Below are positions 1 through 64,000 of a stretch of 64,000 nt of DNA, in pieces. A program made the position numbers and the translations under genes. A model generated the notes under the pieces. It did not search any database and was not told the DNA's origin. It was given only the letters and a program-made list of their open reading frames with translations. Every line of letters begins with the position of its first letter. The first letter of the stretch is position 1. The stretch is from contig OZ249436.1 of assembly GCA_965235115.1 (NCBI GenBank), positions 12,340,001 to 12,404,000 of the forward strand. The letters are read 5' to 3'. The stretch is from Laetmonice hystrix (lineage: Eukaryota).

Positions 1-135
1 GATCTTTCACAGTAGTGGTTGGAAATAAATGTCCTCCCATTTCAAAAAGTCATATGTCGAACATGATATTTGTGTCAAAATCACTGGCTTCAGCAGCAGC
101 ATTGTGTTACTGTCCAGAAGTTCATTGACGTCACA

Positions 136-376
136 GAGTTGCACTAACGTTAGGATTGGTCCTATGTAGGACTGGGCCAGATTTGAAATAATTCTCCAAC
201 TTCCAAGACGAATGGTGAAGGTTTTCTGTTTAATTTCTAAGTGTCTTTTAACTAAACGAAGTAATAGAAACAGTCAATAGACATTTTTAGACTTAGTAAG
301 TTTGTAGTAAGGGTTTTAATGAAGGCTAAAAATTGGTCCTAAACTCAATTCGCTTCTAGGACCATTAGTGCAACTC
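136..376. mobile_element. Degenerate MITE with inverted termini
   Basis: GAGTTGCACTAA (136-147) is inverted against TTAGTGCAACTC (365-376). No coding capacity; TSD not resolved. Confidence 0.45.
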
Positions 377-730
377 CTCCTGATCTATATCTATTTGCGC
401 ATGTGCATGCTGCTGTCTGCCAGCAAGCGAGCGGACTGATCCTGAATCAGTCCAGGCTGGGATTGTCGGTAGGCTTAGAGCCTAGGGCTAGGCTAGAGGC
501 GGCCAAGGCGGGTGGGTGATGGGGGGGGGGGCAGTCCCACGAGAGGCTGGACAAGTACGCCTAGTCTAGGCCTAGCACAGACAGGGAGGCAGTGGGTCGG
601 CCGATGGTGAGGGCGGGCCCGGTGGTCGCTACCTTCTGAATTGTTCAATGCAGTAGACTCTATGTGCAGATCCATGGGGGGATAATGGCAGGTGGAAATT
701 TTCATCACACTAGTCCAAAAAACATCTTTG

Positions 731-888
731 CAGGCCTCGAATTACACGACGACATCGACGGCAATTGCCGTCGTGCCTTTCCCATGTATCGTAAATTTGC
801 CGTCGTGCCCTGGAAAAATCTTACATTGATTCTTATGTATCGACGGCAGTTTTTGCCGTGCCCCTTTCAACTTCTAATTCGAGGCCTG
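731..888. mobile_element. MITE with CAG..CTG termini and 6-bp TSD (hAT6-like)
   Basis: Perfect 14-bp TIR CAGGCCTCGAATTA / TAATTCGAGGCCTG, flanked by TCTTTG on both sides (725-730, 889-894). Confidence 0.8.
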
Positions 889-965
889 TCTTTGGCAAAG
901 ATATCTTTTGATATTGAAACCCACCCCTGGAATGCCAGCAAAATAACCACTGTTCCAGATAACAC

Positions 966-2130
966 GTATACGTTGGCCCAACGTTGGCATTTGGTTGGCA
1001 CTGTCACCACCATCGCGGTTGGAACATACACGTTGCCCAATGTTGGCAGTTAGTTATTACTATTGCCATCCTGTCCCAGTTGGAAAGAACTACTTGGCCC
1101 AACGTTGGTACATATAGTCAACTCTGTCAGCACCCTCATAGTTGGAACCTGGTTGGAACACCCACGCTGGCCCAATGTTGGCATTTAGTCGGTACTATCG
1201 CCACCCTCTTTGCTAGAACCCTGTTGGAACATCCATGTTGGGCCAACATTGGTATTTAGTCAACACTTTCGCCACCCTCTTTGTTGGAACCCGGTTGGAA
1301 CATGTCACGTTGGCCCAATGTTGGCATTTAGTCAGTACATTGCCACCCTATTTGATGGAACCCGGGTGAAACACCGATGTTGGCCCAACGTTGGAATTTT
1401 GTCAGCACTGTCGTCACCCTCTTTGTTGGAACCCGGTTGGAACATCCATGTTGGCCCAATGGTGGTATTTATTCAGCACTGTCGCCAGCCTTAGAGTTGG
1501 GACCCGGTTGGACCACCCATGTTGGCCCAACGTTGGAATTTAGTCAACACTGTCGCCACCCTCTTTGTTGGAACCCGGTTGGAACATTCATGTTGGCCCA
1601 ACGTTGGTATTTGTTCAGCACTGTCGCCAGCTTTGGAATTGGGACCCGGTTGGAACACACACGTTGACCCAATGTTGGCATTTAGTCAGTGCTATTGCCA
1701 CCCTCTTTGTTGGAACCCGGTTGGAACATCCCTGTTGGCCCAACGATGGAATTTGGTCAACACTGTCACCACCCTCTTTGTTGGAACCCGGTTGGAACAC
1801 CCACATTGGCCCAATGTTGGCATTTAGTCAGCACTATTGCCACATTCGCTGTTGGAACCCAGTTTGAACACCCATGTTGGCCCAACGTTGGTATCGAGTT
1901 AGCACTGTCACCAGCCTCTTTATTGGAACCGGGTTGGAACACCAATGCTGGTCCAACGTTGGTATTTGTTCAGCACTGTAGCCAGCTTTGGAGTTGGGAC
2001 CCGGTTGGAACACCCATGTTGGACCAATGTTGGTATTTAGTCAGTACTATTGCTACCCTCTTTGTTGGAACCCGGTTGGAACACCCACGTTGGTCCAATG
2101 TTGGCATTAAGTCAGTATTATTGCCACCCT
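966..2130. repeat. 71-bp tandem satellite, about 16 units, built from GTTGG/CCAAC palindromes
   Basis: The GCCACCCTC-like anchor recurs at 1200, 1271, 1342, 1413, 1484 and 1555, exactly 71 bp apart. Units contain CCAACGTTGG, GTTGGCCCAAC and AACCCGGTT. Confidence 0.95.
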
Positions 2131-5000
2131 CAGGCGGGCCCACCCTGCCCCCCCCCCCCCCCATCCCCATTTTCCAAACTCTTTTTTATGTTTCATGCGA
2201 AATAAAAGAATTTTGTTGAAAGATTTGGGAAAAATTTCTACTCTCTATACATGAACATTCAGAAAACACGTCTCTGGCATTCCTGAAAAGAAATTCTGGG
2301 GGAGGGCCCCCACCCCCAAAAATGGGTCACCGATTATCCATGGTCAATTCAGAAAGTTCTACTGGGAAAAAAAGAAAAATCGGTTGCGGAGGGGGCTAAA
2401 GCCCCACCCCACCCCCATACACCGCTAACAGTGACAGTGTTACAACTGAAGGTGTACCGTAACTAAAGGCCCTGATCCACCAATGACGAGTGTTCACGAC
2501 AGTTGGCGAGTGGAGTCGCCAACTGTCCCCAGACACTGCATCCACCCTGCTTCGCGATACTTCCTGACTGCAGTCGCGAACACTCACCAAAATTAAACAT
2601 GTTGAATTTTATCGCGAACGGGGGGATCGCGAATGCATGAATGCTGATCCACTGAGGAAGGTGCTTGACGACTCACTTCTCACCATTCACTTCTATGTTA
2701 AATTTTCGACGTCGTTATTTTCGACCTTTAGTAAAACCGGCCCCAGGGCCTTTAAACTTTAAAGAATTAAAGGGTAAAGTCAAGACAGTACTCAGTACAG
2801 TTTACTAGATCCAGTTTGTACTCTACTAACTAAACTAGTCGTACTCTCTTAGCTTTGAATTCAACTCATCAAAACACCCTCATGAACTGGGTGGACTTGT
2901 ACTTCTGTCTCAAATGGGCATTTTGCACAGGCCAACTTGTCTTCACCGAAGCTCGCCGGAGCCAAACAACGTGAACACAGCACTCAGCAGCACTCCGCAT
3001 AGGACCCGCCGATCCCCGACGCACTGCCGTCGGTCCGTCGATCGCATCTGCCTTGCCAAGCTGAATCTGAATGAATGAACTAAGCCGTTCCCTCTCGGTT
3101 TACACCTATGACGCATGAGCAGTGTTCTAAAACCTACCTTCACAAAGCAGTGAATGGATTATCACACAAAACAGCACAGATTTCATTGGTAGATCCATGT
3201 TCCTTTTCGAGTAACATAGGTTTCTTCATCTACTAACCGCTACGTTTGGCGCGTACAATCCCACTGGTCTCATGCTGGATGTTGTCCGCAAGTTGAGGGT
3301 GGTTGAGTGAAATTTCATACTAGACTTTCGTATGATACAGAATTTGGATTCTTCTAGATCTACGCATCTTAGCTGATATAAACACCCTTTTTGACCGTAA
3401 TCCGTTATTTTTTGTGAGTATACCACATGAATGACCTTTCTGGGAGCATTAAATACGAGAATAAGCTTAGGGTCAATCATCGTTAGTTCCATAGATTGCC
3501 ACCCGGGATTCCCAGTGGGTTCCCGCCACACCGCTGAAACCGCCCATAACCACAAGGTGGCACTGGCTACTTGCTGCCTCTCGTGATAGACCGCTCTATG
3601 CTTGGAACAACGGTGCTTGGGTCAAGCCTTGAAAGAACCATTTACGTCTATGCAATTAACAGAGGGGGGTCGATCTATAGAAGGACTTTATGACAGTTCG
3701 AGGAGGGAGATGCGCGAGTTGGTCTGTATAGGTCTGTAGGCCTACGGTACCAAAGCTTTTTCTCTCCAAAAATAAAAAGGAACTTTTTCGGAAAGGTCGG
3801 GGCCCCTGATGTTGCCAAGGGTCGGGTGGCATATAGCCTTAGGCCTATAGCAAGAATAGTAGAGTATCTATTCCACTATTCTTGCTTATAGGCCTACCCC
3901 CTTGGTTTCGAGCCTTTTAGCTTAGGCCTACTTAGGCTATGGTAAAATATGAAAGAGTGTCAGTTGTTTGGAAACACGCGTCCTGTCGGTTGATTAAAGT
4001 AGACAAGAATCGAACATCGCTATTTCGATGCAACTATCTTTGAGAGTTAGCTAAATATATCTAAAATATAATAAGCAACCTTTAGAAATATTGTAACTGA
4101 ATTTTTTTTTATGTTGTTGCCACTTTCTTGGTCTCTGTGTTATCCGGCGGGAAATTCAAACACATGAACTTTTAGTTCTTCATTACTGCCGCTAGGGGGC
4201 CAAAGGACGTCTAAGATTTGTAATACTACTAGGTTAACACTAGATGGCGCCATAGCCTTTGCTTCTAAGGGGCCATGCCCAGGCAGAGAGAGGCCTACAG
4301 AGACGACCGGTGTAGGCTATAGGCCTACATAGGCCTATAGCCATCATAATCATATATAAATGAGGGAGATATATAACGGCCGCATGTTGGCTACAGTGAA
4401 CAAAAGCGACAGTAAAAAGTGTTCACTTTATTTGCTAATAAACTTGTATGTTTATTGTGAATTCAGACAAAATATAAAAAAAAAGATCCCCCATTCAATT
4501 CACATTTTATGCGGGGGGGAGGGGGGCGGGGGTTACACACGCTACTACCTGTTTATAATGGCGGTAAACGGATATTTTCTTTTACCGAGGAGAAAGAAAA
4601 TTTGTAACAAAAATTATTTTTTTTAAACGTACTCTATAGGCATAGATGTGTACGGCCAAACTCTCCGAAATTCTAAACTCAGCTGGCATAAAGGACAACA
4701 ATCCAGGCTAGTTATGTTACCAACACACTATAACTTCATGAACCCCAAGGAAATCCAGATTGGAAAAGGGGGTCATGCATAATATGGTCAAATGTGTGAC
4801 CATTTGTTCGCAATTAACACAAATCAAAAACATGATTTTTGATTAGGCCTAGGCCTATAGATGTTCTAATAGCAAACGGCATGTTTTGTCAGAACAACAA
4901 AATATAGTTTTGCACGGTTTTAATTCCTTTTTATAAGTCTATAATTTGAATATTATGGCCTTATAAAATCTGGGACATCAAAATCTAGTTTTGAGCTCTC

Positions 5001-5187
5001 CAGGCGCGGATCCAGAAATTTTTGCAGGGGGGGAGGGGGGGGGGGTCCAGAAGATGCGAGCCGCCGGGGGATGGGCCAATGGTCTGGGGCCCTTCCCCGA
5101 TAACATTACAAAAACCTAAGTTGGACCCGAGCAGGGGGGGGGGGGGGTCCGGACCCCCTGCCCCCCCCCCCTCTGGATCCGCGCCTG
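5001..5187. mobile_element. MITE with 5-bp TSD (hAT5-like)
   Basis: 16-bp TIR CAGGCGCGGATCCAGA / TCTGGATCCGCGCCTG; TSD CTCTC (4996-5000, 5188-5192); internal poly-G and poly-C tracts. Confidence 0.85.
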
Positions 5188-5518
5188 CTCTCGGTAATCA
5201 AATTTCCTGGATCATAGACCTAGCACTCTAGGCCTACACCCCGTCGCCCAAGGGGTGTAGGCCTCCACGTAAGTCTCCTGTGAACATCCTTAGGCCTATA
5301 TCTTGCTGCAGCCAGAAAGTGTAACAATCGAACTTTTGACTGTAGGCCTACTAATGCATCTTCGTACAAAAAAGGAAAATCTAGAGGGGCAAGCCCCCTG
5401 GATCTCCACTGATAGGCCTAGGCCTAGATCTACATTAATTTTGATCACAATTAGGCGCTAATTTAAGGTGCAACAATGCTGAGAAGCCGGGGGAATAGGC
5501 TAGCATAGGCCTATCTGG

Positions 5519-6169
5519 CAGTGGCGGATTCATGCGGCGGGGGGGGGGGGGGGGGGGGGTTCGCCCCCCTCTATTTTGCAAACTCTAGCCAGGCTCAGCT
5601 ATTTTCTGTTTCATGCGTAAAAATGAAAGATTTGGGAGAAATTTCTACTCTATAGCAGGGGCGTAGGAAAAGGGGGGGCCAGGGGGGCCATGGCCCCCCC
5701 ACTTTGAAATGAGGGGGGGCCAGAGTATCTTTTGGCCCCCCACTTTTTCCCTCCCCTTGACTTTTGCCATTGGAAGTGTATGGAAGGGGGGGAGGGTATT
5801 TTCTCATATTTCAGACCTTATTTTGTGCTCTAAGATGCACCAAATGTCACCAAATTACACTATAAATTTCAAAATCTTTCGGGGGGGGGGCATGCCCGGA
5901 CCCCCTAGCATGGCTTCGCGCCGTCGGCGGTCGACCAGTCCCCCCGCCAAACTGTAATCCCCCTCGAAAAGTCCTGCGCATGGCCCTGTTGCCCCCCCAC
6001 TTTTAAAGTGCTTCCTACGCCTCTGTATTAGCCTAGGCCTACATGTTCAGAAAACACGTTCCTGAAAAAATTCTTGCCCAGGCCCAGGCCCCATGAAAAT
6101 GGGCCAATGATTATCCACTAAAAAGCAAAAGGTACCCCCCCCCCCTTTCTGAAATTGGATCCGCCACTG
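5519..6169. mobile_element. MITE (CAGTGGCGGAT..ATCCGCCACTG) carrying a nested MITE at 5656-6025
   Basis: Outer TIR at 5519 and 6169. Inner TIR CAGGGGCGTAGGAA / TTCCTACGCCTCTG. An uninterrupted relative of the outer element lies at about 2170-2340. Confidence 0.75.
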
Positions 6170-6396
6170 ATGGCCTTTTTATATTCCCACACATTTTCAG
6201 TCGGACGCCCCCCCCCCCTCCCCCCCCCCCTCCCGGGCGCGGGCATCTTCTGACCCCCCCCCCCCCCTGCAAAATCCGTCCCTGGCCAACACCACATATA
6301 AGAACCCCCCCCCCCCGGTATAATTATTATGGAATGCTCCCCAAATAAAAGCAACATCGCGTTAATGCCTTCTCCCAACCGGGTGTGACGGATGTG

Positions 6397-6465
6397 TGAC
6401 GTCAGGGTCACTGTTTGGGAAACCACTCTCGGACTAAACACGGTGTTGAGAACGGCCATAGCAAC
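6397..6465 (+). promoter_or_regulatory. Putative PKD2 proximal promoter: CRE plus RFX X-box-like site
   Basis: TGACGTCA at 6397-6404 and CCATAGCAAC (RFX half-site) at 6456-6465, about 200-270 bp upstream of the ATG at 6666. Confidence 0.4.
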
Positions 6466-6665
6466 CTGGAACGCAGTTCTAGAGAAGTTTCGGGCCGGCT
6501 GGACGGCTAAAACGTCCTCTATTTATGACAATATAGGATATTATACTATATATAAGAACGTTTACGCAAATCCGAAAACTCTATAACCGGCGATCGGGGG
6601 TTGAGACCTGATCTGGCACTTTGCAAAGTGTTTACAAACTGCACGAAGTAGTTTGGTGGGCTGAC

Positions 6666-9600
6666 ATGTCTTCAGGAGCAGGAGGAAATCGCCTCGGATC
6701 TGCTACAAGCCAGCGTCCACAGTCCGCCAATTCTCGGTCAGCTTGGGGCTATGAAAATCATGGCCAAAGTTCGGATCCCGATGATATGGTCGGTGCCATG
6801 GACAGTGAAATGTACCTCAATGATGGAGGGGCGGTGACCAATGACCAACCTCCTGTTCAAGTCAAGGAAGCTCCGCAAGGATGCTGGTACAAGTTCAAGA
6901 AGGGTGTGAGATGTAAGTACATTTTTCATGACATAGCCGATAGCCTAGGTTGGTATATGAATGAAGAAATATTGCAAATTCTAAAGTATATTAGATCCTC
7001 GTCTTAATAAAAACTAAGTGTTTACACAAAAAATATTATAACTGGGCCTAGGCTAGTTACTAAATAGTATTAGTCCTAGATAAATTAAATAATGATAGGC
7101 ATAATAGATCTATGACTAGATCTATACTGGTACATTATAACTGGGCCTAGATCTAGTCCTAGATAAATTAAATTATATAGGCATAATAGATCTATGACTA
7201 TGTATACATAACATAGATCTAGGCAATTAGTACAAGAGCGCCAAAGCCGAAGGCGCAAAGTCTGCAAGCGCCGAAGGCATGAAGCCTAGCTAGGGGGGGT
7301 TGGGGGCATTCCCCCAGCCAGAGTATTTTGAAATTTAAGGTGTATTTTGGTGACATTTGGTGCATTTTGGAGCACAAAATAAGGTCTATTAACTCGATGG
7401 TTCTATGCCTACTCTGCGGGAGATTTTGTGAGCGGGAGATTAGTGAGCACTGAATGTGGGTGTCACCCGCACAATGCGGGAGAGTTGACAGCCCTGGGAT
7501 GCATTCCACTAAGCCCGAAAGACATCTTTGAAATGGTCGCTGAGCCCAAAGAGGTCTTTGCGGCAACGGGTGTTCCACTAACCTTCTATTCTTTAACATT
7601 GGCCCCGCAAAGACGTCTTTCCAAAGACGTCTTTGCTAAAGACGTCTTTCGTTAGTGGAACGGACCCCTGGTGTTCTAGCTATAGGCTTTTGGCGTATCG
7701 GCCCAATACGCTGAGTTTTAGCCCAATACGTGAAGCAGTGTGCCACCTAGATTAGAATTTATAGTGACATCAGAGAATATCATTATTGTAATGATGCATT
7801 ATTTGTGAAAATGAAATGGAACCTAGACATTTGAAGTATTTGACAATTTAGACTAGTCGCTGTACAGGCAGCTTATCAAATGTTAAAAGAAGATGAGCAG
7901 CTTAATTAGGTATGAGAGGAGTTCATTTGACAGATTTCAGCCTTTTTGGGTCAGTGGGAGAGTGATGTTTCCACCTTTTTTCTATATTTTTGATGAAAGT
8001 TTATTCTCCTATCGTGTTGATATCATATCCTCACTTGCACAGATTTGAATGAATTTGTTTTAAAAGTATACAGAAAAAAGCTAGAACTATGGAATGTATC
8101 TGAAGAGAGAACTCTAAGTGAACACACATCCTATGACTTCAGCTGCTTATAAATGATCATACATTTGATTTGGTTGCTGCCCAATTTAATGTTTGTGCTA
8201 GGTAAAATACAAGGTTCTCCAAGAGGGAAAGTGGCTGATTGGGTTTGAGAGCTGGCTGTGTTTACAAGCCATCACAGCCAGCAATTGGTGGGTTTGCCCC
8301 CTGCTGCCTGTGCTGACTGGAGCCCCACCCACTGCTCCAGACTGTCTTTTTTTTTATGTGTGTAAGGCTGTGTCTATGCAGTGTTGCACATAAAAGAACC
8401 TTTGCCACAAGCAATAAGAGTAGGATGTAGTATGGGTGGGCCTGGTTCTCCTATGTACATGTCTCATCATCATTACCAAAAAAAAAGAGAGAAAAGGACT
8501 TTTTCCCATCCTGCAGTGAAGATGGCCAACAGTTGCTGAAAGGACATACTAATAAAACCACAAATCTACCATTATCACCAACACCTAAAGTGAAACTTGA
8601 AATGGAGTAGTAAGTAGGAAAACTTGGGAAAGAGAGTGCCCCCCCCCCCCCCACCAGGAAAATCATTCCATGATTTGTTTTGAATGGCATTGAAATACTC
8701 AAAGTTCCAGATAGAAATAGCCTTAACTTAAGGGCCATATTGCACTTGCAGCCAACCGATAATTCATCAGAAAGTCTATAATCAGTAATCATTCGAACAC
8801 CTACTTTTTGCTAAGTCATAATATTATTAATGGTATAATTAATAAACAGCCATTAATTTTGACAAAATGACAGCTTCCAGTCCTAGCTTCCAAAGTGCAC
8901 CCCAAATCAATGTCTCTATGTACTCTTGTGAATTAGATCAGTGGGGTACAGATAATGGAAGTGTGGGGACAAGGACTGTTCGAGGTGTTGTCGGTCATTC
9001 TCAGCCATGTTGCCGATAACCAGCCTGTCACATGTTGTATAAAATTATAACAGTAGTGAGCCTGAGTCCAACGCCGATTGAAAAGGTAGCTAACTCTGAC
9101 CTAGTTACAAAGATTGTTCGGGTTGGCACTCTGTCCATGTTGAGTAAGATGACTGCTGAGTTGCTTGAGCAGGCACAATGATGGCAACAGAGCACAGGGC
9201 ATTGTTCACTCATCTGCACGTTTAGGCAATTTTTTTAGAGTTCAGAATATAAAAGGGGGGGGGGGATTAAACTATTGAATAAGACCTCCATTATCGAGTG
9301 CCCTTGTTCCAGAAGTGGACCTGTTGCTGTTGCTCCAGGTCCTGGATGTGATTGTTGCATAGTGTTTGTAAAAAAGTGCCAGTAAACTGTTGTCAGTGGG
9401 ACATAAACGGCCTGCCTAGTTATGGGTCAGTATAGGATGACACGGTCACAGCGCGGCTGTGTCGCTGTTGATCCTCTCCTGTCTCAAGCTGAACAATGGA
9501 GGGTGTTGTCCCGGCCTCGTACACGACAGAGAGGGCTCTGTCATGTGTGACAGCAAGCAACTAGAAGGGACTCGCACTGTGTAACCTGGAAGACACGTAT

Positions 9601-12600
9601 GTGCCACAATGGAGCCACCTTTCTGGTCTAGAATGCTCATGGACATGCAGTAATTGTGGTGGAAATGCTAGCTCCCGCTGTAAGGTTTTTGTGTTGTAGG
9701 GACAGAAGTTTGATGTCCCATTAAACTCAACAACTGCTCTCATTGTTCAATGACGAAAGAAAGAAAAAAAAAGTAGGCAAGCCTGGTAATAAGAATGTAG
9801 GCTTGTTGCTTGAGAAGCCACCATTAACTTTTAACTTAGTGATTGTACCAGTAAGTGTGAGTCTGGCTGTACTGTAAGTGTACAGAATTTTTACTGACAC
9901 AGTTGGTAAAAGACAATAAATAACAATTTAGGACTCAAAGATTGCAGGTTTTGGTGGTGAAGGATTGCAGCCCTGTGAGGCTGTATTATGATATTGGGTA
10001 GAGTTTAGCAGTGCGATTAATTCTAATTTTGGACAGTGTCACTGTAAGGGATCCTTTGGTATTGCTGGCTTTAGCAGAATTTAATTACAGTACGTCCCTA
10101 TCGGATGCAAAATGACGTTTTCATTCGCAGCTTTCATGTGGCTCAAGGTCACTGTTAGCCACCTGCACCCCTAGCACATACCTGGGCATGCCCCATATTT
10201 CCTCGCTCTGCCCAGGAAAATGACATGATAAGGGGGCCAAGGATAATGTCACTCTGCTGGCTTATTGTTAGTAGGAGGACCATTTGTTGCGGCCTGCACA
10301 GGCTCATGCTGAAAGGTGCGACTTTAAAATTAGAAAATATTGCAGTCCAAACCATGCCAGTCCGTGCCAAAACCATTCAGATTTAAGTACCATAGTGTCA
10401 CATCTTGCTAAAATATGTTTGCCTCTCTGAGTGGCAAATAATGATCCAACTACATACATGCGTTTTGTTAGGGAGTCATTGCAAGCACAATATTTTTTTA
10501 GAAGCTACGTACATATGGAAAATGTGTACCTGGTAGATCTAGTTGATAATTCATTAATTGAGGATTTAATTAGCACGTAACTTAACAAATAAAGTGGAAA
10601 ACATGACTGAAGTGAAGCAATTTTTCCCTGGGTCATTTTGTACCGAAGTTCACTGCTTTTTAGGTGGTTTTAGGTCAGGAGAAAGAAAGGTAAAATAGGT
10701 GGCATTCAGATTTTAGAGACTGGGTACTACTAGTACTATGATTTATTTTTCTGTTTCTAGTGCTAAAATTCTCGCTGACCTTTGGTGGTCAGGATCCTAT
10801 CTCTGCAGAAGGTGGCATGTCCAGTGCGAGTAGAGTAACCACCTATATGCGAACTACTTGATAAAAAAAAATAATTTATGAGGGATGAAGTGATATATTA
10901 TTTAATTATACAATGGCCACCCAATTGACGGTATTCACCTGCATATTGACTGACCAGCATGAGGATGTTTCAATTTTTGGTGAAATTCCGAATTTTTGAC
11001 CATTAAATTTGATTGAACATTAGTAATGTTTCTGACGCTTGCTTCTCATTGACTAGAAATCCGTTACCATACTACACAGGATACATGAACTTTGTAAAAT
11101 ATATTACACGATGCAAGTTTGCCTCTTTTTCTGTCTATCCAGAATTTTTGGAAAATGTCAGCATAGAATATTGGAAGCAGGAACCTAAAGGGCATACTAT
11201 GGGCCATAAAAGTGTGCAACATGTATGTATGTGTACTTATATAAGAGTACTCGCCCTGAGTAGGCCTACATTCTGAGACAAAAATGAAAATGTAGTGGAG
11301 TTTTATTTCAATACTCAAGATTCTTAGTCTCTGCTAGGGTATTGAAATCTTTCATGTAAGAGCCTTATATGTTAAAAGCTAACTTAGCTTTTAACATAAG
11401 GCTCTTACCTGAAGGCTAAGTCACGACACAACACTAAGGCACCAGCCCGGGTGTTGAAGTTTTTCTATAGAGGTGTGCTTAGTGAATGCCTAGCTAGCGC
11501 CTAAGAACGCGGGCTATAGATCTAGCATGACAACACCCTTGTCTTGAAAGTGCTGTATGTAGTTCTGGTCATCTGAGTAGTGGAGACGTACTTTTAGGGG
11601 CGAAATTAGATTTAAAGAAGGTTGGTAATAGGGGCCCCCTTAAAATCAGGCTGGAACTGGATGAGAAGGGGCATAAAGAGTAAATGATGTAGCCTTAAAG
11701 GATCCCCTGTTGCATTGTGAGGGAAACGGTTTGATGAAGATATGCTATTATGTGTACCAATAGTGAGCGCCACAGTCTGGAGCAGTTGTTAGTCCTTAAT
11801 GCCAAACCTGGCCAAAAAAGGCCTGTGTTTGGTGCTGAATGCTGGCTATTGAAGTCCGCAGTGAGGATGACACAGAGCGTAATGTGATACAATTGTTGGA
11901 ATGCCAGCCTGGGGCAATGGGCCGTCCCCGGTTGACACTTCACCCATTGCCACCTTATGGAGGCGGTAAGATACAGAGCCAGGATATGTGGGTCAAGTAG
12001 AAACTTACATAAACCTGGTCTCTAACCACACCTTATCATCCACCTTAATGATGGTTCAATTTTCATTGGAAGGAAGAATGATAGATTTTATGGCCTATCC
12101 ACAAAATCCACAACATAGGGTACTTTAAGAGACTCACGTCCATCTTTCTACACATAATGCAATGTATGGTACTCATGTTAGGTGCTTCATCGTCTGCAAT
12201 ACTAAATAACTAAGTCTTACTAAGAACTGAATAATGTTCATGCCGTAATTTTTTTTATTGCTGCGTGCAGAGGGGGGGGGGGGACTATTTAGTTATATTT
12301 CTGTTGAGGACCTCAAATTCTAGATCATACATGTATGTAAAAAGCCCTAGAGATTAAAAATAAATGTTTTGTTTTCAGCACTCTGGGCAACCCGTCAAAC
12401 TGAAAACACGGGTGATGATCGGGAACTTCATGTGAAGACAACGTTGCGAGAGCTTGTAATCTATCTGGTCTTCTTAGTTGTCCTTTGCATAGGTAAGTCC
12501 AGGATATCTAGTCAATCTATTTACGATGTCATAATTTTTTCGAATTTGTGTTATATTTACTGCTATTATTCCGAACCACTTTTAACCTTGCGCAGTGTCT

Positions 12601-15600
12601 GGGAGGAATTTAGCAGACCTAGGAGGTCTAAAACTAAAATATATCGGATGGCTTTACCGTTTACGGTTGTCCTTGTTGGAATGGGCTTTGAGATTGCGGC
12701 TGTTGTGAAGACTGCTCTACAAACAGATGGTATTTGCTTGTACCAAGAAGTGCAGTCAAGGCCTTTGGGCCTGTGTCCCCTCTTCCTCCACCAGCCAACA
12801 CCCTGTTTTGTTTGTTCTCTTGATTTGCCTCTTGCATGGGCTCAGACTTTGTATAAGGTTCTTGTAGAAGTTGAAATCACTAGAAAACATCCTAGAAAAT
12901 TAGAAGAAAACGTTTGTGTTAAAAGAAAGGTGGTTAGAACCACAAATAGTAAGGTGGGAGAAAAAAGGCACTTCAGCAGGGATGTGGATGTGAACATTAT
13001 TTTTAGCTGAGTACCGGTAGCTTACTGCTGTGCTGTTGCTGTAAATTGTTTTACTGATCATTTGTAGTATACTCTACAGGTCTTCATCAAGTTCTTGCAT
13101 AAATTACAAGTTACGGTATTTGAGTGTCTTACAAAAACGGGATTTGTATTATGAATGTTCTTCACATGGTTGCACCTCCAAAATTACAGTAACTTCTTAG
13201 TTAGGTTCTTTAAAACGTTCATGTCCATAATTCCGTATTAAAGTAGCATGTCTATAAATTAGGTATGAAATGAAAAAAAAAAAAAAGAATTAAGGCGGAT
13301 TAGGCAGACAAGACTATGAAACCCCTCTCTGTACCAAAAGCCCGTGTACAGGAGTACTGCATTAGCATTTTGGCTAGCTTGCTTCCGACGAATATGTCAT
13401 GTAAGCAGATGCATACATGTATCACGAGTATTTGACCTAGTCCGTACGTAACGGACAGTGATTCTTCCACTGTTACAGAGTACCTGTTTAAAGGATAGGG
13501 TAATTTGTTTGACAGTACTCAGCGGATGCTTGTCAAGTTTTCCTTCTCTTTCACTCTCACAAAGGTCGACCCGCGGTAGCCCATGTGTTGACTGCGATGC
13601 ACTGCAGTTTTGACCTTGGCGTGCTCTTAGGTCATTACATGATATTGAGGGAAATTGTTCATGATGACATGCAGAGATTCCTTCCGTAGAGGCAGTCTCA
13701 ACTTTGAGACATCGTGTTTAATATCATAAATGTTTTCAGTTGGCCTGGTACACCCTGTACACATATACCAGGTATGCTACCCGGTAGGTACATGTATGTG
13801 ATGTGTGCAGATGAACAACCAGTTTGTGAGCCTTTACTAGGACCTGTCCGTCCGACCCAGTGACATGGAGCTACGTACGGGACCCGCTGTGGTAGCATGC
13901 CGTCAGAAGATGGTTGGGAGAGGGGTGCACGCCAACAATGAAGGCACATTTTGGGGTGAAGTGGCTCGGTAATTGGGTGAATGAGGACGACTCATTTCCG
14001 GCTTGTTCCTTTACTTATTTAAAAGCTCACGTTAGGTTAACTCTCAGCTGCTGTTCTGTTCATGGCACGTCAGCTAGATAGTCTATTGGCATGCCTAAGT
14101 GACGGTCTAGATGAAAGGCCTGTTAATGTCCGCTAGGCAGATATGTTACATTTGGGGATTTCATTCACGAGGCTTATTTAATCATTGTATAATATTTGTG
14201 CAAAGTGTGCATTGAGAAAAAGACCCTCAGTTATCTCGTATTTGAGCCATAGCTCAACGGATGGGGAGTGGCAATCATCAGTGTGTCAACAGCAACCATT
14301 AGCTGGGGCTGAGTTGAGGTTTCATTGATTTACTGATGTATTGTCTATTCACTTCTGATGAAAGTTAGTTTACAGAATCTTACGTTAAGTATGATTGTGT
14401 ATAGGAGGAATGAACATAAATGTGGCTATTAGATATCCGTGTAGATTTCAGTTTTTTGTGTATTGCGGAACAATGAGTTCTTGCCACAGATCATGTACTC
14501 CTGGTGTAGTGGTTAATCATGTCAGGGATGGTTTATGTGTACAACCAATATAGTTTGGGCTGGCGTTCAACGTCAACATTGTCCACTTGGCGCCAAGTCG
14601 CCATGGAGAGGCTTATCAAAATTTAATATGTACGTGTTCCTCAGGCCCAGTGTGCAACTTGGTACAAACACAGCAGTCAATAGATCGATTCCCCTACAAG
14701 TTGTTCTAGCCATTGTTACGGTCCAGCAACGTGTGCTGCTTGGAAAAAAAAGAGGGAACTTAAAAGACATCTGGTGGTATTCCAATCAACTCAAGTCAGG
14801 AAACAAGACCTGCGTAAAATTTACTATCGAACACTATATTGAAGATGAAATAGGTCATAAACATGACTACATTCGGATAGATTTGCCATATATTTTATAT
14901 CATGAGTACTTGTGCCTATGTCTGACACCGTTTTAAAGTGTACAATATAGTTGTTACATAGTATAAAACTTTGGACCCTGAGGGCTAACACTAAGTTGAA
15001 GGCGGTACTTTAAATATTTGGCAGTGGTGTTTGTGTGTATGACAAAAGCAGCCATGGATAGCGTGCAGGAATTATTGAAGAGATGAGCGTCAGCAACACA
15101 GAGCCTTTTGGGAATTCGGGCTTGGTGCAAACAAGCATCTGGTGCTGCTACCAATGCCCAGATCCCCTCGATGGCGTCACTGATTAGGTTTGGTCAGACT
15201 CAATCATGATTAAAACCCGTTAAGGACAGGAACATGAACAGTAGCAGAGTCCCATGAGACCTTAGGAAATGGATTTACAGCTTTCCATTTCCTTATCTAA
15301 GCAACACCTGTTGATTCAATTTGGGATTTGGAGACCATTGTATTTATGTTTTATTGAGCGTATGTCGATGTTCTACATAAGTGGATTAAGGAGTTCTAAT
15401 CTCCATTACTCATTTTGTTGCCAATTTCAGACGTCAGAGCAACAGGTACACATGAAGTTCTGAATGTCGTTATTCATTCATAGATTGCGCAACTGCGCAA
15501 CTGCTTTGTTTGTGCAGAATTTTGGTACAGTTCTGCTAAATTCAAGGCAATAGAGAAAAAAAAGGAAAGTAGAAAGTAGAAGTTTTAATCTGCTATCTGT

Positions 15601-18600
15601 AGAGCAAGTTTCATGTAGAAAGACATTTGGGGATATCCTTTTTATGTATGGCATAATTGATCACCTGTTGAGAAATTGTCCATGGACGTAAATATGTCAT
15701 AACTGAAATCTTTAGTAAAAATGCTCAGCGAAGCAGTGTTGTTAGCAATGAGAATCCAGAGTCCTCAGTAGATACGTGGAGGTTTAGGGTTGCATACTTA
15801 CAATGCCACTTAGTGCTAGTATACATAATACGTGTCAGGCAGCCGCGTCTTGTAGGAGCTCAGCAATTATTAATAAACGGCCAAGTGGCGCATTGTTACG
15901 ACAGCCAGATGGCCGGAGTTTGATTGACAACAGGGGCCGGGCACTAGGACACTGGGCGGGACCCTCCATAAGTGGCATGGCTGGCTCAACCTCAGTCAGG
16001 CACAGAGGCATCAACGGAGTTCGGCAGTTCTTTGCTGAATACAGCAGACGAGCTAAAAGATTATAGGAATGAAAGAATAAAGAAAAAGGGAATTTAAAAA
16101 AAGAAGAAGAAGAAAAGGAGCTCAAAGCAGTGATTGCCATTGTTTTAATTATTAGTATGGTTGAGGTAGATCTAGGTCTGGGTAGCATGCCTGCAAAATG
16201 AACTTTACCAGATTCTCAGGGTTCCCAGGGAAGGCAAGGTAGGTATAAGTGGGGATCTGTTTAAAATACACACCAGTACTGAGGGTTAATCCTCTAATCT
16301 GCCCTTTGTAATCACCCAGGAGGTAACATCTGATAGTGAAATTGTCTGACTGACGTCAGGTCTTTGGCGGTGATATGGTGGGCAATTTAGGTAGTTGAAC
16401 AGCCTTCTTTTGAGACACCTTGATTATAGAATGGCATCTATGCAAAGTGACCGTGGTTTATTGGTGGGGTATTTTATGACGGCTGTTCTGTCAAGACAGA
16501 TGGATAGTGGAACTGAACGAATCTGTTCATTTAAAGTTGTCCGAGATTGCTCAAATAGGCCTAACTAAAGGCATTGGCGTAACTAGTTTTCAAAAAAGAG
16601 GTCGGGGGGCGGGCAAGGGATTCATAAACTGGTATTGCCTTATTCAGTTATTGGACAAAAACTTCCCTTAATGGCCTTATCAAGGGACATCATGGGTAGC
16701 GTATACGGAGGGGGACGTTATCAGCGTCATGAGGGGGCGACTCGATCCACCCTCTAAAACCAATGAATTAAAACCCATGAATACCAGGGGGTAGTTACAG
16801 TGGTTCCTCGTGTGACATGTGGGTTTCCACCCAGTTGTTCAGTGCCGCGTCCCGAGCGGCCTGCGCAGTGCAACAGAGGGCCACCACCAGCGTGACAGTC
16901 GGGACATTATGAATCGAGCCGTAGACAATGAGCGTACATATGAAACACATTCCAGAGAGCACCTTTAACTGAACGGTGTGCACACAACGACGGTCGGGCG
17001 GCCGGACGGCACAGAGCACGCTTGGGTGGACGGTGTTCACAAGATGGAAGGGAGGGGGGCGGTCCGGGCCATGTAGGCCCACTTTGTCGGACCTAACCGC
17101 TGGCCGCCCGCACGCCCGCTCAGATGGTCATACGCCTTCACAGTTGCATGCAGCCCAACCATAAACTTAAAAAAACCGCTGAAAGTTGAAGTTTTGTTTG
17201 GCTCCAACAGTAAGGACGTTGACAATTACATTGTGGAAATAGAGGCTGAGGTAAATAAAGCACCGAATACAAACAATGCCAAGCATTGTTGACGGTTCAC
17301 AGCCAGACGCAGGTGAGTTGGCCGAGGTATTCACAACCAACCGAAAAAAAGAAAAAAAAACTGATATATGTGTGATTTATAAAAACAGTAGGTCTTGTGC
17401 TATAAAGTCTCCCCAGTCAAGTAAAGCTATAAAGAACCATGTGCTGAAAAATGGATTCTTGTCCTGGTATCATATTTTCATTAAGGAGGTGAAAACTTTT
17501 TCTTGGGAGATAGTTTTGGTTGCTTTCATGCAGGATGCAGACAACACAATTGTTACATCCAGAATTTCTCACCTCCCTGATGACTTCACTGCCACTTAAG
17601 CCATCCTATATTAAAATAGGAAGGTGGCCTGTGTTATCTCTTTATCTCTTTTGCATAAACAGCCCGGGTGACTTTCTCTCCTTAAAACAGAAGTTAAATT
17701 GATCATGTTAAATCAGGGTTGCCTGATTAAGATGTCACAGAAAGCCTGCATCATGGCATTTATTCTATGAAGAAGGAGAATGACCAAAGGAAAGTTTGAA
17801 GTAGGGATTTCCCTTTTTCCATTTCCCGCTGATATTATAGATGACTACTATCAAAAATTTGATTAAAACATGTACATGTATGTAGATACGATAAAAAGAC
17901 ATTTGTATTTTCTCTTTACAGTAACCTTTGGAATGGCTTCATCAACGATGTACTACTACACCAAGGTTATGTCTGAACTCTTCCTTGATACACAATTCCC
18001 TGACACAAAGAACACATTCCGAGGGATGACAACTATGCATGATTTCTGGCGGGTAAGTAAAAAAAACTTAAATTTGATTGCAAATGGATGAGGCCTGTAT
18101 TAAAAATTTAAAATTACCAATAATTTTTGTGGTGAAATCCTTTGATAACATTGCACCATGCAGAAATTTCGTAAGACTGATTAAAATCATTCATGTATAA
18201 TTGTCAAATTTGATGCTTGATGTTCAATGCAGTTTGCTGAGTCCCCACTGGTGGATGGCCTTTACTGGGAAACGTGGTACAATGGTGAAACTGTAGCTGA
18301 CCCCGGCTATATTTTCTATGAAAACAAACTACTTGGCGTCCCTCGCTTGCGCCAGCTGAAAGTTCGTAATGATTCCTGCACAGTCCATGATGACTTCAAG
18401 AAAGAAATCAAGACCTGCTTTGACAGTTATGCAGAAAGTATTGAAGATACAAAGCCATTTGGAAAGATGAACGGTACTGCGTAAGTATACCTGGTAATCC
18501 TGAAACCATGTGGGATTTTAGTTTAGAGGTTTAGATTTAGCTAAATGTTGTTGTTTAACGTTAAAATTAGCTCTAGGATTTTCTAAAGAACTAAGGGAAA

Positions 18601-21600
18601 GTATTGAGATCTTAATGCCAATTTAGAGGTAAAAGTAAAAAAAAATAACTAAAGATAGCAACACAAACCAAAACATCTGAAGGTCAGAGTTTGGTAGGGA
18701 GCAGGGGCTGTAGAAAAATTTAAGAAATACATGTTTCTTTTTCCTCTCCCAATCCCGCTAGGTGGAATTACCAATCTGAGGATGAGCTGCATGGGTCAGG
18801 CCACAATGGCCTGATTTCTCACTATTCAGGAGCTGGCTACGTTCAGACCCTGGCCACAACCAAAGCAGAGAGTCTCGCAATCGTTAAGGACCTCAGAGAC
18901 AACATGTGGCTTGATCGTGGAACACGTGCGGTGTTTGTGGACTTTACGGTGTATAATGCAAATATCAACCTTTTTTGTGTTGTGAGGTAAAAACCTTTCC
19001 AACTTTTTTTGTACCTTTCTTATAAAATACAGGGTTCAGTCTTGGGAATGTTTTGATGGACCAAGGCCACCCAGTATCATGTTTAATTACCAGATTTTCT
19101 CTTTGAGTCGATTAAGATAGACTATTTCAGTATTTGTTCTTCAATCAGATTAAGTGTATCTCTCAAGTAAATGATTCCATGATAACTACAATATTAAATG
19201 ATCCTTTCCTTTTGAGCTTCATGCTCTCTACTTTTGACAATAAATATTGGTTGTTCTGTTTCTCATGTAAGTTTGTTTTGGTCCTCAGTATTGTTTTTTT
19301 TTTATGCGAGACACATGTGTATCTTGTCTGAATTGTTTGCATTGTTTTGGACTACAGCATTCATTTTTCAGTGCATTTAAGTGAATACCAAACAACTCGA
19401 TCTTTTCTAACTGGTATTTTATTTCTGTATCTCCAGACTCCTCGTCGAATTCCCTGCTACTGGTGGCGCTATTCCACAATGGAGCTTCCGAACCGTCAAA
19501 CTTATCCGCTATGTTTCTGTGATGGATTACTTTGTAATGGCCTGTGAATGCATCTTCATGCTCTTCATCTTTTATTATCTGGTGGAGGAATCTATTGAGA
19601 TCAAGAAGCACAAGCTGTCATATTTCAAGTCATTCTGGAACATCCTCGACATCATGGTCATCATTATATCAATTGTGTGTGTGGCTTTCAATGTCTACCG
19701 CTCGATTGCTGTGACCAACAAGCTGGAGACCCTGCTTGAGGATCCACTAACCTATCCAGACTTTGAATTCCTTAGCTACTGGCAAGTGCAGTTCAATTCT
19801 GCCATTGCCATAGCGGTCTTCATGGCCTGGGTTAAAGTCTTCAAATACATAAGCTTCAACAAGACTATGACACAGCTGTCTTCAACACTTGCTGCATGCG
19901 CAAAGGATCTGGCTGGATTTGCAGTCATGTTCTTTATCATCTTCTTGGCGTTTGCACAGCTAGGTTACTTGATCTTTGGCACTCAAGTGAAGGACTTCTC
20001 ACGCTTTGAGAATGCAGTGTAAGTACACATTCGTCATAGAAAAAGCAATGAAGTGTATAATAGTAGGTCACGGTAAATGGGAGAAAAGGGGTAAAGTCAT
20101 AAAGTCCATTCCACAACACTGATAATCATTATAAGTAGCCTTCACAAAACTTTCATACAAAATGAGATTTTCTCCTAGTGATTCTGTACTTTATAAGCTT
20201 TAGACAAGATTTCATTTAAATTCTGCAGTATTTAAAGATACTGAATAGTATCTTCCTGTTTATAACGAAAGTCTATGTTTTACAGGTTCACACTGTTCCG
20301 AATCATTCTTGGCGACTTCAACTTCCATGAGCTGGAAGAAGCTGATCGTGTCCTGGGACCATTGTACTTTACGTTGTATGTCTTCTTTGTGTTCTTTGTG
20401 CTGATCAACATGTTCTTGGCCATTATTAACGATACATACTCGGAGGTTAAGGCTGACATTGCCAACCAGAAGAACGAGTTTGAGATGACTGACTACTTCA
20501 AAAAGGTGAGCTGCAGAGATCATAGATTCAAGTAACAGTGAACCAAGCAAATTTCCCATGGAACTTAGTCAGGAAGATGTGAACAATAGACAAGCTTTTT
20601 GTTCTTCATTTACCATTGTCAGTGTTACTTTTTAATTTATACAACTATATATTTGACCCCAACCCTGGCCGTAGCTGTATTATTGACATCTCGAGTGCTT
20701 GAGTAACACCATACCAACGCTCATTACTCTCTGTCTTTAACCTTATTTTTGTGTTTTGTATGATTTCATATTGTGGTCTTTGATTTTTTGGCTGGCCAGA
20801 TTTTCCCCATACAGCTGATATATTGTTATTAAGGTCACTACAAGTTCCCAAACGTAAGCAACACTATCGGTAGCATTCATTACATAAATGTTGTCTTTTT
20901 AATAGGGTTACAATCGGATGTTGGACAAGATGAACTTCAAGAGGGACAAAATAGTAGACATTCAGAAAGCGTTGACAACGGCGGATATTAACCAGGATAA
21001 TAGGCTTGATTTCGAGGAATGGCGTCAGGACCTTAAAACGTGAGTGTCTAGTCCCTGGATACACAGTATTATTTAAGTTTTATGCCAGTTCGTTAGCATT
21101 CTTCTTATACATAACTCAAGTAATGTCTTCGTTCCATTCTAAATCCTGACTCTCGCACCTATTTTATTGATACACCACATGGTATGCATTGGTCTGTTTT
21201 TCAGGCGTGGCTATGCTGAGGCTGAAATTGAGGCAGTGTTTGCCAAGTACGATCTTGATGGTGACAGAGTTCTAGATGCAGGCGAGCAGAAGAAAATGCA
21301 GGCTGATCTTGAGGGCCAGAAAGTGGCTCTGAATAAAGAATTTGAGGACTTGGAGGATAAAAATGCACGCCCAAAGTCTGGGCGACAAGGAAGCAGTTTT
21401 GAGGGAGAAAGTGGAGACGAAAGTGATGACGAGGATAGTGGAACCAAATCTTCGCGAACAGGCCGGGTGGTCAATGGGGTGTCATATGAAGAGTTCACAG
21501 TTCTCTCAAGACGGGTTGATCGAATGGAGCACTCCATTGGTAGCATTGTCAGCAAGATTGATGCTGTTCTTGTCAAACTGGAAGCCATGGAGCGAGCTAA

Positions 21601-23833
21601 GAGTAAACGTCGTGAGACAATGAGCAAGATCCTAGATAGTATTACAGAAGTAAGTGTCAGTTTTTATTTTGCTTATTTGAATTTTGCCTATTCCTTCCTT
21701 GTTTCTAAATTAACTTGCAGTGATAGTCAGATTTACTGTATCAAACAAAAGTACTGTTTTACAGCAGGTCAAACTATTCTACTGCTAATTTTTTCACCCA
21801 ACTTACCCTCTTTCAGTCCGATGGCAACAGCGATGAAGTGAAACGGGAACAGATGGAGAGGCTGGTACGAGAGGAACTCGAACGTTGGGATTCTGAGTCA
21901 TCCATTGGTCAGGCCAGTGCTAGAGGTGCCTCACCATCAGGAAGTAGCAGTGCGCGTGGCCTGCGACCGCGGTCCCGGCCAGCATCAGGTCAAGCTGGGG
22001 TGAGAACCAGTTTAGACTTGCCTAGTACATAAATAATGTTACATTGTCTACAGGGGGTACTCTAGGTACCGGATTAAAGCAAGACATCCTAAAATAGCCA
22101 ACCTCTCAATCATAGCCTTCATGTTTATCAAACTTTATGGTTTACTTTAATCTTTACTTAAAAAACTGTGTAATGGTTTTGTTTTCGATTTCTTTGGAGG
22201 GGGAAAGTATGTTCATGTTCATGTAGGATCATTAATGTTGGGACCATTTATGAAAAAGACAGAAATAATTGACACTTTATGTAGGAGTTAACAGTTTAAT
22301 CTGCCGAGTATCATCGGGTTGTATGTAAGGTATTTGTGTCTCGGTGACATTAAATGGTATAATTTTGGTTAATCCCTCACAGCAAGGCCACTCTGAAGTC
22401 TAGTGTGGTAAATTTGACATTTATTTACATGAACAAGAGTCATAGTTAAGTACCATGAGGCAGCAATCCATTTTCGATTGAATACCAGGCATAGGAATTA
22501 ATGTGCCTTGTTAAAACTTTAATGTAGTAAATGCCAGGTATTTGATCATGACTCTGTGACTACGTAGATATTAACGTTTGGTTGTTCTGTCTGGTTTCTT
22601 GTTTTGTTGTTTCTATGTTGTCGTAATCTCTGACAGGATTTGAGGACATCTATATATGTGTGCACGAGCTTTTTTTTAGCCCTAAACCTGAAGTGGTGGG
22701 GGCTTTTAATTTGCCCTCCTTCCGTCAGTTCATCCATCCATACATCCATAGACAGCGATTTCTCAGACATGTATGGGTCAAATAGTATGAAACTTTACAC
22801 AGTGATCAGGGACGGTCTGGGGATGATGCAAGTCAAATTTGATATAATTGAAAATGGCTGTGGGGGGCTGTGACGCCGATGGGATCTTGTTTAGGAGCTT
22901 CAACCTTGAGTCACGTTCCAATACATTTGTACCTAGTGACAATCATATCACATGTGCAAGACAGAATAGGTCTTGTTTGGGGGGGGGGGGGGGGCTGTAA
23001 GCTTCACAAGCTTGTTATTCCTATTTCTATTATTGAAATAAATAATTAAAATAATTTACGGATCAACTGCCCAAAAGTTCATCGCGCATCTAAGCGTTAC
23101 AGGACTTGTCTTGTTAACTGAGCAGATGAGCTGTGTACATTATTCAGTTGAGAAAGTTAGAAATACATCGAGTTGGCTGACAGTTACCTTGAATTCTTTT
23201 ATCTTCTTTGTTCTTATTCCTTTCTGCTTCCATGTAAGACTCAGACGTTGAATTGTTGTGTTTAATGAGCTGAATTTAAGAGTGTTGGATATTTTACACC
23301 TCCAAACACGTGAACTAATTAGTGCTTAGTCAATGCACCAATTTTCTGTATTTATCTGTTTAGTTATGAAGTAAAAATGAGTACCGGGGTAGAATACGTT
23401 GATGCATTCCTCATACGTTTCTGCCTTCCTCATACTTCTCTGTCTTTGGTGAACTGCCAGTGTTTCTGATATCGTACAGGTATATCTCCATAGTTTTCCA
23501 TAAGTGTTCCATATGTTATGATGTTGTTGTTTGTTGGCATGATGGAGCAGAGTAAAATAGCACTTGTAACTTAATGAAGCTCAAGCCTTAGCCATTGTAG
23601 GTGTATCATGTCGTAAATTTAACTAATTATTAGCGCATTAATCGGCATGCATCTCGGGGTTTCTTATAACATTATCGTTAAAGGAAAACGGAAAGTACTG
23701 TATTTATCGTTATTTCCTAGTGATGTTTATTCAGAGAGCTGTAATTATACTGTAGTGAGGAGTTTTTGGTAAAATATTGTTTGTTCTTTCCTTGCAGGAA
23801 TTCTTTGACAGACTGAACAGCAGTAGTGTATGA
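6666..23833 (+). CDS. PKD2: Polycystin-2 (TRPP) cation channel, invertebrate PKD2/PKD2L-type, 854 aa
   Basis: Exons 6666-6912, 12379-12492, 17922-18052, 18233-18480, 18762-18986, 19437-20018, 20286-20505, 20906-21039, 21205-21649, 21817-21999, 23798-23833. All introns are GT-AG and phase-consistent; total 2565 nt. Motifs: [41 protein letters not shown], pore [23 protein letters not shown]-hands, coiled coil [28 protein letters not shown]. The last exon is less certain; an alternative stop lies at 22032. Confidence 0.97.
7497..7667. mobile_element. PIF/Harbinger-like MITE
   Basis: Imperfect TIR GGATGCATTCCACTAA / TTAGTGGAACGGACCC, CTG on both flanks, internal AAAGACGTCTTT palindromic repeats. 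Confidence 0.55.
22670..22891 (+). mobile_element. Helentron/HINE-like non-autonomous element
   Basis: T-rich 5' flank, TTTTTAGCC start, TCCA-type microsatellite, then ATTTCTCAG..ATGAAACTT core. Layout resembles DINE-1/HINE elements; recognised by layout only. Confidence 0.4.
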
Positions 23834-25923
23834 CCCTGGCAAATGAACGCTTTCAACATGGTTTGAGCTTTACGTGAGCGGGCATCACAGCGCGTATGCT
23901 GCCAGCCTAGAGATTGTGAAGAGTGAACAGGAGATGAGAATAATTAAGGAATCCTACATTTTGTCGCACCCAACTTTACATCAGGTGTTTTAAATTATGT
24001 GTTCTAGGACTAGTGCACCACATCGCCATACAGACATATTGGAGCGATGCAGCACAAATCACAAGCAGCAAATATTACATCATTATTTTTTACTTTTTTC
24101 CATGGTCGTTCTGCAGTCCATGGAATAGGTACCCGGTACAAGCTCTTGTAGGCTTGTTCTCCCTACTCACAGGTCATCTTGCATTGATGTATGATTTGTT
24201 CCTCTGTCTAAGACCACGTGTCAAGTAATTGTACAGTTCGGTTCAAACATTCACCGGTACTCATGTATATCATTTTACCCTTTGTCATTTCCTCGTAACT
24301 TATTGCTGTATTATTAGTATTATATTGCATTCAGATTGCAGAGAACATTATGATAGTACAATACAGCCTGTTGTATTTCAAATTTAATTTGTACCACTTA
24401 CTTTATGCCGGGTAGCATGTGATCAGGTATTGAGATTTCTTTTTTAGCCCCCCCGGATGTTTAGAGCTCCTCCTTGACTGGCATGTTAACGTTGATAATT
24501 GGACAGAGTGGAGAAAGAGCTATCCAAAAAAGGGACCAACTACGCAAAATTTCCTGCCAAATTTGTCGAAAGTGTTTTGCCTTATACAAAAACCCCAAAT
24601 AGGCGCAGTGTCTTGTTACCACTGGGTACAGATTTTGATGGAGTTAAAGATCACGCCCATGCTGGCTGATTCAAAGACTTCTTTCTTTGTCACTTGTCAC
24701 ATTTTGAGATTTCATAGAAACTGTTTCAGGTATGGTCCCAAAATGGTGGTTCCTTAAAGAAGCTTAGAGGCTTGGATGTACTTATCAGCATATAGCGTTT
24801 ATGCAAATCAAAGTATCTGTGATTGGGGGTATCCAGCAGAGGGGAGAAACCAGGTCCTGTGGTACCCCACTGTTGTATAAAAATAGACAAATAGAAATGG
24901 CGAATGGAACTCGAAATAATTCAAAAGAGCATGCCCAGATAGCGAGGTATTTGATTAATTTAGAACTTATCAACTTTTAATGATTTTAAACAAAACCTAT
25001 ATTGCACTCTGTAGGCACTACAAGTACACTTATCTAACAATCTTCTTGTGGTTAGATTATTTCAATCAGCAACCACTTTAGAAGTGCATTTTTGTGTCTT
25101 CAAGATTTCTGTTTCAACAGGAGTTGTAAGAATGATCTTATCGCTTTCATTATAAAGTAGTAGATAAGAAAAAATTATTTCAAATTTTATGGAATTGAAA
25201 ATTGGTGAAAATTATTTATTATAAAATACCTAGATGTGAGTCACTCTATTAGGGAACATGTTATTGTATGTTCAGCTTGGTTAGACAAGTGTGACCAGAA
25301 TAATCCGTCCAAAGTGAGTCAGCAAATGTATTAGTGAATTGTAAATTGAAACAATAAATCTGTGATGAGTTGTACATTTGAGAATCAAAGGATTGTACAT
25401 ATATTTGGAATACTAACTAATGGTAAGTCTAGTATAGTTTCCTTTTTCATACAACTTCTGAGAACGGTCACTGTATCTAGCCACCCATCAATTCTTCCTG
25501 TGTGTACAGGTGTGTAAAATAAATATCATGTTCATGACATAGGCATTTCTGTGTTGTTCGTTTAACCCTTTAGATACTATTATCGCCATATAATACATAA
25601 CTGGATCCTACAAGTTATCAAGTAGAAAGTGTTTTCGCCTTCAGAGAGATTTCCATGTTTTCGCTTTGTAACCCAACTGTACAGATTCGTCCCGATCACA
25701 GGCGAAGGGACGAAGGAACTCCCGTCTTTTCCTTCTGAATTCGTAGGTTCTTGCAAATACTGGCAGAAGGGCACCCTAACACGGCCCCATTATGGCCCTA
25801 AGGGCGTCCCCGGTATCCCGAGTAGTAATGCCGAAAGAAACGGGCCGTTCGTTATTAGGCCTTTGGACGCAATATCTTTTCTTTGAACTTTAATAAAAGT
25901 CATATTACGAATACTGACTTGAA

Positions 25924-26054
25924 CAGGGCCGTGCCCAGAGATTGGTGGGGGTGGGGGTGGGGATCCAAGTGTTAGGACCTAAAAAAACTATAAACAAAAT
26001 CTTTGGCACCCAGGGGGTTATAGACACAAAAAAAAAACCCTGGGCACGGCCCTG
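25924..26054. mobile_element. MITE with 6-bp TSD (hAT6-like)
   Basis: Perfect 15-bp TIR CAGGGCCGTGCCCAG / CTGGGCACGGCCCTG; TSD CTTGAA (25918-25923, 26055-26060). Confidence 0.88.
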
Positions 26055-26451
26055 CTTGAAGGTCTTCATACGTAAATCCCTAAGGGCAACTCTACCACTA
26101 ACACCAACATCCAATCCAACACCCTATTTTTAGGGTAGGCCTACATTGAGGTTTGATTCAGGCCTATTAACTCTATTAAACATGCGAGATGTTTCCTTTC
26201 TACTATAAAGACAGTGTCTTTATTTAATAGATTTTCAAATTTATATTGCGTCAGTACGAAGACCTAGAGGGGACATGTTATTTTATTATTATTATTATTT
26301 TCTTTTTAATCTGCTATTGGGTACGAGCCCGTCTTCGGTTATAAAACGTACCGATCCAAAGCCTGTCACTGGTTATTAGCGATATCGTTAACTTTAATCG
26401 GAATGCATAAGACTCCCGAACACGATCTGCAACATATTTCTGGACCCCAGC

Positions 26452-26688
26452 TTTGGACCCATCCATTTCACCCAAATTGATTTACTGACATTAAATAAGC
26501 CTACTTCCCGACCCGGGTTTTATAGCCAGAGATGCAATTCTATCGTAAACTTCCAAAAATCGTCCCAGCAAGAGGGCGCCGCCATGCATAGGCCTATTGA
26601 AATTTGCTGATGAAATAATCTGTATTATATGATGTTTATGTAGGCCTACATAGATTATGTAAGCGACCAATTGGTCAACTTCAGTCCC
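26452..26688 (+). repeat. Dispersed repeat fragment; second copy at 33101-33325
   Basis: Both loci share CCATTTCACCCAAATTGATT..GGGTTTTATA..CAGAGATG..AATTCTATC..CTTCCAAAAA..GTCCCAGCA..TTGGTCAACTTCAGTCCC. Confidence 0.75.
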
Positions 26689-27013
26689 GTCAGTTCGTCT
26701 TGATATATGCATAGCGAAACAGTCTCGCGTTGTTCATATCGCGCGATGTATGCATTGTGCTGGAGACCTACGTGTTGCGTTCACACGTCGGCCTAAGGGG
26801 GCGACCATTAAATAAATTCTCCCTAACTATGCCTGAAATAAATAATGTGTTATCAGTAGGCCTATCTGGAAATAAATAGAGTGTCATGTAAAATAAATAG
26901 GCCTACAATTTTGCCATGAGGGTTGCCAAAAAATAATTGAGACAGTCCACTCTTTGAAGTAAAAAAAAATATTCCTAAGAAAAAAACCAGGTCCAATATG
27001 TTATGACGTAATG

Positions 27014-27024
27014 TTCTTTCTATT

Positions 27025-27108
<84 letters not shown>

Positions 27109-27309
27109 TCGTTCTGTCTTTCTTTCTTTCTTTCTTTCGTTCTGTCTTTCTGTCTTTCTTTCTTTCTTTCCGAGACGGGGGGGGGGGTGCCCTCGAGTGC
27201 CAAAGGTGCGAGGCGAACAAGCGCGGGGGAGGGGATCCTCCCCCATAAAATGTTTAAATTTAGAAGGCACCCCCCCCCCCGCTATTTCCTGGCATCTGGA
27301 GACAGAATT

Positions 27310-27341
<32 letters not shown>

Positions 27342-27760
27342 TCGTTCTGTCTTTCTTTCTTTCTTTCTTTCCGAAACGGGGGGGGGGGGGGCGCCCTCGA
27401 GTGCCAAAGGTGCGAGGCGAACAAGCGCGGGGGAGGGGATCCTCCCCCATAAAATGTTTAAATTTAGAAGGCAACCCCCCCCCGCTATTTCCTGGCATCT
27501 GGAGACAGAAATTGCGAAGTTTCTTAAAGCATTTAGACATAACCTACCAATAACATGCGCAGGGGGATCTGGGGGTCCTTACCAGAAAACGTTTGAATGT
27601 AGGCCTAAAAGGCAAAGACGCGCTATTTCCGAACATCTTGAGATAGAAATTATGAAGTTTCTCAAAGCATTTAGGCCTAGCCTACCAATAACATGCCAAG
27701 GGGTCTGGGGGTCCAGTTTGGAGGTCCTCCCCCAGAAACATTTTGAATTTAGAAGGCCCT
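27014..27760. repeat. (CTTT)n microsatellite interleaved with a duplicated transposon-internal module
   Basis: CTTT tracts at 27014-27170 and about 27308-27370, each followed by GCCCTCGAGTGCCAAAGGTGCGAGGCGAAC..CCCGCTATTTCCTGGCATCTGGAGACAGAA. The same module occurs at about 41783-41980. Confidence 0.9.
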
Positions 27761-28706
27761 TGGGTCCGAGCCTGGGTGGAATTCCTGGCCTTCACACTGA
27801 AATCTCTGACCTTCACAGGCAAGGAATCGCCTTCTCAGTCAATTCCTTGCCTTGAATTTCTTGTTTCCACAGACAAATCTTGTGAGGCGAAAGAACTGTC
27901 TGTCCAGGCAAGGAACTGTCTGAGAAAGCAAGGATTTCAGTGTGAAGGCCATGAATTCCACTGTGAAGCGATGTACTGTAATTGTCTGTCAAGACAAGAA
28001 AATTCAAATTTCAAAATGTCTGTGAAGTACAGCAGATTGTAATTCTGGCCCACCGTATGGCCTCCATATCGCCTCTTGATCTCTATGTAATTTCTTTTAT
28101 AAAGGGCTATCGAATCGATATTTGTGTACCTTTACCTTTTACCAATCGCAGGTGATTGTATTTGTGCGATCTAAACACCGCCTGCATGGTACATGTATAC
28201 GGCCTACCCTTAAATTTGGCCAAACGCCCACATGGACCTTCTGTTACCCATGTAGACAGGCCAGCGGCTTGGCAGGGCGCCTCACCCCTCAACAGTTGTC
28301 CTTGACGTCATAACGTCACTTGGGAGCCTTCTTCTGGTAGACCGATAGCATGAGCACATGGATTCTTGGAGCACCGCCAAATTAAACTTCACGAGAAACA
28401 TATGAAATATTAATATTTAATTAAACCGCGTGATTCGTTTTGTGATCTGATTAAAAGGCTACACGGAATATGCTGCCATCATCGCTGTCGAGCCGTGTAG
28501 GCGTTCGTTCTTCGAGTAGGCCTATCGTTAACTGTGAAGTCAATAAGATCATAAATCATCGGCTACAAATAAAAATGGTCACATCAGTGTATTTTAAAAC
28601 GTGCTTTAGGGCTTTCTGTTGTCTTCGTCATCATTATGGGTTGTGCTTGTAGTCATTTGCTGAGATTTGCTTATTTCAAGGATGAGCAAATCTTAAGAAC
28701 TTGTAT

Positions 28707-30152
28707 TCTGCTGGTGTGCGCTTGTTGCATGCGATATTATAGTACATTCCTAATCCGAAGTGAAACCGGTGCAAATTTAATCGATCATCATATCGCATAA
28801 CCAGAAACAAATACATGTACTTTAATCTTTAAGTAAAACGCAATGCATTATGCATGGAGAAAATTTAGAGTCAAGGGACAAATGCATGGTCAGTATTCAT
28901 TGTTTTATCAACAACACAGTGTAGCCTACGTCGTATGTTTCAGGAATTAAAGATAAATCGATAACTTTCACGTTACACTTGCAGGTAATAGCCTAAACCA
29001 TTTGTGGTCTTACATGCCCCGATAATACTTTGGCATTAATCTATAGGCCCTACGGCTCTATACAACGTCAGAAGTTCTCAACTTGAAAGCTGGCGCATGG
29101 TGGCTAAGCGCAGATCAAGAGGGTTATCGGAGGGCATGACTTAATCGACCACCTGGTCTGGATCCGCCTCAGGTCACCTTTTACATGGACGCAAACCACA
29201 AAAATACCACACAGTGAGTGAATGGAACGTAAGCCGACTTGCTAACAAAATGGGACAATGATACCAATTTCAAAAAGGGTGGTCTACTTCTAAAAAATGC
29301 CTGTTTTGCTGTTATCAGAAATCATGAATGGATCTCTCTTTTCGTGCATGTAGCTTTAATGAATATTGTGTAAAATAAATATAGGCCTCACGCCTACATA
29401 ATATAGCCTATAGCCCGCCCTAGGGCTTAAAGTCCAACAGACATCAAAATTTACATGAAATTTAGTGCCAGATCCTGATGATACATGTAATTTGTTGTTG
29501 TTTAACTTAAAGGAGCGGTTATTGTACAAGAATATGAACTGTGTGTAAGCCGTTTTAAAGACCAATTTCCCTAGTGACGTCATCAGGGGCAATGGTAAAG
29601 AATAGGCAGGAGTGAGACTGTGATGAGGCGCGAGATTCGAATTTTCAATATTTTTCTAAATTGAGAGGACTTCTCAGAAAACCTATCACGGATACGGCTA
29701 CAGCTCAAAGTGATCTATCTAGATCAGTAAAGTTACCTATGTGATGTCAGTTGCACTCTAAAGTCGCCAAATCGTCTGCAAGCGTTGGACATCTTTCAAG
29801 GCCAAGCGGTTTTTGTATTCCTTTCACTCCCAGAGAGTAACAATGCTTTCTCCCAATAGTGTATGTTAACAGAATCAATATGCCATATTAAAGCAGGCTT
29901 ACGTCAATGGAGAGGAGGTAGGCATAAATCTAAACATCCTGGATTATTCCGCCTCTAGATCTGTCATTTTAACTGGCGTCCCGTCCATACAAGGACAAGG
30001 CTGATGCTGTCATAATACATTACGTTTTACTTAAAGATTAAAGTGTTTGTTTCTGGTCATGCGATACGATGATGGATTAAATTTGCACCAGTCTCACTTT
30101 GGATCAGGGGTGTACTATATAATATCGCCTTAGGCGTACTTGCTACACCAGA
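28707..30152. mobile_element. Old element with about 145-bp diverged inverted arms
   Basis: 28707-28852 (GGTGCAAATTTAATC..CCAGAAACAAA..CTTTAATCTTTAAGTAAAACG) is the reverse complement of 30011-30152. Confidence 0.65.
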
Positions 30153-30900
30153 AAGATGAGGTAGGTTAACGGCTTAACAGCAGATACAGCCAAAACAGGT
30201 TCCCTTTTTAGAGGACATTCTTGCCGCCCCAAACCATGGGAACCAATTTCGTTTTTCACTGAAAAAAAAACAGACGGAAAATTCTTCTCGGCTATAAGAA
30301 GAATTTAGAGTCCAAAACATCACGCCTTCGGATTCTTGGAGCTCGATAAGTTTTACAGCTAATGAAGTTACGTCAGGGCATCTAAACAAATTCCAAATCC
30401 AATGTTGGATTTCAGGTCCAGCACACGATCAAGGTTGCGCATGCAGTGAGGGTGCCGATAGAAGCAAGGGGACGAAAATGGTCGCCAAAATTCTGCGTCT
30501 ATGGACTTTACCCCCGTCATTACTTAAAAAAAAACCATTTGTTCAATTTGTAAATTTACGGTGGCACTAGCAACATGTTTCTGTAGGACCCTCGCAGGAT
30601 CTCCAAGTCTAAAGTTGACAGATCTACATGCACAATGTACTCTCAACTGGCGATACAGTATGGCGCGTCTGCTCAGGACGTAGAGGTACTATACGTTACG
30701 CCCTCTGGTGTCAAAACAACTAACTGTTTACACTGGGTTGCCCTGCTGGTCAAGCATATTTCTTAAATGTTGCACAAGGGAATATACACAATAAAACACT
30801 GCTAATTATGTACATTAATTTTATTGTGTTTTACAAGTATCTGAGTCACATCATGTAACCGGTTATAGAAACTGTATATTTAGATTTTGAATTCATACAA

Positions 30901-33900
30901 TTACCTGTGACCCTTTCCCCTACCCCTAGAACTTTTGCTACCTTTACCAAATGATTTCCCCCCCTTACCAAACCGCTTTGCTCCCTTTTGGAATTTTCCG
31001 TCTGTTTTACCAAACTTTCCGATGCTGTTCTTTTCTCGTTTATGATGTCCCCCAGGTTTATTGTCCCTTCTTCCTTTGTTTAACGGCGTGATGTTTTGGG
31101 CTTTATTTCTTCTTATATCCGACTTGCTCTTCACTTGTTCTCTGCCTTTGGATAGTTTCCTCTTCTTGTAGGCGACTGGCATATGATTTGATTGCTTCCG
31201 CTTCGTCCCCATACTAGTCGGGATGTGCAAGTCTGTAATTGAAAGTTTACTAAGCAATAAGATTTTCAACAGACGTATTTACAAAAGCAGACCGTTTCTA
31301 GACTGGTATAAAAACATTTAAGCAAAAAACTGAGTATCTCTCATTTCAATGACTTCAAAATACAGACATGGGCTCTCAGGTTAGATTAGACCTGGCATTG
31401 ACCTGAACAGCCAATGAAATTCATTAGTTCATTATCTGATGAATTTCATTGGCTCTCTAAGTCAACGCCAGGTCAATAACCAGCCTTGAGACGTTCGCTT
31501 CATGGCGACAGCAGGCAACTGGAATCTTGAAATTCATTAGATTTCTCCATTTCAGTGGGTATGCATAAATATTGATTTATGTAGTTTCAGGCCTTATCTT
31601 ATTCTAACCTAACAGTCTGCATTTTGGAGTCGTTGAAAGGAGAGATACAAGGTACAATGTACATGCTGTTCATCAGTATTTAAAATATATTTATTTGATA
31701 AAATGTTGTAAAACCTCCCACAAACCTTCATCTGGCTCCTCCCCAACCTCCTCCTTGTAGTATGCTGCATCGTCATCCTCACTAGCTCTGCCATCTGGAA
31801 AAGAGATAGGGCAATAATCAAACTACTTTAAAGGGCAATTTCTTAAAAAAAATGTACTCGTACTCTATATTCCTGCAACACACAAAGGGTTCTTTCTAAG
31901 TATTTTTAATGGGAGCTGGTAGTTTTCTCATGAAAGCAACAAATATGGCCTTTTAACATTAAAAGAGTAATAGGACAAGAATGTCACTAGCTTGTGAAAC
32001 TATAGTTGTTAATGCTGTTGTTGAGCTGTGAAAATATACAGACACTGAATACTGGGCCATTCAAAACAATTTTTCTAAAATTACTATCATCCTGAGTACA
32101 CACCATAATTGTCTGCACTCTCTGACTCTTCATCACCGTCTTTTGCTTCAGCCTTTCTCATGCCAGCAAGAGATTTCTGTTTTAGGCGCTCCCGCTCTGC
32201 TGCTTTTCGCTTTACATTTTCTGTTTGAATCTTCTTGCGTTCTTCTCGCACTTTCCTAAAGATAAATTGGGAAACATAACACCGATATTCCACAAAAAAA
32301 CAGACCAAGTTGTCAGACTTACAAACAAAGTTAAGCTGTACCAACAGCTGTATTCACATCTAATGTTGAACGAGGCTAGTGTCAGTCTAACGATGCATGG
32401 CATCCTTGTGCAAGGGCATTTACATCTAAGATTTATTATATTTCTGAGCCACTGAATCAGAACATACCGTTTCATCTCCCTCTGCAGTTCCAATTCCTGT
32501 ACTTCTTCCTTGGACTTCTTAATGAACTCATGATACAGAACCTGCCCCGCCAGGACACCTTCCTCAATTTTCACAAGTTTCAGTTTCATCCTTGGACCTA
32601 TTTCTGTCAACCTGAAGGCAACGAAAAGTAAAGAGAAATAAAAAGATGACACTTCTTTCAAGTTCGTTCTCATAGGGTGTGACAATCCTGACTAGGGCGA
32701 GATATCTTTTGAATGCAGAAATTTGGGTTCATTAGGCTCAGCGGCCAGGAGGGGCGCCCTAGATCACAGAGGAGGCGGGACCACCTCTTATTGATTTTCT
32801 ATCCAAGTTCACAAATAACTCTGTGCTTAGCTTACATAATTTTGGAGATATAAGCCTTGGTAACAAAAGGTCATAGAAAATGGCACCAAACAAAAGTTCA
32901 TACATGACTTCTTATAGATCTGTCAATAACATGTCGTTATGATCAATTGTTTCAGAGATGGTGAATGAGTGATTGAGTAGTTGGGATTTCGAGAAATCAC
33001 TGTCTATGGAGGGAAAAAGATGAAAATAAGGCCAGTCGGAAATCAAATAAAAAGCTCCAACATGAAGAAAATCCTCAAATATTTTTTTACTCCAGGAAGG
33101 TTTGGGACTCACCCATTTCACCCAAATTGATTCACTCACATCAAAAACTTCACAAACTGGGTTTTATAATCAGAGATGAAATTCTATCATAAGCTTCCAA
33201 AAACTGTCCCAGCAGGAGAGAGCAGCTAGTCCTAAAGCCATACATATTGAGATTCTCTGATGAAGTAATTTTTATATAATGTTTATGTATAGATATTTCG
33301 GGACGTATTGGTCAACTTCAGTCCCATATAACTGTATGTAAATCATCACACATTTACCTGATAGCACTCTTGCTTGCCTTGATGTTCCCTCTAGAACCAA
33401 GGTCCTGTGGCAGGACAACTTCGTTATGTGGGCCATCAAGTTCTGCCTCACTTTCAGAAAGGTCACCACCCCTAAAACAGAGCATGACTTCTATAAAATA
33501 ACAGCTTAAATGGACAAAATATATCCTTGCATTTTGAACCACATACTACTCAGTTTTTTTAAACTATAATGTCAAAGTTTGACAAAACAATCATTTTCTA
33601 ACAAAACGGTTTACATAACTTTAATCTTTGTAACGGTTATGTATGTTTTAGGAAAATATCATAAAGACAAGATGTACTTCATCAAAAAGTCGCTGATATC
33701 TGTAAAACGCTCCATGTTTGGGACCTTTGCCTTGATCAGCTTCTTCACCCCTCGACTCATGCCTGCAGGGACTGCCTTGATATTGCTGCCAAAGTAACAC
33801 AAATTAACTTGATACCACTCCTGCTAGGTTGCAACCCACTGCACCAATCCAAAAAAGGTTAGACATTCCATATAAATGAATAGCAAATAGCCAGGTGCTT

Positions 33901-36900
33901 GTCTACCTGGTAGAACAAGAGTCTTGTAAACAACTAACTTTATATCTGTAGTTCTTTTCACAGGTGGGCATTTTGAAGAATGTAAAATGTGTAAAATCAC
34001 AACTGCCCAAAATCACTACTCTCTCTCATTGGCTTGACCCATTACCTCTGCTGTTCTGATCTTTTATGAACTAGCTTTGCTAAACACACTTATAGCTTCA
34101 ATGAACATAATGTTAGCTCTTTTCGAACATAATGTTAGCTCTTTTATTCATAACATAGCTGTTTTGTGTCAAGCACAGTTGAATGCAACTATGGGGGACA
34201 ACTACAAGTACACGAGACAGAAAATATCTACTCACTAATGCCTGAAGTCCAGGGTTTGATCATCACTGTTATAATTCAGAAGAACACATCTCCGTATGGT
34301 GTTCAATTTAATCTGGAAAAGAAGAATTTCTATCCCAAATGCAGGCATCCTCTTACATGTCATGATAGCACTAGTGAAAGTGCAGACCTGCCAACATTAC
34401 CAATTTTGCTTGTGTAGCAACATTCAGCCCTGCAAGAGGGTAGGTGCGGGAGTGGGATATTCCCCTCCTGCTGGGTGGGAAGGGGGTATGGGGGCCCGCC
34501 ACCCACGAAAAAATTGAAATTAAGGGTTGTCGGGGCGCCAAATGCCTACCTGCTATGCAAAATGCGAGGGGGATATTCCCCTCCTGCTGGGTGGGGAGGG
34601 GGTATGGGAGGCCTGCCACCCATGAAAAAATTAAAATTAAGGGTTGCATTCTGAGCACATTTTGAGCAGAAGGTGATGCCTAAACGACCTTATGTGGGTC
34701 AATAGTATCGATTGCAATCATTAATGGCGAATAAATGATATATAATCAGTCGGGAAATGGTGATTTTTACGGTAAATAGCCATTTTGCATAGTATGTGAA
34801 GGACAGAGGGCACAGGCGGGTAGCATCATAGTCGGGGTGTCAAATGCGTACCTGCTAATCGGCTGCTATGCAAAATGCACAGTAGTTGGCAGATCTGCAT
34901 AATGGTTTTCAAAATTTAACATATATATCATATGTTTAAAAAAATATGCTCCATCAGTAGGTATAGATTCTACAAGCAAACAATTAACATTTTCATAGTT
35001 AATTGACTAGAGTATGCGACTCAAAAGTTGGGGCAGTATGTTCCATAACTTAGAAGCTGTAAAATGAATAAAATCTTACCTTGTTGACATTAATAGAAGG
35101 GAACATGTTTTGGAACATAGTGGCCATGAGTTTCATCTGCTGTCCCTCTCCAGAGAAGTTATTCATAACAAGAAGTGGATGATTGAAGAATTGCTTAGCT
35201 TCCATGTTTGGTCTCCTGAGTGATGACACCACATCACGCACCAATGAATACTCTTCAATACGAAAGGTGAGGGTTGGTCCCTTTGGCAATCGGACCAGGC
35301 GCAGATTTGGAGAATTCTCAGACTTTGTGAATATCATCATATGAGAGACATTCAGCACACCTGCGATGGTTACGTAATCTTTCAGCACATTCTTTTTCCT
35401 CTCCTGTAACATAATATATATCTTAGGCAATATATCTTAGGAGTGACGACTGTAAGTTCATCTAAGATGATAATAAAAACACCACTGCAATATTAGATGT
35501 TCATTGAAACTACAATAAGAATTTGGCCTTTCCATGGACTACCTTTTGACCAATGGATCATGCTCTGACAATAAATAAACCACAATTCAGTCTATTTATC
35601 AAATCACCAGAGTTCCTACCATTGCTGATAAAATTACAGCATACCTTGAGTTTGGAGGCGGTGTAGGGTTCCATTACTCGCCGTATGTCCTTCACCAGCT
35701 GACCTACATTCTTCCCAACCTTTCCTCGATTTATAACAAAAGTGTGTGGGTGCTTTTTATACTCCTCCTCCTCTGCCTGGCCAGCTCCAGCCCTGGCTGC
35801 TTTAGCTGTCTTTCCCTTGAAATAACAAGATGTGGTCCAATGTTATTTAGTCACCAGGGCTCGAAAAATCGCGTGCCCACATGCCCATGGGCACCTAAAT
35901 TTTTATCAGGGCACCTAAAAAAGGATTTTGTCACAAAAGAAAGTGCCCGGTTGGGCACATTCAAATGACTCAGGCCAGTGCACAACATCATTACAATCAT
36001 GCATGTACTCATGTCGACAGTATGACAATATGAAGTTATAAATGGGCGACTTGGTCCTATGATATCTAATATGCAGTGTTCTTTACCCTTATTTTCTACG
36101 TTTCAATAAAATATTAACCTTAGAAATTGATACTTTAACAAAATGCCATTGAATACAAATATGGCTGGGCACCAACTCCAAATTGCCGGGCACCAAGAAT
36201 TCTAATATGTGGGAAAACTAGGTGCCCAACAGGGCACCAAGCCTTCAGAAAAATTTTTGACCCCTGGTCACCATACTTGAAATATTTCAGGGATAAAACT
36301 TTACAGACAGGATGACAAGACGTTACTCATCAGGATAGACAGACGTCCTTCCAAAGAGCTCTTTGCCAAAGACGTCTTTCATACCTCAGTACCTGGAAGA
36401 CTTACGTTAGGGGAAGACCATTTCATCGGTTTTTCTCGAACCGATGACTGTGCATTTATTAAATTCTTTTTAGATTAGACATTCATAACTTTATCCAAAA
36501 ATGTTATCTTCTTATCTTTGTTAATTAGCAAAATATCTAATGAAATTAAATTAATGTATGTGGCGAATATGAATATAGGAGAAAAAAACGACGATTTGAT
36601 ACCGGGGGTATGGGTTTTTTTTGGAAAAAAATAATCTTTCACCATATGTAAAAAAAATATAGGCCCTACTAGTAGTACTAGCTTCAATTTACACTTGACT
36701 ATGTCTATGAGTATGACTACGGTAGTCGAAATGGGGGACAAATAGTTTAATTAGGACAATGGTCATAGCGAAAAAAAAGGATTGGCCTAGCTTCGGCCTG
36801 GGGGCAAAAAAGAAAGTCTGCTCCTGAAGAAAAACCATAGCCTCCCCCCCCCCCCCACGCCCCCAAGTATCAAATGGTCCGCCCCTGCCTTAGCCCCTAC

Positions 36901-36966
36901 ATCGAGCGATAATATAGCCATTTGAACAAGTTTTTAATAACATACCTTCTTCTTGCGCGGTCCCAT
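30901..36966 (-). CDS. PPAN: Peter pan / Ssf1 Brix-domain ribosome biogenesis protein, 503 aa
   Basis: Exons (minus) 36966-36946, 35815-35645, 35403-35080, 34312-34236, 33785-33678, 33471-33358, 32611-32468, 32255-32104, 31794-31726, 31232-30901; total 1512 nt in frame. Motifs: PHTFVINRG, DIRRVMEPYTASKLK, RLPKGPTLTF, MFQNMFPSINV, DFRHY, IRLTEIGPRMKLKLVKIEEG. AATAAA on the minus strand at 30825-30820. Confidence 0.96.
31372..31492. mobile_element. Short palindromic MITE in PPAN intron
   Basis: GACCTGGCATTGAC..AGCCAATGAAATTCAT is mirrored by ATGAATTTCATTGGCT..GTCAACGCCAGGTC. Confidence 0.6.
34383..34897. mobile_element. hAT-like MITE with internal direct repeat
   Basis: TIR CAGACCTGCCAAC / GTTGGCAGATCTG; internal duplication of GGGATATTCCCCTCCTGCTGGGTGGG..AAATTAAGGGTTG. 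Confidence 0.65.
35855..36266. mobile_element. MITE with 5-bp TSD (hAT5-like)
   Basis: TIR CAGGGCTCGAAAAAT / ATTTTTGACCCCTG; TSD GTCAC (35850-35854, 36267-36271); repeated GGGCAC subterminal motifs. Confidence 0.8.
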
Positions 36967-37556
36967 TTCTTTGTCTCTTTATGAAATCTTCAGCTTATTT
37001 ACAGACTTAATTATAGACTGTTAATGAACAGAGAAAAAGTAAAAATAATTCGTCACAAAACAGGTAAGCTCATCCAGCTTGGAGAGTTTACTGTTCGACT
37101 CGACTCCACTGACCAACGCACGTGTACGAACGAGGGAAGGCAGATCCTGCAGGCGCGAAGCACTAATAAAATTATTTTAAAATGGCATACGGTACATGTC
37201 CCATATTGACTCAGTCCCTCGGTCATTTCTACTCGAATGACGTCATATGCCCGAGGGAATCCTGAATGATTCCGGTACGGTACTCTATTTGTGTTGAAAA
37301 TTTGAGGCGTTTTATTTTATTTTTTCTATTTTCTAAAATTTTCCTGGTAGGAGTCTGACACATGGTTTTCGGTCATTGATATAGATACCTTTGTACCTGC
37401 AGATACACTTCCGGTATTTATAGGCGTGCTCGGTAAAAGATAAAACCTAGGGCGAGAAAGGCAAATTAAGCAGAGTAGATCTAGAAGGAAGGTAAAAGGT
37501 ATTCGGTACCGTTTCGGTGAAAGGCGAAGGTGACAAGAGATACCCCCATATCAAGT
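36967..37556. promoter_or_regulatory. Bidirectional promoter of PPAN and PFDN1
   Basis: 590 bp between divergent ATGs. CACGTG 37119-37124, TGACTCA 37207-37213, ATGACGTCAT 37237-37246, ACTTCCGGT 37407-37415. Confidence 0.7.
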
Positions 37557-40500
37557 ATGGCATCTGTGGATATGGAACTGAAGCGAGTAAGTACGGTTAT
37601 CATTGCAATCCGACCTATTTTGTCCGTTGACAGTGACACTGTGACTGTGACTGTGAGTGTGACTGTCTATCATGTTGTAACTTGTCTTGTAAGTTGTACT
37701 GTGTAATGTTGACGTTAGTTGTAGTGTAGTTGTTGGTATGCATAATGAAAACCGTTGTATGCAGTACTGGTAGTGGTACCCAGAATCAGATTTCAGTTGA
37801 GTTACATGATAGGTCTATACGATGGTCCCAGGACGTTTCGAGCGCGGACCAGTTTGAGCGCCGCTCTATTCAGGGCTTGCCAAATCGTCAGCCCGGACGC
37901 CCGGGACAACCACTTTCAAGTGTCGGGCTACCAGCACTTGTCTAGGTAAAGCCCGGCGGGCAACTGGACTGTAAGAAGCAGTCACTGACACTGCCAGTCC
38001 CCCCCACCCCACCCACCCACCATGTCCACGACAGTCGGCCCAGCCCGATGACAAGTGTCGAATGTCAGACTCCATGTTCCATGCGCGCCATGTCCCAGCG
38101 CGCCATGTCCCATTTACTCGGACGCTATGTCCCACACCAGAGACGCCATGTCCCACCCCAGAGACACCATGTCCCACTCCGGAGACACCATGGTCCATGT
38201 CCCAACATGTTCTAGATAAACACCACGCATGTATGTATCTCATTTCATGTGACGTTAATAAAAATGTTAACAGGTAGTAAGTCACCTAAGCCTAAATAGG
38301 GGCCTATATCTGTTGTACAGTCATCCGCCATGCTACATCAGCCCGGCGAGACTCGGAGAGCGGAGCCGGGGCGGGTGGCGGGGACGTCCCCGCGGGAGTC
38401 GGGTCCCGGCTGGAAAAGCTGCGCCACTCGACCATTAATTCTTGCATGCTAGCTGGTAGGCTAGGCCTACATAGTCATGATTGTGTCTGGCCTACATGGT
38501 CTCTGTGGCGTGGTACATGGTCTATGTGGCGTGGTACATGGTGTCTGAGGCGTGGTACATGGTGTCTGAGACCTGGTACATGGAGTCTGACCTGTGGTAC
38601 ATGGTGTCCGAGCAAAATGGTACATGGCGTCTGGGACATGGCGCACATGGTACATGGCGTCTCACACCCCAAGTGTCCAGCTACCAGTCACCGCTACCGC
38701 CCGCCCACCTCTTCAGCCCTGCTGCTGACTTGTGATGTTCCTCTGCCTGGTCAGACTCCTTCCCAAGGCTAATCCCCTCACCCCAGCCCACCCAATTTAA
38801 GAACCATTAATGTGACCTTGTAATGGCGATGTCAGAACCTCTCAGTGAAGTTCGTTTTGGTTCATTGTTAATCAAGAAAGAAAATTTTTAAAAGATTAGT
38901 TTTGATGAATGCCTATCCTTAAAAATCTCCTTCACCCCCTTACAAAAATCCTGGAATCATGCCTGCCAGGGTTGTCAATATGGTCAATGGTGCCACTACA
39001 GGTTCCTGCTGACAGATTCTGGGGTCAATCAGCCCGGATGGCTGACAGCTGAAAAAGTTAAGGGCGAACACTGACTTGACTGTTTGAAACTTTAATAACT
39101 TTACTGTTTGAGAGATTCGCCTTTCTGTTTGACTGGAGAAGAAATTAATTCCACATACAAACAAAAATGCCTGTCTATTTTCCTTTTAAAATGTACCCCC
39201 CAAATGTCACCAAATGCCACCCTTTCATGCCCTACAGTGCTGGACAACCACCAGTCATTGTTGGGCAACCAAGTTGTTATCACTGGTAGCCCACCGGGCA
39301 ACCACCGTTCAATCATATTTGGCAAGCCCTGCTATTGCCAGTTCGAGCGCGATTCAGTTCTAGCGGCAACGAGTTGAGCGGGGCTCCGCCGGTGGAGCCG
39401 CCCGCGTGCTATGCCCGCTCGTCCGCGGCCGATTTCGATCGGGGGTAGGCTAGATTTCGATTGAGACAGTTGAGCGCGGCCCCGTTCGAGCGTGCGTAGG
39501 GAGGGCCCTGTCACAGTGTCAGTGTCGCAATATGAATAACAGCCTAGTACCATCATACGAAAGATAGGGATACAATTCTTGCCGACTTCCGAGAACGGAA
39601 GTTGTGAAATACAGGCCCAGTTGGGAAATAGTCACGCTCGAAGCGGTTGGCGCTCGAACTGGTTGGCGCTCGAAACGTCCAGACACCTATACGATGATCA
39701 TATGTGCTGATCGAGGCTATCACTAGTGTCAGTGTCAATTATTCTTGTTCGAAAGAAAACTCCACTGCCCATCAGCTGGCGGACGGCTGGGGGTGTGAGG
39801 CCAAACAGCGACTCATGCATGCTCAGTAAAGCTCACACACACTGCGACTGCTTGCAACTCCTTGCGACGCGACCGTCTTGACCCAGTTTTTGACCCCAGC
39901 TCATCTACACAGGACAGAATGGAGTCTTGTGATGGTCGCAGAGGTTCTGGCACTGTCAGAACATCTGCGACGGTCGCAGGCTGTTTCAGGCCACTCATTG
40001 CCATAGCGATGGACCGTCATGAGACCGTCGTGTGCTGCAGAAGTTGCATCAGCGTTTCCCAGCTCTTTCTTTCTTTTGTGAATTTATTTGTTGGAATAAT
40101 TAGGACACTGTAGAAGGTACAGCTACCAAATTTGAAATCATGAAAGTTATGTTACTTTTATTAAACGAATATGTACATCCAGATACCATTCAGACTCCAT
40201 TTGAACCAGTGTCTGCCAAATCGAGGGACCGAGCGCCCGGGACAACCAGAATTTCTCTCCGGGCAACTGGATTGAATAGATTGGTCGCCCATCGGGCGAC
40301 AACATCAGTACATGTCACATGACATCTTGTGTGCCTGGCCCTGGGGTTGGGCTGAAGCATATGTGTTGCCGGCAGCCAGCATCTGAGCATGAGAGTGACT
40401 GAGTGATGTTGGTGCTGACAGTTCAGAGTCGGTGGACCAAATAACGTTTGCAGTTGATGGGCCAAAGTTTGAGGATTTTGACTGGGCCACCACATTTCTG

Positions 40501-43500
40501 GGGGATTTGGCGGACCCTGTGAACTGGGACTAGAAACGGACGGGGAATTATTAGGGCCTGTTTGTTTCAAGCGCAGGTTCCGCGGATCCATATCGTGATC
40601 AGTGACCTAATTTACACGCGCAAACAAACGCTACTGCACCCAACCAGGTTCACTCTCAGTGAACCGACGAAACAAACGGCCATGTCAGAGACCAGGATCA
40701 TTTGAGCTGTCTTAGCCTTTTGAGCTGATCGTCCGCCATTTTGGATCCTGGACTGACCCACCTTGCATGCAGGATCAGCAAGTTCCAGATCCCAATCAGT
40801 GACCCGACGAAAACAAACGGCCAGGTCAGCGATCGCGGTCAAGTTCACGGAACCCGGGCGTGAAACAAACACGCCCCTAGTGTCACGTGACGCACACCTG
40901 TCAGTTGGGGTTCTCAGCCGATACTTATCATAGCTGTAACCGACAATATGACGACCGTTCTTAATACTGGGCCTATATATAGTATGCAGGGCATAATTTA
41001 CCCAGTATCGTATCGCAGTTTGCGAGCCAATTTCACCCCTTTGCGATTCAAAAACAGTATGCTTCGCAATGAATTGCTATTTAAATCCCTTCTGAGTAGC
41101 AGTCATTGTGAATCAATTCTTCTGAAGTAAAGTATCCCCTGAGTATGAGTACTGACTAAATTGTTCACCCTGATGCCATGTTCACATTGGAAATTACCCA
41201 TGTACAGACCAAATGTCCAAAGTCTCGCCTGCCTAGTAGAAGGATCTCAGCAAGCCTGGCATTGACATTGCCATCATTGGTTTGCAACTCGAACAACTCC
41301 CGTCAATACGCTCAGCGCTCCAATGCATCACAGATAAAAATTCTATGCTGAGATCTAGCGCGTGGGGCGAGAGCGTGAGAATGCAATAGGAAATGATGAC
41401 GTCACGGTTGGATTGTAACCAGGACTGTAATTCGCAAGGCAAAAGAGTCCCAAGTTGTCACTCAAAAATCTTCGTTATTATGAGTCATCCGTGGGTATCA
41501 GGCCAGTTCCTTGTTAAATAAGTTCAAATGATATCGTTGGGTTGGACAGAACCAGTTTGTGATTCTCAGAGTGCGTGCACCTATCCTGCTTTAATTTTAC
41601 GTTACTATATGTGCCCTTTGGCGTTTACTTGTGCCATGGCACCAGGGGGGTCAACATTTAGGTTAACAGAATAACGCCATTAAAACACCATCCATGGTGG
41701 AAGCATTTTCCGAAGGGGTGTGTGTTTAGGCCTAATATGAGGCCACAGTAATTGAGCAGGCACAATCCAGCACAGCAAGAAAGGGGGGACGCCCTCGAGT
41801 GCCAAAGGTGCGACTGCGAGGCGAACATGCGCGGGAGGTCTGGGGTCCCCCCCCCCCCAGAAAATGTTTGAATTTAGAAGGCAAAAAAACCCCGCTATTT
41901 CCTGGCATCTGGAGACAGAAATTGTGAAGTTTCTCAAAGCATTCAGACATAGCCTACCAATAACATGCACAGGGGGATCTTTGCGTAGTCAGGCCTGAAA
42001 TTAAGGGAAATTTGCATAACCCATTTTTTGTTCCCCTGTTTTGTATTTTAGGTAACCGACAGGCGAACGAAACGACCGTTCACCTGTTAGTCTCAGGCTT
42101 GCAAAATTTGCAGGTGAACGGATTTTCGTTCTTGGCCTTTCCATTTTAGGTGAACGACACGCGAACGAAACGATCGTTCGCGTCTTAAAATCAGGCCTGT
42201 TAGTTCTGGAGCATGGTACTGACATTAAAAGTTTCTATTTCATCTACAGGCATTTCAAGAGCTGCAAACAGAAATGATTGCCACAACACAACAAATCAAA
42301 ATGGCCGACATGCAGATAGAGGCACAGAAGAGACAGATAGCTCATGCCAAGTTGGTTGATGCTGAACTGACAAACATTCCTGAAGGAACTCACACATATG
42401 AGGGAATTGGGAGAATGTATGTATTTGCTGCACGTATTACCAATATTCCTTTTCAGTGATTAGCCCAGAGTATTTAGAGCCCTACTAAAGGACACAGGAA
42501 ATATCAGTCACTCGAAATTGCATGTGACATTTCAATCATGGCTGTTATATGAATGATATCGGCATCGTTACATTTTTAGTTGGTGGCCCCAAACTTGAGA
42601 AAATTAGTTGCTTGCTCCTTCCTATTTAGACTATGGCATATGTTTGAATAATTGCAAACAAAGCAAAAATTGCAGTTCAATGCTCTTGCTTTGTTCACAT
42701 GAACAAACTAATCATTTCTTTAAAAAAGTGTTTGTGGCCACCAAAGATGTATACCACTTAAATGTCGGGGCTATGATTGAGCCTTTTTTTTTTATTAGAA
42801 TCTGTGTGTGATACAAAGTACTTGCCATATCATAATTTTCAAAATGTTTCAATCTTCGAAATAAAGTAATAATTTCTTATGTAAATTTATGAAATCTTGT
42901 AAATAGTGTCATAAATAAAGAAGAACTCAAATTATCTGAAAATCGCAAATAAAGTTACATTAAAGGCAGAGCTGATTCTATGCTGAATTTCTGTTATAGA
43001 TCTGTAAATCTGAGGACTGTGTCTGGATTTTAAGATAAGATTTGGGCTGGCTTACTGGTAAGCCAGGCTAATCATTAAGCCCAGTCTTACATATTGTGTT
43101 TTTAAAACATGCAAATGAGGCTTGTAAGCCGCTTGGGCAAGCTTGTAAGCCAGGGATGGAGCTTACGGTAAGCCATGTTACTAGGAAAGTGGCTAAGTAG
43201 GCCTATTACGTAACTGTGAAATGGAACCTAATAAATCGTAATTTGGAGCAAAAAGTTACTGAATAAGTTAACTAGGCTGGTACGAGTAGAAGACATTTCT
43301 CAATCTAGACAGCATCTTGTCAGTGTTGTGTACCAGTCTTACCAGTAAGCCTTGGCTTATTTTAAAAACTGGGCCCGGTTCACAAACAAAGTCAAGTCAA
43401 TTTTAATTGATTTGAAGTCAATTTTACTTGAATCTGATTGGTTAAAATGGATTTCAAGTTAATTAAAATTGACTTGACTTTGTTTGTGAACCGGGCCCTG

Positions 43501-43929
43501 GACGTCCTAGAATGTTTTCCAAATAGGCACAAAGATCTTTCAAAATTTTACTCACACAACCATGCAATAAATGTCTTAATTTTGTTGTTGTAGGTTTGTA
43601 CTACAACCAATGAGTACCATCAAGCTTGGGTTGGCAGAAAAACAAAAACAATCGGAGGAGAAAATCAAAACACTTGAGGTAGATATAGTTTCAGGAAACA
43701 TTTTACTTGTCAGGATATCCCCAAAGTGGAGGGATATATACTGAAGAAGCCAATTAATCGTTAATTACATATGCGCTGTACAACATAATGTCAATGTTAC
43801 TTTATAATATCCACTGTTTTTACAGAATAACTGTTTTTACAGAATAACAAGAAATACCTAATGAAGTCCATGAAGGAGAGTGAAGCGAATGTAAGGGAGA
43901 TGGTCACATCACGGCAACAACAAAAGTAA
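37557..43929 (+). CDS. PFDN1: Prefoldin subunit 1, 122 aa
   Basis: Exons 37557-37586, 42250-42416, 43594-43678, 43843-43929; total 369 nt. MASVDMELKRAFQELQ..TQQIKMADMQIE..TYEGIGRMFVLQ..EEKIKTLENNKKYL..EANVREMV matches PFDN1. AATAAA at 44504-44509. Confidence 0.95.
37871..39331. mobile_element. hAT5-like element (middle of nested stack)
   Basis: Perfect 15-bp TIR CAGGGCTTGCCAAAT / ATTTGGCAAGCCCTG; TSD CTATT (37866-37870, 39332-39336). Confidence 0.88.
38060..38669. mobile_element. Foldback-type element with 21-bp tandem-repeat arms (inner element of nested stack)
   Basis: Left arm (CCATGTCCCACACCAGAGACG)n is inverted against right arm (GGTACATGGTGTCTGAGGCGT)n; 8-bp TSD CAAGTGTC (38052-38059, 38670-38677). 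Confidence 0.8.
40207..40519. mobile_element. hAT5-like MITE related to 37871-39331
   Basis: TIR CAGTGTCTGCCAAATC / GATTTGGCGGACCCTG; TSD TGAAC (40202-40206, 40520-40524); shares CGCCCGGGACAACCA..CGGGCAACTGGA with 37871-37970. Confidence 0.8.
40554..40876. mobile_element. PIF/Harbinger-like MITE
   Basis: TIR GGGCCTGTTTGTTTCA / TGAAACAAACACGCCC; TTA and CTA flanks; internal ACCGACGAAACAAACGGCCA-like repeats. Confidence 0.65.
41990..42199. mobile_element. CAG..CTG MITE with near-perfect 5-bp TSD
   Basis: TIR CAGGCCTGAAATTAAG / CTTAAAATCAGGCCTG; flanks GTAGT and TTAGT. Confidence 0.7.
43372..43497. mobile_element. Palindromic Harbinger-like MITE, copy 1
   Basis: GGCCCGGTTCACAAACAAAGTCAAGTCAATTTTAATT and its exact reverse complement at the right end; CTG TSD. 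Confidence 0.85.
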
Positions 43930-44285
43930 TCTTGTCTTCTCGACTGATCATATCATCATCAGGATCATTGGGTCATTGAAAGGTCATTAAAAAGTAGACT
44001 GATCCTACTATTGTTGCTGCAATCCACGATTTTGTTGTAGGTTGTATTCTGCCATCCATTAATATATTCTGTTCTAGCTCCGTCTTTGCAACTGGTGACC
44101 ACGTATTGTATAGAGCTCATTTAAAAAAAATTGTGTCGTTACTATGCTATGACGAGTGTATTCAATAGATTATTTGACAGAAGTATTGTCTTAAATGAAC
44201 TTTTGCTTTAGATGCTGTTTCATGTGTGTAAAAAAAGTGTTTTCTTGCTTAGTGTATTGGAGTACCGGTACTGTACAGTGACTAG

Positions 44286-44411
44286 GGCCTGGTTCACAAG
44301 GAAAGTCAAGTCAATTTTAATTAACTTGAAGTCAGTTTTACTTGATTCTGATTGGTTAAAATGGATTTCAAGCTAATTAAATTTGACTTGACTTTGCTTG
44401 TGAACCGGGCC
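44286..44411. mobile_element. Palindromic Harbinger-like MITE, copy 2, in the predicted PFDN1 3' UTR
   Basis: Near-identical to 43372-43497; flanks TAG and CAG. Confidence 0.85.
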
Positions 44412-44584
44412 CAGGACTACCCGTACTATTACCCTTTGAGGGTAAACATGGATAATCCCCCTTATGCTAATTCATCAGTGTATAATGCATTAAGTTTGTA
44501 CAAAATAAAAATAAATGTGTAATCACATTCATGAATGGGCTTTGTTGGAATTTTATTAGCCGACTATTCAAGCAAATACATGTA

Positions 44585-44759
44585 CAGTCAGACCTCGTTA
44601 ATCCGTGCTTCTTTAATCCATATACCTCTCAATCTGAACACACTTTCTGGTAACCTCTTCTACCATTTTCTATTTAAAATGATTCAGTAATCTGTATGTT
44701 TCACGATCCAAACTCATTTTAACGGGCACCAAGCTGTTTGGATGAATGAGGTCTGACTG
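44585..44759. mobile_element. Tigger/pogo-type MITE with TA TSD
   Basis: TA|CAGTCAGACCTC..GAGGTCTGACTG|TA. Confidence 0.8.
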
Positions 44760-45289
44760 TATTTGGAAGTGTTCTTTCCAAAGATAACATTTTTACCAGG
44801 AGAACTTGACTTTTCATAAGCACATTGTAATAATGTATCATTGACCAACAATTATACTGGCCTAACCACTACAGGATTTTTTCGGCTGTTATCCCAGTGC
44901 AGGTCAGTAATCTGTTGAAAGCGATGACATGACAGGGTGAAGTACACATCAATACTAGTCGGTGGTACTTGTTTCAAAAGTAAAAGCATATGATTAATTG
45001 ACGTATACCCCCCAGGGGTAATTGGTAAATACATCCTGCAATTATTCAGTGGCTTCCACTGAGCAGAATATTATCATGCTCTATCAAAGCTTCCTAGCCA
45101 CTATAATCAGAATAATCAGATTGTGGTGTAGTTCCTCATAAAGGAGACATCAAATGTTACTAGTTGGAGCACAAATTGGACTGTCATTAATTAAAAAAAG
45201 GTTACTGGGTACCTGATATTAATCGAGAGTTTGGTGGTAACTGTGAATTAAGTTTTACCCAGTGGGAAGGAAAACGGATGGTTTTTGAT

Positions 45290-48200
45290 CTAACACAATG
45301 CTAGTGCTATCAATAGTAACCTGCCAACATCATTAATGGGTTGATGCACTGTCAGCAGTCTTAATCCAGATTCCAGGATCTCTTTTAGAACTGCTGGTCG
45401 ATTTTCTGTACCTGGGTATGGGTTAACTCCAATTGCTCTGAAAGCAAGTTTATGCAAATCAGTCCGTAAGTACTGTACCACAGATCTAGTAACTGATTGT
45501 ATAGACAAGTTAAGATGATCAACATCTCCAAATTTTAATAACACGATATGCACTACCATGTACTACTCGGGATAAAAATACCAGTAGTAGTTATTATTTG
45601 GGGCAGAACATCTTTAAGGGAAAAGTAAGGCCACACTTTTTTATTGTTTGGTTTACAGGCCCGCCGACATGGGAAAATGCAAAAGTAGAAATAAAAATTG
45701 GAAAAATCGCTTTTTTTGTTCCTGCCAAACTTCCCTATGTGCAAGTCAGAACACAGTTCGCCATTCCTCGGTCTCTTTGCGTAGCCTACTCTAGGCCTAG
45801 GCCAGGGGCCATCTAGGCCTAGGCCCTAGCCAGTAATCAATATTAAGGCCCCAGGAGCCCTATGGAGGGATTTAAAGTTTAAGTGTGCAGATTTATTTCT
45901 CCCACCAACATGTTAATGTAACTATCATAAAAGTTGGGGGGGGGGGGGAGTAAAGAAGGAGGAACCTTATTTTTATTTTGCCCTCTGTACTTTGGGTAAC
46001 TTCACAGGATGCTCGTAAACCAAACGATAAGAAAAGTGTGGCCTAACGTTAACAAAGCTGTTTACAGAAAAAATTTAATGAATTATCTTTATCCCTTATT
46101 TAAACACTGAACTTTTTGCATTACCTTCTGACCAGTTCACATCCTGCAAAGCCTGCTATCTCAGCAACAACCTCTTCCGGTTTCTGAGCTTGAGACATCT
46201 TACTGCAGTATGTCTCCACTGTAATGAAATGCATTGAATATATCGGGTGGATAAAAAAAACGCCCCGAACTTTAAACTTTAATATCTCAAAAACTATTCA
46301 TTATAATTCAATAAAATGTCTCTTAATATAACTTCGTGATATTATCTCTTGTATGTTAAAGTTTCAGCTCAATAGCTTTGATATTAATCCCGTGGCGCTA
46401 AAAACAAAAATCAGGGTCTAAAAACACAATGCCGGAATTAGGTCAAATATCATGCAGCTGCCAGGTGTCCAATTTGACACTTATTTGATGCACTGCATTG
46501 TATCTTGGGTAAAGAAGTTTTCAATATTTAGTTTTTGCATGGTTTACAATATGTATAATGTTGTGAACCACTAGATATAATAAATTATGTGCTATTCCTA
46601 GTACTTCTAGAGAAACCCAGATGTTTAATTTGCCAAACCCTACAGAGAAACTGCAACATTAGGACGATATGACTGTAACCAGAAGTTTAAGGGCAATCGT
46701 ATCATTATCACGTTTAGCAACACGTTCAGAACGCTGCTTATTTCCCAATAATGGGAAGATAATTCCCTATCACAGATCAGGAAGTGCATTGGCGCATGTA
46801 AAAAGAGACTGAGAGCAGTATGAAGTGAAAACGGGGGACCGATTGACCACCTACTCTAGTGTGAGGCCAGGGACTCTGGTGCGACTACCACTCGCTTTAG
46901 CCCGGCATTGCGCTTTTGTACAATGATTTTTGTTTTTAGCGCTACGGAAATACTATCCAAGCTATTGAGTTGTAACATTAACAACTAAGAGACGACATCA
47001 TGAAGTGATAGTAAGAAAAATTTCATTGAATTACAATCAATACTTTTTGAAATATCGGAGTTTAAAGTTCGGGGCGTTTTTTTTTATCCACCCGATATAA
47101 CCATGGTATAAACAAGTCGTGTTTTCAATTATTATCTCACGATAGTTGATGTGACATTGTTTGTAGTATTGGAAAATATCTTTTTGGAGCCTAAGGGTTT
47201 AAGGCAGTCATTCTACTTGATGTTTCTCAACATGTGTTTATGTTTTGATAGCATCATTCACAGTGCTCGTCAATGAGCTATATGGTCGTTTTACTAACAC
47301 CATGTATTAGTGTGGCTTTTCTATTATTTTATGTCACATCTTTAAAATAGTTCAGTTAAAGAAGCAACTTCTCAGTCATTTGCTGAACCTGTTTAAAGTA
47401 GGATATTTTTGGTGGAATAATGAGATTCCATAAGTGCTTCATCTAAGTTGAACGTGCCTGTTGACCGGCATGCATCCATCATTTTGTAAGAAATTCTTCG
47501 ATGATCATCATTGTCTTCTGGAATCATCATGTGTAAGTGATACATGGCCATATACCCAGCCAACAAGAGTCCCAGATCAAAAGACCTTGGCCCATTTCTC
47601 ATGAATGAGAAGTTCCAAAGCTAAAAAAAAAAACAGAAAAATTAAATTTGTATCATTACAGTTATAATACAGAAGAAAAGTTTTGTCCTAATTTTCCTTC
47701 ATTCTGCATTGCAGTAGATCTCCAGTATTGATAGACAGATACAAGGCTAATAGTTCATAAAACAAAAAAAATTATTAAGAAGAAATGTTGGTGAAACCAA
47801 ATATGGTTAAAGTATTTTTACCGTTTTCCCTCAACCCTGTACAAATGTAGGACTTGACTAGTAGTTCTGCTATCCTTGTTTAAAAGCAAGCTTTTTGTCA
47901 TTCTTCAGTCACATGTACATGTATTACCTATGTGGCACTGCTTCTACTATATATATCCATTTCCTTATTATGGTAATGTAAAGACAGTGGCCTTTGTTTT
48001 TGGGTCTGTTCTGATTATCGGCAAGAATGGTGGAGTGTAGGGTATGCAAGTAGGCCATTTCGTGTGATGCAAAAACAGCACCCCCTATGAACGAGTGAGG
48101 TGGAGATGAAAACAAAGGCAGGGCTCTCACTGGAGTTTTCAGTAGAAGGGTCAGAGACTTCTGTCTATTTTTTGGGGGGTCAACCCTCAAAAGTCAGGGG

Positions 48201-51200
48201 TCAAGCATGGTCAGTTCACAACTTTGAAGAGTCAAATGCATGCCAGTATTTTTGTCTAATCTAAACTCGTAGTCAACGTGTTGTTGAGTGTGCTCATATG
48301 TAGATAATGAAATTGGCCACTCGACGAGAGCGTTTTTATTTATTTCAGTTATTACGCATGCCTTTTGTGGTGGAGGGTTGTAACCCAGCATACCATTCTC
48401 TAGTCTGGGGGTCAAAATTGGGGGAATCTTCATGCGTCGCACTGACTCCTGGTGGTTTTTATTGTGCATCAGACTATACACTTCATGCGTATTTGACCCA
48501 AACCCTCGGGTCATCGAGAGCCCTGATAGGTGCGGCAGCTTGACTTCAATGCAGACACAACAGCTTTGATGTGGCTGTTGACATGAACGTAATTACCAAA
48601 ATAATTGCGAATTAGCTCAGGTTGCAATTTCCACAATATATATTGTCGCACAGAATTTGAAATGGCCTGAACCCCGCCAAGCCATCCTGCAGTTGTCAAC
48701 GAGGCCACCTCAGGGCAGACGGCACTGCGGTATGCTGCTTCACCATTGTAAAAGCCTAAGATGCATATCCTACACTCCACCATTCTGGCTTTCGGTATAA
48801 GGAATTCATTTCATAAATAAAACCAGTTGAGCTTATTCATTATGCATGATGAGATGTGCCCATGTGTTTACTGAGAAGACCATACCTTTAATTGACCTTG
48901 GCAAGCAAGGATATTTCCAAGGTGGAGGTCACCATGAATGAGGCTGTCCTTTCTTTCCTTGAATACAGACTTGCATCTGTCTACTGCTACCATCAGTCTG
49001 GTATTTCCATGAACTCGGTCCAGAAGAGGTTGCTTCAGGGCATCAGTATTTGATTCTGTTGAGATGGTAGTGTATGGTTGCACAAAAATGAGGTCACTCT
49101 GGTGGTTGGCAGATTCCTCATATCTGTCATAAAAATGGACCAATAATAATTCATTCAGTTTTCATTTCGATAGGAAACAAGCATCAAGTGAAAAGGACAT
49201 GTACAGCAAGGGACATGCAGTAAATTCGTAAACTGACTACAATGGATCTACAAAACCATACTGACAGCAGTACAAGGTACCGGGTACATATGAAGATACA
49301 TGTAAAAAGATTAATGGGAAACTGATTTGATGATTTGTGGGTTCTCAAGAGGTCTAAATCCATTGCCTACTTACTCTTGATGCCAACAGGAAGCAGTGTC
49401 TGAAGGAACACACTGAGCACTGGTGATATTGTGCAAGTCTGAGAGCACCTGGGGAAGCTCCTGGATGGCCAACATGTCAACATGTCCATCCTGCAGTTGA
49501 GACCACATCACCCCATAGTCCTTCTGATATTCTAACAACACTGCATAGAAATACTGTGCATTTAAGTCATGTATACTAAATGGTTCTAATATGCAGACCT
49601 GCGCATGTGCAAGAGTCCCCAATTTTTTCGAAAAAGATACCATTTTCTGGGTGTACGTGATGGGAAGACTTGTGAAAGAAAGCAGAAATTGAAATATTGT
49701 GTGAGGAAAGACTTTTCAAACTGAAAGACTCATAGTATTTTTATGCACTCGCATATACCTTCAATTAAAATCTTTTCTCAACTGATCATACCAATTTTCT
49801 CATCCTTGTCATAGAGGAGTGGTTTCAGCACATGATTTGGCATCTTCAAGTAGAGTGCTGAAATCCTTTTGTATTCTCCTTCTAAGGATGGAAAACCTAT
49901 CTGAGAGTCTGCCCTTGATGTCTGCAAACAAGTAGGCTACAAAATATCAGAGGAAAAACAAACTCCCTTTAGAAGGACATACCAGTGGCGTATCCAGGTG
50001 GGTTTCCCGGAACCCCCCCCCCCTTAAAAAAATACTATATTAAGGACATTTTGGTAAAAAAGGGGGTGTAAAATGCACTATTTTATCCAAAGGAAACCTT
50101 CATATTTCCACACAAGATGTCCCGAGATTGCATTATTTCCCAGAGAACCATGGCCTAATGGCCATCTCTGAAGTACCTGCTGGATACGCCACTGCATACT
50201 TTTAGATCTGGAGGTTATTTTTTTGCCATTTGACTCCGGGAAAACTATGAATACTTCACCTTAACATCCAATCATTCAAACTGTGGTACTATGCTTTCAG
50301 GCAAACTAGAGAAATGCCAGAAAGGTTTTTTTATATTTGAATATAAATTAACATTAATGACATTTATTGCCAATCAAGTAGCCTACCAGGGGGGGGGGGG
50401 GGTACTAGTAAACCTGGAAATGACAAACTTACAGCAGCACAGTGGTTTGGCATTGCCAACTTCATGATAGTGGCGTTGTTTTCATTTTCTCTCTGTCTGG
50501 CCATATATAAAGTATTGACACCATCATTGCCAAAACCAAAAGATTTCACCTCAACGTTTCCTGTCAAAAACTAACAAAACATACATTATCATATCAGTAA
50601 TCAGATGCATCAAGCAGATATAATAATCAATACCATACTACATTCTTCTAATATTATGAATTAATAAATACTCTTGCAGAATCACATTCAAACTCAAAGC
50701 TCAAAAGCCATCATAATTATGAACACATTATTTTTCTTTTGATAGGCTCTAGTGTAGGTCTCTATAGTTAAAGTAGGCCTATCATTCTATCAATATGGAG
50801 CCCTCGAAGGGACATGGGGGAAAAAAATTAATATCGCGAGGGAACGCGATATTATCGCACGGGAATGCGATAACTATTCGCGAGGGAATGCGATAATTAT
50901 CGTGAGCGAACGCGATATTATTGCGAGGGAATGCGATAATTATCGCTAACCCTAATCCTAATCCAACCCTAACCCTAACCCTTCCTCCCCAATGTCCCTG
51001 TCACTTAAAAACTGATCAAGGGCTTCAAGCGAATTTATGATGCCCCTGCCTTGATGGCTTGACCTCCCGAGTCCCGACGTGTAGGCCAAGAGAGCCACGG
51101 CTGGTTCCTGACTCTCTCTTATGAAGACCATAAGGTGACATTACCAGCTCCGCTACTCGATCGCCCCGCTACTCGCGAGTGGCGAGTAGTGGGGCGAGTG

Positions 51201-51898
51201 GCGTGGCGAGTGGAGTGGCAAGTAGCGAACCGCGAGTGGCAGGGCGAGTCATGGGTAAACTCACCTTCATACTCTCGCTTGGGGTCGCTGGGACTGGCGC
51301 TCATCAGTCAACCCTAGTGTCAGAGCCGGGAACCAGCACTTGGCAGTCCATGGCCACGTGAAAAGATCGTGTTTCCTTGCAATAATTATCGCGTTCCCTC
51401 GCAATAAGCGTTCCCTCGCGATAATATCGCGTTCCCTCGCAATAATTATCGCGTTCCCTTGTGATAATATCATGTTCCATCGCGATAATTATTGCGTTTT
51501 CTCGCGATAATTATTGCATTCCCTCGCAATAATTATTGCGTTCCCTCGCAATAATTTTTTTTTTCCCCATGTCCCTTCGAGGGCTCCGTAGGCCTATATT
51601 GGTTACTTATTTAATAGTTATTTAGTATCAATATATGTGTGTACTGTAGATACTTCATGTCCCAGGGCCTACTTTATAAGTATAGCCACAGCCACAGGAG
51701 AGGCCAGCCCCCAACTTTTCCTCCAATGTCTCCCACTTTATATCATGTGATGTCTCAGTCCCCTATCATGTATGTGTGTAGCAATATAAAGAAGCCTACC
51801 TTCAACCTACTAATATTCTCCAGTCGCCCTTTTCTAGAAAGACGTTTGATACAGTCCACTGCTTTTCTATTCTCACAGTCATAAGCTTCCCCTGACAT
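45290..51898 (-). CDS. Methylthioribose kinase (MtnK)-like, APH/choline-kinase-fold protein, 391 aa; possibly a pseudokinase
   Basis: Exons (minus) 51898-51800, 50570-50433, 49921-49792, 49540-49375, 49123-48886, 47620-47458 (GC donor), 46218-46125, 45437-45290; total 1176 nt in frame. Motifs in MtnK order: GNDGVNTLY, IMKLA, LIFVQPY, SLIHGDLHLGNIL, GPRSFDLG, EIAGFAGCELVRRAIG. Confidence 0.85.
46241..47097 (+). mobile_element. Internally deleted Tc1/mariner element with about 200-bp TIRs and a transposase C-terminal remnant
   Basis: TA|TATCGGGTGGATAAAAAAAACGCCCCGAACTTTAAAC mirrored at the right end, then TA. 46752-46859 translates WEDNSLSQIRKCIGACKKRLRAV*SENGGPIDHLL*, resembling the Tc1/mariner transposase tail. 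Confidence 0.85.
49983..50194. mobile_element. MITE with 5-bp TSD (hAT5-like)
   Basis: Perfect 15-bp TIR CAGTGGCGTATCCAG / CTGGATACGCCACTG; TSD CATAC (49978-49982, 50195-50199). Confidence 0.88.
50794..51590. mobile_element. Foldback-like non-autonomous element with subterminal tandem repeats and a telomere-like tract
   Basis: TIR TA(T/C)GGAGCCCTCGAAGGGACATGGGG; inverted arrays of about 20-bp ATTATCGCGAGGGAACGCGAT-type units on both sides; CCCTAA-like run at 50946-50982. Confidence 0.85.
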
Positions 51899-52312
51899 GT
51901 TGGCAGGGTATCAAGATCATCAACCTTTGACCCTCTGAATGACTAGTTTTCAAAAGTACCACCAGGGCAGAGGGGTAGGGGATGGCATGGGGATGGCAAG
52001 GGGGGGGCGGGGTCGTGATAGTACGAGTTTGACTTGCGTAAACCTTTTTGAACAAAAAGGGGTATTATTAATAGAAACGCAGGTAAAAGTAGAAGATACG
52101 TTTAAGTGGCGGCATAATAGGGCTAGGCCTAATAAAATTAGAGGCAAGCCATTCTGACCCAGGGAGGTCATTTTGACAGATATTCCGCCAGGTGGCGATG
52201 TCGGCTTGAGGGAGAACACGACCTCTACACTACAACACGGCAAACTAAGCCAAGCCAAGGGGAGCGCTGAAGGACAAGCTCGGCATCTATTCTATAGAAC
52301 GTGAAAGCCAAA
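51899..52312. promoter_or_regulatory. Bidirectional promoter of the MtnK-like gene and CISD1
   Basis: 414 bp between divergent ATGs; GC box GGGGCGGGG near 52004-52012; CTCF-like CCGCCAGGTGGCGA at 52185-52198. Confidence 0.6.
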
Positions 52313-54430
52313 ATGTCTACAACAGGTAAACTCATTACTTTACTGTAGTCATAGGCCTGGCTAGGCCTAGCCCTAGCCTAGGCCAGGATGGTCCATGCTC
52401 ACGACAAGTTCAGCTGTGGAGTGTGTTCGAAATTTCATGATTGTGCCTTTGCTTGCCTGCAAAGCCGGTGTCGCGGTCTCAGATCTCCGTTGGTCTCAGA
52501 ACTCCGGGGGCACGGTTTCCTATTGTTTAGATGCTGAATCTGACTAAGTGAGCACGCGCGAGTCGCTGTTTGGGCTCACACCTCCGGTCGTCTGCTACCT
52601 GATGGGTGGTGGAGTTTTCAGCATCTAAACAATAGGAAACCATGCCCCCGGAGTTCTGAGACCAACGGAGATCTGAGACCGCGACACCGGCTTTGCCAAA
52701 TAGGCAGACACAGTGCAGGCCTTGTCTTTTAGAAAAGGCAGAAGCTATTTGACCAGCAGAAGTTTGGTCATGGGACCAAGATTGGCAAGAATCATGAATT
52801 CTATTGGATTTATCTGTTGGTCAAATAGTAAGGTTTGATAAAATGTCTCTTTGCATTAGTTTGGGCTGAAAATGAAATAAAGCTGATGCTAACCCTTATC
52901 TGCTACCCCTAGATCTAACCTTTAGTTACTGAATTTCTTAGAGCCTATAGTTAGTCAAACTCGTACTCCCTTATTTAACCAGCCGCTGGTCAAATAGACA
53001 CTCACTTTAGAAAATGAAGGCGAGTGATAAAAAGCTCGCCTAAATTTTAGCTGAATGCACCTAGGCAAGCTTTTTTCAAGTGCAGTGCTAGTGCATTGGA
53101 ATTTTGGTAGGGCTTTACATTATCATCTAGACTATAGTATAGGTGTGTGTGTGCTCTTTCGCGCACCTCGATAGCATTTAGGCGATCACGCTTTAATGAC
53201 AAGGCCTGCAGTGAGTGTAGCGCCTATATATTTAGCCAGCAACGGCTAAATAATACCGTACCCCATGATTGCATGAATTCAGACTCCAGCCGAGAATGTG
53301 CATTAATGCGCATTCTAGAATTCGCACCATTCACACTACACCCGCAATGCGCATTGAAGCGCATTCTAGAATTCGCATCCTCTACCGAATTCTAGAATAC
53401 GGTTCGCTTCGCTCCATTATAGAGAGTATAATCCTCAAGGTCCCCCACTTTCTCTTAAAATCTTGGATGGGTCCTTTTTATTCAATTTTTTTAAGGGAAA
53501 ATACCTTTGGCATAATCGGGACCTTGGATTTCAAATGTTGTGGTACTAGTGCGAATGTTGTAAATGGGGTATATTGTAACATCATTACATGGGTTGACTG
53601 TACCTTTTTTTCTAGCCTCCGACATCGTGAAAGTTCTACCAGTAGCAGGTGCCCTGGCTGCTGCTATCTACCTGGTGATGAAGGCACTAAAGTGCAAGTC
53701 AGACAGCAAGGATGGATGTTGTGGTAATTGTAAAGTGAATCAAACACTCTACAAAGACCAAGAGAAGGTCGCTTCCCAAGTGACAGTGGAGGAAATTGGT
53801 GAAAAGGCTGCTTTCTGCAGGTGCTGGAGATCAAGCAAGGTTTGTGAAATATTGTATGGCCTTGGTGGTGATTCTAACGGATCAGTAGTGAAAGACGTTT
53901 GTTCTCTGTGCCGATAAAAAAAATACCAGGTCAATCTGTGAGAGTGGTCATGACCCTGAGTGACCCAGTTAAAAATAAATAAATAAGAATAAGGTTCTTT
54001 TTGTTTTTCAATACCAGTGGTAAAATTCAGGTTGACTGCCAGTGCATGTTGTTGGATCAGTGAAGCAGCAAGGGCCTCCTTAGGCTCCCTCCACACCTTT
54101 AAAGCGACAGTCTCGTCCTTCAGTATTGTGCGCTAGGCTGGCCATCCTAACAGTCAATGTACTATTTATAGACGTCAGTTGAGTTCCTATGCTGTAGCAT
54201 TGGAACTGATGTCTATAAATACATGTACATCAACCGTTAGGAGGGACGCCTATCGCACAATGCTGGAGGACGAGACCATAGCTTCAAAGTAAAAATGTAC
54301 TTTAGTCCATCTCTATGTGGCCATTGTTTTGTTCTTGTAGTTCCCGTACTGTGATGGTTCTCACGCTAAGCACAATAAAGAAACAGGAGACAACGTTGGA
54401 CCCCTAATTGTCACCAAAAAGGCCAATTAG
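52313..54430 (+). CDS. CISD1: CDGSH iron-sulfur domain protein 1 (mitoNEET-like), 108 aa
   Basis: Exons 52313-52325, 53616-53839, 54341-54430; total 327 nt. Short N-terminus, TM anchor VLPVAGALAAAIYLVM and [30 protein letters not shown]. It lacks the longer N-terminus of CISD2. Confidence 0.92.
52459..52696. mobile_element. Young hairpin MITE with 80-bp inverted arms
   Basis: 52459-52538 and 52617-52696 are reverse complements with one mismatch seen. Confidence 0.85.
54108..54278. mobile_element. Palindromic MITE with possibly Academ-like termini
   Basis: AGTCTCGTCCTTCAGTATTGTGCGCTAGGC is mirrored by GCCTATCGCACAATGCTGGAGGACGAGACC; imperfect symmetry continues to the centre. Confidence 0.65.
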
Positions 54431-56376
54431 ATGAAAGAAGACACATGATCATTCTGGGGCTTGACGGCAGCAGGAAACAAAAGTACATGGAAATATAAGG
54501 CCATAATGTTGCTCAGTCAATCATTAAGGAGATTGGAGAAACACTCAAAAGATCATAGATCTGTCTTTCAGAACTCTGTAAATAATAGGGTACAAATTGG
54601 TAAACTGTACCAAATATATTATTTGGTAAACCAGCAGTTTTAAATATTGAGCAAATCGAGCCAATAGAGATATTAAGAGAATATAGGTTTATAAGCAGGC
54701 TTGTTTTTTGAGGCATGCAAAATTTGGTTTTGCACACCATAGCGTGCCTGCATGAAATAGCTCCAAGACTCGATAGGTCATGCTTTAAACTTTTATGACT
54801 TTTTAAAGCATGACCTATTGATGATACCAATTCTTTTTCCCTTCAATGTTCGGAATACCATGCAGCTTCACAACCCTGCAGTAGTGAGCACTGTTATTAA
54901 AAAGTAAATTACCTATACTATGCTGTAGAATTTGTAATTCAGACGAATGCAGAATACATTGCTAAAGTATTTCTAAATTCCTCAAGTGTAAGAAGGTATG
55001 CATTTGTTCGAGGGCAAATGACAAAAAATTCTCTAGTGTGCTAGACCCAGCTTCGTAAACCCTTGTAGAACGGCTACCTGGCGACGAGTGTCGGGTATAT
55101 AAGACGGGGATTCAGCTAGGTGTTACTCAAGCTATTGTGGGGTCATGTCTACCAACTGAGTTCTTTGGAACCATTGTTGACCATTAATTATGTACTACTT
55201 CTACAACTACGGAGCCTGATTACATGATGTATAGCTGTACCGCCATGATGATTGTAACTCCAGGAATAAAACTACCAGAGTTAGACGATTTGTGCTACCG
55301 ACTGTTGGCTCACCTCTCACATAACAGTATCTTTAAGTATACAACATATATGCTAAAGTAAATAGTTTTTCAATAAAACTTTCTATTATTAATTAGATTT
55401 TGTATTTTATTTCCAGCACTTTTTAACTGATTGAAAACGTATACATTGTGTAGCAAATGCTACAGAAATGAGTTCTTGACTCACAAAATTTGCTACACGT
55501 GACCCATTAAATCGTGCCCTGTACCAGTACCTGGATTTACAGTTTCAGTGATACACCAGGCAAAACACAGCAAGCGAGCCTGCTGCCTTGTTATCCTAGT
55601 CATGTTTGGTAAAACCAGCTATTGTAATAGATCTAATCCATAAAAGTTGGTATGGTCAGTAAAGTCATTGTTTATGGTTATCATAGTGGCAATATTACAA
55701 GTCTCATTTCTGAAATTCAGTGTAGAGAATCAATTTCGCAGTCAGGTTATCCAAGTCAGTGCAGAGAATGCTTTATATAATGAAAAATTTATGGACATTC
55801 CTTCGCTATTGATTTTCCTGATTAAAAAGCCATGTAACCCAGAGTGTGTTTTGACTTGTGGGATCACTGCACCAGTTGCTTTGAGTTTGAGTTGAAATCA
55901 AAGTGACCCCATCATGTAGTTACCTTTCTCTCAATGCAATAAAACGAGTAGGCATACTACACATACTTGTATAAAAGTTGACTTTATTGTACCGAAAAAA
56001 TACACATCTGTATAGAAATATTCATTGGACTTAATGACTGGTACAATTCCACTAAGTGACATAACAAGAAAACAGCAAATGAGCTCTAAAAATCTGTTTG
56101 ACTAAAATGTTACATACCATACTAGTTTTTGTGGTTTAAAATATCTGACAATTACTGTGATCTTCTGTGTATCTGCCCCACTTTTTCCCCATGATTTTAG
56201 GGGACTTCTAATGTGTGTAACTAAGTACCCCAGTATAATGTCATTGACTGGGCCTATTATGACCTTTTATTTTATCGGCAATGTTTCACCATGGCAGCAT
56301 TATCGTCTTCAAAACTATTATCATATAAACCCTTAAGGTGAGCATGAAAAGGATACAATCTGTCGAAGCCTGTTAA

Positions 56377-56800
56377 AGGCAGGGTAAACACCCACGGCAA
56401 ATAAGGTTTCGTAGACCAAATGAAACACCAGCATCTACCTCAGTGCAATAAATGCCACAATTACGTTGTCTGAATGAAGTAATTAACGTGTAACCGCCCG
56501 ATGTACGACGCCGCTGGTTCTTACCTTGACCTTCTTGTGTGTTCATCAGAGCCGAATGCTGCACACCGCGGCGTGTTGCGTAACATTACGTGTTACTCTG
56601 CTCACAGACCTTGTCTACACGATGTTTGGAGTCCCAACATTTGTAAATGTCCAAGGTGTTGAACATGGCGTCACACATCGGGCTGTTACACGTTAATTAC
56701 TTCATTCAGACAAAATAATTGTCATTTATTGCCCCGAGGTAAATGCTGGTGTTTCATTTGGTCTACGAAACCTTATTTGCCGTGGGTGTTTACCCTGCCT
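56377..56800. mobile_element. Kolobok-like MITE with TTAA TSD and long TIRs
   Basis: TTAA|AGGCAGGGTAAACACCCACGGCAAATAAGGTTTCGTAGACCAAATGAAACACCAGCAT, with the exact reverse complement ending at 56800 and followed by TTAA. Confidence 0.88.
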
Positions 56801-57846
56801 TTAAACTATGCATTTCACAGCATTTACTCTTTATCATGCTATCTATCACACTGTTTTATAGAAAGCATGGACTACACTATGCTAAAGGTTGCATACAATC
56901 ACAGATTACCGGAATGCCAACACTGTTTTTTTTATCAACTTTACCAGGGCCTGGACTTAGGGTGATTAATAATGTGTACATGTATTGGATTTGTCTCCAT
57001 TATGCCAGTCTTCACCTAGACCCCAATATATATGATGATATGGTTATAATGGTCACAAACGTCCATGTGTCAGTCATCTTTTAAGTTTGCCTCTGGTAAT
57101 GTTCAAATCTGTCAAACAGGTCATTTTTAGGTTATCCTGCAGAAAGAAATGAGGTAGGGGGCGCTGTATACCCCTCCTTTAATCTGCCCCCCGCCCAACA
57201 AGCTCTTCTGGATTCTAGGCAGTAGGCTAAATTGGACTTTTTTTTATGATTTTTATTACATGTGTATATGTATGGCAACATGTTCTTATACGTTATATAG
57301 ACAGTCAATTGACTACTTAAATTATTGGCAGCCTTATGCTTCTCTAAATATTACAATTAATTACATAAATACGTTGTGGTGGAATGCTTCTTTACGATTT
57401 TATTAAATGTTAACGTGCTCCTAAAAAAAAGAAAAACAATACTGCCCTACTTTGACAAAAGAAAGCAAGTCACAAACCATTCTTTGAGTAAATCACAAAG
57501 GGCTGGTTTTTGCATTCTGGTATGGTAGAACTACTACACTCATTTACCTGATTTCCTGAGAAAAACCGTGTCCTACCTCCTTCTTTAAATTAAACAATCA
57601 ACCAATGAATGTTAAAAAAGGAAGAAAACTCCTGGTTAGAATATAGACGAGGTCAAATTCTTTGAAGTTTCATTACCGGTATACAATGCCATATGCCTAT
57701 GGATCTTTGATGGAACAATTTGATGGAACCTGGAACTGTCAAAATATCAAAAATGAGTATTCATTGATAAAAATTCAATTTTCAGCAATTCTACGGGATG
57801 GCGACTTAGTGTTGTTTTGTCTCATGTGCTGTAACAGATATTTTGG

Positions 57847-60800
57847 TCAACTGATTCCGAAGATCACCTGGCGATATGTGTAACATGCACCAATCACAAC
57901 CCTTAAAATTATGCCCACCACTACTATGATTGGGAAACACAGGTAGCAATAGAGCTGGAAGTATCTGGACGGAACCCACAGAATTGTGTATTGAAACGTG
58001 CCGTCTTTACCTGAAAATAGAATATGTAAATTATGCAAGTGCAGAGTCTTTTTATTTCAAAAATATTGTTTTGCCATTTTTTTCAACACATTGTTTAATA
58101 TATGTTATCAGGCAAACAATTTCTGAAAATCAACTTTGAAATATGTTTAAGTTAAAGTGTTATTTCACCGTTCCTTTTACATTTAAAGTAATGCCAATAC
58201 TTTACTTTCAATAATGCATTGAATTTCTTCCTTCTTCAGCCACTTCGTTTAAAATAGGACAAAAACAGGCAGCCAGAAATGATTTGAACCTTTCTCTAAC
58301 TTAACAATCTACATGTATATTTTATACTCTTGGTCAGTGCAAATCCTAATTCACTTACTGATGACAGCAGCTCCATAGCCCATCTTAGACACACCCATCC
58401 TGTAACTGCAGGTGGGTACACTAATCTCTTGAAGAACGTCTAGATTATTAAGTAAGAAGGTATGCACTGCATACCCTTCCATGCTGTTCGCTGTGCTTTT
58501 ATATTGGACCTGGTTTGCATCTTTAAATTGGCAGTTGTAGCATGTGTAAATTCGAGCCTGCCGGAACATACCAACAAGGAATACTGGTCAGACCTTCAAA
58601 GAGAACTGGTTTGACATCAGTCCTAACAGCTGGGGTGCCGTTTACTTAGCAGAGAAAATCAGTAATGAGTTGATACATATAGTCACTGTGTTTTTAATTC
58701 AACTAGGCAACCAGGTGGAAACTACTTCAAGGAAACGGTCCCCAGAAAGGTTGCCAACAGCCTGCTCCTTGGCCATATCAGAAACTTGCTGACAGGATAC
58801 GTCACCATTTTATGAAACATACCCCTGGTATCTCAGATAAAACCTGAAGCATGGCCCCAAAATGATATGACCTATCATAGTGTTACATAACTCGGTCACA
58901 TAACATTTTTACATGGATGAGCATAAGTTCTAGCAGTGTTTATATCATTAGCTCCTTATCTTAAAAGGAGTGACTCTCCCTATATGATTCAATTTTGAGA
59001 AGATCACGTACAATTCCAGGGAAGGAATTCTGAATTAAAATACTTGCCCAAACTTTAATAAATTATTTTAAAAGTGCATGATGAAAAGGCAAAACTTTGG
59101 ATTGACTTAAAATGACTAATCTATGTTCAGTGGTATCCTGTCCGATAAAGATATAATTTTCGAGATAGATATTTGAACAAACCTTGTGAGTATGGGCAGT
59201 AAAAACTATTGACGGCTCCAGAGTGTGTACTATCTGAAATGATAATTAGTTGTTCACTTGTAAGACTGAAGATAAAATGCTATTTTCAACAAGTCGGGGT
59301 ATACTTTATCTGGTTTGGCATTGAAACTTGCAAAGTCTCCATCTTACTCTCGTGTGAATTCATCGTCATTAGTGGATGAAGTACGAGTGAGCAGTGTACA
59401 GAACGAGCAAGCAGGCTGGTTACAGGGATGGTCGCCCTCACCCATTCCCAACTCCACCGACAATGTGTCAAAGGTTTGATAACAGTTTCTCTTTCAGGGG
59501 ATATTAACAAAGTAATTTTAATTAGGCATCAAATGTGAAAACTTTTTTTAAATTTTTAATTCCTGATATCAGTAAATTCCAAAAAACATTCATGCCCGAG
59601 TTTTAAAGGCACTTTGGTAGAACATAACAAAAACATTTCTAAACAAGACCCATTAGACTCCGAATCGACGGGTCACATCCCCTTTGCCATGTGCTTGTTA
59701 TCACATGATACGCAGAGTCTTCGCGCATGCACCCTAGGTTTGTTTACATGGAGGTTTCCCACTACAATGTACACTGATAGCGTTTATTTTCACTATAGGA
59801 AAATTATTATTATGTAATCAATAGTCGAATTTACACCGCACTTCTGGGCCAGGCCTACTGTCAGATTTGGCCCGGACCTGGCCCGTTTTTCGTTTACACC
59901 GCACATCACCTGAATTTAGCTGAAAGCATGATAAACTGGGCCTGGTCCGCTTGCATTTACACGGCTTCTGTTCCGTGCTAACTTAGGGCCCGTTATGATG
60001 ACATTCCATTGTGACGTAGAACTATTGTGCATTGTTCCTGACGTCGCCGATTATTATGGAGATAGCCAAAGACAATTGTTACGTCACTATATCATTTGTA
60101 GTACGGCTTTGGCAGGGCACGGAAGAGCTCGGTTGCGTTTACACCGCCTACTGGGCCGTGGGCCGTGCCAAGCACTCCTAATCTACTGGGCGACCTGGGC
60201 CAGGCACGGAACGGCACGGTCCACTCAAATGGTCGAATTTACACCAGATTTTAGCATGCCGTACCGTTCCGTGCCTGGCCCAGAAGTGCAGTGTAAATCC
60301 GACTATTGGTTATTTGTGTGTTTCCTACAGCAGGCCTAGAAACACTTTGAAAAATTTGATTAGCAATCATTGCTAATCAAAATGACAATTGATAGCAGGG
60401 CTCACTACAGGCTGGCTGCTAAGTCAGCCTCTAGGGCAAACCTAGATTAGGTCTACTAATAGGCCTAAAGACATAGTACACAGTTGAGGGGAATCATGGG
60501 AGGACCAGAAGGCCTGCTTATCAGAATATGTTGCCATGTTAGAATGAAATAGTGAGCACCCAATCAATCTTCTTTTACTGCATACACAGCAAAAAAGACG
60601 TCTGTCAGCCCGATGTCACCAACTAAGAATTTATATTTAGGGTCGCTTTACACTGTCAGTTGGAGACAAGGCAATCCATGCCCCCTGAAATGTGCTTTTA
60701 AACATTTTCAAAATATGTATACACAATGTACATGTATATAAAAAATTGCTCATCAAATCAATTTTGATTAGCAGTTACCCCGTAATCTTCCGTGTACAAG

Positions 60801-63797
60801 CCGCGGCCATGTATAAGCCGCACCCCCGTTTTTAGAGCAAAAGTCAGAGAAAAAAAAAATTCACGTTTCTGACGCCAGTCGTAGCAAAGTCGGGCCCCAA
60901 CCATCAACCCTACAGGCTGAGACGTGTATCAGCTAGGTGTTTCACCAGCTTGGCCATAGTGTGAAAAGTCGTTGGCCAGACGCCGGTGCCACCATCACCT
61001 CCCATTGTTAAACGGGCCGTTGCTTTCACGGGGCATTGAAAACAATAGGACCCACTTTTATTTTGGGAATCCATCTCACTGTCTTAGTCGGCAAAGAGTC
61101 ACACGTAAAACAATGGGTATTAACGGGTTGTGGGTATAAAGCAGGCCAGTTCCCATCAGAAATGCCTGTCCTTTGTCCCATTCAAATGATGATCTTGCCC
61201 AGAATCTTTCTCTGTCTATATCTCTCTCTATATGTTTCTTTAAATCTATAACTCTCTATATAACATTAAATTAATTTAATACTTTATTCGCAATACCACC
61301 ACTAGGGGTGTAATAATAGCGTTGGTGGCGCCACCTAGGGATGACTTGGTCTCCACATAGACGTAGAAGTCTCCAGACGCTTGTGGCCATGTATAAGCCG
61401 CACCCCTGATTTATGATTAATTTGAGGAGGAAAAAAGTGCGGCTTATACACGGAAGATTACGGTAATGGCCTGCAATTTATGTGAAAGTTTCTGAAAATG
61501 AAAAAATTCTACTCCAAAAGTTGCCTTGTTTATTTACAGACATTAATTAATATAGGGGACCTAATATTTAATACATGTAACTGTTGACTGAACATTTCTT
61601 ACCGGAACGAAGTCCAGTTTGTGCCTGACAAGTAAAGCCATATGATTCAGCAGAATACGATGAGATGCACTGGACTTTGATCTCAGCTCTTTAAGGGCTT
61701 GCTCTGCCTTATCATTTAGTTGAGATCCTAGTTCACTGTTTATCTATAGCGAAAAAAAGACAAAAACAAAACAGATGCAAATAAGACAGAGACTGTAAAT
61801 AATAACTGTCATGTGAATGCATGATTTGTAAGAACACAACAATAAAAATGTCTACCACATATTGGTAACTATATTTAAGGAATTTAAGTCAACTAACCTT
61901 GATAAAGTCAACAAACTTTACAGTAGTAACTCCAGACTCTTCAGAAAAAAATTCTCTGAAACGTTGCACCTTCCAAGGAAGTTTAATGTCAGCATCTTCT
62001 CCCCCTACATCATTGTCACCTGCGAGGTAGATACGCTGGAATAGTTGGGAAGGGATCTTCAAGATTATACATGATACCAGGGGTACATACATTTATGGCG
62101 GTCAGAACATTTGAGAGGATTTCACGAAGAACATTCTCAGTTTTTAATAATCACAGCATTTTACACATCAAAAGAAACAAGACTGGACCTTAGTATTAAA
62201 CTTTCTTTCTGTCCTATCTGGGCACGTAAAATAGAAACCTGTAAAGCATCCTTACACTAAAAATCTGATCCAATTTGATTGGGTGACCAATGTGAAGCTT
62301 TCAAGTAAAGCTGCTACTGAGACCAGGGGGATTCTATGGGCCAGGGGAAAAATGGCAACTTACAGCATTTTCAGATGCTGATGACCTCCTAAAGTCTAAC
62401 ATAATTGTGCATCTGTCTACATAAATAAATTACATTTTAGACAACTCAGACACAAATCAATGAGGTTGTCATACGACATAGACTTACTTCTGTAGTTGGA
62501 GCTGTGTAAAACACTTGTTTGAACCGCTGGTGGTAGTACTTATAGTCACCATCTGATGCTGTGCTGCCTTCATCAAAGAGATCACCCATGAAGATGACAA
62601 TGTCTGGCTTGATCTTATTGTATGAAAACCAAAACGTTTTAGACAAATACCTGAAAAAAAAAGATATAGAATAAAATAAGTACATGTATATTATATTTCA
62701 GCCAACTTTGGCACTCCAGTTCTGAGTATGATACTCCTCGATACCTCATCAACCTCAGATGAAACGGGAATGGACTTGCCAACAATTTGTTCCCCCCCCC
62801 CCCACATGCTTTGGCATACGAAAATCTTAATGTGTCAGGAGGGTTTTTTTTTTCATAAAAAAAACCTGGTAAGCCATTACAAGGTATTACTGTTACCCTG
62901 GTTATGGGATTAATGGGCTTCCCACCAGTTTGCCCAGTTTTATATTACACACCATATATCCTGACAAGTGACTTACATTACACATGTAGTTAATTGATCA
63001 TATCGTTTTTAAATCCTGTGCGTTCTGCCTCATATTTTGGGAAGTAGATTACCTGTCAGCATCCCAGCGACTTAGAGCACCATAAGAGGGGTGCTCCTTC
63101 ATCCCAATCAGTTGCGGGTCAGCCACAAACAACATGCGCACATTCTCTTCTGGCGGCCTTGGCAAAATGCAAAAGATTCAATATCTATTCACTCTAACTT
63201 TCTATATAGACTGAAAACTTTTAAATAAGCAAAATTTTAATGATATTTATAAATTAAACTCTGTGATAGATGTCTTTCCAAGGGCTGGCATAACTGATTA
63301 AATATTTATAATCAAACAAAAGCCCCTTCCCTTTTTCACCCAAGAAATAGAAATAAAAGATCCATTAAATTAGGCAATTATAAACTGACAGTGACATACA
63401 ATTGACCATGTACATACATGCATATATTATGGCATGATCTCTACCACCTTCAACCTTTTACTAAAATTAAATATTTCAAGTGTGGTCCATTGATATAGAT
63501 CTATTTTGATATATACTTGATATTTATAATGGATCCATCCAAAGATTAGCTGTTTACACAATCCCTACATGATAAGAACAAAGATCCATCCAAAGATTAG
63601 CTGTTTACACAATCCCTACATGATAAGAACAAAAATGCCATGACTCACCCTTTGTTCTGTAGGTTAGCCCAGAGCATGATGCTGAAGCACACATGGCTCA
63701 GGAATTCATTGAAGACAAGAAGTCCAATCAGTGCAAGTAGGACAATCTGAATCATTGATGGCAGCTTGTGGTACCTCAGGATTCTTGAGTATCTCAT
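57847..63797 (-). CDS. Membrane-anchored calcineurin-like metallophosphoesterase, MPPE1/Cdc1/Ted1 family, 369 aa
   Basis: Exons (minus) 63797-63649, 63157-63053, 62650-62488, 62035-61898, 61743-61603, 59233-59183, 58557-58359, 58010-57847; total 1110 nt in frame. N-terminal TM, FVADPQL, MGDLFDEG, AGDNDVGG, LLNH, FTAHTH, EISVPTCSYRMG, C-terminal TM. The exact paralog is uncertain. Confidence 0.9.
59823..60304. mobile_element. PIF/Harbinger-like MITE
   Basis: TIR AGTCGAATTTACACCGCACTTCTGGGCCAGGC / GCCTGGCCCAGAAGTGCAGTGTAAATCCGACT; internal TTTACAC repeats; AAT and ATT flanks. Confidence 0.8.
60780..61463. mobile_element. pogo-type MITE
   Basis: TIR CCGTAATCTTCCGTGTA(C/T)AAGCCGC / GCGGCTTATACACGGAAGATTACGG, then TA; subterminal direct repeat GGCCATGTATAAGCCGCACCCC. 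Confidence 0.82.
63532..63633. repeat. Perfect 51-bp tandem duplication
   Basis: GATCCATCCAAAGATTAGCTGTTTACACAATCCCTACATGATAAGAACAAA occurs twice, at 63532 and 63583. Confidence 0.92.
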
Positions 63798-64000
63798 CCT
63801 TTCATTTCAAGGTCGGCCTCCCAAGAGCAAGTCCTAGAATAGAGTATGATGTCCCTTTGATTTTTAATGTACACATTCACATCAATAACCTTCATCATAG
63901 CTTGAACATAGCTTGGATACTTTTAAGAGCCAAACTGTTGCTTCTGCTAACCTTATTCACTTGCTCTTGTAACTGACACTGCAAGACCAATACCCTTTGG

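Follow-up and report, generated by a model that had tools for sequence, protein, structure and literature searches.

A probable pseudokinase derived from methylthioribose kinase: an intron-bearing gene whose product lacks the magnesium-binding DxE acids

The window, the whole stretch of 64,000 nucleotides analysed here, carries a minus-strand gene (51898-45290) of eight exons related to bacterial and plant methylthioribose (MTR) kinase, MtnK (Table 1). The gene, which likely belongs to an invertebrate animal, encodes 391 or 396 amino acids, depending on whether the exon 3 acceptor lies at 49921 or 49936, and contains no internal stops. A CDGSH (mitoNEET-like) gene stands head-to-head with it, the two start codons being 414 bases apart, and a high-copy element lies within intron 6. 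No second copy of the gene was found by tblastn of the model within the window.

Table 1. Features of the MtnK-like gene and of its intron 6
Feature	Position	Strand	Content
Exon 1, coding	51800..51898	-	ATG at 51898; phase-0 donor at 51800; in frame with exon 2
Exon 2	50433..50570	-	Altered Gly-rich loop (residues 45-52); beta-3 Lys70 (50462-50460)
Exon 3	49792..49936 (or 49921)	-	Trp-loop region, lacking Trp; Glu95, the likely alpha-C Glu
Exon 4	49375..49540	-	Hinge and start of C-lobe; X4 record 26 covers exactly 49375-49540
Exon 5	48886..49123	-	Codes for helix alpha-8 and the HGDLHLGN catalytic loop; X4 record 22 includes the donor
Exon 6	47458..47620	-	Asn260 (47614-47612) and Ser262 (47608-47606) replace DxE; Phe263 kept; X4 record 22
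Exon 7	46125..46218	-	GFAGCELVR; Arg342 of twin-Arg sugar site
Exon 8, coding part to TAG stop	45290..45437	-	X4 record 22, 45437-45000
High-copy 855-base element with terminal inverted repeats	46240..47094	.	Lies within intron 6, outside the coding sequence

The gene model was examined against the public run X4, the type of which is not on record and the contigs of which skip introns. A search of public runs listed none recorded as RNA that carries the gene, a blank without evidential weight. Spliced X4 contigs support six of the seven exon joints at both ends, and predicted exon overlaps agree with all eight depth bins tested. Record 27 has exactly the extent of exon 2, which the profile alignment also supports. 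Record 22 aligns to 49092-48886 at its positions 1-207, to 47614-47458 at 214-370 and to 45437 onward from 465, continuing beyond 45000 as 3' UTR; its first gap, of 6 letters, corresponds to the masked letters 47620-47615, and its second, of 94 letters, to exon 7, the depth bin of which (11.6) equals 80 letters. For exon 1, a depth bin holds 68 letters of X4 contig and the donor is fixed by frame, and the end of exon 3 follows from depth arithmetic. Pairing an exon 1 donor at 51811 with an exon 2 acceptor at 50560 (389 amino acids) was rejected, as X4 covers exon 2 from 50570. The donor of intron 6 is GC, at 47458; a GT donor for exon 6 was rejected since the contig ends the exon there. Neither the broken frame nor the broken splice sites of a pseudogene were found, which upholds the original prediction of an intact eight-exon frame.

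All of the motifs named in that prediction lie where it had placed them: GNDGVN (residues 47-52), the Lys in IMKLA (68-72), HGDLH (241-245), LWNFSF (258-263), GPxxFDLG, reading GPRSFDLG (267-274), and GFAGCE (334-339), which is followed by LVRR. The proposed MtnK ancestry was borne out by our own profile of 79 bacterial MtnK proteins, against which the model scored 75.7 bits over its best stretch and 81.5 bits as a whole, compared with a maximum of 1.5 bits among 200 shuffles. When exons were scanned singly, exon 5 matched TIGR01767 at 46.3 bits (E 3e-12; the curated cut-off of 275 bits is set for the whole protein), and the other seven exons gave no MTRK match. Exon 5 also matched PDB entries 2pyw and 2olc at E values of about 1.5e-4. 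Identity to the best bacterial matches is about 23-29%, with homology over the whole length. Among 59 columns at least 95% conserved in the bacterial set, 27 are kept, including sugar-site residues, and 32 are changed. Retained residues include Lys70, the HGD loop (His241-Gly-Asp243), Phe263 and the twin Arg342/Arg343, the codon for Arg343 being split by intron 7. Glu95 is placed as the alpha-C Glu by the HMM register, whereas MAFFT places that residue elsewhere.

Other MtnK signatures are missing. The GxGNxN Gly-rich loop, found in 77 of the 79 bacterial proteins, is absent from the model; in the profile alignment it becomes GxGN, a two-residue insertion that includes Asp49, and then xN. The W-x-L-xxx-R pattern, which spans the Trp loop and the alpha-C Arg and is present in 64 of the 79, is likewise missing, and the Trp loop, the cap over the methylthio group, seems to have been lost, although this loop is only loosely aligned. 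A C-lobe stretch of approximately 17 residues is also lacking. The model has Lys, Glu and Arg counterparts of Lys224, Glu229 and Arg230 in the Arabidopsis dimer helix; this argument is weak, however, since MtnK dimer residues differ between Bacillus and Arabidopsis (PMC2194712). The gene likely goes back to an older eukaryotic MtnK gene that already had introns. When the model was placed in a tree with 26 bacterial MtnK proteins, it fell on a saturated branch of length 10, which is uninformative on origin.

The strictly conserved Mg-binding DXE of MtnK is absent, its position being occupied by Asn260-Phe-Ser262, and the original prediction was thus correct that both acids have been lost. The register is free of gaps: Asn260, Ser262 and Phe263 lie 17, 19 and 20 residues after Asp243 (48930-48928), the same spacing as that of D238, D255, E257 and F258 in Arabidopsis MTR kinase, in which both DxE acids chelate Mg (PMC2194712). 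In PsiK, a close structural relative, D249A and E251A each abolish activity (PMC11808438). A second change, at position 248 (48915-48913), had escaped the original prediction: the model has Asn where MtnK has a family-specific Ser (S243 in Arabidopsis) in place of the catalytic-loop Asn (PMC4702295). Other kinases normally have an Asn here as their second metal ligand, so only the loss of the Asp is left uncompensated.

That DxE is present in the true mRNA or in the common allele, making the protein an ordinary MTR kinase, is very improbable. Six letters at the joint are masked, X4 has one mismatch at an unplaced position within 47458-47614, and one A-to-G change would turn the Asn260 codon into Asp, yet the number of letters across the joint is exactly that expected for 47620, and the aligned contig piece starts at the Asn codon. 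Nor could a single change bring back Glu, Ser or Trp, and a second genome, described below, likewise pairs Asn with a hydroxyl residue. Another start for exon 6, which had been named as a possible refutation, restores no DxE: 47620 is the only in-frame acceptor among five AG sites in 47561-47700. Since the exon 5-to-6 joint is supported by spliced contigs, no alternative splice restores the motif.

Two relatives, P0003 (like exon 6) and P0004 (like exon 5), both come from an ENA contig 678,509 bases long and probably represent one gene, as suggested by the equally sized contig and the matching exon ends. P0003 is identical to exon 6 at 44 of 54 residues (81%) and reads Asn-Phe-Thr-Phe at the motif, so the D-to-N change, the sharing of which the original prediction had put forward for checking, does recur in a relative; P0004 is 50% identical to exon 5 and also has Asn at the equivalent of Asn248. 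Both Asn residues, at D+5 and D+17, and the intron position are therefore the same as in the model, and the shared Asn at the DxE position is a new observation of this work. Loss of DxE is known from two genomes, with one relative showing the motif. The translated flanks of exon 6 match those of P0003 at only 4 of 35 and 5 of 58 positions, a contrast with the conserved exon that indicates purifying selection between the two. With 4 of the 10 differences falling within the first 9 residues of exon 6, the motif region looks less tightly conserved than the remainder of the exon. Since both Asn residues are shared and exon 6 is conserved, the Asn change was likely inherited and kept rather than arising by private decay.

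A phmmer search with exon 5, covering 1.84 billion representatives, yielded eight matches, five of them MtnK-like, and no full-length eukaryotic relative; P0005-P0007, matches with several stretches or none, were discarded as noise (P0005 is a repeat protein). P0008-P0011 have the canonical Ser in the catalytic loop, P0009 and P0011 among them being exon-like ORFs that end at the same position as exon 5. Word-based searches against longer proteins confirmed 0 of 12 candidates for exon 5 and 1 of 2 for exon 6, namely P0003, and alignment of exon 6 with proteins of 29-95 amino acids found none. Of the pattern matches, 0 of 179 in genome contigs (exon 5) and 0 of 153 in metagenome contigs (exon 6) were confirmed, and a pattern joining MtnK to an intron donor had no matches. 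In the ESM Atlas, exon 5 produced only APH- and EcKL-like leads below 0.9 and exon 6 nothing usable. The literature matches listed included no paper on an MtnK-like protein from animals. A likeness to the NFS motif of PEAK1 was set aside, no supporting paper having been found.

By sequence, a pseudokinase lacks at least one of the beta-3 Lys, the catalytic Asp and the cation-binding Asp (PMC4718504), and in both genomes the last of these has become Asn; some kinases without the DFG Asp, such as CASK, are nevertheless active (PMC4718504). We favour, with somewhat better than even confidence, the view that this is an expressed, intron-bearing MtnK-family protein without the Mg-binding Asp/Glu, probably a pseudokinase, binding a ribose-type sugar, a nucleotide or both without efficient phosphoryl transfer. 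In MtnK two carboxylates hold both Mg ions; with an amide and a hydroxyl in their place, the site would accommodate at most one weakly held metal and would fail to position the gamma-phosphate. The sugar pocket could still bind a pentose, with Asp243 contacting O1/O2, Arg342 O2/O3 and Phe263 the ring face, and loss of the capping Trp would loosen the preference at the 5 position. Binding would then be how the protein works, whether in sensing a metabolite or nucleotide or in dimerising, through helix alpha-8, with an active MtnK paralogue.

An unlikely alternative is that the protein has remained an enzyme by remodelling its metal site: Asn248 and Asn260, possibly joined by Asp49, would coordinate a single metal or no metal at all, allowing slow phosphorylation of a sugar other than MTR, or ATP hydrolysis. 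Retention of Lys70, the likely Glu95, Asp243 and the twin Arg would suit such an enzyme, as would the co-occurrence of Asn at D+5 and D+17 in both genomes. CASK is cation-independent, and BSK8, itself reported inactive, has a Gly-loop metal ligand (PMC4718504), which gives some precedent to Asp49 in the inserted part of the Gly-rich loop. However, Asp49 was seen in no relative, and its place in the site is putative. An amide is a poor replacement for a bridging carboxylate. A single Ala change at either DxE acid is, moreover, enough to kill PsiK (PMC11808438).

Variation within the species bears on a further possibility. Among the 40 of 182 variant rows listed, eight coding variants are visible, of which six are non-synonymous and two synonymous, giving a pN/pS of 0.9-1.1; the probability of such a split is 0.02-0.05 at an omega of 0.2 and 0.08-0.15 at 0.3. 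This excess of non-synonymous variants is what relaxed selection would give. In addition, the window carries Leu111 at a Pro conserved in MtnK, and all four runs read Pro. The gene might thus be a relic, an MtnK duplicate that has lost catalysis, is drifting in the species and is transcribed through the promoter region shared with the head-to-head CDGSH gene, whose close spacing and the 32 altered conserved columns fit this account. We consider it improbable: eight exons are free of stops and frameshifts, exon 6 is far better conserved in the second genome than exon 5 while the intron flanks are unrelated, and metal ligands are lost yet sugar-site residues are kept. Eight variants also carry little power, and standing variation is usually richer in amino-acid changes than fixed divergence. 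The original interpretation, a catalytically altered binding or sensor protein, is partly supported: ancestry, the intact spliced frame, DxE loss and the shared Asn hold, while the loss of activity, ligand binding and a sensor role are putative. It had missed Asn248, the apparent loss of the Trp loop and the mostly non-synonymous variants.

Compared with known MtnK enzymes (TIGR01767; B. subtilis 2olc, A. thaliana 2pyw), the model is alike in the beta-3 Lys, the HGD loop, the post-motif Phe, the twin Arg and their exact spacing, and differs in the motifs described above and in its eight-exon structure, within what is likely the genome of an animal. PsiK, the fungal 4-hydroxytryptamine kinase (PMC11808438), is likewise a eukaryotic offshoot of the MtnK fold without the Trp loop and with a changed substrate, but it keeps and needs DxE and has lost the twin Arg, the reverse of the pattern seen here; no PsiK chain was among the three structure matches to exon 5. 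The bacterial spore kinases, among them CotS and YutH, are predicted pseudokinases of the small-molecule (CAK) kinase group (PMC2860764), and CotS often keeps the catalytic Asp while losing the DxD metal motif; they belong, however, to another family, and CotS tends to lose the catalytic-loop Asn, which the model gains. STRAD-alpha, TRIB2, BSK8 and CASK similarly lack the cation-binding Asp with other motifs kept, and several such protein pseudokinases bind ATP without a cation or with one (PMC4718504). These are protein-kinase scaffolds, whereas the model derives from a sugar kinase and retains a small-molecule pocket.

MTR kinase is described as a bacterial and plant enzyme with no mammalian homologue and has hence been proposed as a herbicide and antibiotic target (PMC2194712). 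Intron-bearing MtnK relatives in a likely animal genome widen this picture, and a conserved, expressed version without metal ligands would represent a sugar-kinase-derived pseudoenzyme in animals. Such a protein would also show, as a clean experiment of nature, whether the fold can exchange its Ser/Glu and Asn/Asp metal arrangements. Were the gene a drifting relic, it would have little importance. A more specific proposal, which we regard as doubtful, is that an animal lineage made MtnK a dedicated metabolite sensor, with the ribose pocket kept and the two-Mg carboxylate site converted to a paired-Asn site. Such a sensor might report methylthioribose, 5-deoxyribose (a waste product of radical-SAM Fe-S enzymes) or a nucleotide, and might be co-regulated with the neighbouring gene for a mitoNEET-like Fe-S protein.

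The element in intron 6 has inverted arms at 46253-46435 and 46902-47084; contigs of runs X1-X3 skip it, and its depth is thousands of times that of its flanks.

On balance, the MtnK-like protein (the model) appears to be a binding pseudokinase. Its joined exons are free of internal stops whether the exon 3 acceptor is 49921 (391 aa, the length originally predicted) or 49936 (396 aa), in agreement with the intact eight-exon frame of the original prediction. The proposed relationship to MtnK, the 5-methylthioribose (MTR) kinase, also held: residues 38–347 aligned to a profile of 79 bacterial MtnK sequences at 75.7 bits (at most 1.5 bits in 200 shuffles), and exon 5, the sole MTR kinase match among the eight exons scanned (TIGR01767, E 3e-12), had the Arabidopsis and Bacillus MTR kinases as its best solved-structure relatives. 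Bacterial loci were fetched by pattern (120, of which 79 yielded proteins, shorter loci being left out); since both motifs, HGD and DPE, were part of this pattern, conservation of the corresponding columns is built in. Of the 59 highly conserved columns, the model keeps 27; it descends from MtnK and would bind like it. However, it failed four defining MtnK features (DxE, catalytic-loop Ser, GxGNxN, and Trp loop) and, judged by sequence, should not be classed as an MTR kinase.

According to excerpts of PMC2194712, MTR kinase (Arabidopsis numbering) chelates its two Mg ions through D255 and E257 and holds the sugar with D238, R365, and F258; the alpha-phosphate is bound by K63, and W76 forms the cap over the methylthio group. 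Aligned to MtnK, the model keeps Lys70, Asp243, Phe263, and Arg342/343, including the Lys and HGD loop reported earlier, and has no recognisable Trp loop; its Gly-rich loop carries two extra residues, and in the HMM register the likely alpha-C Glu is Glu95, which MAFFT places differently. The D255 and E257 positions are Asn260 and Ser262 in an ungapped alignment, bearing out the predicted loss of both acidic residues. A change absent from that prediction is Asn248, in place of an MtnK-specific catalytic-loop Ser, at a position where other kinases have an Asn that binds Mg (PMC4702295, in part). Loss of the Glu is therefore offset, in the manner of APH and PKA, which leaves Asp to Asn as the uncompensated change. 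In PsiK, a fungal 4-hydroxytryptamine kinase and close structural relative, D249A and E251A were completely inactive (PMC11808438, available portion). By analogy with PsiK and the MtnK structure, we infer that the model has lost catalysis; an atypical active enzyme seems unlikely.

There is very little chance that the missing motif is an artefact. Four sequencing runs (X1 to X4) of a single sample in a single study, none recorded as RNA, cover the locus and were compared over 45000–52200, with splice joints of X4 deduced from matching contig pieces. X1 to X3 behaved like DNA over this interval; X4 had zero depth in several unique intron bins, contigs that jump across introns, and depth as predicted in 8/8 bins tested. 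One X4 contig (record 22) matched 49092–48886 at letters 1–207, 47614–47458 at 214–370, and 45437–45000 at 465–902, its gap of six letters being 47620–47615 (masked as repeat) and that of 94 letters exon 7, while records 26 and 27 were exactly exon 4 (49540–49375) and exon 2 (50570–50433). Among five AG sites near exon 6, only 47620 is an in-frame acceptor. Together with the letter counts, this indicates that exon 5 joins 47620, which speaks against an alternative exon 6 start that would restore the DPE motif. The X4 contig has one mismatch somewhere over exon 6; it is unlikely to lie in the Asn260 codon, because the matched piece begins at that codon and the X2 and X3 DNA contigs both end at 47602, a possible sign of a variant at 47603. 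The MtnK-like gene is a real observation; it is expressed and likely conserved. The intron 6 donor is GC rather than GT (47457–47456), and the spliced contig stops exon 6 exactly there.

P0003, an open reading frame on a 678,509-base ENA contig from a second genome, overlaps the counterpart of exon 6, and P0004, on a contig of equal length, is the counterpart of exon 5. P0003 is identical to exon 6 at 44/54 residues, with translated flanks at only 4/35 and 5/58, indicating that exon 6 is under constraint between the genomes. Its counterpart opens Leu-Thr-Asn-Phe-Thr-Phe, so the D-to-N change, whose sharing had been raised as a check, recurs there; P0004 (50% identical) reads HGDLHLAN and loses similarity after the same Lys as exon 5. 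Thus, this well-diverged genome likely has both Asn, in the catalytic loop and at the DxE position. Past the exon 6 end, P0003 reads on Gly-Lys, as expected of a GT donor.

Within L. hystrix, eight coding variants occur among the 40 of 182 variant rows listed, and six of them change a residue; the resulting pN/pS of 0.9–1.1 is unlikely at omega 0.1 (P no higher than 0.005), borderline at 0.2 (0.02–0.05), and compatible with 0.3 or more. One of the variants is Leu111 in the window, at a Pro that MtnK conserves and all four runs carry. Relaxed selection is therefore possible, and transcription could partly follow from a promoter region shared with the CDGSH gene. The first nine exon 6 residues are also looser between genomes (5/9 identical versus 39/45 for the remainder), yet the two Phe and the Asn are retained there. 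A drifting relic in this species seems unlikely.

P0009 and P0011, further MtnK-like frames of exon size, lose similarity at the intron 5 position, where they read Val-Ser, the translation expected of a GTRAG donor, and keep the canonical catalytic-loop Ser. They point to an older MtnK family in eukaryotes whose genes have introns, and are leads to possibly active members. With 18 and 20 identities to the model over 60 positions (bacterial MtnK mean 15, maximum 20), they are not clearly closer to it than bacterial MtnK; relative searches retrieved no full-length eukaryotic relative.

Some invertebrate proteins are labelled 'methylthioribose kinase-like' in databases. We found no animal MtnK-like protein in literature searched at listing level, mostly without subscription papers, and supplementary annotation tables may list such genes; the available portions of PMC6302742, PMC1821047, and PMC11929908 held nothing on animal MtnK members. 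As a binding pseudokinase, the model is predicted to bind sugar or nucleotide and to form dimers, and any sensor role is likewise a prediction. It falls within the pseudokinase sequence definition excerpted from PMC4718504. Predicted pseudokinases are known among small-molecule kinases, including forms of CotS, a bacterial spore kinase, with the catalytic Asp kept and the metal motif lost (PMC2860764, in part).

Genes and repeat elements in the window
Feature	Position	Strand	Details
MtnK-like gene, 8 exons	ATG 51898 to TAG 45290	minus	exons joined by coordinates
Polycystin channel gene, polycystin-2-like	12351-21841	+	PF08016, E 1.7e-53
Brix-domain gene			neighbour; PF04427, E 1.2e-22
CDGSH gene	52313-54400	+	head to head with MtnK-like gene; likely start codon 52313
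High-copy element, 855 bases	46240-47094		intron 6; 183-base inverted arms, TA-rich ends
Second inverted-repeat element	50794-51590		intron 1; 22-base tandem subrepeats
80-base arms, 99% complementary	52459-52696		first intron of CDGSH gene; 78 bases apart

The long coding stretches of the polycystin gene, with ORFs of 203 and 232 aa, point to a 3' half with few introns. We take the polycystin, Brix, and CDGSH neighbours to be PKD2, PPAN, and mitoNEET/CISD. These neighbours and the style of the introns suggest that the DNA is of animal origin. An intron interrupts the CDGSH motif, and 414 bases separate the likely start codons of the CDGSH and MtnK-like genes. The intron 6 element is skipped by X1 to X3 contigs, so its insertion is likely polymorphic.
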